Of a stretch of DNA of 42,197 nt, positions 1-42,197 are shown piece after piece. Position numbers and translations under genes: made by a program. Numbering within the stretch: position 1 is the first letter of the stretch; every line of letters begins with the position of its first letter. This DNA comes from a virus (Duplodnaviria > Caudoviricetes), in IMG/VR virus record IMGVR_UViG_3300026196_000015, positions 1 through 42,197 of that record. The stretch is one strand, 5' to 3'. The notes beneath the pieces are model-generated. The model saw nothing but the letters and a program-made list of their open reading frames with translations. It did not search any database and had not been told where the DNA came from.

Positions 1-127
1 GATTGTCCGTGGGCCTGAAAACACTGTTGTTTATAACGCTATTTTGACGGTAAAGAAATGATAATAGCTGGCATGGCGACAATACCCGAAAGGGCCGAAA
101 CATTAAATAGTGTAATCGACAGTATTA
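1..127. repeat. Terminal direct repeat, copy 1 (assembly overlap indicating a circular/complete genome)
   Basis: 1..127 is identical to 42071..42197; ORFs read through the junction. Confidence 0.95.
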
Positions 128-933
128 TCCCCCAGGTTGACAAGCTCTTTATTTATTTTAATAATTGTCATTCTCTTAAAACACTACACAAACTTTCCAG
201 AGAGAAACTTACTTTTAAGTTTGGTGATAACCTCGGGGCCAATGGAAAATTCAAATTCCTGGATAAACCATACGATTATTACTTCTCTATCGATGACGAT
301 TTCATCTATCCGAAAGATTATGTCAAAGTGATGATTGCCAAAATAGAAAAGTACAAAAGGAAGGCGGTGATGTGTGTCCATGGCTCAACATTCCCCCCGC
401 ATCCCGACTGGTATTACGAAAGAATTAACTCGTACTCTTCCCGGGAAGGAACAGAGAAAGACCATCTTGTAAATCTGCCCGGGACTGGAACAGTTGCATT
501 TCATAAAGACACTTTCCGGAATATGACATATGATCGCTTCAACGGTTCTGTGAAATGCGATCTGAAACTTGCGATTGCTTGCCATGATCAAGGAATCCCT
601 ATTATATCAGTTATGAGGAAAAAGAACTGGCTAAGACCAATCACGACAGATGGCCCTGATTATTGGTCAAGATGCCTATCGGATGACGAAGGAAGAACAG
701 AACTTGCCCAGACAAAAGACTGGTCATTTTGGCCAAGCAGATTCTTTCCCGAAAAACCTGATTACTGGGCAGAAGTTTCTCAACTCCATTTAATCACCAG
801 GTTTCGCTATCTCAGCAAGTTCTTCCATGGTGGGATTCATGACATGAAATATTTCATGAAATACCCGCTGTCTGGATTGAAAGAGATAGTCGAAAGCCTT
901 GAAGAGAAAAAACGACAATTGGAAAATAAATGA
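58..933 (+). CDS. Glycosyltransferase, GT-A fold (GT2-like)
   Basis: N-terminal MATIPERAETL...IDSIIPQVD, DxD-type SIDDDFIYP, and PGTGTVAFH; ATGA overlap with the upstream ORF across the junction. Confidence 0.8.
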   Translation: MIIAGMATIPERAETLNSVIDSIIPQVDKLFIYFNNCHSLKTLHKLSREKLTFKFGDNLGANGKFKFLDKPYDYYFSIDDDFIYPKDYVKVMIAKIEKYKRKAVMCVHGSTFPPHPDWYYERINSYSSREGTEKDHLVNLPGTGTVAFHKDTFRNMTYDRFNGSVKCDLKLAIACHDQGIPIISVMRKKNWLRPITTDGPDYWSRCLSDDEGRTELAQTKDWSFWPSRFFPEKPDYWAEVSQLHLITRFRYLSKFFHGGIHDMKYFMKYPLSGLKEIVESLEEKKRQLENK

Positions 934-1652
934 GAAATTACCTAGCCATAGGCGGTTGCCCACGATCAGGGACAACGGCATTGACAGATTTTTTGAACAT
1001 GGATGATAGAATATTCATCGGCCGTGAATTCAAAATATTCGACCATTGGGATAAACCTATCACCTTGGGCGGTATTATCGATGAGCGGTTTAAGAAGTCC
1101 AGGGATAAACTGCTAAAAGTCAAACGGTATGGTATCAATCCGCCTCAAATCGGGCAGACTGGGAAATCGTACATGGATTATGTGGAGTCCGTGAGAGAGT
1201 TTGATATCTATGGCGACAAGATGCCTAGAAGCTATATCTATCACGCAGCAGATATGGCCAAACAATTCCCATCGATGAAGTTTATTTTTTGCCTGAGGGA
1301 TGGTAGAGACGTGGTAGCCTCTATGCTTCGCTTATGGAATAAAGGAGTCAGAAAAGGATTTACATTCGGGAATCCAATTGAAGCCCAAAGGTTTTGGGTC
1401 AGGCAAGTCAAGCATATGGAAGGGGCTTTATTTGGATTTCGTAAAAGAACTTTCCTGGCAAAATATGAGGAAATGGTCATGGATCCGGAAGGCTCCTCTG
1501 AAAAATTGGGAAGGTTCCTCGGCCTGGGAAAGATTAACATATCAAATCACAATTACCATCCTGTCCACATGGGAGCATGGAAAGATGAATTGCCGGATAT
1601 GCCGATGTGTGAAGAATTCAAAACAATGCTGAATAAATGGGGGTATAAGTGA
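930..1652 (+). CDS. PAPS-dependent sulfotransferase (Sulfotransfer_3-like)
   Basis: 5'-phosphosulfate-binding loop IGGCPRSGTT; 3'-phosphate-binding motif KFIFCLRDGRDVVAS; KYEEMVMDP. Confidence 0.88.
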   Translation: MRNYLAIGGCPRSGTTALTDFLNMDDRIFIGREFKIFDHWDKPITLGGIIDERFKKSRDKLLKVKRYGINPPQIGQTGKSYMDYVESVREFDIYGDKMPRSYIYHAADMAKQFPSMKFIFCLRDGRDVVASMLRLWNKGVRKGFTFGNPIEAQRFWVRQVKHMEGALFGFRKRTFLAKYEEMVMDPEGSSEKLGRFLGLGKINISNHNYHPVHMGAWKDELPDMPMCEEFKTMLNKWGYK

Positions 1653-2677
1653 AAAAACTTGCTGTTGTCGTGGCGTTCTTCAACCCCTTTGACAATGACT
1701 TGACCAGAAAGAATCTAATAACGACGGTCAAATCTCTTTACCAAGCGTGGCCTGATATCTTCGTGGTTGAGGTTAAATATAAACACCACAATAAAAAAGG
1801 AAATGCCAAATATACCCCGAAAGAAGTAAAACATATCTACCTGGAAGCTGAATCAGTATTCTTTCACAAAGAGCGGATGAATAATATCGTTTGCCGGGAA
1901 CTTGCCGAAGATTATGAAGTTGTTGCTGCTTTTGATGCAGATATCCTATTCCCTGATAGATTCTGGCCGCAAAGGATCATTACCACACTGGAAGAATTTG
2001 ACCTTGCTCAATGCTTCATGGAATCAGCTTCAGTCTTCAAAGACGATAGAGGAGATAAGATAAGAGATATCGTCAATAAGTCCTGCATGTACATGTTTTT
2101 GAAGCAAGGGCTGTTATCAGGATCCCCCGGTGGAGCATGGGCTGGCAGAAAGAAGTTTTGGGATATCGGACAATTTGATTCTTATGTCCTTGGGTCAAAC
2201 GATTCAATCTTATTTGACGGAATAACCGGAAGGGCAAGGGGCCAAGTTCCAGTTCAATATAAAAAAGTCCCTACCTCCAGGCCGATGCATGATAGAATCA
2301 TTGAATACACAGACCGCATGGAAGTCATCAAGCCTATTTTCGTCAGGCAGAATGTTGAGTTCCAGTTCCACACGACATTGACCGCCAAAAGGTACGGCGC
2401 CAGGCATACAATCATGGTTGACTTCAACCCCGACAAAGAGCTTGAGGTCAATAAAGACGGGCTTTATGAGTGGAAAAATCCAAACAGTAATCGCGCCCGA
2501 CTGATGACTGAATATTTCGAGGTAAAAGATAACCCAGAAAAAGACTGGTCAACCGCTGTTGATTGTCTCTGTATTAATTCGACGCCAACTGATGCCGGCT
2601 TCATTAAAGCTGGTCAGGTGATTCGCTTACCCATGCAGCAAATAAACAACCATTTTAGGATAATTTGGGATGAATAG
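1649..2677 (+). CDS. Glycosyltransferase, GT-A fold
   Basis: FHKERMNN, AAFDADILF (DxD), PGGAWAGR and LGSND motifs; GTGA overlap with the sulfotransferase. Confidence 0.7.
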   Translation: MKKLAVVVAFFNPFDNDLTRKNLITTVKSLYQAWPDIFVVEVKYKHHNKKGNAKYTPKEVKHIYLEAESVFFHKERMNNIVCRELAEDYEVVAAFDADILFPDRFWPQRIITTLEEFDLAQCFMESASVFKDDRGDKIRDIVNKSCMYMFLKQGLLSGSPGGAWAGRKKFWDIGQFDSYVLGSNDSILFDGITGRARGQVPVQYKKVPTSRPMHDRIIEYTDRMEVIKPIFVRQNVEFQFHTTLTAKRYGARHTIMVDFNPDKELEVNKDGLYEWKNPNSNRARLMTEYFEVKDNPEKDWSTAVDCLCINSTPTDAGFIKAGQVIRLPMQQINNHFRIIWDE

Positions 2678-2861
2678 GCAAAAAATACTTGATAGCTTTA
2701 AATTGAGAACAAGAAGACTTGACATATTCTCATTTTGGTATTCCTTGCCTAACGAAAAGCAAGAAGAATTTATTTTATTGTTAAATTCTTATGATATTCT
2801 ATACGGTGGCACACCGAAGAAACAAACAACTTTCACAGGGCTTGCTGGAAGATATGAATAG
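2670..2861 (+). CDS. Hypothetical protein (63 aa)
   Basis: Fills the gap between two GT genes and overlaps both neighbours by 8 nt. Confidence 0.5.
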   Translation: MNRQKILDSFKLRTRRLDIFSFWYSLPNEKQEEFILLLNSYDILYGGTPKKQTTFTGLAGRYE

Positions 2862-3489
2862 ACAACAAAAAAGAGCTGAAGAAAAATTCGCCAAGAAAAG
2901 AAACGATACCATCAGGAAGATTAAAAGACCGATGATTGCGATCGGGATTCCGGCAAAAGATTTCGTCTATCGTAATTTCGCCATCTCCTTTGCTAATATG
3001 CTGGTCTGGTCTTTCAAATGGATCGATATGCAGGTCATTGGTCAGGATAGCCCAACAATCTCTTTTAACCGCAATAGAATGGTATATGACGCCAGGAAAA
3101 TGTCAGCAGATTATATCCTGATGCTGGACAGCGATGAAGAAATAGATCGCCTGGCCCTGCTTAAGCTATTTTCTCATAGAAAAGACATCGTTGTTGCTGA
3201 TTATCCGAAAAGAACAAAACCATATCCTGCGGTGAACCCAAAACCATTGGAAGGGGAATCCGGTGATCTGGTTAGGCTTCCCTGGGCAGCTACCGGTTGC
3301 ATGCTGATAAAAATGTCTGCCTTTGACAAAATAGAATTCCCCTGGTTCCTTTCAGGATATGACGAAAACAACCAGGAGTTTGGTGAAGACCAGTATTTTA
3401 CAAAAAAAGCCATTCAAGGCGGCTTTGAGGTATGGCAAGATAACACCATTAAAATTGGGCATGGTGTTATTGATTACAAATACCTTTAA
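2854..3489 (+). CDS. Glycosyltransferase family 2-like protein with a basic N-terminal extension
   Basis: IAIGIP, ISFNRNRMV, YILMLDSD (DxD), AATGCMLIK, GEDQYFT, IKIGH. Start moved from 2791 to ATG 2854 (MNRQQKR) on the basis of overlap with the upstream stop. Confidence 0.8.
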   Translation: MNRQQKRAEEKFAKKRNDTIRKIKRPMIAIGIPAKDFVYRNFAISFANMLVWSFKWIDMQVIGQDSPTISFNRNRMVYDARKMSADYILMLDSDEEIDRLALLKLFSHRKDIVVADYPKRTKPYPAVNPKPLEGESGDLVRLPWAATGCMLIKMSAFDKIEFPWFLSGYDENNQEFGEDQYFTKKAIQGGFEVWQDNTIKIGHGVIDYKYL

Positions 3490-3573
3490 AGATACATGCT
3501 TTCTAAAAAGCACCAGAAGCGCCAACCTTTTCTGTTCTATCAGCAATAATTTAACTGTTTATATTATATTTAA

Positions 3574-6156
3574 CTACCCTCCATTAAACAATCTGACAAA
3601 TGCGGTTCCATTTATCTCAACAGAAGACCCTGGTGTGTTATCATGAGATTTTATATGTATTGTTGCACCTGTTGATGTCAGGCTGCTAAATGATACTAAA
3701 TATGGTGTTGTCCCCTCAACATTCCACTCAACATTCCAAGCATCATCATATAATTCAACATCCCATGTTATTGCGTCCCCATCATCTACCGATGATAAAC
3801 GCAGAGGAGAAGAAGAATTCAGCCCGAAATTTTTCCCTAAATGACAACCTTCATTTCCAGTTGAACCAAGTAATACATTAGCTGTTGAAGTTGCTAATCC
3901 TATGAATGTATTCCCTGTTATTGACCCGTTTATGCCCAAAGCGTAAATATATATATTCCCGTCAGTACCATCGAGATAAAACATATTATTTACTATTGTG
4001 CATGTCATTGCGTTATAAGTTTCATACGTATCGTCAAAAATTATACAGTTCAACTGTAGAGTGTCTGGGGTATCATCAGCGGAATCATAAAAATTATTTG
4101 AATCAATAACAACTCTATTCGGGCTAATGGCAGCGTTTTCTGTTATTAAGAATCTAATACCGGCATATGTTGTGTCGGACCCACAATTTCTGACAATTGT
4201 ATTTCCAGATATAAGTCCAGTTTCATATCTTGTGTCAACCAGTATCCCATCTTCTTCATTTTGGTAAATAGTGTTGTTTGTGATTCTGACATTTGACATC
4301 CTCCCATACGATCCGACTGCGCCATAAACACCAAGCGCCCCACTTATCAGGATTCCGGCGGATTCACATTCTCTAACTACGTTATTATCGACAGCAAAAC
4401 CAACTGCTTGTGACCCAATAAGTATACCATTTCCCCCATCAGATGAATGAGTTGCGGTCCCTATCGTAACTTGGTAGGTGTCACCTGTACGCTTTTTCAT
4501 TCCTATAATAAGGTTGCCATAAACTCTGGCAGTAAACGGGTCTTCACAATACAATCCATTCCCAATGCAATTTTTTATCGTATTTCCAGAAAACACAATA
4601 CCGTTCCTATATGTATCGTCATTTGTCGCTGTGTCTATCCAACACACAGCACCGTCATTGTTTGACCTGGACGGAGCTGAGATGTCATAAAAGATATTGC
4701 CACTAATGACAGTGTTAGCCGCATGGTATCCCATTATCCCGGAAATGTTTTGCCCATAAAACGTGCAATTATTTATTGACACATTTCTACTGCCTAATGT
4801 TGACCCATAATTTCTGTATGCATACCCACCGTTTTCAAATTTACAGTTATCAATTTCCATGCGGGTATCTTTCGGGATCTCTACCTGCTCAGCCCCATTT
4901 GCGTATATAATAATGCAGCTCTGTGAGTTAGGATCAGATGTGTCTGCCCATACATTATCTTTGACACCAATAAATTTACAATCCCTAATGGCAACGTCTT
5001 TATAAAAATTCCAAATTTCTATGATATTATCTGTAGACGCTGTATTATTGAACCAGCAATTTTCTAAAACAACATTAGTGATTCCTCTCGCATCGCCAAC
5101 CTGTGACCCGGAAAAATCAACAAGAATACACCCCGTATTATTCGCGTTGTTAAGTATTTTGATGTTTTTCATTGAAAAATCATTAAAAGTGGTATCTGCT
5201 CCAAGTTGAATAAAAGACGTTTCTGAGTCCCCTGTGACTGTTATAGAAGCGTTATTGATTCCTTGAAGTGCTGTGTCACGATAAATTTTCATCAGTGACA
5301 TAACAGTGTCACCATCAAAAATTACATCTTCTAAAGTGTCTAATGCTGCCTGATTTGGTGATGTGTCATTCGTCACCCCGTCGCATTTTGCTCCAAACCA
5401 TTTTGTATTTACTGCTGTATCATATATTCTTTCCCATATTCCTGTTCCTGTTGAGGCTGTCCACCACCCAGCACCACCTGGAGATACACCGATATCATGG
5501 TCAATTATAGTTCCTCCATTATGAGTAGAAGCGTCACCAGAAGAGTTCCATCTAAATACCCCACCACCACCATCACCGGGGGTATAAAATCCGGTAAGAA
5601 TGGCAATCATATTTGTTTTTAAGTCAGATTTATCAAGCGCCAACAATGCTGACATTGTTGTTATCGGGACGGGGGCATACCCCTCAGAGGCGTATTTTAG
5701 ATTTACTTGTGATTGGCAATAAGCTTCGATATTATCTATCGTTAAAGACGTATTCCCAGTTGCCAATGAGGATTTTACGGACCTTCCTATGGCTTCTTTT
5801 AACTCCTGTATAAGCCTTGTGTGCCTATCGAATTGATCTTCGATGCTTTCTTCATTGTACCCATCTTGATTTTTGAGATCTGTTTCTTGAGTTAAAGCAG
5901 ATTCGGCCCCCATCGTTATTGTCGAATTACTATCGGGAGCAGTTGTCATAGTGATAGTTCCGCCATCCTCATCATCAGGCGTAAACGAGACGGTATAATC
6001 AACATTGAGAGTCTGTGTTGTTTCTACATCACTAGAGTCAGTAAGGACTACTATCAATTCATCTTCAGTTTCAATCGGGAAATCGAAATCGAAATCCTTG
6101 TTTGATCCATTCCCGGCTTGAGGTGGAGTTCTTCTGTCATTGGTGGCTAGTGTCAT
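3574..6156 (-). CDS. Tailspike/tail fibre with right-handed beta-helix (putative polysaccharide depolymerase)
   Basis: Podovirus anchor GNGSNKDFDFDFPI...TLNVDYTV; GFYTPGDGGGGVF tailspike motif; VNTKWFGAKCDGVTND pectate-lyase-like start; many Asn-ladder repeats. Confidence 0.85.
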   Translation of the reverse strand: MTLATNDRRTPPQAGNGSNKDFDFDFPIETEDELIVVLTDSSDVETTQTLNVDYTVSFTPDDEDGGTITMTTAPDSNSTITMGAESALTQETDLKNQDGYNEESIEDQFDRHTRLIQELKEAIGRSVKSSLATGNTSLTIDNIEAYCQSQVNLKYASEGYAPVPITTMSALLALDKSDLKTNMIAILTGFYTPGDGGGGVFRWNSSGDASTHNGGTIIDHDIGVSPGGAGWWTASTGTGIWERIYDTAVNTKWFGAKCDGVTNDTSPNQAALDTLEDVIFDGDTVMSLMKIYRDTALQGINNASITVTGDSETSFIQLGADTTFNDFSMKNIKILNNANNTGCILVDFSGSQVGDARGITNVVLENCWFNNTASTDNIIEIWNFYKDVAIRDCKFIGVKDNVWADTSDPNSQSCIIIYANGAEQVEIPKDTRMEIDNCKFENGGYAYRNYGSTLGSRNVSINNCTFYGQNISGIMGYHAANTVISGNIFYDISAPSRSNNDGAVCWIDTATNDDTYRNGIVFSGNTIKNCIGNGLYCEDPFTARVYGNLIIGMKKRTGDTYQVTIGTATHSSDGGNGILIGSQAVGFAVDNNVVRECESAGILISGALGVYGAVGSYGRMSNVRITNNTIYQNEEDGILVDTRYETGLISGNTIVRNCGSDTTYAGIRFLITENAAISPNRVVIDSNNFYDSADDTPDTLQLNCIIFDDTYETYNAMTCTIVNNMFYLDGTDGNIYIYALGINGSITGNTFIGLATSTANVLLGSTGNEGCHLGKNFGLNSSSPLRLSSVDDGDAITWDVELYDDAWNVEWNVEGTTPYLVSFSSLTSTGATIHIKSHDNTPGSSVEINGTAFVRLFNGG

Positions 6157-9100
6157 GATCTGTTCCTCCTCATGAAGTCTTGATAGTCGAAATCGGGATT
6201 ATCCCCGGTTGAATAGTCGTAAAGGTTCCCAAGTAAAATAATGATCTGTTTTAATGGAAGTCCGAAGATATACCCGGCTGTTTCTGCTGTTTGCTCAACG
6301 CCTTCCTTGATATCTTTTTCGTCTTTTATCACTCTTTCCCATGTCGTCAAAAAGTCTGCCACTGATTTCGGCGCTGCCTCTGCTGGTGTTGCTGAATAAT
6401 CCCATCCGGAAAAGGCGTAGTTTGCTACTTCACGAACTCCTATCACAGTTTGAAACGGATAGTTTGCCAGTTGGGGGAATGCCCAGTCCCACCATTCTTC
6501 ATCATCTTCCGGGCCTCTTCCTGATACCATTTCGGATAAAAGAGATGGTACAAACCACAACCAGACAGCAGCAGACGCCGCTATTGCCACTTTTCCCCCA
6601 AGTCTTGCCTGTTTAATCTGAGAAACCCTGAGAGAACCAAGATTGAATAGGGTATTAAAATAACTGTAAAACATCGTAAAAAGGCGGATCGCTTCGTCTC
6701 CTCTTTGTATCTTAGCCAGGTCTTTTGTCCCGCCTGCTCCTTGTGTCTGTCTTACGATAGAGTCAGCGAATTGTACTGCCTGTTCGTGCGATTTCCCATC
6801 TTTAAGAGCCTTGTCATATCCTGCGTACCAGGTTGGAAGGTCAACCCCCATCTGCATGAACCCAATTCCGGCAAAAGCTATTTTGTTGATGCCTTTTTTA
6901 TCGATCTTCCCACCAAATTTGGTAATATCCCGGATGTCACGATCAAACGATTGCATCCTGTTTCTCATGAATCCAGAGCTTGTTCTTGCAAATTCTATCC
7001 TGTCCCCAATTTTCGCATAATCATTCCCTATTCCATAGAACATCTTCAGACCTTTTGCAGACTGAACCATTCCTAGCTCGTCAATGGTTTGAGTATACCC
7101 GACAAACTGCTGAGCCATGGTGGTGAACTTTAACCCCATGGACATTAATGATGTTGAAGTCCTGGCCCATCTGAAAAGTTTGTGGTAAACGTCGGAAGCG
7201 TTAGCCTGTTCCTTAGCCACATCCTCCAGCCAACTATGCATTTGAGATTGTAAATTAACCCCGATGGTGTTGGTCAACGCTGTTTGAACGTCTTTATTTC
7301 TTATCAGCTTAGCAACATTCAGAACCGCTTTCCTGTGTGTGATGTCATGTACTACCTCAAAAACGTGGTCAGATATAACGGTCAGATCAAGCTTGATCTT
7401 CTTATCTCCTGCTGAAGCTACTCTTTCCTTCAAAGATCCTGCTCTTGTGTTTGAGGTCGCGTATGTGCGTTTAAATAGCGATTTAATATCATCCAATTGA
7501 CCGTGTTTGAAAGATGACCAGGACAGCCTTCTATCATATAAAATTGGGTAATAACCGCCTTTATATTCTCCGAATTTAGTCTGTACTGCCTCTGCTTTGA
7601 TCTCCTTGGGAGTCCGGCCCTTAATATCCTTTTCGACTGAGAAAAGATCATCCTTGAATGTTTCGATGTAATCCCAGATCTTTTGCACAGTATCCCAGTC
7701 TTCCTTGGTCAATGTGTCAAGGAGGTCTTCTAATTGCTGTTCTGACCAGCCATATCCTTCAATCAGTTTAGCTTTATTGTCCGAGTTCCCGGTATTCAAA
7801 GCCGCTGAGATAGCCTGTTGCCTTCTCATGTTGCTGAATTCTTTCGGAAGAGATTCGACATATACTCGCTTATTTGGGTCTTTGATTCCCTTGAAAATCT
7901 CCCTCATGGCCTTTGCTTCAACTTTCAGCCTGTCATCCCTGGCATGTTCAGCTTCAGCTATTGGCTCGAATAGATAATGATACCAATCTCCAGTTACTTC
8001 TCCATCAAGTTTCCTGAAAAGGGTTTCCATCTTGGTATGGACAGCAACCCCATTCCCCAAGAATTCCTTGACGTTATTCCGCTCAAAATCAATTCCTTTA
8101 ATCTTCTGAGTTTTTTCGACACGGGAAAGCAATTTGTCTGTAATCTCTTTAATCCTGATACGTTCACCGAGAGCAGTAAAATATCTCTCTTCTCGATCAA
8201 CGTGATTGATAATGAAGAAAGTATCAGATAGTTCCTGGAAGTCGGCAAAAGGAAGGTCTTTATAATCCTTCATGAAAGAAGGATTTCTGATAAAGTCAGC
8301 CAGGTCTATTTCATACCCATCTTTGGAATTAGCCCATGATTCAAGAGTCTGCCTGTCTCTTTCTGATACTTGATTCCTGACAGCTGCCACTGACATCTGT
8401 AAATCATTTGCGTTGAAATATCTTGCCTTAAACTCGCCGGCCGCTTCCGGATCCATTTGTGATAATGCGGATTGGATATCTTCAGGCAGTAGCTTCTTGC
8501 CATCTGCCCGGATCAATCCGAATCTTGCCGCTAAGTCACGCACCTGGTTTAAAGTATCCTGAGTTAATGCCGTTGAATTGCTCAGCCCTTTGACTTTGCG
8601 TTGTAGCTTCTCAACTTCCTTTCGCATGGTCATCGATTGCTTGGCCATGGCATGAGCCATTCTTGCCAGGTAATTTGCATCAGCCGCTTCTTTTTTCTTT
8701 CCGAGTCTTATCGAAGATCTCTCTTTATCAGTGTGCCGCTTAAAATCAGACATGAATCGCCTGGTATTGATGGCATCTCTTACCGGCATTGAACCCAGTT
8801 TCTCTTTTGCAAATTCAGCCATCCCCAACTTTTCCACCGGTTTTCCGCCTGCCCTGTTGATATACCGGTTTTTTATATCCATGTAATCGCTGAACGGTTT
8901 TGTCGAATTGATATACTCTTCTGGTTTGAAACGATTAAACCAGTCAGTTGTATTGGATTCAACGCTCTGTTTAATAAAATCTGTCTTTGAAGGAGATGTC
9001 AGCAAGGCCGTGATTAGTTCTTGCTCTGATTTATACCCGGTTTGCTCCGTGGCCACCAGAACGCTCATGCCGTTTTTCTTAGCCAGGCGTTTTTTGCGCA

Positions 9101-12100
9101 AGCTATCGGCTACTTCATCGCCGTGCACTTCCCTGACCTCATCCAGATCTAAAGCCGCTCCTTCCCGCAAAAATTTGATTGCCCTTCCAGTCTGTGAACC
9201 TTCAAACTCTCTTGCCGCCTGTTTCCGCCATTGCGCCTGGAACTTTCTTAGATCGCTGTGATATTCGTCTTCAGCTTCCGCTTGAGCTTTTTTGAGAAGG
9301 TCAGACATCGCTCGTTTATCATCCTGAGTCACGCCGAGCTTCCTGGCTTCCTCATTGCTGAGAGTCGTCATGTTATTCTCGATCATAGCCTCTTCTGACA
9401 ACTGTTTGACCGTGAATAGATTGTTCATGACTTCCCGGATCTCATCGGGGATTTGGGCTGGAATATTGGATGAAGAAATTGTCCGGTAAACTGACATCAT
9501 CCATTCTTTGATTCTTCTGAATACTGAGCGTAGATCAGCTGTCGGAGCCTCCCCATCAAGCAGGTATCTCTCGAAAGAGCCAGCAAACTTTTCCTGTGCC
9601 GCTACGTCTATCTCTCCATCAGGCGATACATTCAGATAAGTTGATAGAGTTTGATAATCATTCAGGAAATCATTCGAAGCAGACCCGGAATCTGCAATCT
9701 GTTTCATTTCTGCCAGGAACACATGACCGAGCTCATGAAACAGCGTTGACTTGTCTGATTGCATCAATTCAATGGCATATCGATCACCAGAGATTAGGAC
9801 AGCGCCACGTTTTTGCTTCCCTGGTTGTAGGAATGTTTTTATTTGTTCAAGCGTTTTTACCTTGCTGCCAAAGGGTATTAAATAACTTGTCCCAAACTCA
9901 TCGCTCATAGCAACAGCATCGAACCCTTGATTTACGGCAATTTGTCCCCTTATTTTTTGAGCGTACCAACTAGCTTCCCCCAAATCTTCATATCCATATT
10001 CTAAAAACGGATTATCTCCATATTCAAAAATATTTTTATCATCTGCCGTTAGATCATAAATTTGCTCTATCTTTTGTTCATCAGCGTCTGGAAATTCTTT
10101 TTTTAAATAATCAACCGTTTTATCATAATCAAAACTTACATCGCCTCTTTTAGCGACCTTCCCCTTTCTTGGATAAAAAGTATTTTGTATTTCACCGCCC
10201 TGGTTTGACATTTCTCCAGCGCTTCCAAATATACCATCAAATAACCCATCTTTTTTTATCTCTGTTATTTTCTCGTTAGAACCATGGGTTATAGGGAATC
10301 CAGTATCATATTTTTCTTGTTCTCCTGATTGCCAAAATGTTTTTAACTTTTCGACGGCCTGGAAAAGGATGTTGGGATTTTTTGGGTCAAATGTGCCACG
10401 GTTGAAGACTGATTTGATTTGGGTTGGGTTGAAGGCAATAAAATGGGTAGTCCCTGGTGTTACCCCTTCCATTGACTTCCCAGTTTTTCTTTGGCTTCCA
10501 AACTTTTCGTCTACCGTGTTATCGATTATACCATCATATCCTGCTTCTTCAAAAGCTCGTCTGATTAGTTCTCCTGATGCAAGATTTCCATTTTCATCAG
10601 TTGCATATTGCAACCCTTCATTGTTTTTTAATGTTTCTACAAGTGATCTCGCAGTTATTTCACTCACGCCATAATCAGCAACAGTCATGACGGAATCTAT
10701 GGCAGGTTGGATGTCAACTTCTTCAAACTCATAACTGACAGACCTTAGAGCATCAAAAAACTCTAGGAGAGATCCTTGTTCATCAATATAGCCATTGTCA
10801 ATTGCCATCTCTCTTGTTCTTTCATCAATTAAATCCTGCTTTTCTTCTTCACTGACATCAGGATAATCTTGTTCTATTTCTGCTGTAGCTTCTTCAATAA
10901 AAGGTTCCGTCTCGTAAACTTGCTCTATGGAGAATGTCGTTTCGTTTTCCCCACCAATAATCACAGGATTTTTGAAAGACACATAAGCAGGAATGACATT
11001 AGGGGATCCACCAGAAAGCTCTTCTCTCGCTTTTTTTAAAGCTTCTTCGTAATCAATTTCTTCTTCCTGCTCTATCCGCTCTGCTCTTAGCTCTATTCTT
11101 CCTGTTAGATCAGGCCCTTCACCAGCATAATTAGCAGCAACATCACTCTGGTTATTAGTGAAGTAAAAGCCTAGCCCCAAATCATTCTCTGGGTTCCCTT
11201 TATCCTTTATGAATTCATCGAAACTATGTGTTGTCCCATGATAAACAACCAAAGGCTGGCCAGATTCATCAACAACCCTGGAATCTCCAAACCATTTTTT
11301 AAAGTTCTCCGCCTTGGTATCGATCTCTTGACCTAATCCCTCATTCAATACCCGCTTAATCTCTGCCATTGAACCGGGGCGATTGATCGTGAGCTTTTTG
11401 ACAAATTCGGTCTTATTAAGTCCCTCCAGGCCCATTCTGTTTGCGAAACGATCAACCAAAGTAGCAAAAGCGTCTGTTTCCCCTTGGGGAACTCCTGCCT
11501 TTTTCGCCTCTGATTTTACCCTGTTGATCTCCCCCTGGTATGTCTTTTCTGAGTCCTGGTATTCCTGGTAAAAATCCCGCTGCTTTTTGATCTCAGTCTC
11601 AACATCAAGCCCTTTCAGATCATTCTTTGTGTAACCATCCAGGGTTGCCTTGATGTCGTTCAATAATTGATTCCTCGCACCTTCATCGAGGTTGATCAAT
11701 TTGTGAACGTCGATCTTCAAATCTGACGAATCAGTTGTTTCAGACTCAGCCCTTATTTCATCAAGAATGGAATCGGCCTGTTCCTTGTCTCCCTGATAAA
11801 GTTTTTCGATTCCTTCCTGGGAGAGATAGGCGTATCGATCAACTCCAAGATTTCTGAGAAACTTTAATGTGTTGATGGATTGTCTCGCCTTGGTTTTCGT
11901 CTGGTCTATCTTATCGCCAATCCTCTGTATCTTATCGGCAAACGCCTCTGACTCTACCTTTTTTGCCTGGATATTAAAGACGCTCTTTGAGAGATTCACA
12001 GAAGCACCAGAGATCGGAAACAAGGCCCCAATTGTTCCGCCTATTGCTGCAGAATACAAAGCATTTGACTGGAATTCTTCGCTTGTTATTCTCTGATAAT

Positions 12101-13172
12101 ACTTATTCAATAGTTCAGGCGTATCCAGACCTGGATTCTTGGCGTAAACATCGGCAAACTCATCAGGATACGATTGCAAGTATTCTTCAAGACCTTCCGC
12201 CGTCGATGTTTCTAAAAGCGAAGCCAAAAAATCTACTGCCTTGCCGGGCTTAACCATTTTTTTGAAGGCACCAATACTAATCAGGTTACCGGCATATTCA
12301 AGCGGTGTTTGTCCCATGGCAGACATGACAGCTGCTCTTCTCGCTCTGTCCTTATCAACCCCTTGACGTTGCAAGTCTTCATATTTCTGACCGGCTATCT
12401 GACGATACATGCCAAGCATTCCGAGGGGGCCAACCGCTGCTGTTGAAGCCATCCCGACAACAGAACCGCCAAATCCCCTGAAAACATCTTCGACAAATCC
12501 TGTGCTTGATTGTTCATATTCTTCTGGCAATTGAAGGCTTGGATTGTCTTTTACGTCTGTCCAAAACTTCCTTCTCGGCTCTATGAAATCGCTGAGAGCT
12601 TTCGTTTCTGCCTGATCTTGTGGTAATCCAGACTTTTTGTTTTCCTCAACTGCTTTTAATAATTCCGCGCGTTCAATCAGGGGAGCGCTTTTAATGTAAT
12701 CTTTTACCTGAGTAATGTCCTCAAGATTTAATCCCTCTATGGCCATAACATTTCCAGCTGCGAAACTGGAAACAGACTTCTTTAATTCAGCGAAGAAACC
12801 ACCAAAAAGCCTCCCTGCAGTCAGAGAAGGATGTTTCTTTTTCCATTCCCTTTCTACTTCGGCAAGCTTTTCAACGTCATCATGACTGACAAGAGCATTG
12901 GTAAAGTCAGACATGTATTCAGATGTTTTGGGATTATCTGACAGGATTTTGGCAGATTTAATCTTGTTGGTTTTCGCCCTGACTAATTCAGGATCTTCTC
13001 GAACAGTCGATAGAGGTAACCCAGATTCCCTGGATAATTTCTGATTAAACGCCTCCGCTTCCGGATTCTGTGTTGACGCTATCTCAATATTGGAATCGGC
13101 ACCGGATACGGCAAAAATATCCTGGTTCTCTTTCTTTTTCTCTGCTTCCAGTGGTGAGAAAATATCATTCAT
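6153..13172 (-). CDS. Large internal virion/ejection protein (2339 aa) with ADP-ribosyltransferase, AcrIF11-like and zincin domains
   Basis: Third internal-protein slot, just before the tailspike. FKKWFGDSRVVDESGQPLVVYHGT...GYDGII...FNPTQIKS (ART); THGS...QKIRG...MSDEFGTS (AcrIF11-like); TLFHELGH (zincin); C-terminal ADSIVRQTQG...LFTMFYSYFN typical of these proteins. Confidence 0.8.
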   Translation of the reverse strand: MNDIFSPLEAEKKKENQDIFAVSGADSNIEIASTQNPEAEAFNQKLSRESGLPLSTVREDPELVRAKTNKIKSAKILSDNPKTSEYMSDFTNALVSHDDVEKLAEVEREWKKKHPSLTAGRLFGGFFAELKKSVSSFAAGNVMAIEGLNLEDITQVKDYIKSAPLIERAELLKAVEENKKSGLPQDQAETKALSDFIEPRRKFWTDVKDNPSLQLPEEYEQSSTGFVEDVFRGFGGSVVGMASTAAVGPLGMLGMYRQIAGQKYEDLQRQGVDKDRARRAAVMSAMGQTPLEYAGNLISIGAFKKMVKPGKAVDFLASLLETSTAEGLEEYLQSYPDEFADVYAKNPGLDTPELLNKYYQRITSEEFQSNALYSAAIGGTIGALFPISGASVNLSKSVFNIQAKKVESEAFADKIQRIGDKIDQTKTKARQSINTLKFLRNLGVDRYAYLSQEGIEKLYQGDKEQADSILDEIRAESETTDSSDLKIDVHKLINLDEGARNQLLNDIKATLDGYTKNDLKGLDVETEIKKQRDFYQEYQDSEKTYQGEINRVKSEAKKAGVPQGETDAFATLVDRFANRMGLEGLNKTEFVKKLTINRPGSMAEIKRVLNEGLGQEIDTKAENFKKWFGDSRVVDESGQPLVVYHGTTHSFDEFIKDKGNPENDLGLGFYFTNNQSDVAANYAGEGPDLTGRIELRAERIEQEEEIDYEEALKKAREELSGGSPNVIPAYVSFKNPVIIGGENETTFSIEQVYETEPFIEEATAEIEQDYPDVSEEEKQDLIDERTREMAIDNGYIDEQGSLLEFFDALRSVSYEFEEVDIQPAIDSVMTVADYGVSEITARSLVETLKNNEGLQYATDENGNLASGELIRRAFEEAGYDGIIDNTVDEKFGSQRKTGKSMEGVTPGTTHFIAFNPTQIKSVFNRGTFDPKNPNILFQAVEKLKTFWQSGEQEKYDTGFPITHGSNEKITEIKKDGLFDGIFGSAGEMSNQGGEIQNTFYPRKGKVAKRGDVSFDYDKTVDYLKKEFPDADEQKIEQIYDLTADDKNIFEYGDNPFLEYGYEDLGEASWYAQKIRGQIAVNQGFDAVAMSDEFGTSYLIPFGSKVKTLEQIKTFLQPGKQKRGAVLISGDRYAIELMQSDKSTLFHELGHVFLAEMKQIADSGSASNDFLNDYQTLSTYLNVSPDGEIDVAAQEKFAGSFERYLLDGEAPTADLRSVFRRIKEWMMSVYRTISSSNIPAQIPDEIREVMNNLFTVKQLSEEAMIENNMTTLSNEEARKLGVTQDDKRAMSDLLKKAQAEAEDEYHSDLRKFQAQWRKQAAREFEGSQTGRAIKFLREGAALDLDEVREVHGDEVADSLRKKRLAKKNGMSVLVATEQTGYKSEQELITALLTSPSKTDFIKQSVESNTTDWFNRFKPEEYINSTKPFSDYMDIKNRYINRAGGKPVEKLGMAEFAKEKLGSMPVRDAINTRRFMSDFKRHTDKERSSIRLGKKKEAADANYLARMAHAMAKQSMTMRKEVEKLQRKVKGLSNSTALTQDTLNQVRDLAARFGLIRADGKKLLPEDIQSALSQMDPEAAGEFKARYFNANDLQMSVAAVRNQVSERDRQTLESWANSKDGYEIDLADFIRNPSFMKDYKDLPFADFQELSDTFFIINHVDREERYFTALGERIRIKEITDKLLSRVEKTQKIKGIDFERNNVKEFLGNGVAVHTKMETLFRKLDGEVTGDWYHYLFEPIAEAEHARDDRLKVEAKAMREIFKGIKDPNKRVYVESLPKEFSNMRRQQAISAALNTGNSDNKAKLIEGYGWSEQQLEDLLDTLTKEDWDTVQKIWDYIETFKDDLFSVEKDIKGRTPKEIKAEAVQTKFGEYKGGYYPILYDRRLSWSSFKHGQLDDIKSLFKRTYATSNTRAGSLKERVASAGDKKIKLDLTVISDHVFEVVHDITHRKAVLNVAKLIRNKDVQTALTNTIGVNLQSQMHSWLEDVAKEQANASDVYHKLFRWARTSTSLMSMGLKFTTMAQQFVGYTQTIDELGMVQSAKGLKMFYGIGNDYAKIGDRIEFARTSSGFMRNRMQSFDRDIRDITKFGGKIDKKGINKIAFAGIGFMQMGVDLPTWYAGYDKALKDGKSHEQAVQFADSIVRQTQGAGGTKDLAKIQRGDEAIRLFTMFYSYFNTLFNLGSLRVSQIKQARLGGKVAIAASAAVWLWFVPSLLSEMVSGRGPEDDEEWWDWAFPQLANYPFQTVIGVREVANYAFSGWDYSATPAEAAPKSVADFLTTWERVIKDEKDIKEGVEQTAETAGYIFGLPLKQIIILLGNLYDYSTGDNPDFDYQDFMRRNRS

Positions 13173-14928
13173 TAATTGCTACCGCTTTATTGCGAAATTT
13201 TTGAGCTTCGGCATATAGTTCTGATGTTGGAGGAAGGCCCATATAATAAACCCTGGCATAAAGCCTGATCGTTGTATCGTTCACTTTATAATTGCCATCC
13301 TGGATCAATTTATCTGTTATTTCCTGCTTTAATTCCTCATCATCAACAAATGGCAACCAGGTATTGGCTTCACCTTTCTCGACTGCCTGCTCGTATGAAA
13401 GATTGCTTCCTCTGCCAATATTGAAGATTCCAGCGTTTGCAATCTCTCCTCTCTTCCCGAGCTTCTTCTCGATTACCTTTTTATTGATGATCTTGTTCTC
13501 TTCTTCAGGAGTGATCTTTTTACCGGTAGACTCTTCTAGGTTATTGATCTCTTGCTCTACCTCATTGGCAAAATCGGCAAATTGAGCATTGTATTCCTGC
13601 TGTCTAGATTCAGATGCGTTCCGTGGTTTATTAATTCCGACCTGTTCAGCTGCTTCTTTTATTTTCGCTGTTGTCGTTCTTGACCTGGTAAATTTTCCTG
13701 TCTCTCGCTCTTTGTTCTGATCGTCAATTAACCGTTTTTTGTCTGTGAGAGATATCAAAGGATTGACAGCGATGTTTTCAGAAACGAACTCTTCATGAGA
13801 TAAAGACTTAATCCTCTGGTATTCCCTTGGGTCTGTCTTTATCTCTCCCTCGCCTTTGATGTAAGACCTCGCCGTTTTAAGGAGAGTCGGCCTCACTTCA
13901 GGATCTGATTTATTGGCAATGGCAAAGATCGCATTTCTCCAATTCGGATCATTCTGGACAGCTGTCTCCATCTCATTTGTTGCGGTATTGAGGGCGTTAT
14001 TCAGCCTGAGTTTTTTTGCGTTTTCATCTCTTACTTTCATGTTATCAAGCAGAGTCAAAACGGCTTGCCGTTCTTCGGCACTATCGATCTTTCTTGCCGC
14101 CTCAAGCCGTCCTTCGTATGTATCATTCTTTACATAGATGTCATCTGCCTTGTTTTGATATCTCTGTGTGTCTTTTTCCCGGTTGATTCTATCCTTCAGA
14201 GAATTCCTGACATCGGCATTGATTTGTTCCTTGTGATTATCGAAATAAGCACTGGCAAGTTCAACCCGGTTATCGCGTTCTTTATCCTTCAAAAAAGAGT
14301 CAATCATCGCAGTGTGAGCTGCTGTCAGGGTGTTTTTGACTTCGCGCTTAACAACGTCCTCTCCCAACTCAGCATATGCTTCCCTGGTTTCATTGACTGC
14401 TTCCTGGATGTCTGTGCTTCTCTGAGTCGGATCGTACTTATTGATAGATGCCGACTGAATAGCGTTGTCCCTTTTGGCCAGTGTCTCTTGCTTTGCCCAA
14501 TTTCTGATCTCTCCTTGTTCATGGGCGTACATATCGATTTCGATGTTATTCATCACCGGGGCCATCTCCATCCGGAACATTCTTTGCTGTCTCGGATTCT
14601 CCAGAGAAGATAGAGCCGATTCAAACTGATTCTTTGCGTAATCGGTATAAGATTCCGTGACCCCAACAGCCTGTTTGCCTTTTATATTACGAGCCTCAAC
14701 AAGCCTCTCCATCAATGTTTTCCTGATGGTATTCTGAGCAGACTTAACCGCTGCAGTATCATTCCTATCCTGGATATCCTCAAAGATGCCCCCGGCCTGA
14801 ACCAACTGCTGACCAAAATTTGATATGCTGGCAGCTAAAGCCCTATCCCCGGAAAAGTCCTGTTTCGGTCTTTGCTCCCTGGTAGTTGGGACTGGTTCTA
14901 CTTGTCTTTTTCTTACCTGAATAGGCAT
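13165..14928 (-). CDS. Internal virion/ejection protein (587 aa)
   Basis: Helical, charged sequence; located between the small and large internal proteins. Confidence 0.65.
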   Translation of the reverse strand: MPIQVRKRQVEPVPTTREQRPKQDFSGDRALAASISNFGQQLVQAGGIFEDIQDRNDTAAVKSAQNTIRKTLMERLVEARNIKGKQAVGVTESYTDYAKNQFESALSSLENPRQQRMFRMEMAPVMNNIEIDMYAHEQGEIRNWAKQETLAKRDNAIQSASINKYDPTQRSTDIQEAVNETREAYAELGEDVVKREVKNTLTAAHTAMIDSFLKDKERDNRVELASAYFDNHKEQINADVRNSLKDRINREKDTQRYQNKADDIYVKNDTYEGRLEAARKIDSAEERQAVLTLLDNMKVRDENAKKLRLNNALNTATNEMETAVQNDPNWRNAIFAIANKSDPEVRPTLLKTARSYIKGEGEIKTDPREYQRIKSLSHEEFVSENIAVNPLISLTDKKRLIDDQNKERETGKFTRSRTTTAKIKEAAEQVGINKPRNASESRQQEYNAQFADFANEVEQEINNLEESTGKKITPEEENKIINKKVIEKKLGKRGEIANAGIFNIGRGSNLSYEQAVEKGEANTWLPFVDDEELKQEITDKLIQDGNYKVNDTTIRLYARVYYMGLPPTSELYAEAQKFRNKAVAINE

Positions 14929-14931
14929 GAT

Positions 14932-15453
14932 TTAACTCGCGTTTTGGTATTTGTCCCAACGGTCAGCTAAAGTAGCCGCTGAATTTAAAACTGACCCTGT
15001 TCCTTGGATATTGCTTGCCAAAGCTTTCGCATCATATTGTTTGCCAAGAGCACGTCCTGTCTTTCTCATATACCTTGCTTCCCTTAACAATCGGTTGCGT
15101 TCATTGGCATAGATATTTCTTAATTCATTGACATCGGCCTCAACTGACCTTTCTGAATCCTGAATGATGTCAGCTGATGTGCCAGTATCCAACCTGACAC
15201 CAGTTCCGGAAGCTGATGACTTCTGCTCTCCAATGAATTGCTGACCTTCTGACTGTAAGGACTTCTCTTTTTTTACCCCGATAACCCCGATCTCTTTAGC
15301 TGCTTTTTCAGCTTGACCTGCTTGGAAATAAGCGTCTCCTATGGCAGCATCTTTTTCATTTTGTATAGCCTGTGCGTTGGTGTACATGCTATATAGATCA
15401 GTCCCTAATTTTATTGCGGCTATTACTGCACCGACAACTGCAGGCCATCCCAT
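14932..15453 (-). CDS. Small internal virion protein (T7 gp14-like position)
   Basis: Hydrophobic G/A-rich N-terminus, SGTGVRLDTGTSADI motif; directly after tail tube B. Confidence 0.65.
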   Translation of the reverse strand: MGWPAVVGAVIAAIKLGTDLYSMYTNAQAIQNEKDAAIGDAYFQAGQAEKAAKEIGVIGVKKEKSLQSEGQQFIGEQKSSASGTGVRLDTGTSADIIQDSERSVEADVNELRNIYANERNRLLREARYMRKTGRALGKQYDAKALASNIQGTGSVLNSAATLADRWDKYQNAS

Positions 15454-15462
15454 AAATTCTCC

Positions 15463-18204
15463 CTAATCATGCCCGTAATCCGGGACAATTGATAATATTG
15501 TGCAAGGAACTGGTTCGTCATTACGGAAAAAACTGGTGGCTATTCTCTCATCTTCATAATCGAATTCCGCTCGTTTGTAGCCAGTAAACAAATCAGGTGG
15601 ATTACCACCAAGTCCAGCATCCCTGAACTGAACCAAATCTAAATTGCTTGAATTCTTTCCAGCTTTCAGGTTCCGTGTCTTATAAACATGGATTAACATA
15701 TCCTGAATTCGCTTTTTCTCTCCAGGTTCCCGTGATAAATCCAAGCATTCAAGATCTGAATTATACTTCAGCCCCACTTTAATAACAGAATAGGTCGAAG
15801 CATTCACAGTGATCGCCCCACTTGATACGGCATAAGGCCCTTTTACGGCACCATCGCAAACGGCATAGACTGATTCACCTTCCAGATGATCAAGACCAGT
15901 TAAGGTAGCCGTACCCGGTGAAACATATTCAACTCCGCTGTCCACAAAGAAGAAATCATAAGTGTCTTCGTCATCGATTCTTGGCATCAGGATCTCAATA
16001 TAATACTTGTCTGAACCGTTTATGGTGCGCTTAACAACAAAATACATGGTATCTATATCTTCACCAGGGAACATCTCAACTGCAGTGAATTGTCCGTCTG
16101 TCTCGAATTGCTGCCAGGCAGAAACTTGCTGGTCTGGAATATAAAGACAACCCAACAACGTCCCGCTCGATAAAACAACCCAGAGCATCTTGTAGGGATT
16201 AGTCTGGTAAGCCCAGTCTTTGATCGTTGTTCCTTCGAATAAATGCTCAGAGATGTAGTTCAACTGCGTTTCAAGGAACCCGAAATCTGAATTATCTTTG
16301 ATCTGGTAAATATCTTTCCCGCCTTTCCTCACCACAAGCAAGTTATTCGCTACTTTTTCCGGTGGAATTGCCGCGCAGCCAATATCTGATCTTTGGTCTA
16401 CAAAAACATCTCCTGGAGCGACAATTGTATTCTGTGTGCCCGTTATTTTAAATATCCCGTTAGATGTTCCGAGAGCTAGTCCATTCAACTCTGACAACCA
16501 CCTTATGTCATGCGGTTTTCTGGAATCGATGTCATAATTGAAAGCGTCATCATCTTGCGTTGGTGAATCGAAATTGAAGTTTGTTATATCGGTGATCTTC
16601 GAATGGTCTACTCGATGCGGATAGTCTGAACTCCCTGCAAGAACCAACCTCTGGTTATAGATAGAAACAGCTTTTGAATACTCGCCTGATTTATCACCGA
16701 GCGGGACTCTCCAATGCCTTGTCGAAAAAGCTGGATCTCTTTCTGTCACCGCAAAAATGTTTAAGTAAATTTTTTCATCTTCATAGTAGTTAGCATATTC
16801 CATTGTTATGCAGGCGTATGGAGCATTAGTCTTGAAATTGTGAAAGATGTCATTACTGGAACCGATGTCAGAAGCTCCTGGTGTTGTCCCTACTCTGATC
16901 GTTATATCATAATCAGCTAAAACTTTTGGCGGAACTCTTGGCGTTGAATCATATTCCCAGGCGATGAAGGCGACTAAGTTTGTCCCCGCCTCTATCGGGA
17001 TATTATTCTGCCTTAACACAACGCTATTACCTGCAACAGCATCGTCATATCCGTCAAAATTTGTCATGGAAGTAAACAGATCTGTTCCGCTGGTTCCGGC
17101 CTCGAGAGAGACACTATAGTTTTTACCAGGTGTGATTATTGATATTTTGTACCCATTATCATCGTCAGAATATTCACATATAAACCCTTGCCCGCTCAGA
17201 GCGGTGTTTATTAATGATGCGATATCCCCATGCAATAGAGCTGCGGCAGTTGTGATGCTGTATTCTACTGTATTTATTATAAAATAATATGTTGTTGTTG
17301 AAGATAGGCCTGATGCATCTAATGATGTATCGTTAGTGCATGAAGCTATTTGATAAGATAGTGGTGTTGTTCCGTTGTTTGCCTCTAACTTCCCGCTCGT
17401 GGCAAAACTTATGCTGGCATCTCCTGTTGATGCGTCTTCCCATTCTTCTATCCCGGATTTAAACCTGAAATTCTTGTTATAGGCATACCCAAAAGGGCCA
17501 TACAGCATTTCAAAGGTTGCGTAATTTGCCCCACCAGCCGCTCCTCTTTGCAATGCCTTCCATTGGATATCTGTTTGGTCTATTACGCTCGGATGGCCAC
17601 AATTCAGGTAATTTTCTGAGATCAATAGATATGGAGAAGCTCCTGACTCTTCCAGGATTATGTCTGGCCCGTTATTGTTTTCATAATAAGCTTTGGTTTG
17701 GGGAGATATGGTCTTTGATTCTAAAGTATAAGGCTTCCTCCATGGCCCTTGTTCACCTGACATCGCCACCGCAAGAGTCCAGTTTGTATCCGCTGTTCTG
17801 GTAAGCTTCCTGGTCTGATAATCTTCTGATGTTATATACAAAGCATCTGCCGACTGTGCAAAACTAAGTTTCCAGAGATTTGCTGTCGTGTACGGTGATG
17901 TGATGTAGTAATCAGTTAGGTATTGCTGCAGAACAGCACCATCTTTGATGATGAATATTTTCAGATTGCAGAAAATAAAGATATAATTGGATCCGCCTGT
18001 ACTGAACAGAACCAGCCTTTGGTCAGAATCACAGACATTGTCGACATACTTTGTTCCTGCCCTGTTTTCTACGCCACCACCAGGCAAAATAATCCAGTTT
18101 TTGATTGTCTTAGCAGACTGGTAGAATAGATCAAGATCGACTCTTCCCTGAAATCTTGGCCCTATCTCTCCAGATATAAATGAAGCTTGCAACCTTTTCG
18201 TCAT
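15463..18204 (-). CDS. Tail tubular protein B / nozzle
   Basis: QASFISGEIGP...GRVDL...NWIILPGGGVENRAGT N-terminus; FAQSAD; GLDHLEGESVYAVCDG C-terminal motif. Confidence 0.85.
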   Translation of the reverse strand: MTKRLQASFISGEIGPRFQGRVDLDLFYQSAKTIKNWIILPGGGVENRAGTKYVDNVCDSDQRLVLFSTGGSNYIFIFCNLKIFIIKDGAVLQQYLTDYYITSPYTTANLWKLSFAQSADALYITSEDYQTRKLTRTADTNWTLAVAMSGEQGPWRKPYTLESKTISPQTKAYYENNNGPDIILEESGASPYLLISENYLNCGHPSVIDQTDIQWKALQRGAAGGANYATFEMLYGPFGYAYNKNFRFKSGIEEWEDASTGDASISFATSGKLEANNGTTPLSYQIASCTNDTSLDASGLSSTTTYYFIINTVEYSITTAAALLHGDIASLINTALSGQGFICEYSDDDNGYKISIITPGKNYSVSLEAGTSGTDLFTSMTNFDGYDDAVAGNSVVLRQNNIPIEAGTNLVAFIAWEYDSTPRVPPKVLADYDITIRVGTTPGASDIGSSNDIFHNFKTNAPYACITMEYANYYEDEKIYLNIFAVTERDPAFSTRHWRVPLGDKSGEYSKAVSIYNQRLVLAGSSDYPHRVDHSKITDITNFNFDSPTQDDDAFNYDIDSRKPHDIRWLSELNGLALGTSNGIFKITGTQNTIVAPGDVFVDQRSDIGCAAIPPEKVANNLLVVRKGGKDIYQIKDNSDFGFLETQLNYISEHLFEGTTIKDWAYQTNPYKMLWVVLSSGTLLGCLYIPDQQVSAWQQFETDGQFTAVEMFPGEDIDTMYFVVKRTINGSDKYYIEILMPRIDDEDTYDFFFVDSGVEYVSPGTATLTGLDHLEGESVYAVCDGAVKGPYAVSSGAITVNASTYSVIKVGLKYNSDLECLDLSREPGEKKRIQDMLIHVYKTRNLKAGKNSSNLDLVQFRDAGLGGNPPDLFTGYKRAEFDYEDERIATSFFRNDEPVPCTILSIVPDYGHD

Positions 18205-18791
18205 ATCCTGGCCGTGATAAATTCACAATCTGGTTCGGTGTCTTCTGATTTTGTTTGGGTATCTGCTGATTTTGCCATCGACAACGCTTTATCAGCCATA
18301 TCTTCCAGCTTTTCAATCTTTTGCTTAGGGGCAGTTGTAGGACTCATTGCGACTGCCAAAGCAAAGGAAAAGGCTTTTCTGAACTTCGCTGTATACATAT
18401 TCGGATTGTCCAGATACGCCGTGTAAATCAAGACCGCGTCTTGCTGGTTTGTGCAAATAATCCTATCCCCATCACTGTTTTCCATGATCTCAAAATTGGT
18501 AGGGACAGCTGATCGTGAAGGCCTTTGAATCTCACGAGGCATTACGCAATCAGAGGGCCACTTGTAAGCATAAGCCCATTCCACCGGATCTTCATCTGAC
18601 AGGACATTCAAAGCAGCGCTCTTTTTCGCAAATTGCCATGGGTGATCTTCAAGCATATCTCTCAAGATATACTCGTAAACCCTGTTGCAGAGACGCCCGT
18701 TCTTGGTGTCTGTTTCCCCAAAAGAAGTAATTGGATCGGCGCCAAGATGAACGACCAGAGCTATATTGCACACATCAGTTTTTGTTGGCAT
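18201..18791 (-). CDS. Tail tubular protein A / adaptor
   Basis: DVCNIALVVHLGA..ITSF, HPWQFAKK, WAYAYKWPSDC motifs. Confidence 0.85.
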   Translation of the reverse strand: MPTKTDVCNIALVVHLGADPITSFGETDTKNGRLCNRVYEYILRDMLEDHPWQFAKKSAALNVLSDEDPVEWAYAYKWPSDCVMPREIQRPSRSAVPTNFEIMENSDGDRIICTNQQDAVLIYTAYLDNPNMYTAKFRKAFSFALAVAMSPTTAPKQKIEKLEDMADKALSMAKSADTQTKSEDTEPDCEFITARI

Positions 18792-19240
18792 TATTTACCC
18801 AGAGCTTTTTTTATTTCTTCATGAGTTGGAGAAAAAGGGAGCCTCGCGCTCAATTCCCTGGCAGTCGGAACGCCTCTATACCAACAGGACTTGTCTTTTT
18901 TATCGATTGAATCTGTTTTCCGGCGAATCATTTCAGCCCGTTCTTCTTCATTGAAATTGTCGATGCCATAGGTTTTCTTGGCAATATTTTCCCTTACGGT
19001 TACAGATTCAACTGATTTGCTGGTTAGCATTTTCTCAATATCGCCAACTGGAACAAGTTCTTCTTCTATGGCATCCGCCTCTCCAAGACACTCGAAATGC
19101 TTAAGAGCCTTATCTTCTGGATCATTGGCAGTTACCAGTATCTCATTTTCTTCTGGATTCCAAAGCTTGCTTTCTGAGCCAGGTGGAAAGCTCCTGGTGC
19201 ATTTTACTATTGGACGCCATCTGAAAAGTCTTTCTGACAT
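18791..19240 (-). CDS. Hypothetical protein in virion module
   Basis: 149-aa ORF preceded by GGAGG; 1-nt overlap with tail tube A. Confidence 0.6.
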   Translation of the reverse strand: MSERLFRWRPIVKCTRSFPPGSESKLWNPEENEILVTANDPEDKALKHFECLGEADAIEEELVPVGDIEKMLTSKSVESVTVRENIAKKTYGIDNFNEEERAEMIRRKTDSIDKKDKSCWYRGVPTARELSARLPFSPTHEEIKKALGK

Positions 19241-19251
19241 ATTTCCTCCGT

Positions 19252-19273
19252 AAAGCGGGGACTTAGCCCCCGC
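19252..19273 (-). terminator. Putative intrinsic terminator after capsid/cement genes
   Basis: GCGGGG/CCCCGC stem (19255-60 / 19268-73) followed by TTT on the minus strand. Confidence 0.55.
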
Positions 19274-19292
19274 ATTTATTCATCCTTTCGGA

Positions 19293-19682
19293 TTACGGTC
19301 TGTTTGTGTTGACGATTGATCCCACATACGCACTGATTTTGCCAGCCGAATGTACGCCAACAGAAGTAGCGGCCAACCTGGAATATCTCAGAATACCTTC
19401 TGGAATATTGCAAAGTCGGAACCGGTATCCAGCTACCAAGGCGGCAGTCAGGATGGTTTCAGATGTAAACAATGTCTCATCTGGAGTAATGGTTGTGGTG
19501 CTATCGGTTTGAAGCGCAACCTTCATGTTGGTTCCGCCGACAAACGTCTGTGTCACCTGAATGAAAATGGGCATATGCAGTGCCACCCCTGCCCCACCAT
19601 GATCAACGGTATCACTGTTGTAGGTGGTTGCTGTGGTGATCGCCTTGTCTTCCCAATAGCTTTCTTCTTTATTGAGTCGCAT
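19293..19682 (-). CDS. Capsid cement/decoration protein (Bbp16-like)
   Basis: Follows the capsid gene; VTQTFVGGTNMKVALQT, AALVAGY, LRYSRL, AGKISA pattern. Confidence 0.75.
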   Translation of the reverse strand: MRLNKEESYWEDKAITTATTYNSDTVDHGGAGVALHMPIFIQVTQTFVGGTNMKVALQTDSTTTITPDETLFTSETILTAALVAGYRFRLCNIPEGILRYSRLAATSVGVHSAGKISAYVGSIVNTNRP

Positions 19683-19728
19683 AAGTTTCTCCTTATGTTA
19701 AAAAGTTACCCGGTTACAATAGACCAGG

Positions 19729-20736
19729 TTATGTGGTGATAGCTGATTCAGTCAGCAACAGGGCGTTGCTTTCCCGAATTGGTGCACCACAGCATTTCAC
19801 GATTTCCATTCCATCAAACTCTCCCAGCATCAAACTGATGTTGGTCTTGTTCCTGGCTTGGTGGTGAAGGAAGGCAGCGATGTCTGGATTGACATACCAT
19901 TTCGCATTTCTCCGGAATTTGGCAGGCATGCGGTGGTAAGCGTCAATCATCAACGGAACCAGGGTATCGCCGGTTGTTGATAGATTGGAATAATCGATAT
20001 TACAAATCCTGACAACTGACCGGTAATTCTTGATGGCCAAGCCGGTTTGCCACTTCAGATGCATCTCTTTTACATAATAAGGATTGCTGGAATCGTCCAG
20101 TACCCTCTGAGATCCCCTGTCGATTGTCTGAATTCCCAATTGTGTACCTTTCGGGTAAATACCAAACACACCTTCCGGGCCATGATGAACAAGCCAAATA
20201 GATGTATTGTCCGATCCAGTACCGGCACCATCTTTTACATGATCTCGGTAATCTGAATGATAAAACTGTGCCCAAGACGAGGGAAGGGTATTATACCGAG
20301 GGCCAAGACCTGTGATTTTTTCAGGGTCTGTTTTCTCATTGTGATAGAACATCCCGGTTTCAACCTCTTCTGACATCGCTTGGAGGTGAGCCTGGGTTTC
20401 TTCATGTCGAAGAGCTGCCTCAATTCCGCCCAACTCCAAAAGGCGTTCGTCAATGTCTGCCAGTGCCTCTACCAGACCGCAAGTATCAGTCACCTGTTTC
20501 CTTGCTGCCTTCGTGGGAGCTACCCCTTGGTAAAGCTGTGTCCAGGTCACGGACGGAAGACTAACCAGCGCCGAATGCTTAAAACCGGTGTCAAGGTTCC
20601 CTTCCCGGAATACCATATCTTGAATAAAGGGGCTTTCTTTCTCAAGCTCATTGGCTACCATAGCCACGGAACCATCAGGATCAAGCAGGTTCGCTCGATC
20701 TACTAACCCCATGTATGTATCATTAACTGTTGCCAT
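19729..20736 (-). CDS. Major capsid protein (BPP-1/epsilon15-like)
   Basis: EGNLDTG, LPSVTW..LYQGV, QVTDTCG, GLGPRY, GTGSDNTSIWLV, GIYPKG, RSVVRICNID. Confidence 0.9.
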   Translation of the reverse strand: MATVNDTYMGLVDRANLLDPDGSVAMVANELEKESPFIQDMVFREGNLDTGFKHSALVSLPSVTWTQLYQGVAPTKAARKQVTDTCGLVEALADIDERLLELGGIEAALRHEETQAHLQAMSEEVETGMFYHNEKTDPEKITGLGPRYNTLPSSWAQFYHSDYRDHVKDGAGTGSDNTSIWLVHHGPEGVFGIYPKGTQLGIQTIDRGSQRVLDDSSNPYYVKEMHLKWQTGLAIKNYRSVVRICNIDYSNLSTTGDTLVPLMIDAYHRMPAKFRRNAKWYVNPDIAAFLHHQARNKTNISLMLGEFDGMEIVKCCGAPIRESNALLLTESAITT

Positions 20737-20761
20737 AATTTCTCCTTAAGTTTTGAGACGA

Positions 20762-21412
20762 CTACTTAAAGGATGTCGGGTACATGCTTTTCAGTTGTTT
20801 TTCACCCTTATCCTTTGTGTTCTGTGCTTCATCTCCCAGAACCAGGATGTCGTCTGAAATGTCCTTGCCAATAAAATACAGGAACCTCGCAAGTGGTAGA
20901 TAATCACCGGGGCCATTATCCAGCCATTCCTTGAATTCTTTTCGTTCTTCCGCTTGCATCTTTGAGCCGTAACCGTCAATCGCTCTTGCGGCAAAGGCGA
21001 GGTTTTCTTGCCTACTCAAGACCGGATCCTCTTTGATGCGTTGTTTCATTTCACCGCGCACCTGTTTCTCCTGATTCTCCAGTTCTTTGAACAAGCCTTT
21101 GGATGCCTCAACCTGCATGTCGATAACTTTTTGCGCCTCTTCCTGGGTTAATTTCTTCTCCCTGGCAAAAGCAGCAAAGTCCCTGACCATTTTAGCGTCA
21201 AGATTAACGTTATGCGGAACTTTGAATTCATATTTGTCTGGAACGGTCGGTTCCACGATGGTTTTTGTCTCACTGGCCGCTTCTTCAGTTTTTTTACCTG
21301 AATCTGCTGCCTCTTTAGAAGTATCTGACTGAGTAGCGTCTTCCGCTTGCTCCTCGCCCACATCGGATTCTTGGTCTTGATCCGGAAGGGTTTTGGCTTC
21401 TTCGTCACTCAT
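20762..21412 (-). CDS. Scaffolding protein
   Basis: Acidic N-terminus, VPDKYEFKVP, LTQEEAQKVID, C-terminal MYP; directly upstream of the capsid gene. Confidence 0.75.
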   Translation of the reverse strand: MSDEEAKTLPDQDQESDVGEEQAEDATQSDTSKEAADSGKKTEEAASETKTIVEPTVPDKYEFKVPHNVNLDAKMVRDFAAFAREKKLTQEEAQKVIDMQVEASKGLFKELENQEKQVRGEMKQRIKEDPVLSRQENLAFAARAIDGYGSKMQAEERKEFKEWLDNGPGDYLPLARFLYFIGKDISDDILVLGDEAQNTKDKGEKQLKSMYPTSFK

Positions 21413-21728
21413 GTTCGGTATCCTGCTCGATAATATTGTGATAAATACAGAGATCTTCTATTGTCATAAGACGATTTGGATCTCTTGCTAATGCCCTCTT
21501 TAAAGGGCGTAAAACTCTTAACCCGACGTTTCTATGACCTTCCAGCCATGGAAACTCTGATGATGGCCTGAAATTTGGTTCATAGACGCCGCATACATTC
21601 ACGATTAGCCAATTGAGGAACCTTGTCCCGGCACCGCTCTTTAATCCTGCTATCTCCTCAAGATCAGATACCAGATATTTATCAAAGTCCTCATCTCTTA
21701 TAGCGACTTCTTTATTGCGTCTGCTCAT
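21405..21728 (-). CDS. Bbp19-like protein
   Basis: GTRFLNWLI...CG...EGHRNVGL motif between portal and scaffold. Confidence 0.65.
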   Translation of the reverse strand: MSRRNKEVAIRDEDFDKYLVSDLEEIAGLKSGAGTRFLNWLIVNVCGVYEPNFRPSSEFPWLEGHRNVGLRVLRPLKRALARDPNRLMTIEDLCIYHNIIEQDTEHE

Positions 21729-23394
21729 TCGTTAGTTGGTTGTTTACCTGGTTGAGTAAAGTCTCGTTGTTGTCTGTTGGTGTTTCTGACATTGTTTTTG
21801 CCGCCTTTGACATCCTCTCTACCTGTTCCATACCTTGCTGTCTCTGGATGGCCTGAAGTTCAAGATCATAGGATGCATTCGCTTCTTTGTTTGATTTAAC
21901 GATGTTGACAGGAGTACCCATCATTTCATGGAACTCATCGATTGATTCAAAGGCGTCAAGTTTATGCCTTGCCTTCGGATCAAGTTGGCTCAACGCCGCT
22001 ATGAATTGTGCTGTTGCTTCAATCCCTTTTGCCCCTGAAGCTTTCTGGGCTTGAGCCAATGGACTGATGTGTTCAACCTCAAGCTCTGCTCCTTCTTCTA
22101 TTGATTCGGGAGGAGGGGGGATCATCCTGTTTCTATCCATGATGAAATACAACCGGTCAATCAATGCCTCGATGTGTTCTGTATCGAACCTGCCACCCAT
22201 TGAACCAAGTTGTGATAGCTTCTCTGCTTCTATTTTAGCTACTTCATAAGCTGTTTTACTCCTTTGCTCGTCAGTCGTTAATGCAGCGAAGATATGTTTG
22301 TAGAAATGGTAATCAATGATCGCTTTTACGGCCTGAGATTTCACGTCAATATCACGGAAAGCTGGCTGAGTCTGGTTGATCGGTGTCGCCCCTGATCTTA
22401 CCTGTGAGGCATCATAATAGTTGATTGCGTCAGGATGCAGATGAATCGTTTTGTCTGTGAAAGCTGTCGGAACCTGCCAAGCTGGTCTTACCCAACGATC
22501 CAATGAACGGTATCCTCTGTCTTCAAGTTTCTGCAGCCCTTTTACTTCTGCTAAAGCATCAGTACCAGGCCCTCTTCCGTATGGCTCACCACCTGTTGTT
22601 GCCCATCTGGAAACAATATAAGGAAACATGTCATATCCGCTATTCCTGAGCATCTTCTTGGAACCGTCACCACCTTTATACTCGTAAGTGACTGAAGCGT
22701 ATTTCTTCCGTTTAGCGTTTAACGATCCCTCTTGATATTCTGTATTCGGGAACACGATATGGCAAACCTCGAACTTCTTCTTCTTATACCCGCTTTTGTA
22801 ATCATTCTGCACAGCTGTTGAACAGTTTTCCTCTCCATACTCATTAACCATGTCATCAGATCTCAGCCTGAATATCCTGCCCACACGGTCTACAATCCCC
22901 TTCCTGTTTACTCCAATAAAATACTGCCCGATAGTCAGGGGAGTGAACCAGACCACGTTTTCGAAGTCCTCTTCAACATACATGCAAGCAGTACAATAAG
23001 CCCCAAGCTCTGTGAATATCTCATAGATCGATGAGTAATAATTGGATGCGGCAAGAATCGTATACATTCTCTTTTTGATCTCATCCAACCATTCCTTAAC
23101 ATCTGCCAGGTCTGCAAGTTCATTATCCCTGGTTGTCAGCCGGAAGTATTCTTTTGCTGGAGATGTCAAATTGTCATAAAGACCGCCGGCAAGGATATTG
23201 TTACAGATAACCGGGTATGAATTGAGGATATCGTTATACCGTTTGTCTCCTTCAGTGTGCTCATTGTCCGTATCCAGGAACCGGCCTCGCCTTGGAAATA
23301 AATACTTATTGATCTCTTTATGGTGATTCCGCCAGTTGTTATCATATTCCTCAACCAGGGCATCCATGACTTTCTGAGCGTCTTTTAGTTCCAT
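21712..23394 (-). CDS. Portal (head-tail connector)
   Basis: LTSPAKEYFRL, FPYIVSRW...YGRGPG..AL, TAYEV, HISPLAQAQK; 560 aa, follows TerL. Confidence 0.9.
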   Translation of the reverse strand: MELKDAQKVMDALVEEYDNNWRNHHKEINKYLFPRRGRFLDTDNEHTEGDKRYNDILNSYPVICNNILAGGLYDNLTSPAKEYFRLTTRDNELADLADVKEWLDEIKKRMYTILAASNYYSSIYEIFTELGAYCTACMYVEEDFENVVWFTPLTIGQYFIGVNRKGIVDRVGRIFRLRSDDMVNEYGEENCSTAVQNDYKSGYKKKKFEVCHIVFPNTEYQEGSLNAKRKKYASVTYEYKGGDGSKKMLRNSGYDMFPYIVSRWATTGGEPYGRGPGTDALAEVKGLQKLEDRGYRSLDRWVRPAWQVPTAFTDKTIHLHPDAINYYDASQVRSGATPINQTQPAFRDIDVKSQAVKAIIDYHFYKHIFAALTTDEQRSKTAYEVAKIEAEKLSQLGSMGGRFDTEHIEALIDRLYFIMDRNRMIPPPPESIEEGAELEVEHISPLAQAQKASGAKGIEATAQFIAALSQLDPKARHKLDAFESIDEFHEMMGTPVNIVKSNKEANASYDLELQAIQRQQGMEQVERMSKAAKTMSETPTDNNETLLNQVNNQLTNEQTQ

Positions 23395-24947
23395 TATATG
23401 TCCAGAGCGTTGTATTCTGTTCCTTTTGCCGTTGATGTATGCCTTTCTCCAGCCAACTCATGCAGGTCTTTTAATTCAGGGTAAACAGCCCCAAACTTAG
23501 GGTCTTTGATCCTTGATGCACAATCAATCGTGTCATCATGCATTCCGAAGGGGAAGTCTTTGAATTCCTGTTCGTGAATTGTTGTTAAGTTCTGAGATTT
23601 CCCTTCATGATCAACAAATCCCAATATCGTTGGGATGTAATACTTATGTTCTTCAGTTAACGGGGCCAACCAGCCTATCCTTGCTTCCTTGCTGATATTT
23701 CCACCTAGAGGACTAATATCGAAATTATATGTCTCCTCTTCCATCTTCTCCTTGATGTATTCGATATCAGCTTGCATCCCGTATTCTTCATATCCTGTTT
23801 TCTTTGGTCGCCATAACCTATGGAACTTTATCAGACTTGCTGCACGTTCCTTCAGACTTAACCTCGCCCGAATACCGTCAATTAGGTAGGTATTGTAGTC
23901 TTCTGCCAATCCCATGACCAGAATAGTTGTAAAATCAGAAGTCGGTTTTTTCTTAGAAGCCGGATCCACCAGGATATATCTGTTCATCTTTCTAGCCTTA
24001 ACCTGGTCAGGGTTCCAATACCTGAGATTTTCTATTTCAAACCCCAATACAACATCAGCTTTCGGGTCTAAGAACATCTGACATCCTGCAGTATAGTTTC
24101 CCATCTTTCCAAGCTTTTTACGCAATAGTTTCTCAGGGAAGTAAACCGATTTCCCATCAGGTTTTCCATTGTCTGTGCAAGGATGCTTCCGGACTTTCGC
24201 CGCTTTCCTTTCGATGATCGTGTTGTAAATATCGTTGTAATGGTACCGGGTACCGATGTACCTCTCAATGTCTGCAATACCGTATCGAGGAACAATAACA
24301 TCGCTGCCAAGATTGAGGGATAATTCCCATTCCGTGATCGCTTTCTGGATGATGTCTGAATTCGTGACATTCTTTTCATCGATTGCGTCATCGTATACCC
24401 GTATTCTGAAATGTGAGCCAGTCGGAAGACCCTGGACAAATCCATAAGCTTCCAGGGTACATTCTTTTGGATTTGATTTCCTTCTGACTGTTATTCCATC
24501 CTCTGACCATTTCTCTGCTTCGTTTTCCGGATCCTGATACAAGACATCTGGAAACAACCATTTTAAATCCGTGTTCGATTCCAGTTCCCGCTTTATCTGC
24601 TTCAGAAAAGCCTTGGCCTTTGGTCTGGTGATCGAGAAAATAGCAATTGTGATTTCCGGATCGCAAATGATATCCTGTATCGTTAAGGCATAAGTAATAA
24701 TCGTTGATTTCCTGTGTTCCCTTGCCCATAGGTCTAAGTATCCATTAGGATTAGCCTGGACTTCCTGGCATCTTTCAAAAAGCCATTGATGGCGAATGTC
24801 TTTCCGATTAAGAATGTTGAGCAGCAAGAAATAAAGGTCTGTCTTGGCAAGCTTGCGATATACCGCACGAACGCAATCTTTTTTTTCTGCATCCGTCGTG
24901 ATGTCAGCATAATATTCATCAGCTTCCTTTATTGTCTTTAATTCCAT
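23394..24947 (-). CDS. terL: Terminase large subunit
   Basis: Walker A-like AREHRKST, Walker B RVYDD, IGTRYH, RNase H nuclease VDPAS...SDFT and FPFGMHDDTID. Confidence 0.9.
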   Translation of the reverse strand: MELKTIKEADEYYADITTDAEKKDCVRAVYRKLAKTDLYFLLLNILNRKDIRHQWLFERCQEVQANPNGYLDLWAREHRKSTIITYALTIQDIICDPEITIAIFSITRPKAKAFLKQIKRELESNTDLKWLFPDVLYQDPENEAEKWSEDGITVRRKSNPKECTLEAYGFVQGLPTGSHFRIRVYDDAIDEKNVTNSDIIQKAITEWELSLNLGSDVIVPRYGIADIERYIGTRYHYNDIYNTIIERKAAKVRKHPCTDNGKPDGKSVYFPEKLLRKKLGKMGNYTAGCQMFLDPKADVVLGFEIENLRYWNPDQVKARKMNRYILVDPASKKKPTSDFTTILVMGLAEDYNTYLIDGIRARLSLKERAASLIKFHRLWRPKKTGYEEYGMQADIEYIKEKMEEETYNFDISPLGGNISKEARIGWLAPLTEEHKYYIPTILGFVDHEGKSQNLTTIHEQEFKDFPFGMHDDTIDCASRIKDPKFGAVYPELKDLHELAGERHTSTAKGTEYNALDI

Positions 24948-25494
24948 TTATTTTCTCAGCCATTCCTGGTGGCATCTCATCCAAAGAAACATTTAATTCG
25001 ACCGCTGGCTTATCTTTTAAAAGACCTCGTATTTTCGCTAAATGTTCCAATGCCTTTAGTTTGTCATGTAGTTTTATTTCTACCCCATTTGGCCCATCTT
25101 TAATCGCAGAAATAGCAGCAAGAAGATCTTTGTTTAGTTCACCGTATGGTTTTAAATATGTTTTCGTGACTTTCTTTTGTTTCGGTTCACCATCGGATTC
25201 ATCATCTTCCAAAATTATTTGCTCAACATACTCCATTAAGTCTGATGACCTAGCGAATGCTACCAAAGCTATTTCTCTCAGTATTCTAGCATGAGTAATT
25301 TCAAGTTCTTCGCATTTAATTAAATCTAATTCTTCTACTCTAGCCTTAATATTAAGTATCGCTAAGAGCTGTGCTGCCTGCTCATTAGCGGTTTTTTCGC
25401 TATATCCAGCCCGTATTGCTGCTTGTCTGCCATTGTGATCAATTACATATTCCTGACAGAATCTTTCCCTTTTTTTATTTTCCAGAGCTGGCAT
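24919..25494 (-). CDS. terS: Terminase small subunit
   Basis: RFCQEYVIDHNGRQAAIRAGYSEKTA HTH; EIKLHDKLKALE. Confidence 0.9.
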   Translation of the reverse strand: MPALENKKRERFCQEYVIDHNGRQAAIRAGYSEKTANEQAAQLLAILNIKARVEELDLIKCEELEITHARILREIALVAFARSSDLMEYVEQIILEDDESDGEPKQKKVTKTYLKPYGELNKDLLAAISAIKDGPNGVEIKLHDKLKALEHLAKIRGLLKDKPAVELNVSLDEMPPGMAEKINGIKDNKGS

Positions 25495-25522
25495 TTTTGG
25501 ATTAATTTATTAATTCAATAAC

Positions 25523-26119
25523 TTAGTTACACTTTCCCAAAATCGGGCAATTCTCTTGTATATTGTTTTTATTGTCTTTCCCGAATTCTTCCTCGATTCT
25601 CAATAGCGACTCTTCCGTCAATTCCGTAGTCAGTTCTCTTGCGATCAGCTTCATCTCTTCCAGCGGTCGATCATACAGGTGTAAGTCCAGTACTCTTGGT
25701 ATTAATTGCTCAGGGATCCGGTATCTTATTAACCTGGCTGGATTACCAGCAACGATGGCATAAGGCGGAACGTCTTTTGTGACTACTGATCCGGCACCAA
25801 TTACGGCCCCTTCTCCTATGTGGACATTTGGAACAATTGTTGCGTTTCGACCTGTCCAGCAGCCATCACCAATCTTAACCATCTTCTTTCTTGCGCCACC
25901 GACTTCCTCTCCCCCGATTCTTCTTGCCATGCCTACTGACATGATTAATGTGTCTGTTCTGTGATTTCCGGTTATCACCAATAAACCCATGGCTATTGCA
26001 CACCATCTACCGATAATTGCTCCGTGGCCTATTTCGCATCCCTTGGTTATGTAGGTGCATTCCCCTATTTCTACACCATTTCCAACGAAGCTTTCCGGAT
26101 GCTTTCTTATTTTCCCCAT
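25523..26119 (-). CDS. Hexapeptide-repeat O-acetyltransferase (CatB/Vat-related)
   Basis: IGDGCWTG, IGEGAVIGAGSVVTKDVPPYAIVAGNPARLIRYR. Confidence 0.85.
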   Translation of the reverse strand: MGKIRKHPESFVGNGVEIGECTYITKGCEIGHGAIIGRWCAIAMGLLVITGNHRTDTLIMSVGMARRIGGEEVGGARKKMVKIGDGCWTGRNATIVPNVHIGEGAVIGAGSVVTKDVPPYAIVAGNPARLIRYRIPEQLIPRVLDLHLYDRPLEEMKLIARELTTELTEESLLRIEEEFGKDNKNNIQENCPILGKCN

Positions 26120-26120
26120 G

Positions 26121-26618
26121 TTAAGCGTAGTAATGGCCTTTTACTTTGAAGTTACAGGTTGTCGCCCCTACTACTCCCGAAGATAGCCTGGCTGATATCC
26201 GTGTATTCTTTGGCAGCTTCCCAACTTGCATCGGCTGTGGGGAACCTGGCTCAGTTACAGTCGTTCTTTCTGCACAGACAAAATCTATCTGTTCTTCTTC
26301 CCCTTCAGCTCCCATAAATACATCAATTTGTATTTCGGAATTGGCGCTGATTGCTGTTACATAAGCCCAATGAAGGTCAAAAGCAGACAGGCTTAGAGTA
26401 TTTGCTGGAATGATTTCGATGATGTCTCCAGTTATTGCCCAAGCACCGGCTGCTGCTGTTAGTTCTACTGCGTCTGCATGATTCGGGTAGACGAATGACT
26501 GACCGTGAACATGATAATAGGCTGAATTCAGGTGAGCCATTATCGTGTTCTTCCCGAAGACATAAGGGACTTTCACATAGTCCAGCAGTTTCCCAATTGC
26601 TACGTCTACTCTTGCCAT
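26121..26618 (-). CDS. Hypothetical beta-rich protein, possibly virion-associated
   Basis: 165 aa, GAGG upstream, in the late arm; no family recognised. Confidence 0.55.
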   Translation of the reverse strand: MARVDVAIGKLLDYVKVPYVFGKNTIMAHLNSAYYHVHGQSFVYPNHADAVELTAAAGAWAITGDIIEIIPANTLSLSAFDLHWAYVTAISANSEIQIDVFMGAEGEEEQIDFVCAERTTVTEPGSPQPMQVGKLPKNTRISARLSSGVVGATTCNFKVKGHYYA

Positions 26619-26626
26619 GCTGCCTC

Positions 26627-26920
26627 TTATGGTGGGGATAAAATAACATTAATGGAAGAAGCACCGGCAATACTTGGGACTGCTCTGACCATTCCCTTAC
26701 CTGCACTAAACTCTCCTGTCGCGTTTTCTGTCCAGGATGCGTCCGGAATGTCTACCCAGTTTGATCCACCATCCCCTGAGAATTTCAGTTTAACCGAATC
26801 ACTCCCGGCAAATGTGCCGAATACATGATAGCTACCAATTCCCCCTGGCCAAACTTGGTCTGATCCGACGTTTTCCTCCATCACCACAACGCCCCGGTTT
26901 GTTCTGTTTCTGATCGTCAT
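26627..26920 (-). CDS. Hypothetical beta-rich protein
   Basis: Start moved to ATG 26920 (ATGA overlap with upstream ORF); FGTFAG...SGDGGSNW. Confidence 0.55.
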   Translation of the reverse strand: MTIRNRTNRGVVVMEENVGSDQVWPGGIGSYHVFGTFAGSDSVKLKFSGDGGSNWVDIPDASWTENATGEFSAGKGMVRAVPSIAGASSINVILSPP

Positions 26921-27087
26921 TGTTTTTCCAATAAATAGATCCTTCCGCAGGTGCATCGATAACCAATCGTCTTTTCGGTATCGACTTCCAGTTTCATTTC
27001 TGATTCACAGACCGGGCAGTTTTTGGTTTCCCTGATATAATCAGCTACCCCCTCTGTCATGATGATGTCTGGTTTTTCATCGGTCAT
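26917..27087 (-). CDS. Small zinc-ribbon protein (56 aa; not in ORF track)
   Basis: Hand translation MTDEKPD...CPVC...CTCG...EKQ; ATGA overlaps at both ends. Confidence 0.6.
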   Translation of the reverse strand: MTDEKPDIIMTEGVADYIRETKNCPVCESEMKLEVDTEKTIGYRCTCGRIYLLEKQ

Positions 27088-27326
27088 AATGCCTTATCGA
27101 CTATCTGCCTTGCTATTTCCAGAATTCCCAGAAATACTTCCAGCATGATCAACCATTTGACGATCTGTTTCACCAGGGTAATTGTCTTTTCGACTGTCGC
27201 CCTGGTGATCTCCCTTTCTGTTGTCACCATGAACACCAACAAGACAACCAGGATGATCACGGTTGTCATGATGGCGGTTGTCCTGGTCAGGAAAGGGGTT
27301 ATTTCGCCAAATAGTTTAACGAGCAT
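27084..27326 (-). CDS. Small membrane protein
   Basis: Two hydrophobic segments; overlaps both neighbours. Confidence 0.5.
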   Translation of the reverse strand: MLVKLFGEITPFLTRTTAIMTTVIILVVLLVFMVTTEREITRATVEKTITLVKQIVKWLIMLEVFLGILEIARQIVDKAL

Positions 27327-27483
27327 CCTTTTTCTTTCTCATCGAAGTGTCGGCAGCATACCTGGCCCTTACAGATGCCATGGCTTCCTCTTCTGTCATG
27401 GAGCTACCCACGACTTCACCTGTTTCTTTTTTGATAATTTTCCAAGGCTTTTTCCCGCCTCTGTTTTCAACCATGTAAGGCAT
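27316..27483 (-). CDS. Small hypothetical protein (55 aa; not in ORF track)
   Basis: GAGGTG RBS; MPYMVENRGGKKPWKIIKKETGEVVGSS...RAR. Confidence 0.6.
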   Translation of the reverse strand: MPYMVENRGGKKPWKIIKKETGEVVGSSMTEEEAMASVRARYAADTSMRKKKDAR

Positions 27484-27490
27484 TTTCACC

Positions 27491-27847
27491 TCATTTAATC
27501 GGTATTTTATGACCTGTCACAGCGTAGACAACCAGACCAACCAGGCCACCAAAAAGAGTAAAGACCAGAATTTTTAAAACCCACCCCCCTATCTTCAATT
27601 GGGCTTCCCGCATCATGGCCGTGAAATCATGATTCTTGCGGATTCGTTCGACTCCTTTATCAAAATTACCATCCCCAATGGTCTTAACTGACTCAGACCA
27701 ATGATTCATTGATTCTCTAATGTCTTTCGGAACAGGACAGACAGAGCATTCATTCAGTCCTTCCTTGATAGAGTTTTTTACTAACTCCCTAAATTCTTTG
27801 TCTTTGATTAACTCGTCTTTCACTTCCTGATATAGTTTTTGCGTCAT
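27491..27847 (-). CDS. Membrane protein with C-terminal TM helix (lysis-cassette associated)
   Basis: ATGA overlap with holin stop; C-terminal WVLKILVFTLFGGLVGLVVYAV. Confidence 0.55.
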   Translation of the reverse strand: MTQKLYQEVKDELIKDKEFRELVKNSIKEGLNECSVCPVPKDIRESMNHWSESVKTIGDGNFDKGVERIRKNHDFTAMMREAQLKIGGWVLKILVFTLFGGLVGLVVYAVTGHKIPIK

Positions 27848-28374
27848 TTCCTTTTGGGTTGTGAGGGTCTGGAACCGAACCACCAAGTCACGGCAGTTGT
27901 GACTAAAAACATGATATTACTAATCACATCTTTAAACATTGATGATATCTCTTCCCCTGGAATCTGGTTTAACCCACCTGATAACCCCCAAATTTCAACG
28001 ACAACAAATGTCGCTATACCAAGAAGATAAAACGTAATTAATGGGCGCATAATGCCTCTAATGGCATCTACCCATTTTATACCATAGGTCTTTTTTTGTT
28101 CATCCAATGATTTAGCGAAGGCTGAGACTTCAGCGATATCTGTTTGGATCTGTCCTTCTGTTTGCGCTCGTTCTATCTGCTTGTCTGCCATGGCAAGCTC
28201 ATGGTTGAACTCAAGTTGAGCCTCTTCCTTCCTGATCTTTGCCATTTCCAGATCGTGATCGAGCTTTTGCTTATCTGATTTCCGCTCTTCGTTTTTCGTC
28301 AGAAATGACCCAACCAGTCCTGTAATTGCACCGAATCCGGATGATGTTAAAACGCTGAGTATCAATGGGATCAT
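27844..28374 (-). CDS. Holin, 3-TM GTA-holin-like
   Basis: IRGIMRPLITF and TWWFGSR motifs; adjacent to candidate lysin. Confidence 0.7.
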   Translation of the reverse strand: MIPLILSVLTSSGFGAITGLVGSFLTKNEERKSDKQKLDHDLEMAKIRKEEAQLEFNHELAMADKQIERAQTEGQIQTDIAEVSAFAKSLDEQKKTYGIKWVDAIRGIMRPLITFYLLGIATFVVVEIWGLSGGLNQIPGEEISSMFKDVISNIMFLVTTAVTWWFGSRPSQPKRK

Positions 28375-28808
28375 GCGGCATCCCTCCAGATAATCTGTTC
28401 CCCCATAATCCTTAATTCAAATGGTTCATGTTCCATTAATTCAACGAACTCATGAAGACCAGTTCTGCTGTTCAATACCGCTGGTTTCCCTGCCAATTTT
28501 CCACGTCGTTTTCCGATAATAATACATCCTTTTGAATGATGAACGAGGTTCCCGTTGTGGGTCAGTATCCCTAATCTTTTGAAGACATCTTGTAGGTGGT
28601 AGACGTTTCTGTATTTACCGCTAGCGGATTTCGGGAGGAAGGTTGTTTTGTAATTTCCTGCTGGAATGCAGCTTATGTTTTTCTTGTTATCAAGCCAGGG
28701 TCTTTCGATCGTGAAAAATTGCTCACCTTTGGCAAACAATACTGATTGTATGCAGTAATCGCTTACCTTATCCCGTACCATATAGGCTATTTCAAGATCA
28801 TCTGTCAT
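28371..28808 (-). CDS. DUF5675-like candidate endolysin
   Basis: TIERPWLDNKKNISCIPAGNY, ILTHNGN...SKGCIIIG; start moved to ATG 28808 (ATGA overlap). Confidence 0.7.
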   Translation of the reverse strand: MTDDLEIAYMVRDKVSDYCIQSVLFAKGEQFFTIERPWLDNKKNISCIPAGNYKTTFLPKSASGKYRNVYHLQDVFKRLGILTHNGNLVHHSKGCIIIGKRRGKLAGKPAVLNSRTGLHEFVELMEHEPFELRIMGEQIIWRDAA

Positions 28809-28951
28809 GATAAAGCCTTTAAAATAATTCCTGGATTTGGGTATTGCTGGTAGGATAAATAGATGGGCTTGAGGCATTTCTTGCAGACACATTCCCCCCT
28901 GGCATGTTCTGGATTAGGCTTTTTGCAATGGCAATATATTTTTCCGCTCAT
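28805..28951 (-). CDS. Small Cys-rich protein (48 aa; not in ORF track), first gene of the late arm
   Basis: AGAGGA RBS; MSGKIYCHCKK...CVCKKCLKPIY; stop overlaps lysin start. Confidence 0.55.
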   Translation of the reverse strand: MSGKIYCHCKKPNPEHARGECVCKKCLKPIYLSYQQYPNPGIILKALS

Positions 28952-29211
28952 TGATCCTCTTTTTGTTGAACTTAACTTATTTTTATTGACAATGCTAGTA
29001 ATTTTTTGGTTTTTATAAAGTTATTACTCAGCGTTATCACTCCATTCTTATTTTTTTCTTATCTTTTTTACTTTTTGTGCTTGACATTTGTTTTCCGGTT
29101 TGAGATCTTGTACCCATCAGTTGATTAAATGAATCCAATTAACGGATTTTATGGAGGTCAATATGATAAAGGGGAGTGAAAGACTCCCCATTAACCTAAA
29201 AAGGGGACAGG

Positions 29212-29400
29212 ATGAACGATATTATCTGCTTCAACAAGCGCAAAAATTGTGAAGAAATTTTTCCAAGAAATAGCGATAAAATTTTAGCCAAGTGCCGCAT
29301 AGCAATTGGAGAAGTTGCTTGTCGCACTGGTGATAAATTTTATTATGTGAAGCGTGATGGCGTCCGGTCGGGCCATTGGATTGGCGGCATAGAAAAATAA
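29212..29400 (+). CDS. Hypothetical protein (62 aa)
   Basis: AGGGGA upstream; start of the plus arm. Confidence 0.45.
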   Translation: MNDIICFNKRKNCEEIFPRNSDKILAKCRIAIGEVACRTGDKFYYVKRDGVRSGHWIGGIEK

Positions 29401-29419
29401 AACCAAACAGGAGTAACAA

Positions 29420-29599
29420 ATGCAAAGACAAATGATTATGCAAGCTTTGGCAGATTTGTTTTTAGGAAATGTAGAATATAAAAAAACATCAAGTGGTTTT
29501 ACAAACCCATACCAGCCGAAGGTTTTCAAGGGTAAAAGTCAAAGAAAGAGGACAAGCAGACCAAAAAAACTGAAGCACAGGCAGAAAAGGAACCGATGA
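29420..29599 (+). CDS. Small basic protein (59 aa; not in ORF track)
   Basis: AGGAG RBS; MQRQMIMQAL...KHRQKRNR; ATGA overlap with next gene. Confidence 0.55.
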   Translation: MQRQMIMQALADLFLGNVEYKKTSSGFTNPYQPKVFKGKSQRKRTSRPKKLKHRQKRNR

Positions 29600-29859
29600 A
29601 CTCAATCATAAACTACGACAGCCTGACCGAAGATGACAACGAAAAGATCCGCAAAGCTTTATCCGGGTTCCCAAACCAAGCAGATCTGACAGTTAGCCTA
29701 GTAGCTGCCCATCTTGGCAATAAACTTGACCTGGATCGGTTGCTTGAAGAGTCAGAAATCGAAAGAACATGTGATATTTACAGCATCCACCGGAAAGTCG
29801 ATTTGGAAACCGGCCTGATGGGGTATTTTGTGCCTAAATGCGGATTCAGGAGAAGGTGA
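29596..29859 (+). CDS. DUF6874-like phage protein
   Basis: AAH...LDLDRLL...DIYSIHRKVDLETG..FVPK pattern, recalled from this family. Confidence 0.55.
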   Translation: MNSIINYDSLTEDDNEKIRKALSGFPNQADLTVSLVAAHLGNKLDLDRLLEESEIERTCDIYSIHRKVDLETGLMGYFVPKCGFRRR

Positions 29860-30029
29860 TGCCAGAACAAGAAATAAGACTTACCATAGCCGATTTTTGC
29901 GAAGCTGAAGACGTTGAGGGGTTGATGCAATATCTCTCCTGCGATGAATCTGAAGCCAAGCAAATGATCGAATCTTATAAACAATCTTGGGAAGTCCGGT
30001 TTCCGGATAGACCTAAATCATTCAGATAA
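29859..30029 (+). CDS. Hypothetical protein
   Basis: TGATG coupling with upstream gene; AGGAG RBS. Confidence 0.5.
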   Translation: MPEQEIRLTIADFCEAEDVEGLMQYLSCDESEAKQMIESYKQSWEVRFPDRPKSFR

Positions 30030-30037
30030 GAGGGGAC

Positions 30038-30799
30038 ATGGATAAAGAAAATAAAGATCTTGCTGAAATCCCGCAAAAAAGTATCAGCGGGTCAAGTCCT
30101 GCCGAGATTGCCGCCAATATTCTTAAATTCGGTGGTAATCTTGAAGGGCTGGAAAAACTGATGGCATTGCAGGAACGTCATGAAGCGAATGAAGCCAGAA
30201 AAGCTTATCATGCCGCCATGGCTGAATTCAAAAAGAATCCGCCAGAGGTCTTGAAGAGTAAAAAGGTCAGTTATAAAACGAGTTCCGGGCAGACGGAATA
30301 CAGTCACGCCGATCTTGGTGAAGCCTCGATTGCTATTGCTGAAGCACTTGCCAAACATGATTTAAACGCCACCTGGAGGCAAAAACAGGATACCAATGGT
30401 ATCACAATCACCTGCACATTAACCCATAAACTCGGTCATTCTGAAAGCACTTCCTTGACCGCTCCCCCGGATAATTCAGGCGGGAAAAATACCATCCAGG
30501 CCATTTCTTCCACAAATTCTTACCTCGAACGGTATACCCTATTCGCCATCACCGGTTTGGCACCAAAGGGAATTGATGACGATGGGAGAGGATCTGAAGC
30601 GAAACAACCTGAAAAGAAATCAGAAAAGAAAACGATCACCCCAAAGACAAAAGTCGGCTGGAACCATGCTAAAGCGGCTTACAAGAGAGACGGTAATTTC
30701 AAAAAGGTTCTAGAGCATGCCGTCATCTCAGAAGCGCACCAGAAACAAATCATCGATGAATTAAATTTAGAAAAATCGGAGGAAAGGAAAAATGTTTGA
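30038..30799 (+). CDS. erf: ERF-family single-strand annealing protein
   Basis: YSHADL, LTHKLGHSE, KNTIQAISSTNSYLERYTLFAITGL, DDDG. Confidence 0.85.
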   Translation: MDKENKDLAEIPQKSISGSSPAEIAANILKFGGNLEGLEKLMALQERHEANEARKAYHAAMAEFKKNPPEVLKSKKVSYKTSSGQTEYSHADLGEASIAIAEALAKHDLNATWRQKQDTNGITITCTLTHKLGHSESTSLTAPPDNSGGKNTIQAISSTNSYLERYTLFAITGLAPKGIDDDGRGSEAKQPEKKSEKKTITPKTKVGWNHAKAAYKRDGNFKKVLEHAVISEAHQKQIIDELNLEKSEERKNV

Positions 30800-31430
30800 A
30801 CACCACACCGTTGAACAGAATCAGCCTGAATGGTTTCAGCTCCGCGCTGGCAAGATTACCATGTCAGAGCTTCATAAAATCATGGCTAATTATGGTAAGG
30901 TTTTTGGCCCCCCTGCCAAGCAATACGCCGTCAACATAGCCATTGAACAAATAACTGGCAAACCAGTCCCAAGTTCTTTTTCTAATCCTCATATGGATAG
31001 AGGACACGAACAAGAGCCTAAAGCCAAGGTGTTATATGAATCAGAAAAATTCGTCACTGTTGAGCCTGGTGGTTTTTACTGCTCTGATTCTATCGGGTAT
31101 TCTCCTGATGGGTTGATCCCTTCTGAAAAGGGAGCCATCGAAATTAAGTCCGTTATCTCTTCCATCCATTATGACAACATCAGACGCCAGGCAGTTGACC
31201 CAACTAAAAAGTGGCAATGTATCGGCGGGATGAAATTTGCTGGTCTTGATTGGATTGACTTCATTTCATACTGTGAAGATTTCCCAGAAGGAAACCAGCT
31301 TTTTGTTTGCAGAATGTTCCCGGATGATTTCGCTGATGAATTTGAAATGATCGACAAACGAGTCCGGGAATTCCAAGTCCTGATAGCCGAAACCAAGAAG
31401 ACTATCGAAACCAGTAATTATTTCCTATAG
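30792..31430 (+). CDS. YqaJ/lambda-exonuclease family nuclease
   Basis: EQNQPEWFQLRAGKITMS, RGHEQEP, YSPDGL, IEIKS, WQC. Confidence 0.88.
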   Translation: MFEHHTVEQNQPEWFQLRAGKITMSELHKIMANYGKVFGPPAKQYAVNIAIEQITGKPVPSSFSNPHMDRGHEQEPKAKVLYESEKFVTVEPGGFYCSDSIGYSPDGLIPSEKGAIEIKSVISSIHYDNIRRQAVDPTKKWQCIGGMKFAGLDWIDFISYCEDFPEGNQLFVCRMFPDDFADEFEMIDKRVREFQVLIAETKKTIETSNYFL

Positions 31431-31437
31431 GATACCA

Positions 31438-32370
31438 ATGAACGAACTGATTACACTGGATAACAAATCCATGCTTCAAGTATACACAGAGGGAGATGTC
31501 GAACAACTCCTGAACGATATCAGGCAAAAAGTTTTTGATCAACTCCCGGAAGACCCCGACATGTCAGACAAGAATACCAGGGATCTTTACAGAACCACTG
31601 CCGCACAAATCCCGAAAGCAAAAAATTATTTTGATGGATTCGGGAAAGACCTTGTTTCGGACTGGAAGGAGAAGGCTAAAAAGGTCGATGCTGTCAGAAA
31701 GTTTTTCCGTGATGGAATGGATTCTCTGAAAGTAGAGGCCAGAAAGCCTTTAACAGACTGGGAAGAAGAAGAACAAAAACGTCTGGAAGAGGAAGCTCTG
31801 AAGATTGAGATAGAGCAAGCTCACGAAGAAGCACTGCACGAGAATGATCTGTTTGATCGCCAGCTGGAAGTAGAGCGAAAAGAAAAAGAGCTTGAAGCCA
31901 AGCGCCTTGAAGTTGAACGTAAGGAACGGGAAGAACAGATCAGGAAAGAGGCTGCTGCTAACGCTGAGAGAGAAAGAAAAGAAGCGATAGAAAGAGCCGA
32001 AAGAGAGAAAAAGGAAGCCGCTGAACGTGCTGAACGCGAAAAGAGAGAAGCTCTGGAACGCGCCGAAAAGGAAAAACGCGAAGCTGTTTTGGAAGCTGAG
32101 CGCAAAGCCAAAGAAGAAGCGGACAGAAAAGAAGCTGAAAGACTGGAAGCGGAACGCGCTGAAAAAGAAAGAGCCGAGGCCTTCAGGAAAGAAGAAGAAA
32201 GGAAAGCCGCCGATGTCGAACACAGGAAAACCATTAATAATGAATCCCTTTCTGACATCCAGGGCATTATCGAAAAACTGGTGAACAGTCCGGAACAGGA
32301 ATTGGTTGCAAAGAACATCCTTGTTGCTATCATCAGTGGAAAAATCAGGCACATATCGATTAAATACTGA
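31438..32370 (+). CDS. Coiled-coil phage protein with E/K/R/A-rich repeats
   Basis: ARKPLTDWE followed by AERAEREK-type repeats; ADVEHRKTINN C-terminus. Confidence 0.7.
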   Translation: MNELITLDNKSMLQVYTEGDVEQLLNDIRQKVFDQLPEDPDMSDKNTRDLYRTTAAQIPKAKNYFDGFGKDLVSDWKEKAKKVDAVRKFFRDGMDSLKVEARKPLTDWEEEEQKRLEEEALKIEIEQAHEEALHENDLFDRQLEVERKEKELEAKRLEVERKEREEQIRKEAAANAERERKEAIERAEREKKEAAERAEREKREALERAEKEKREAVLEAERKAKEEADRKEAERLEAERAEKERAEAFRKEEERKAADVEHRKTINNESLSDIQGIIEKLVNSPEQELVAKNILVAIISGKIRHISIKY

Positions 32371-32810
32371 TGGAATCCAAGGTTAAAAAAACTCTTTCCG
32401 GGTGGATCCCTGCAGACGAAAAAACAGAGCGTTATTTCAAAAAGGGAAAGCTCGGAGACTTTTACCATTTCGATATCAAGCATTACAAAGATCAGCGAAA
32501 TCAGAGGATGCTGCAGAAATACTGGGTAATGCTCCAGGTGGCGGTTGACAATTCCGATAAGTACCGGACAAAAGAAGACCTCCACCATGATATCAAATGG
32601 GCGCTGGATATCGTCACAATCAAACAAAACGTGATGACTGGAGAGATGTTAAAGGAAGTCGGATCAGTGGCTATGGATAAGATGGATCAAGCTGAATTTG
32701 AACGATTCTACTCTGATGCTGTGAATGTCATCATCAAGTTTGTGCTCACTGGTTCAACAGCCGAAGAACTTGAGAACAGAGTAATCGAAATCATAGGGCA
32801 ATTCGGATGA
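32370..32810 (+). CDS. DUF1367-like protein
   Basis: RN...KYW and SVAMDKMDQAEFERFY motifs. Confidence 0.65.
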   Translation: MESKVKKTLSGWIPADEKTERYFKKGKLGDFYHFDIKHYKDQRNQRMLQKYWVMLQVAVDNSDKYRTKEDLHHDIKWALDIVTIKQNVMTGEMLKEVGSVAMDKMDQAEFERFYSDAVNVIIKFVLTGSTAEELENRVIEIIGQFG

Positions 32811-33175
32811 AAAAGCGCAGCAATGAACCTTCAGAATGTTTTATCGCTCATCCAAAACCTGGAGAAAAGAAGAAGGCCAGGAATACTCAAAAAGAGATCG
32901 GCCGGAAACTGGATCCACCAGAAGAAAAATATTGCCGGCTATTGGGATATGAAACAGGAACGGAATGCTGGCGCCATGCTGAAAGTAGAATAATCAAGAA
33001 CTTGGACGGTGGCGGAATAACCGGGGGACGGATCAACGATATGTTAACCGCCTGGCTGTCCGATGAGGCAGACAGAGAATTATCAAACCCACTTCCAAAA
33101 GACGCTTCAGATATTGAACTGGAACGTCACGCCCTTGCCTGGGCAATTTTGATTATTAAAAGCCATTTACTATGA
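32807..33175 (+). CDS. Hypothetical protein
   Basis: 122 aa; ATGA overlaps on both sides. Confidence 0.6.
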   Translation: MKKRSNEPSECFIAHPKPGEKKKARNTQKEIGRKLDPPEEKYCRLLGYETGTECWRHAESRIIKNLDGGGITGGRINDMLTAWLSDEADRELSNPLPKDASDIELERHALAWAILIIKSHLL

Positions 33176-33438
33176 GGGGGACTATGAAACCATCAATGAA
33201 ACATCCATTTCGCAAAACAGCGATCTGTAAACACGAATCTTTCAAAAACAGGGGGTTTAATCCAGACCTTGATTTTGTGAAGAAGCAAGTTGATTCTTTC
33301 CTGAACTCTGGTGGAAAGATCACCAGGATCGACAAGGTTGAATACCGAGAAGTCAAGCAGTCAACAAGAGAAGTTGACGAATGGCTTTATGATTTAGATT
33401 TTCCGATAAATGGGTTGGGACATGAAACAAATACTTAA
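33172..33438 (+). CDS. Hypothetical protein with SutA-like motif
   Basis: QVDSFLNSGGKITRI resembles the FLxxGGKI motif of the SutA RNAP-binding region. Confidence 0.5.
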   Translation: MRGTMKPSMKHPFRKTAICKHESFKNRGFNPDLDFVKKQVDSFLNSGGKITRIDKVEYREVKQSTREVDEWLYDLDFPINGLGHETNT

Positions 33439-33601
33439 ATGGATCGGATTCTTCCTCCTGACAGTCTTCTCTCTAGTATCTGCATTCTTTGTCTATTCCT
33501 ATTCCCTGGATACTTTCGGGTTGTCCGGATGCACCAGAGAAGACTTTGGCACATTAAAGCAGCGATTAGAAGAAATAATCGAGGAAAGAAACCTGCAATA
33601 A
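33422..33601 (+). CDS. Small membrane protein
   Basis: N-terminal hydrophobic helix; likely start ATG 33422. Confidence 0.5.
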   Translation: MKQILKWIGFFLLTVFSLVSAFFVYSYSLDTFGLSGCTREDFGTLKQRLEEIIEERNLQ

Positions 33602-33604
33602 CCT

Positions 33605-33633
33605 TTGACATTTTACCCTGGCCGTTTTATTTT
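33605..33633 (+). promoter_or_regulatory. Putative sigma70 promoter upstream of HTH gene
   Basis: TTGACA (33605-10), 17-nt spacer, TATTTT (33628-33). Confidence 0.5.
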
Positions 33634-33668
33634 TTAGTCTCAATCTGTTAACTATTTCTAAGGGTATT

Positions 33669-33884
33669 ATGGAACCATTAATCACACGACAATCAACCAG
33701 GGAAGATTTCATCAATTTGCGGGATAGATTCGGTAAGACAATGCAGGATGTCTGCAACGAATCCGGTCTTTCCATAACAACTATCTTCCGGGCAGAGAAT
33801 GACGGAATCGCCAGAATGCGTTCAGGAACGATCTACAAGCTTAATCAGTACTACAATAAACTCGCTTCACAGAGTAATAATTAA
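33669..33884 (+). CDS. Cro/XRE-like HTH regulator
   Basis: LRDRFGKTMQDVCNESGLSITTIFRAEN. Confidence 0.8.
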   Translation: MEPLITRQSTREDFINLRDRFGKTMQDVCNESGLSITTIFRAENDGIARMRSGTIYKLNQYYNKLASQSNN

Positions 33885-33888
33885 CCGA

Positions 33889-33951
33889 TTCCCTGTCCCC
33901 CAGGGAACCCCCGTGAGGTTTTAACTTTGCGATTCGCCTTGCGGGGGTTTT
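33889..33951 (+). terminator. Tandem hairpins / putative terminator after HTH gene
   Basis: TTCCCTG/CAGGGAA, then AACCCCCGTGAGG/CCTTGCGGGGGTT followed by T's. Confidence 0.55.
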
Positions 33952-33965
33952 AACTGAGCTTAGAT

Positions 33966-34268
33966 ATGAAAAAGAAGCGTAAGACGATCAACGGCATAGA
34001 ACATGTTAAATGCGTTGAATGTGGGCAATGGTTTGAGTTCAGAAGAGGTGTTGCCAGATGCCCTGAACACCATTCAATTTTTGTTAAAAAGTACAATGAC
34101 AGACGGTTGTTTAGCTATTCCAGGTATGTCCCTGTTGGTGACAAAGAAGAAGAAATCGAGAAAGATCTTGCCGGGAAATCTCCTATCTCTGGTCTTTATT
34201 CAGGGTGTACAAAGGAGCAAATAGAAGCAATGCAGAGGGGAGATGTAGAGGCGTTGCTGAGGATTTAA
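33966..34268 (+). CDS. Zinc-finger protein
   Basis: CVEC...CPEH. Confidence 0.55.
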   Translation: MKKKRKTINGIEHVKCVECGQWFEFRRGVARCPEHHSIFVKKYNDRRLFSYSRYVPVGDKEEEIEKDLAGKSPISGLYSGCTKEQIEAMQRGDVEALLRI

Positions 34269-34321
34269 AAATAATCCGTTTTAACCTTGACTATGATAAT
34301 CATATGGGATACTCATTAGAC

Positions 34322-34504
34322 ATGAACAAATTAAAATGCAAAAGATGTGAACATGAATGGTTCCCAAGAAAACCGGAACTGCCTTTGACATGCCCAAAAT
34401 GCCGGACACCATACTGGAACAAACCGCGATCAAAGGATATCAATGAAGGAAGGGAATTGGGTTCCACTGGACAAGAGACTGGTAAAGTTTCTTCCAGAGG
34501 ATAG
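34322..34504 (+). CDS. Small zinc-ribbon protein
   Basis: MNKLKCKRCEHEW...CPKCRTPYWN; likely start ATG 34322. Confidence 0.6.
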   Translation: MNKLKCKRCEHEWFPRKPELPLTCPKCRTPYWNKPRSKDINEGRELGSTGQETGKVSSRG

Positions 34505-35225
34505 ACCTTATTCAATCCCAGAAGCGATGCTGTCCTTGAGTTGCGATTACGATAACAAAAAACAAGCGAGTATTGCCGGTTATTCTAAGCTCTGGCGTTG
34601 GAACAGGAACAAGGTGAGAAAGTTCTTAAATGATGTCGGGGCAGAGATAAAAAGAGAAGAATCAACCGATAAAATTCAAAACCAGAAGGGACAGATACAG
34701 GGACAGATAAGGGACAGATCAGGGACAGATAATGGACAGATACGATTCATATGGGACAAGGACTTACAGGCGTCAAAGGACAGATCAGGGACAGATAAGG
34801 GACAGATCAGGGACAGATCGGAGGACAGTACTATATATCCTATTAAACCTAAACCAAAAACTAATAACAAATACGTCGAAGATTGCCTTGAAATGAAAAT
34901 AGCAAAATACTTTTACCAAGTCCTGCTTAAATCAGATCCAAAAACAAAAACACCAAATTGGCAATCTTGGTGTGATGACATACGAAAGATACTTACTATC
35001 GACAAAAGGACAAAAGAAGAAATCAGGAAGGTAATCGATTATGCGCATGACCAAAACAACGCCACCGATAAATTTTCCTGGATACCGAACCTTAGAAGTC
35101 CAAAAAAACTAAGGGATCACCTACCTAAAATCTTATTGAGTATTGAAACGGTTCAAAAGCAGAAACAAACCGGATCATCCCGGGCAAGAAACTTAATCGA
35201 AGAAAGTAAACAATACCTTGGCTGA
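34443..35225 (+). CDS. Replication initiator (lambda O-like architecture)
   Basis: N-terminal HTH (LWRWNRNKVRKFL), central iteron-encoded repeats, C-terminal W..NLRSPKKLR; followed by DnaB. Confidence 0.8.
   Translation: MKEGNWVPLDKRLVKFLPEDRPYSIPEAMLSLSCDYDNKKQASIAGYSKLWRWNRNKVRKFLNDVGAEIKREESTDKIQNQKGQIQGQIRDRSGTDNGQIRFIWDKDLQASKDRSGTDKGQIRDRSEDSTIYPIKPKPKTNNKYVEDCLEMKIAKYFYQVLLKSDPKTKTPNWQSWCDDIRKILTIDKRTKEEIRKVIDYAHDQNNATDKFSWIPNLRSPKKLRDHLPKILLSIETVQKQKQTGSSRARNLIEESKQYLG
34689..34829. repeat. Iteron array / replication origin
   Basis: Nine exact GGACAGAT copies (34689, 34701, 34712, 34723, 34734, 34778, 34789, 34800, 34811) plus GGACAGT at 34823, followed by an AT-rich tract. Confidence 0.85.
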
Positions 35226-35227
35226 TT

Positions 35228-36568
35228 ATGGAACTTACAATACCTCACGATTTCGAAGCAGAACAAGCCTTGCTGGGAGCTATTATCATTAATAACAAAC
35301 TAATGGACGAGATAGCCAGCATCTTGAATCCTGACCATTTCTTCGCGGAAAGCCACAGACAAATTTACGGATCGATGCTTTATTTATGGGAAGACAAACA
35401 ACCCCTGGATGAAATATCGATCGGAGACAAATTAAAACAGAAAGAGAAGCTTGAGGAGATAGGAGGGTATCTTTACCTCAGTGATTTGATTGCAGCTGTC
35501 CCATCATCCGGTAATTTTATCTATTACGCCAAAGTCATTGAAGAGAAGGCCATCCTTAGATCATTGATTAGCATTTGTTCAGATACCGGGACAAGAGCAA
35601 GAGATCCGAAGGAAAATCTACAAAAACTTCTTTCCCGGGTAGAGAGTAGAATTTCAGAACTTGCTCAATCGAGATCTGAAAAGCAATTCGTTCACATCAT
35701 AGACGCAGTCAAAGAAAATATCGCTGAACTTGAATACTTAACGACAAACAATATTCAAAACGTCGGGCTTCCTACCGGATTTAGAGACCTTGACAGATTC
35801 ATGTCCGGTCTTCTCCCGGGTGATCTCATCGTAATTGCTGCCAGGCCATCAATGGGGAAAACTGCATTAGCCCTTAACATTGCTGCTTATATTGCCTCAA
35901 CAATATCAAAAGAAGTAGTCACGATCCATTCCCGGGAAATGGCTTTTAAAAAAGTTTCGAGGAGAATTCTTGCTTCCCTTGGGTCAATCAATACTCATTT
36001 CCTTAAAACGGGTCTACCCGGGACGGACAATTCCGAAATGTTATGGGATAAATTGGGGAGAGCAACTGATATCTTGAAAGAATCGAATATCCTGATAAAC
36101 GATAAAACTTCGTCAGTCATTCAAGCTTGTAACCAAGTGAAAGCGCAGAACAGAAAACAGAGAGTCTGCCTGAGTATATTCGATTACATGCAGTTGATGG
36201 ACTACGAGCAGGCCAGGAACAGAGAACAGGAGATAGCTGGAATATCCAGGAGACTTAAAGGGCTGGCAACTGATTTGAATATCCCGGTAATCGCTCTCTC
36301 TCAATTGAATAGATCGCTGGAGTCAAGGAACGACAAGCATCCGCAGCTTTCTGACTTGAGGGAATCTGGATCGATCGAGCAAGACGCCGACATAATACTA
36401 TTCCTTTACCGGGAAGATTATTACCACAAGGGAGATGACGAATACCAGCCCACAGGAATTGTTGACGTTGAGATTGGTAAACATCGAGAAGGCCCGACTG
36501 GTATGATTAATCTTGTTTTTGATGGGAAGTACACGAAGTTTAACAACTTATCAATAAGCGGTAAATGA
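35228..36568 (+). CDS. dnaB: Replicative DNA helicase
   Basis: PHDFEAEQALLG, AARPSMGKT, DYMQLM, LSQLNR, SDLRESGSIEQDAD. Confidence 0.95.
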   Translation: MELTIPHDFEAEQALLGAIIINNKLMDEIASILNPDHFFAESHRQIYGSMLYLWEDKQPLDEISIGDKLKQKEKLEEIGGYLYLSDLIAAVPSSGNFIYYAKVIEEKAILRSLISICSDTGTRARDPKENLQKLLSRVESRISELAQSRSEKQFVHIIDAVKENIAELEYLTTNNIQNVGLPTGFRDLDRFMSGLLPGDLIVIAARPSMGKTALALNIAAYIASTISKEVVTIHSREMAFKKVSRRILASLGSINTHFLKTGLPGTDNSEMLWDKLGRATDILKESNILINDKTSSVIQACNQVKAQNRKQRVCLSIFDYMQLMDYEQARNREQEIAGISRRLKGLATDLNIPVIALSQLNRSLESRNDKHPQLSDLRESGSIEQDADIILFLYREDYYHKGDDEYQPTGIVDVEIGKHREGPTGMINLVFDGKYTKFNNLSISGK

Positions 36569-36750
36569 GAATAGGATTGATAAAAGCTCATATAGTCTGG
36601 ATTTTGAAGATAATTCCCAGGATAAAAATAGTCAGGCATAGGTACAAAAAAGCGCTGAGACTATTATTAATCAGAAAATATACGGGTATCGGCCCGAATG
36701 AATGGAGGAATAGGAAAAATGAAATGGTTATTCGTAGAAAAAGGAAGTAA
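36565..36750 (+). CDS. Small basic hypothetical protein
   Basis: ATGA overlap with dnaB. Confidence 0.4.
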   Translation: MRIGLIKAHIVWILKIIPRIKIVRHRYKKALRLLLIRKYTGIGPNEWRNRKNEMVIRRKRK

Positions 36751-37009
36751 ATTGAAGAAGATATTCTTTGTTGCCTGTAACGAAGCTGGAAAGCCGATGT
36801 ATAGCTATGATGATGTTAATCTTGCTTACGTCCATGAGAAAAACACAGAAACCTTTGATGGGTACACCATCTCAGACTTTCTCGATGGCACCAAGAAAAA
36901 GGTAGAGGCTAGCTGGCGGAATGAAAACATCGAAGACCACAGGCCTATTATCAAAATTAAGGACTTCGGCAAGATTCTAAAAGAACACAACACGGAGATG
37001 AAGCTCTAA
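36719..37009 (+). CDS. Hypothetical protein
   Basis: Likely start ATG 36719 after AGGA; TAATG coupling to next gene. Confidence 0.55.
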   Translation: MKWLFVEKGSKLKKIFFVACNEAGKPMYSYDDVNLAYVHEKNTETFDGYTISDFLDGTKKKVEASWRNENIEDHRPIIKIKDFGKILKEHNTEMKL

Positions 37010-37341
37010 TGGCATCAGAACACGACACTCTAGTAAACCTCATCCTTGAGCATGCCAATAAAAATCCCTTCAGCATAGCTATCAACACAAAGCTGGAGCG
37101 CAGCAAAAAAACAGTTGGATGGTGGGATGTTGGCAGGTCTGACATCCACATGTGCCTCTTTGGTAGATTCATCGCAATAGAGGTCAAGATTCCTCCCGAT
37201 GACCAGAGAGACAGCCAGAAAGAATATGAAAAACGGCTGAATAAATCATACGGAAAATACTGGATTGTCAGAAGCTTTGAGGAGTATGAAGAAAAGTATC
37301 TGTCATTCGTAAGTGCTTATGCTGAGTTGAATGGAAACTAA
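37009..37341 (+). CDS. VRR-NUC family PD-(D/E)xK nuclease / resolvase
   Basis: GRSDI...GRFIAIEVK...QRDSQ...YWIVRS. Confidence 0.8.
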   Translation: MASEHDTLVNLILEHANKNPFSIAINTKLERSKKTVGWWDVGRSDIHMCLFGRFIAIEVKIPPDDQRDSQKEYEKRLNKSYGKYWIVRSFEEYEEKYLSFVSAYAELNGN

Positions 37342-37370
37342 TAAGATATTGGATAACAAGAACCGTAAAC

Positions 37371-37586
37371 ATGGAGAATGAGATGGAAGAAAACTTGATT
37401 GAGGGATTACAGCGAGAAATCAAGCGAAACAAAATGATTCTTGGATATTACGAAGAGATCCCGGAGGGTGCCTTTGGTGCGTCAATGATTAAGATGACTA
37501 TTAGCAGAGGTGAAAAAGCGTTGGTTTCCGATGATGTGGTAGAGATGTTACGTGCCTTCAGGGATTTGGAACATACAAAAGAATAA
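37371..37586 (+). CDS. Hypothetical protein
   Basis: 71 aa; YEEIPEGAFGA...DVVEML. Confidence 0.55.
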   Translation: MENEMEENLIEGLQREIKRNKMILGYYEEIPEGAFGASMIKMTISRGEKALVSDDVVEMLRAFRDLEHTKE

Positions 37587-37609
37587 ACTATACACAATTG
37601 GAGGATCAG

Positions 37610-37801
37610 ATGGCTAGGGAAAAGTTAATTTATAAGGAATGTTATAAAAAACCATATTTGCAATCTAGTGCCGCTCATTTAAAAAACCTTACTACTGAAT
37701 GCAGTGATGTTAGGATAATTGAAAGAGGAATTATAGAAATTGGGGGCGTTGAATATATCTTTAACACTTTACGTGTGTTAAATAGACGGCTTGACCAATA
37801 A
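37610..37801 (+). CDS. Hypothetical protein
   Basis: GGAGGA RBS within repeat; start ATG 37610. Confidence 0.5.
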   Translation: MAREKLIYKECYKKPYLQSSAAHLKNLTTECSDVRIIERGIIEIGGVEYIFNTLRVLNRRLDQ

Positions 37802-37835
37802 CTGTAGTTATAAACTATACACAAATGGAGGGTTC

Positions 37836-38000
37836 ATGAATTTTAAACAACTTTATATTCTTTTCGTTTTTACAGTAGTTATGCCATTTTGCGGATTTTT
37901 ACTTACGACTGAAAAAGTCGGAAATTGGGCATTTCTACTTATTGCTATGCAAATCCCGTGGTTTATCAAATCCGTGATTTTTAAGCTAAAAGAAGAATAA
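37836..38000 (+). CDS. Small 2-TM membrane protein
   Basis: GGAGG RBS in repeat; start ATG 37836. Confidence 0.5.
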   Translation: MNFKQLYILFVFTVVMPFCGFLLTTEKVGNWAFLLIAMQIPWFIKSVIFKLKEE

Positions 38001-38026
38001 CTGTAGTATAAACTATACACACAACT

Positions 38027-38488
38027 ATGAAAATATTAGATCCCTGCTGCGGCAGTAAAATGATGTGGTTCGATAAAGAAAACAAAGAAACTGTTTATGG
38101 GGATATAAGGGATGAAAGGCATATCCTTTGTGATGGCCGCAGTCTGAATATAAATCCAGACGTTCTGATTGATTTTACAAAGTTGCCATATGACAATGAA
38201 CAATTTCACTTAATAGTATTCGACCCTCCTCATTTGAAGAACGTTGGCAAAACATCTTGGATGGCAAAAAAGTTTGGAGTATTGGGAAGAGACTGGAAGG
38301 ATGATTTAAGAAGCGGATTTAGTGAGTGCTGGAGGGTGCTTAAGATAAACGGGACTTTGATTTTCAAATGGAATGAGACTCAAATTAAACTTGTCCAATT
38401 GCGGTCGCTTTTCCCTGCTCCGCCTCTTTTTGGACATACTACAACGAATAATCTTAAGACGCATTGGATTGTTTTTTATAAACCTTAA
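38027..38488 (+). CDS. SAM-dependent methyltransferase (amino-MTase motif; probably DNA)
   Basis: ILDPCCGS (motif I), VFDPPH (motif IV), RVLKINGTLIFKW. Confidence 0.8.
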   Translation: MKILDPCCGSKMMWFDKENKETVYGDIRDERHILCDGRSLNINPDVLIDFTKLPYDNEQFHLIVFDPPHLKNVGKTSWMAKKFGVLGRDWKDDLRSGFSECWRVLKINGTLIFKWNETQIKLVQLRSLFPAPPLFGHTTTNNLKTHWIVFYKP

Positions 38489-38539
38489 GCATAACTGTGG
38501 TTATAATTCAACTTATAACCAACAACCACTAGGCATAAA

Positions 38540-38716
38540 ATGAAGAAATTAAAAATTATATTGTTAGAAGTTGGGATATTTTTAGCAGGGATGATTACTG
38601 CTGGGAATTTAGTGTTTATTATTGGTTATAACATTGAATATCACGCTTCGTGGGTTAAGGTCGCTTTTTGTTGTTCTCTTGCCATATTTTTTGGAATTAT
38701 CAACCATCAAGATTAA
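38540..38716 (+). CDS. Small 2-TM membrane protein (58 aa; not in ORF track)
   Basis: Hand translation MKKLKIILLEVGIFLAG...FFGIINHQD; bounded by junction repeats. Confidence 0.5.
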   Translation: MKKLKIILLEVGIFLAGMITAGNLVFIIGYNIEYHASWVKVAFCCSLAIFFGIINHQD

Positions 38717-38738
38717 GCACACAACCATTGGAGGATCT

Positions 38739-38942
38739 ATGCCTGGGAAAATTGTTCCAGTTGATCATAGTTTGATAGAATATGCCAAGGAAATAAAATG
38801 TTCTGGATGCGGAGAATTACCAAAGATTTATCCGGAGGATAATACTGGGCCGTTTACAGTTGAATGCCCCCATTGTGGTTATGGTACTCTGTCATGGGCT
38901 TACCAACGTGAAGCCTGGGAGAACTGGAAAAACATTAACTGA
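38739..38942 (+). CDS. Zinc-finger protein (Lar-like pattern)
   Basis: CSGC...VECPHCG...EAWENW; RBS in repeat; start ATG 38739. Confidence 0.55.
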   Translation: MPGKIVPVDHSLIEYAKEIKCSGCGELPKIYPEDNTGPFTVECPHCGYGTLSWAYQREAWENWKNIN

Positions 38943-38950
38943 CAACAAAT

Positions 38951-39161
38951 GGAGCGGTAAAAATATAAACAAGCAGACAGGAAAGCACATCTTGATCGCA
39001 GGTTCGGACCTAGTATCGGGGAATAGATCGTTAAAGATGTTCTGTAATATCATGCTAGGATGATAAGTGAAGCCGGTTCAATTCCGGTGTTTATATGCAG
39101 GATGTGGATTGAACGCAAGTTGCCTAGGCAGAAAGACGATGAATCAATCCTGACCGCTCCG
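38951..39161 (+). ncRNA. Candidate structured non-coding RNA with tRNA-like T-arm
   Basis: Nested helices: GGAGCGGT/ACCGCTCC, ATATAAAC/GTTTATAT, ACATCTT/AAGATGT, TATCAT/ATGATA, GCCGG-TTCAATT-CCGGT, CAGGAT/ATCCTG. Confidence 0.6.
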
Positions 39162-39188
39162 CCCAACACAACCATTGGAGGATCTAAG

Positions 39189-39410
39189 ATGTCTGAAAAA
39201 GTTTGGAAATACTATCCTGACACCTGTCAGCTATGTTGTGGTGATTTGGAAGTTTACACAGATCCAGAAACAGAAGAGGGATGGGTAAACGATGGTGATA
39301 AGTTTCGATGCAAAAACTGTAAATGCTCTGGTCGTGCATATGTGCATGATGTTGATTGTGTCGTAATGTGGATGACAACCGATGAAAACGGTAATGATTT
39401 AAATCACTAA
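39189..39410 (+). CDS. Zinc-finger protein
   Basis: CQLC...CKNC; exactly bracketed by the 27-bp direct repeat; start ATG 39189. Confidence 0.6.
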   Translation: MSEKVWKYYPDTCQLCCGDLEVYTDPETEEGWVNDGDKFRCKNCKCSGRAYVHDVDCVVMWMTTDENGNDLNH

Positions 39411-39432
39411 CACAACCATTGGAGGATCTAAG

Positions 39433-39615
39433 ATGCACAAAATTGACGAATTATTAAAAGACAAGGAAATTTCGCAAGCATGCATTGATGGGAAATGGGT
39501 CGTAGCGAGACCGGAAAATTTTAAGAAAAAGTACACAACAATCAGATTCCGTTTGCGTGAGGCATGGAATGTTTTCACTGGTAAGGCTGAAACACTTTAT
39601 TATTATAAACAGTAA
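39433..39615 (+). CDS. Hypothetical protein (60 aa)
   Basis: GKWVVARPE...RLREAWNVFTGKA; RBS in repeat. Confidence 0.6.
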   Translation: MHKIDELLKDKEISQACIDGKWVVARPENFKKKYTTIRFRLREAWNVFTGKAETLYYYKQ

Positions 39616-39654
39616 ATAATTACAGTCACTAACATAACAAACGGAGCGGTGGCG

Positions 39655-40149
39655 ATGAAAAGAAGGTGGACTGAGGAAGAAGAAACATATCTAAAAGCAA
39701 ACTATGATAAAATGTTTCTTTCAGTGCTTGCCGAAAACATAGGCAGAAGTTATAGAGCTGTAAGAATTAAATGTATTAGGATGGGGTTGAAACTGTCCGA
39801 TGAAGAATACAGGAAAAGAATAATTCATTCTAATATGTTAAGGGATTATAATAACCAGTCTGGTAAAAACAACAATAATTGGAAAGGCGGTATTTCTATA
39901 AACAAATCTGAATACAGAATACTCCTTGATAAAAAATCACCTCAAAAAACAAAATGCAGAAGAAAGACATCCCAATTAGTAAGATCAGGAAAAATAAAAA
40001 AGAAGCCATGCATAATATGCAGTGAAATAAAAGTACATGCTCACCATGAAGATTACAATGACCCTTATAAAATTTTATGGCTGTGCCGTATCCACCATGA
40101 AGATATTCACAGAGGGAATCTTCATATTAGGTCAGATCTTAGAAATTAA
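39655..40149 (+). CDS. HNH endonuclease with N-terminal Myb-like HTH
   Basis: RRWTEEEETYL...GRSYRAV, GKNNNNWKGG, PCIIC...HAHHEDY..P..ILWLCRIHH..IH. Confidence 0.8.
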   Translation: MKRRWTEEEETYLKANYDKMFLSVLAENIGRSYRAVRIKCIRMGLKLSDEEYRKRIIHSNMLRDYNNQSGKNNNNWKGGISINKSEYRILLDKKSPQKTKCRRKTSQLVRSGKIKKKPCIICSEIKVHAHHEDYNDPYKILWLCRIHHEDIHRGNLHIRSDLRN

Positions 40150-40178
40150 ACTGGCCGCTCCATCAAACAAAGGAAAAT

Positions 40179-40385
40179 ATGCCAGATAAATACAGGAGAG
40201 AGATGCCAGACATAAATAGCGAGATGATGCGACTGCACGAGGCTGCTAATATGTCATGCCTAGAAATCCTGGAACTTAGAAAAAGAGTCTACGAGATGGA
40301 AACATTACTCTATGAATACGCCACCGGAAAGACTGACGACAAAGATATTATCGATTACGTTAGGAAGCATTTAGAAAACCTCTAA
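40179..40385 (+). CDS. Hypothetical protein
   Basis: AAGGA RBS; 68 aa. Confidence 0.5.
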   Translation: MPDKYRREMPDINSEMMRLHEAANMSCLEILELRKRVYEMETLLYEYATGKTDDKDIIDYVRKHLENL

Positions 40386-40449
40386 GCTAAGTAGAGATGA
40401 AATGGTTTGGCCAAATCAGAAGTAAGTATATTGCTCTTCAAATTTGACT

Positions 40450-40632
40450 ATGAACTCAAAAAGAAAATCGAGAATTAAAGCATTGCCTGTTGTCTCCATC
40501 TATTCCAAGATAAGCGGGCAGAAACTTATCAGAGTGTCTGTCCCGGTAGATCCTAATTTACAAGGCGATGTAAGAGAAAAAGAAATCTCTAAATACCTGA
40601 TTGAAAATATCATATCCTGGGAGGAAGAATGA
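40450..40632 (+). CDS. Hypothetical protein
   Basis: ATG 40450; ATGA overlap with next ORF. Confidence 0.45.
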   Translation: MNSKRKSRIKALPVVSIYSKISGQKLIRVSVPVDPNLQGDVREKEISKYLIENIISWEEE

Positions 40633-40793
40633 ACTCTTGGACTAAAGTTATAATAGGAATTTGGGCCTACGTCATAATCCAGACCATTCTGTTTGCCTTT
40701 ATTTTTATCCAGATGTCCAGGTACAGCGAACAGCTTTCAACACAGATCTGGAATGCCCAACAACAACTCTCTAATCAAATAGCGGAGGAATAA
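40629..40793 (+). CDS. Small single-TM protein (54 aa; not in ORF track)
   Basis: MNSWTKVIIGIWAYVIIQTILFAFIFIQM...; TAATG coupling to sqdB. Confidence 0.55.
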   Translation: MNSWTKVIIGIWAYVIIQTILFAFIFIQMSRYSEQLSTQIWNAQQQLSNQIAEE

Positions 40794-41839
40794 TGAGAAT
40801 TTTAATTCTTGGGGTAGACGGTTATCTTGGGTACCACACACAGAATTACATGAGAGATAAAGGCCATGAAGTCTACGGAATTGACTCGTTCATCAAGCGA
40901 GAAATCGGGGAGATGCCACTTGCCCAAAACATAATGCCTGGTTCAGATGCAAATTTCAGATGGATGTCCACTTTGGATTATGATGATCTTTGCGGTTTTA
41001 TAAGCCAGACACAACCTGAAGCGATTATTCATTACGCAGAGATACCATCAGCCCCTTTTTCCATGGAAAACGTTTTTAACGCCAGGAAAACGCAAGAAAA
41101 CAATATCTCTGGAACGCTCAATCTCTTATTTGCAATTAAGAAGTTCTGCCCGGATACTCATTTGATCAAGCTCGCATCGATGGGAGAATATGGTAGCCCT
41201 GGTTGTGATATACCTGAAGGATATATTGAAGACGGCCCTATGAAAGGTCTTCCTTTCCCGAAGTCTCCAAGCTCATTCTACCATCTCTCAAAAGTCCATG
41301 ACTCAAACAATATCATATTCGCCTGTAAAACATGGGGATTGAGAGCAACAGATCTCAACCAGGGGATCGTTTACGGTGGGAATGCCAAGTTCCAATATGA
41401 TTCTGTTTGGGGTACAGCCCTTAACAGGTTTATTGTTCAGGCTGTTTTGAGAGAGCCAATCACTGTTTACGGATCCGGAAATCAGCGCAGAGCTTTTCTG
41501 AATATCAAAGACACTCTTCAATGCGTTGAACTGGCCTGTCTTAATCCGGCTGAATTTGGGAAAATGAGAGTGTTTAACCAATTTACCCAGACATTCCAGA
41601 TAAATGAACTGGCTGAGATGGTATCTTTCAGATATGGCGTTGAAATAGAACATCTCGAAAATCCAAGAATTGAATCGGAAATATCCGACCTTGATGTAAA
41701 AAACACTTCCTTGATCAATCTGGGTCTGAAGCCTCACTTATTGGATGAATTTGTTCTTGATGAAATCTTCGAATTTGTGCTTGCCAATAAAAAAGACATC
41801 AGAAAAGAATTGCTGAAACCGAATATCAACTGGAGATAA
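40793..41839 (+). CDS. sqdB: UDP-sulfoquinovose synthase (SqdB/SQD1/Agl3 family extended SDR)
   Basis: LGVDGYLG, SAPFSM, NNISGTLNLLFAI, MGEYG, FYHLSKVHDS, WGLRATDLNQGIVYG, GTALNRF, RVFNQFT, NPRIE, LGLKPH: family-specific motifs beyond a generic epimerase. Confidence 0.88.
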   Translation: MRILILGVDGYLGYHTQNYMRDKGHEVYGIDSFIKREIGEMPLAQNIMPGSDANFRWMSTLDYDDLCGFISQTQPEAIIHYAEIPSAPFSMENVFNARKTQENNISGTLNLLFAIKKFCPDTHLIKLASMGEYGSPGCDIPEGYIEDGPMKGLPFPKSPSSFYHLSKVHDSNNIIFACKTWGLRATDLNQGIVYGGNAKFQYDSVWGTALNRFIVQAVLREPITVYGSGNQRRAFLNIKDTLQCVELACLNPAEFGKMRVFNQFTQTFQINELAEMVSFRYGVEIEHLENPRIESEISDLDVKNTSLINLGLKPHLLDEFVLDEIFEFVLANKKDIRKELLKPNINWR

Positions 41840-41840
41840 A

Positions 41841-42131
41841 ATGAGCGGATGGAGTGAGAACACAAAGGTTGATGAAGCGCCAATGTTCCGTGGTTTTGAC
41901 CAGCACATAGCCCAGAACTGGACTGATAAAAGCAGAGCATTTGCCATGCCTTTTAGCTGTTTTAAAGAAAATGAAAAGATTGTCCTGGAAGCTGTGATGG
42001 ATTATGCCAATGATAGAGGATATCTTATCACCGTGAGCGTATTAAGTGATGAGGCATGCAGGAATTTACGGATTGTCCGTGGGCCTGAAAACACTGTTGT
42101 TTATAACGCTATTTTGACGGTAAAGAAATGA
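41841..42131 (+). CDS. Hypothetical protein within the glycan operon
   Basis: 96 aa; starts 2 nt after sqdB and ends in an ATGA overlap with the GT2 start (42128 = position 58). Confidence 0.55.
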   Translation: MSGWSENTKVDEAPMFRGFDQHIAQNWTDKSRAFAMPFSCFKENEKIVLEAVMDYANDRGYLITVSVLSDEACRNLRIVRGPENTVVYNAILTVKK

Positions 42132-42197
42132 TAATAGCTGGCATGGCGACAATACCCGAAAGGGCCGAAACATTAAATAGTGTAATCGACAGTATTA
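42071..42197. repeat. Terminal direct repeat, copy 2
   Basis: Identical to 1..127. Confidence 0.95.

Follow-up and report, generated by a model that had tools for sequence, protein, structure and literature searches.

An AcrIF11-family ADP-ribosyltransferase domain within a predicted ejection protein of a podovirus-type phage

The phage genome and the 2339-residue carrier

The window, that is, the whole stretch of DNA analyzed here (42,197 nucleotides; IMG/VR record IMGVR_UViG_3300026196_000015), is a circularly assembled podovirus-type genome. Its 127-nt terminal overlap (positions 1-127 and 42071-42197) indicates a probably complete genome of ~42,070 bp. A scan of 42 ORFs revealed no integrase. 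The phage sits alone in IMG/VR, as a single metagenomic genome in a one-member cluster with no close phage relative. Host assignment failed both from the terminase, for which the best matches share 23-27% identity, and from DnaB, which at about 40% identity matches proteins in mixed phyla. The sequencing run that best covers the window bears the label soil metagenome and may be its origin. One Logan contig, possibly from the source sample, covers the whole gene discussed below with 0 differences, and no RNA dataset is listed as carrying the window sequence. Across the circular junction, a NAD-dependent epimerase gene and four ORFs without a named PHROG follow one another contiguously (40793-41839 and 58-3489, plus strand). 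Judged by eye from their motifs, the four ORFs resemble glycosyl- and sulfotransferases, and the five genes might form a sugar-modification cluster.

The gene of interest (6153..13172, minus strand) encodes, in one continuous frame, a 2339-aa polyvalent protein assigned by homology to an ejection scaffold of the IVP-D (T7 gp16) type. It is preceded on the same strand by a gene that fills the IVP-C slot and encodes a lysozyme-like N-terminus (13165..14928; phrog_10475, E 2e-24), a T7 gp14-like internal virion protein in the IVP-B slot (14932..15453; phrog_418, E 7e-11, with a weak match to PF24072, E 0.0066), and the tail nozzle and adaptor genes (15463..18791; phrog_376 and phrog_394). Directly downstream lies a beta-helix tailspike gene (3574..6156, minus strand), recognized by PHROG and Pfam matches. 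The order of nozzle, IVP-B, lysozyme protein, 2339-aa ORF, and tailspike is that of phages AF and Carin1.

The C-terminal part of the protein, aa 1110-2339 (6156..9845, minus strand), is a conserved scaffold (phrog_9880) common to Carin1 gp32, AF gp16, and BPP-1 Bbp10. The C-terminal half of the carrier shares 31% identity with Carin1 gp32 (E 4e-161) and 24% with Bbp10 (E 4e-71), the latter being listed as a T7 IVP-D homologue in Table 2 of PMC4819975. Homology to a listed IVP-D protein, together with a position past the nozzle, IVP-B, and IVP-C genes, places the carrier in this family. In a predicted model, aa 1600-2339 are helical (pLDDT 83), and T7 core proteins occupy the first two places among 743 VIA rows, with modest Z scores of 5.8 and 5.5 that must be read against the helical nature of the model (rmsd 5.3, 203-225 residues aligned). 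Foldseek with this model returned nothing at E<=0.001 (E 0.41), and a scaffold profile run against PDB sequences gave nothing below E 0.01. PADLOC, applied to four proteins, gave no match. The first-pass annotation had placed the protein in the ejection slot; gene order and the homology to Bbp10 agree with this placement, and the prediction that the 2339-aa protein is an ejected internal virion protein is well supported by homology and gene position.

Several features in front of the scaffold and at its start had been overlooked. An LPD22 domain (PF18834) occupies aa 26-118 (12819..13097, minus strand; 61.3 bits, cut-off 28.6), and a first ADP-ribosyltransferase (ART) domain, ART-PolyVal (PF18760), occupies aa 635-924 (10401..11270, minus strand; 59.7 bits, cut-off 31.2). 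An HExxH motif at aa 1146-1150 (9723..9737, minus strand), conserved in alignments of relatives, marks a predicted zincin-like peptidase domain. As LPD22 and ART-PolyVal both score above their Pfam cut-offs and are accompanied by the HExxH motif, the carrier counts as a polyvalent protein as defined in PMC5512222: a large product of a structural operon that combines unrelated enzymatic and LPD domains. A long acidic stretch, roughly aa 690-870, is additionally inserted in the ART-PolyVal domain; most scaffold relatives lack it.

The AcrIF11-family domain and its probable insertion into the carrier

Between ART-PolyVal and the HExxH motif lies a second ART domain of another family, aa 955-1108 (9849..10310, minus strand), which ends 38 residues ahead of the motif. 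Sequence and structure comparisons converge on its identity. With phmmer, the domain matches AcrIF11 itself (6KYF, AcrIF11_Pae1) at E 5.2e-9 and 8DWQ (AcrIF11_Pae2) at E 0.0063, and a profile of 84 family sequences improves these values to 1.1e-28 and 2.3e-19, respectively. The NCBIfam equivalog NF052490 (AcrIF11_anti) is matched over model positions 3-142 of 142 with 79.9 bits (cut-off 50), and the precomputed family PF26151 was present on 5/5 early homology matches. The AlphaFold model of the domain (pLDDT 95.9) displays the diphtheria-toxin-like beta core and helical subdomain of the AcrIF11 fold. In Foldseek, 6KYF is its only PDB match at E<=0.001 (E 9.6e-8), and VIA superimposes the two with Z 13.8 and rmsd 2.5 over 126 aligned residues, at an identity of 24-26%. 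The domain belongs to the AcrIF11 family. The earlier proposal of an AcrIF11-like domain at ~aa 960-1107 is thereby borne out, including its quoted motifs (ITHGS at aa 961, 10292-10278, and MSDEFG at aa 1089) and the AcrIF11 stretches it cited, which agree with the phmmer alignment to 6KYF; the structural comparison with AcrIF11 it had suggested as a check is significant.

Alignment with 6KYF allows the active-site residues to be assigned. His963 (10284..10286), Phe982 (10227..10229), and the pair Asp1091-Glu1092 (9897..9902), all on the minus strand, are the equivalents of His7, Phe26, and the catalytic Asp115/Glu116 of AcrIF11, so that the catalytic Asp had been correctly located at 9902-9900. 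The Asp/Glu pair is invariant in 84/84 aligned family members and kept in 98-99% of 179 non-redundant domains, although the IMG/VR rows among these were retrieved with a pattern requiring both residues. Across the same 179 domains, the His963 position is 85% and the Phe982 position 99-100% conserved, and within the subclade of the window's domain, the four equivalents are kept at 85-100%. A counterpart of His37 is absent, with no His in aa 985-995, and members of the subclade differ at this column (Tyr 24%, Ala 20%, His 15%).

AcrIF11_Pae1 works through His7, Phe26, His37, and Asp115 (PMC8120803). Inhibition is abolished in Pae1 by D115A and in Pae2 by D146A/E147A, and in the active Pae2, mutagenesis implicates Tyr46 in the His37 region (10.1101/2024.08.26.609590). 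From the latter result, His37 is not a family-wide requirement. The residue pattern hints that the domain is likely to be catalytically active. It is also acidic (28 Asp/Glu vs 17 Lys/Arg), and the net charge is negative in 176/179 domains.

The domain appears foreign to its surroundings. PF26151 occurs in the query only among the top 120 of 420 scaffold relatives, and the AcrIF11-family HMM matches 0/119 close scaffold relatives. On both sides, the domain is flanked by a degenerate 39-nt in-frame direct repeat, with the left copy at aa 941-953 (10314..10352) and the right copy at aa 1109-1121 (9810..9848), both on the minus strand, agreeing at 27/39 positions. In a control, 0/484 zone pairs reached 27 matches (maximum 24), bearing in mind that the repeat was noticed before the test. 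By eye, relatives P0160 and P0164 run from ART-PolyVal through one short linker copy into the peptidase domain; in the window's protein, this linker is doubled and flanks the AcrIF11-family domain as the 39-nt repeat. The GC3 of the domain is 0.25 vs 0.43-0.45 in the scaffold (p 3e-6), a difference to be read alongside the low values of ART-PolyVal (0.32) and the tailspike gene (0.32). The nearest relative of the domain, in P0008 (64%), belongs to another kind of carrier, which matches a PHROG 'DNA transfer protein' and has a transglycosylase. Four other carriers (P0003, P0039, P0045, and P0129) possess the long C-terminal scaffold, and as they are scattered over the domain tree, repeated gain is suggested. 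Taken together, the AcrIF11-family domain looks like a later, cassette-like insert in its carrier.

Other origins of the domain were rejected. Tandem duplication of the neighboring ART-PolyVal is ruled out by an hhalign probability of 0.6% between that domain and the AcrIF11-like profile; searched against a local Pfam copy, aa 955-1108 match no family at E<=0.1, PF18760 included. A separate internal gene is likewise ruled out, as aa 902-987 contain no in-frame start codon, and promoter-like sites number 4 vs 3.6 expected by chance. The arrangement also departs from a stand-alone acr-aca operon, with the domain in frame and the carrier between ejection and tailspike genes.

Fused and stand-alone members of the family

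The domain had been treated as a one-off, whereas it is in fact recurrent. A full HMMER search yielded 326 cluster representatives at E<=0.001, of which 150 were listed. Among the 149 other relatives listed, 118 are fused forms of more than 200 aa. The lengths divide into 45 relatives of at least 500 aa, 73 of 201-499 aa, and 31 of at most 200 aa, and the first 36 listed all exceed 200 aa; these counts include some fragments and carry a bias from the query and from clustering at 50%. Polyvalent-protein Pfam domains score above cut-off in 21/35 scanned carriers of at least 639 aa, and other carriers match the PHROG families 'DNA transfer protein' and 'internal virion protein' or DarB-like families. 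In one 920-aa protein, P0114, an AcrIF11-family domain (aa 27-175) and the anti-CBASS protein Acb1 (aa 191-332) are present in one polypeptide.

Genomic context separates the two forms. Merging the 80 loci retained from 110 confirmed in IMG/VR gave 46 groups, with neighbor labels passed on by blastp from PHROG-named neighbors. In 19/26 fused groups, a terminase, portal, scaffold, capsid, tail, or ejection gene lies on the same strand no more than 3 kb away, and 4 of the remaining 7 comprise proteins of more than 3000 aa. Short-form groups lie near same-strand structural genes in 3/20 cases, with a contig end nearby in two of them, and near antiterminator Q or lysis genes in 14/20. The AcrIF11-family domain recurs as a module in polyvalent virion proteins.

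Some loci deserve separate mention. Five carriers of ~290-680 aa adjoin portal, scaffold, or terminase genes (L014:3148-4152, L082:2933-3916, L046:5381-6910, L002:4150-6180, and L024:6054-6911). Their glycine/alanine-rich segments have no PHROG match and cluster with one another, and these carriers possibly form an unnamed class of head-packaged cargo proteins. In three lambdoid prophages, stand-alone genes are flanked by antiterminator Q and the lysis cassette (L018:9950-10465, L023:9929-10384, and L054:9989-10474), mostly on the opposite strand, and L023 scores 132 bits on NF052490. A stand-alone homologue matches 257 plasmid records, 242 of them predicted conjugative and mostly from Enterobacteriaceae; all 40 plasmid matches listed are annotated as hypothetical protein. 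An organism could be named by cluster membership for 1/30 family proteins (P0124, Chromohalobacter). A GTDB scan gave 2 loci, one of which (L085) fails the AcrIF11-family HMM.

In a FastTree phylogeny of 179 domains (226 before merging at 85%), the window's domain falls into a subclade of 59 rows (SH 100), 52 of which are fused. Short stand-alone forms are found mainly elsewhere, with 40/47 outside this subclade, and the short label changes 20 times on the tree compared with a mean of 41.7 after shuffling. The tree is unrooted and built without 6KYF and 8DWQ, so we claim no direction of evolution. The published AcrIF11 phylogeny dropped sequences of more than 200 residues, and this filter left out the fused forms, which constitute a large testable set.

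Proposed function and relation to known systems

These features can be combined into a model of delivery. The AcrIF11-family domain would be produced late as part of the largest ejection-slot protein of the phage, would travel with it in the capsid core, and would be ejected with the DNA, placing two ART domains together with the genome in the host cytoplasm, where the adjacent putative HExxH peptidase might free them. Using host NAD+, the domain would then modify and disable a surveillance complex of type I CRISPR ahead of any phage gene expression. Insertion in an ejection-slot protein makes packing and injection of the domain likely, and we regard packaging and ejection of its carrier as highly probable. 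Entry of the domain alongside the DNA followed by ADP-ribosylation of a host protein, which takes packaging, cytoplasmic access, and activity jointly, still seems probable, if somewhat less so. A type I CRISPR surveillance complex as the target is our best single guess overall, and a tentative one, being slightly more likely than not once injection and activity are granted. AcrIF11 requires the whole Csy complex.

Two lines of evidence favor a CRISPR target. Csy1 is modified by both tested members, whose similarity is only ~27% (10.1101/2024.08.26.609590), and the acidic surface of AcrIF11 is proposed to contact Cas7f K58/K60, which fits the prevailing negative charge of the family. Against this target count the separate subclade, the changed His37 loop, and the variability of the helical region that is proposed to set AcrIF11 specificity and is poorly conserved in the family. 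The neighboring ART-PolyVal also counts against it, as the carrier slot evidently accepts ARTs of another family. Type I-F systems are largely proteobacterial, and neither terminase nor DnaB pointed to a host for the phage. A weak further point is that Csy3 was found in 0/2 incomplete MAGs, including a Noviherbaspirillum MAG with a fused form.

Nearly as likely as a CRISPR target is that the domain is injected and active and modifies a non-CRISPR host protein, such as another defense complex, RNA polymerase, or a translation factor. Its action would then resemble that of T4 Alt or that proposed for the polyvalent ARTs, and AcrIF11 would be one CRISPR-specialized branch of a general effector family. 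Besides the subclade with its altered His37 loop, this reading agrees with the polyvalent Pfam domains in large carriers, with the occurrence of carriers across very different phage types, and with the general host-protein modification proposed in section 9 of PMC5512222. It is weakened by the shared Csy1 target of both characterized members, one of which is specific in lysate (10.1101/2024.08.26.609590), and by the score above the equivalog cut-off; the pairing with Acb1 in P0114 favors defense over housekeeping targets. Should the target lie outside CRISPR, the domain would still indicate a new host target and make AcrIF11 one branch of a wider effector family, and caution would be due with the 'anti-CRISPR' label that NCBIfam gives such proteins.

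A less probable course of events is that the domain is excised by the HExxH peptidase before packaging, or kept outside the cytoplasm, and acts late in the producing cell rather than at entry. The short distance to the motif and the late-region location of stand-alone homologues would be in line with this, as would P1 DdrB, which is processed before packaging (PMC5512222). However, the virion RNAP of N4 has a similar peptidase domain and enters the particle uncleaved (PMC5512222), N4 gp50 and H66 gp60 bear intracellular domains on IVP-D (PMC4819975), and an ART-like fold is present in a solved pre-ejectosome chain (9K3A_B 1420-1598; modest, Z 6.0). We consider it very unlikely that the domain is an inactive passenger or an acidic DNA-mimic module retained without catalysis. 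Its acidic composition and missing His37 equivalent would suit such a role, but the four active-site equivalents are largely kept across the subclade, and Pae2 is active with Tyr46 implicated in the His37 region. Finally, an assembly chimera or chance similarity, conceivable for a single genome in a one-member cluster, is largely refuted by the continuous frame, the Logan contig, the four other carriers with the same scaffold, and the family E-values and NCBIfam score.

Even the enzymatic AcrIF11 still needs a protein threshold, set by phage population size (10.1101/2024.08.26.609590). A catalytic inhibitor delivered by the particle would skip this threshold delay, and few copies could suffice. 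A doubtful extension is that the AcrIF11 family is largely virion cargo, with many podoviruses injecting a ready-made, catalytic anti-CRISPR joined to head or ejection proteins and the stand-alone acrIF11 genes being modules departed from such carriers; one particle would then disable type I CRISPR at first infection, without the earlier failed infections on which newly made Acrs depend.

With AcrIF11, known from crystal-structure work (PMC8120803 and PMC13131331), the window's domain shares the fold, the family model, the His7, Phe26, Asp115, and Glu116 equivalents, and the acidic charge. AcrIF11 ADP-ribosylates Cas8f Asn250 in the assembled Csy complex and blocks type I-F interference; for the domain described here, an AcrIF11-like target is a prediction. 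In contrast to the known members, which stand alone at about 130-170 aa and are made after entry, it is a domain of a 2339-aa late protein, lies in another subclade, and lacks His37.

The carrier resembles the polyvalent proteins (PMC5512222; PMC9503650) in its LPD22, ART-PolyVal, and HExxH elements. For those proteins, packaging and injection of ARTs have already been predicted (PMC5512222; PMC9503650), and release by a peptidase domain has been proposed (PMC5512222). The difference lies in the AcrIF11-family ART, which by the hhalign comparison given above is a separate family from their ART-PolyVal; AcrIF11 is not named in PMC9503650. T4 Alt is likewise a head-packaged ART that enters the cell with the DNA (PMC5512222), yet it is a separate myovirus protein, an R-S-E ART with RNA polymerase as its substrate. 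The IVP-D family (T7 gp16, epsilon15 gp17, BPP-1 Bbp10, N4 gp50, and H66 gp60; PMC4819975) has the same gene slot and helical C-terminal scaffold, and N4 and H66 similarly fuse cargo to it, but this cargo is an RNA polymerase or a methylase rather than an enzyme of an anti-CRISPR family (PMC4819975). Gp15 of ICP3 and T7-like phages is an ejection protein with counter-defense activity, inhibiting CBASS CapV (10.1101/2025.07.23.666291); there, however, the structural protein itself inhibits stoichiometrically, against CBASS and without an added enzyme domain.

In the cyanophage A4 pre-ejectosome, the ART-like match in PDB 9K3A chain B (1420-1598) extends over 138 aligned residues with rmsd 4.1. 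By its length, this chain is probably gp27, and it may represent an unannotated ART in a solved ejectosome; the string 'ADP-ribos' is absent from the main text of PMC12002296 on this structure. Pf-WMP3 ORF26, also an IVP-D protein, gives a weak match to the domain model. We found no published virion-delivered or fused AcrIF11, and such proteins may be listed in the supplements of PMC5512222 or 10.1101/2024.08.26.609590, or under PF26151. Virion-borne ARTs as such are a known theme, established for T4 Alt and predicted for polyvalent proteins.

What the first reader, a model, noticed from the sequence alone, without database searches (positions are those of the whole stretch)
38951..39161. Nested tRNA-like structured RNA that is not a canonical tRNA
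Seen: outer stem GGAGCGGT(38951-58)/ACCGCTCC(39153-60) stacked on CAGGAT/ATCCTG. Inside is an 8-bp stem ATATAAAC(38963-70)/GTTTATAT(39089-96) whose 3' strand directly follows a textbook T-arm GCCGG-TTCAATT-CCGGT(39072-88), the acceptor/T-arm geometry of tRNA. A ~70-nt branched hairpin replaces the D-arm, TATCAT/ATGATA sits in the anticodon-arm position, and there is an AAC-GCAA-GTT GNRA hairpin. Inference: a tRNA-mimic ncRNA (e.g. decoy for anticodon nucleases, RNase P/Z-processed RNA, Y-RNA-like) or a degenerate tRNA composite.
Basis: partly seen in the sequence, partly recalled or inferred. Interest (0 to 1): 0.72.

Follow-up and report, generated by a model that had tools for sequence, protein, structure and literature searches.

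The report
Self-locking tRNA mimic in small phage
A 42-kb soil phage with no ordinary tRNA genes carries a tRNA-shaped sequence with no usable anticodon, whose extra arm is predicted to pair with the loop where the anticodon should be, the same design as phage T4's still unexplained RNA C; no relative was found, so this fold and its likely job as a counter-defence decoy are untested.

Summary
ARAGORN and Rfam find nothing. The tRNA frame is far beyond chance: canonical T-arm, 7-bp acceptor (8 bp with the -1:73 pair), U73-GCA, and G10, C11, A14 and GG in register (0 such cases in 12,086 random genome-equivalents). New here: a 54-nt arm sits inside the D-loop, and its tip (CCUAGU) is complementary to the 6-nt loop at the anticodon position (GCUAGG). 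The T4 RNA C family shows the same tip-to-loop lock, with compensatory changes across 13 sequences. The element is not a sequence member of that family (its covariance model gives no hit). Against: no homologue was found, so there is no covariation; no RNA data; nested folding prefers another interior by about 3 kcal/mol; the GNRA hairpin is disfavoured. The outer stem is a cassette border shared with a nearby HNH endonuclease gene. Best reading: an RNase P-released, non-decoding, self-locked tRNA mimic that likely interferes with a tRNA-directed host defence. Verdict: real feature, new variant of the RNA C kind, function untested.

The parts
38951..38958 (+). 5' strand of the outer stem; also the GGAG of the phage's repeated cassette leader (ACAACAAATGGAG-type)
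   Evidence: same leader before the HNH gene at 39637-39650 (D11)
38959..38963 (+). A-rich 5' leader; A38963 is position -1 and pairs with U73; predicted RNase P cut at 38963/38964 (or one base upstream)
   Evidence: sequence; cut site inferred
38964..38970 (+). acceptor stem, 5' strand (positions 1-7)
38971..38986 (+). A8 A9, D-stem 5' strand G10 C11 A12 G13, A14, and the GG (38980-81) that would dock on the T-loop; D-loop continues AAAGC
   Evidence: in register; 0 in 12,086 random genome-equivalents; model aligns to real tRNAs in this register
38987..39040 (+). 54-nt arm inserted in the D-loop: helix 38987-93/39034-40, GATC/GATC 38994-97/39026-29, 5x5 internal loop, tip stem 39003-07/39016-20
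   Evidence: predicted, about 2.9 kcal/mol above the nested minimum
39008..39015 (+). 8-nt tip loop ACCTAGTA; CCTAGT (39009-14) is complementary to the anticodon-position loop
39041..39045 (+). D-stem 3' strand TCTGT
39048..39065 (+). 6-bp hairpin in the anticodon-arm position with 6-nt loop GCTAGG (39054-59); no U33, not a decoding loop
39066..39071 (+). 6-nt variable linker
   Evidence: sequence
39072..39088 (+). canonical T-arm (G53, TTCAATT, C61); the only one with a stem in the genome
39089..39099 (+). acceptor 3' strand (39089-95), U73 (39096) and GCA in the CCA position (39097-99)
   Evidence: RNA C family ends 7 nt + U + ACA/UCA/CCA
39098..39152 (+). 3' trailer domain: CAGGAT/ATCCTG, GATT/AATC and a hairpin 39120-31 whose loop carries a third CTAG (palindrome TGCCTAGGCA 39121-30)
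   Evidence: not HDV/theta-like
39153..39160 (+). 3' strand of the outer stem; also complementary to the leader and Shine-Dalgarno of the HNH gene (39642-50)
39643..40161 (+). neighbouring HNH-type endonuclease cassette (ORF 39649-40149) bracketed by the same GGAGCGGT / GCCGCTCC pair; possibly linked, not shown
   Evidence: (phrog_2340 endonuclease, E 7e-17)

Best explanation
The gap holds a tRNA-framed sequence with no usable anticodon, predicted to fold so that an arm inserted in its D-loop pairs with its own anticodon-position loop; it is likely cut out of the phage's rightward transcript by host RNase P and 3' trimming, and likely acts as a stable, non-decoding tRNA mimic that ties up a tRNA-directed host defence protein. 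Shown by sequence and controls: the tRNA frame, the missing anticodon loop, the 6-bp complementarity, and the same lock with compensatory changes in T4-family RNA C. Inferred: transcription (no dedicated promoter stands out), the locked fold in this RNA, RNase P cleavage near 38963/38964, replacement of GCA by CCA, and the target (anticodon nucleases of the PrrC/RloC or PARIS kind, or another factor that reads the tRNA elbow). The lock would present an intact elbow and acceptor arm while hiding the loop that such nucleases cut and the ribosome reads. The outer stem and 3' domain are read as precursor scaffold and cassette border, not as part of the mature RNA.
For: T-arm + 7-bp acceptor + D-arm opening in register: 0 in 1.02 Gb of random sequence, 12,086 genome-equivalents, against 133 for T-arm + acceptor alone. 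Whole element z -2.9 to -3.6, + strand only. Second-largest gene-free gap of the genome, 246 nt. All 8 acceptor pairs are Watson-Crick though AT-rich, which decay would be unlikely to leave. An automatic test for a 6-bp loop-loop pairing within 3 kcal/mol of the minimum finds one in the element, in 9 of 9 RNA C sequences tested, in 0 of 2 T5 tRNA-like RNAs and in 37 of 400 shuffles of the interior, only 1 of 400 as stable in total. In 13 RNA C sequences the kissing helix is paired in all cells, with 2 of 6 pairs changed on both sides. Same 3' end pattern as RNA C, 7 nt + U73 + NCA. A single-sequence model of the element picks up ordinary tRNAs in register with the insert skipped. Type A RNase P RNA over the cut-off in 4 of 5 genomes of the likely host phylum; two full-length AAA_13 proteins in 1 of those 5 (that RloC/PrrC-type nucleases carry this domain is recalled). 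Phage tRNAs as counter to anticodon nucleases: PMC10264068 (abstract).
Against: No homologue in any search, so no covariation for this RNA. Nested folding favours the extended helix 39009-16/39052-59 (0.96) over the two arms (0.02, 0.04). The interior alone folds no better than shuffles without the kiss (62 of 400 as good), and the kiss test and the core-position test were designed after seeing the sequence. The RNA C model does not hit the element at E up to 10. U8, A21, U33 and C74 are missing; the acceptor has one G-C pair. The function of RNA C itself is unknown (PMC3014915, PMC9697503 passages), so the analogy gives a shape, not a role. The host is inferred only from a DnaB at about 53% identity.
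Confidence: 0.4

Rival explanations
1. Cis-acting processing and stability signal: the tRNA frame only recruits RNase P and 3' nucleases to cut the long rightward transcript; the outer stem and 3' domain then cap or hold the downstream message, and the released piece has no job.
For: Lies inside an operon of small-gene cassettes with no stand-out promoter (17 promoter-like sites against 18.3 in shuffles); the outer stem and 3' domain are the best-defined helices in local folds (0.96-1.0); the genome has no tRNA cluster.
Against: A processing signal needs only acceptor and T-arm; it does not explain a 54-nt insert with a tip complementary to the second loop, nor the match to the design of RNA C, which is annotated as a small stable RNA.
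Confidence: 0.2
2. Relic: a captured tRNA or tRNA-like gene with an insertion, now drifting without function.
For: Singleton; AT-rich acceptor; four invariant positions lost; removing the arm in silico gives only sub-threshold ARAGORN calls (0 of 130 at default, 3 at 95%, 26 at 90%, with mixed identities Tyr/Ser/Val).
Against: No parent among 166 distinct tRNAs in the loci held or in 88 SAR324 genomes; stems are intact rather than eroded; no integrase among the proteins scanned, so an attP fragment is unlikely, and the 5' half is present.
Confidence: 0.17
3. Conformational switch or multimer: three CTAG-containing loops exchange partners (tip, anticodon-position loop, 3' domain), and the 3' outer strand alternates between closing the element and masking the HNH gene's Shine-Dalgarno sequence.
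For: Three CTAG within 120 nt where the genome has 30 in 42 kb (local P about 1e-4, genome-wide about 0.1); pairings of 8, 5 and 5 bp between the three; in longer folds 39153-61 pairs with 39642-50 at 0.74-0.95; Shine-Dalgarno masking is known for T4 I-TevI (PMC3014915 passage).
Against: Two of the three CTAG are tied by complementarity; the long-range pairing spans 490 nt and two translated genes, where equilibrium folding is unreliable; no conservation data.
Confidence: 0.13
4. A real tRNA-framed RNA, but with the nested minimum-energy interior (short hairpin plus one long irregular arm) and no loop-loop lock.
For: Minimum-energy and centroid folds.
Against: That fold buries the GG and breaks the in-register D-stem; the program cannot score pseudoknots, and RNA C members also sit 0.2-2.9 kcal/mol from their kissing-ready fold.
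Confidence: 0.07
5. Chance structure in a spacer.
For: The scan covers about 250,000 windows; by energy against GC content the element is only the second-best of 200 tiles of this genome (z -2.3).
Against: 0 in 12,086 random genome-equivalents for the full frame; 246-nt gap in a dense region.
Confidence: 0.03

Closest known systems
Phage T4 RNA C (rnaC, species 1 RNA; NC_000866.4 70908-71046, 139 nt)
   Same: Similar size; 7-bp acceptor + U73 + NCA; canonical T-arm; one long arm of about 70 nt and one short hairpin with a 6-nt loop; 8-nt tip loop complementary over 6 bp to that loop; a homing endonuclease gene nearby (segB in T4).
   Different: No detectable sequence homology; lock sequence CCUAGU/GCUAGG instead of UUGACG/CGUCAA; keeps a canonical D-arm opening with the arm inside the D-loop; short stem 6 bp, not about 10; 6-nt, not 1-nt, linker to the T-arm; lies alone in a 42-kb podovirus without tRNA genes; nested in an outer stem with a 3' domain.
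Phage T5 tRNA-like stable RNAs RNA1 (144 nt) and RNA2 (125 nt), AY543070
   Same: tRNA frame with an enlarged arm, annotated as of unknown function; HNH genes nearby.
   Different: They keep a normal-sized D-arm and enlarge the anticodon arm; no 6-bp loop-loop pairing by the same test; not hit by the element's model at E up to 0.5.
Allo-tRNAs, SelC* and irregular soil tRNAs (PMC5389517)
   Same: Non-canonical tRNA-like genes from soil and phages, some inactive in translation.
   Different: Those have 8/4 or 9/3 acceptor branches, a long variable arm and real anticodons; this has a 5-bp T-stem and no anticodon loop.
Bacterial Y RNA YrlA (PMC4201824)
   Same: tRNA-mimic domain carried on an outer stem; found in phages.
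   Different: [quoted passage not shown]
tRNA plus theta ribozyme (PMC10879173)
   Same: A structured domain begins with G right after position 73.
   Different: No HDV-type double pseudoknot can be drawn from G39097; no Rfam hit.

Membership tests
Canonical tRNA | Acceptor stem stacked on a T-arm with G53-T54-T55-C56-R57-A58-C61 | tested here: met
Canonical tRNA | 7-nt anticodon loop with U33 on a 5-bp stem | tested here: not met
   6-nt loop GCTAGG on 6 bp (or 8 nt on 5 bp), no U33; ARAGORN 0 genes, also with introns allowed and at 90% threshold
Canonical tRNA | Match to the Rfam tRNA models | tested here: not met
   no Rfam match at E up to 10
T4 RNA C family | Hit by a covariance model of 13 Tevenvirinae RNA C sequences | tested here: not met
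   no match at the element at E up to 10, filters off; the model is narrow (76% mean column identity)
T4 RNA C family | Conserved motifs CGAGGA, GGCC, UUGRYG/CRYCAA | tested here: not met
   alignment A4 against the element's sequence
T4 RNA C family | Long arm whose tip pairs over 6 bp with the loop of the hairpin before the T-arm | tested here: inconclusive
   complementarity present and found by the same test as in 9 of 9 RNA C sequences, but 37 of 400 shuffles also pass and there is no covariation
T4 RNA C family | 7-bp acceptor followed by U73 and NCA | tested here: met
T4 RNA C family | Located in a tRNA gene cluster | tested here: not met
   no tRNA gene in the complete genome
T4 RNA C family | Accumulates as a small stable RNA | not testable with these tools
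   no RNA holder listed
tRNA-Sec / allo-tRNA | Long variable arm, extended acceptor branch, real anticodon | tested here: not met
   6-nt variable linker and no anticodon loop in the preferred reading; features from PMC5389517
YrlA Y RNA | Acceptor-like stem-loop between T and D stem-loops; Ro60 gene adjacent | tested here: not met
   arm order; no TROVE/Ro60 hit among 55 proteins in PHROGs and 37 in Pfam; features from PMC4201824
tmRNA | G3-U70 acceptor, tag reading frame, pseudoknots | tested here: not met
   ARAGORN tmRNA scan 0; position 3 is not G-U; 135-nt core
Theta (HDV-like) ribozyme | Nested double pseudoknot with G1 at the tRNA 3' end | tested here: not met
   loose descriptor: 5 hits, none starting at 39097; features from PMC10879173

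The most novel reading that the evidence does not exclude
An independently evolved member of a widespread class of phage 'self-locked' tRNA mimics, here carried as a stand-alone mobile cassette by a small phage that has no tRNA genes; the lock is an internal UAG-on-CUA (codon-on-anticodon-like) pairing that can be opened by a third CUAG loop in its own 3' domain or by another copy, making it a switchable or multimerising anti-defence RNA and a minimal system for finding out what T4 RNA C does.
Probability: 0.15. Interest if true: 0.85.

Novelty: new variant of a known kind. Interest (0 to 1): 0.55.

Why it matters
T4's RNA C has no known role in the papers read here (PMC3014915, PMC9697503, PMC12685909, passages). 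The loop-loop lock found in its family with compensatory changes gives a concrete structural hypothesis; my searches returned no paper describing it. A sequence-unrelated RNA with the same design in a small phage without a tRNA cluster would show that the design is selected for its own sake and not a by-product of tRNA operons, and would point to an RNA-based counter-defence. The weakness is that this copy is a singleton with no expression data.

Tried and rejected
Homologue searches, all negative for the element: blastn against phages and plasmids, no match; viral contigs patterns: T-arm+acceptor 0, outer stem+T-arm 2 loci, both unrelated, cassette leaders 30 and 5 loci, no nhmmer hit below E 6, own lock motif+T-arm 17 loci, none homologous by eye; metagenome contigs lock motif+T-arm 43 loci in 28 groups, only L395, the window's own record; 88 SAR324 genomes by DNA (3 matches of 18-36 nt, E 0.02-0.04) and by model R2 (0 of 88); 50 of 80 related phage records by R2 (0 of 50; the 30 others, mostly the shortest, were not searched; these relatives are only 36-41% identical in capsid protein and that scan covered 12 of 64 parts); DnaB scan 1 locus at 24%; earlier findings by place and sequence, nothing. 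Search for bridging RNA C relatives: 120 loci in 13 groups from 27 of 64 parts, one group of 6 was RNA C, none bridged. Sequencing runs: one DNA holder, possibly the source; no RNA holder listed. Fremin et al. candidate RNAs: two motifs absent from 6 supplementary files, 3 files could not be searched and may bear on novelty. Rejected readings: amber suppressor or recoded phage (no U33; 5 of 56 genes end in TAG and long late genes are open under table 11); attP tRNA fragment (six 15-nt T-arm matches in 5 of 88 SAR324 genomes are not in tRNAs); archaeal-type intron at standard positions and group I intron (insert too short, ARAGORN intron mode negative); theta ribozyme; type-II reading with long anticodon arm and variable arm (possible, about 3 kcal/mol worse than the D-stem version; same topology, not excluded). 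PADLOC scan of 27 proteins: one weak hit at E 0.009, ignored.

Full report
Setting. The window is a complete virus record with direct terminal repeats. Its capsid protein is about 38% identical to those of phiV10-like podoviruses, and PHROGs names terminase, head-tail adaptor, tail and internal virion proteins on the minus strand and recombination and replication genes on the plus strand. The one run that holds the DNA is a soil metagenome and may be its source. The closest DnaB proteins are about 53% identical; one of them leads to SAR324 genomes, so SAR324 is a weak guess at the host. The element fills most of a 246-nt gap (38943-39188), the second-largest in the genome, inside a run of small-gene cassettes that share an A-rich leader ending in GGAG. 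ARAGORN finds no tRNA or tmRNA in the genome; Rfam finds nothing at gathering level or, locally, at E up to 10.

The observation. The plus strand folds better than shuffles (z -2.87; z -3.6, 1 of 500), the minus strand does not; against GC content it is the second-best of 200 tiles. The T-arm is the only one with a stem in the genome, and with an 8-bp upstream partner it arose in 1 of 300 Markov genomes.

Anatomy. Numbered as a tRNA, 38964-70/39089-95 is a 7-bp acceptor, 39096 is U73 (pairing with A at -1, which gives the eighth pair) and 39097-99 read GCA where CCA would be. After A8 A9 come G10 C11 A12 G13, A14 and a GG at 38980-81; the D-stem closes with 39041-45. This opening in register, on top of T-arm and acceptor, occurred 0 times in 1.02 Gb of random sequence (12,086 genome-equivalents; T-arm plus acceptor alone 133 times; criteria chosen after seeing the element). 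U8, A21, U33 and C74 are absent. A 54-nt arm (38987-39040) sits in the D-loop after the GG. The hairpin in the anticodon position has a 6-nt loop with no U33, so it cannot decode. A model built from the element alone picks out ordinary tRNAs in this register with the insert skipped, at weak scores (15-27 bits). No parent tRNA stands out among 166 distinct tRNAs in the loci held, and removing the arm in silico yields no ARAGORN call at default threshold (0 of 130).

The lock. In the fold with both arms, the tip loop of the inserted arm (ACCUAGUA) holds CCUAGU, complementary to the anticodon-position loop GCUAGG. So the lock is plausible, not proven.

Comparison with T4 RNA C. T4 rnaC (annotated small stable RNA) folds as acceptor, long arm, short hairpin with a 6-nt loop, T-arm. 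I aligned 13 sequences: T4 and 12 divergent relatives picked from 752 and 773 blastn records; Pectobacterium phage PM2 was fetched and left out because its T-loop and lock look degenerate. The family covaries strongly (25 of 43 pairs changed on both sides) and its tip loop pairs with the short hairpin's loop in all 13, with two of six pairs changed on both sides (UUGACG/CGUCAA, UUGAUG/CAUCAA, UUGGCG/CGCCAA; these are few independent events among related phages). The same automatic test finds the lock in 9 of 9 RNA C sequences tried, in the element, and in neither T5 RNA1 nor RNA2; all nine RNA C ends read 7 nt + U + NCA, as does the element. But the RNA C model does not hit the element, its conserved motifs are absent, and the linkers and short-stem length differ. 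The element therefore works like RNA C in design, if the lock is real, and is not a member of the family. Other agents of this scan noted the same design in other phages; I saw those notes after the test, and they are unchecked leads, not evidence.

Homologues and expression. None found (details under Tried and rejected): eight viral scans, one metagenome scan that returned only the window's own record among 43 loci, 88 SAR324 genomes, 50 related phage records, phage and plasmid collections. Two closer phages exist, with capsid proteins 75% and 67% identical, but their DNA could not be fetched. Pattern scans need exact motifs, so diverged relatives would be missed.

Mechanism. No promoter stands out, so the RNA is likely co-transcribed with the rightward operon. 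The acceptor/T stack with an A-rich single-stranded leader is the usual RNase P substrate (established knowledge); type A RNase P RNA is present in 4 of 5 SAR324 genomes tested. Release and CCA addition would give an RNA of about 135 nt with a tRNA elbow and a hidden anticodon-position loop. The most economical job for such a molecule in a phage without tRNAs is to occupy a host protein that recognises tRNA shape, anticodon nucleases first (PMC10264068, abstract; PrrC recognition of anticodon loop and acceptor region, PMC3014915, passages; PARIS, PMC11464382, search listing only). I give this whole chain 0.40; that the gap encodes a selected tRNA-shaped RNA about 0.8; the lock about 0.55. Rivals: cis processing signal, relic, partner-switching RNA (three CTAG loops; the 3' outer strand can also mask the HNH Shine-Dalgarno in long folds), unlocked fold, chance.

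Literature seen. PMC5389517: parts 2 and 3 of 5 of the text. PMC9697503, PMC12685909, PMC3014915, PMC9897764, PMC4201824, PMC10690425, PMC10879173: passages. PMC7609411, PMC10264068: abstract and outline. Supplements of PMC10690425: 6 files searched, 3 not. Searches returned no description of this RNA or of the RNA C lock; the library lacks most subscription papers and the 1970s work on T4 species 1 RNA.

Verdict. A real tRNA-framed, anticodon-less element; new variant of the T4 RNA C kind; structure partly predicted, function untested. Interest 0.55.

Noticed in passing
L126:909-1047 (-) and L127-L138 (alignment A4): T4 RNA C family: 6-bp pairing between the tip of the long arm and the loop before the T-arm, paired in 13 of 13 sequences with compensatory changes; no paper describing it turned up in my searches.
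   Followed up: yes
window 39643-40161: HNH-type endonuclease gene bracketed by the same GGAGCGG...CCGCTCC pair as the RNA element; the 5' strand contains its Shine-Dalgarno sequence, and the two cassettes' borders cross-pair over 9-10 bp. Only one weak homologue among 13 candidates.
   Followed up: partly
window 37581-39640: Array of small-gene cassettes joined by repeated leaders (ACACAACCATTGGAGGATC x3, AACTATACACA x3, TAACTGT x3), suggesting modular gene exchange; 5 viral contigs matches to the leader looked like chance.
   Followed up: partly
L226, L229, L235 (around 1440-1590 on the matched strand): CCA-ended tRNA-like RNA missed by ARAGORN in three viral contigs: normal acceptor, D-arm and T-arm, with two extra arms carrying complementary CCTAGT / RCTAGG; the R varies between A and G. 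A different locked mimic, not a homologue by eye.
   Followed up: no
L224, L232 (around 1460-1600): tRNA frame with an insert of about 50 nt in the anticodon arm, not called by ARAGORN.
   Followed up: no
window 34687-34844: 11-bp tandem repeats (GGGACAGAT core) inside the replication initiator gene, likely the origin iterons.
   Followed up: no
window 40793-41839, 930-1652, 25523-26119: Nucleotide-sugar epimerase, sulfotransferase and hexapeptide acyltransferase genes, a likely surface- or DNA-modification set.
   Followed up: no
window 35228-36568: Phage DnaB is closest (about 53%) to a clade that includes SAR324 chromosomal DnaB; no integrase or repressor was named among the proteins scanned.
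   Followed up: partly
window 33885-33965: Small structured spacer with two inverted-repeat hairpins between genes, possibly a terminator or processing site.
   Followed up: no
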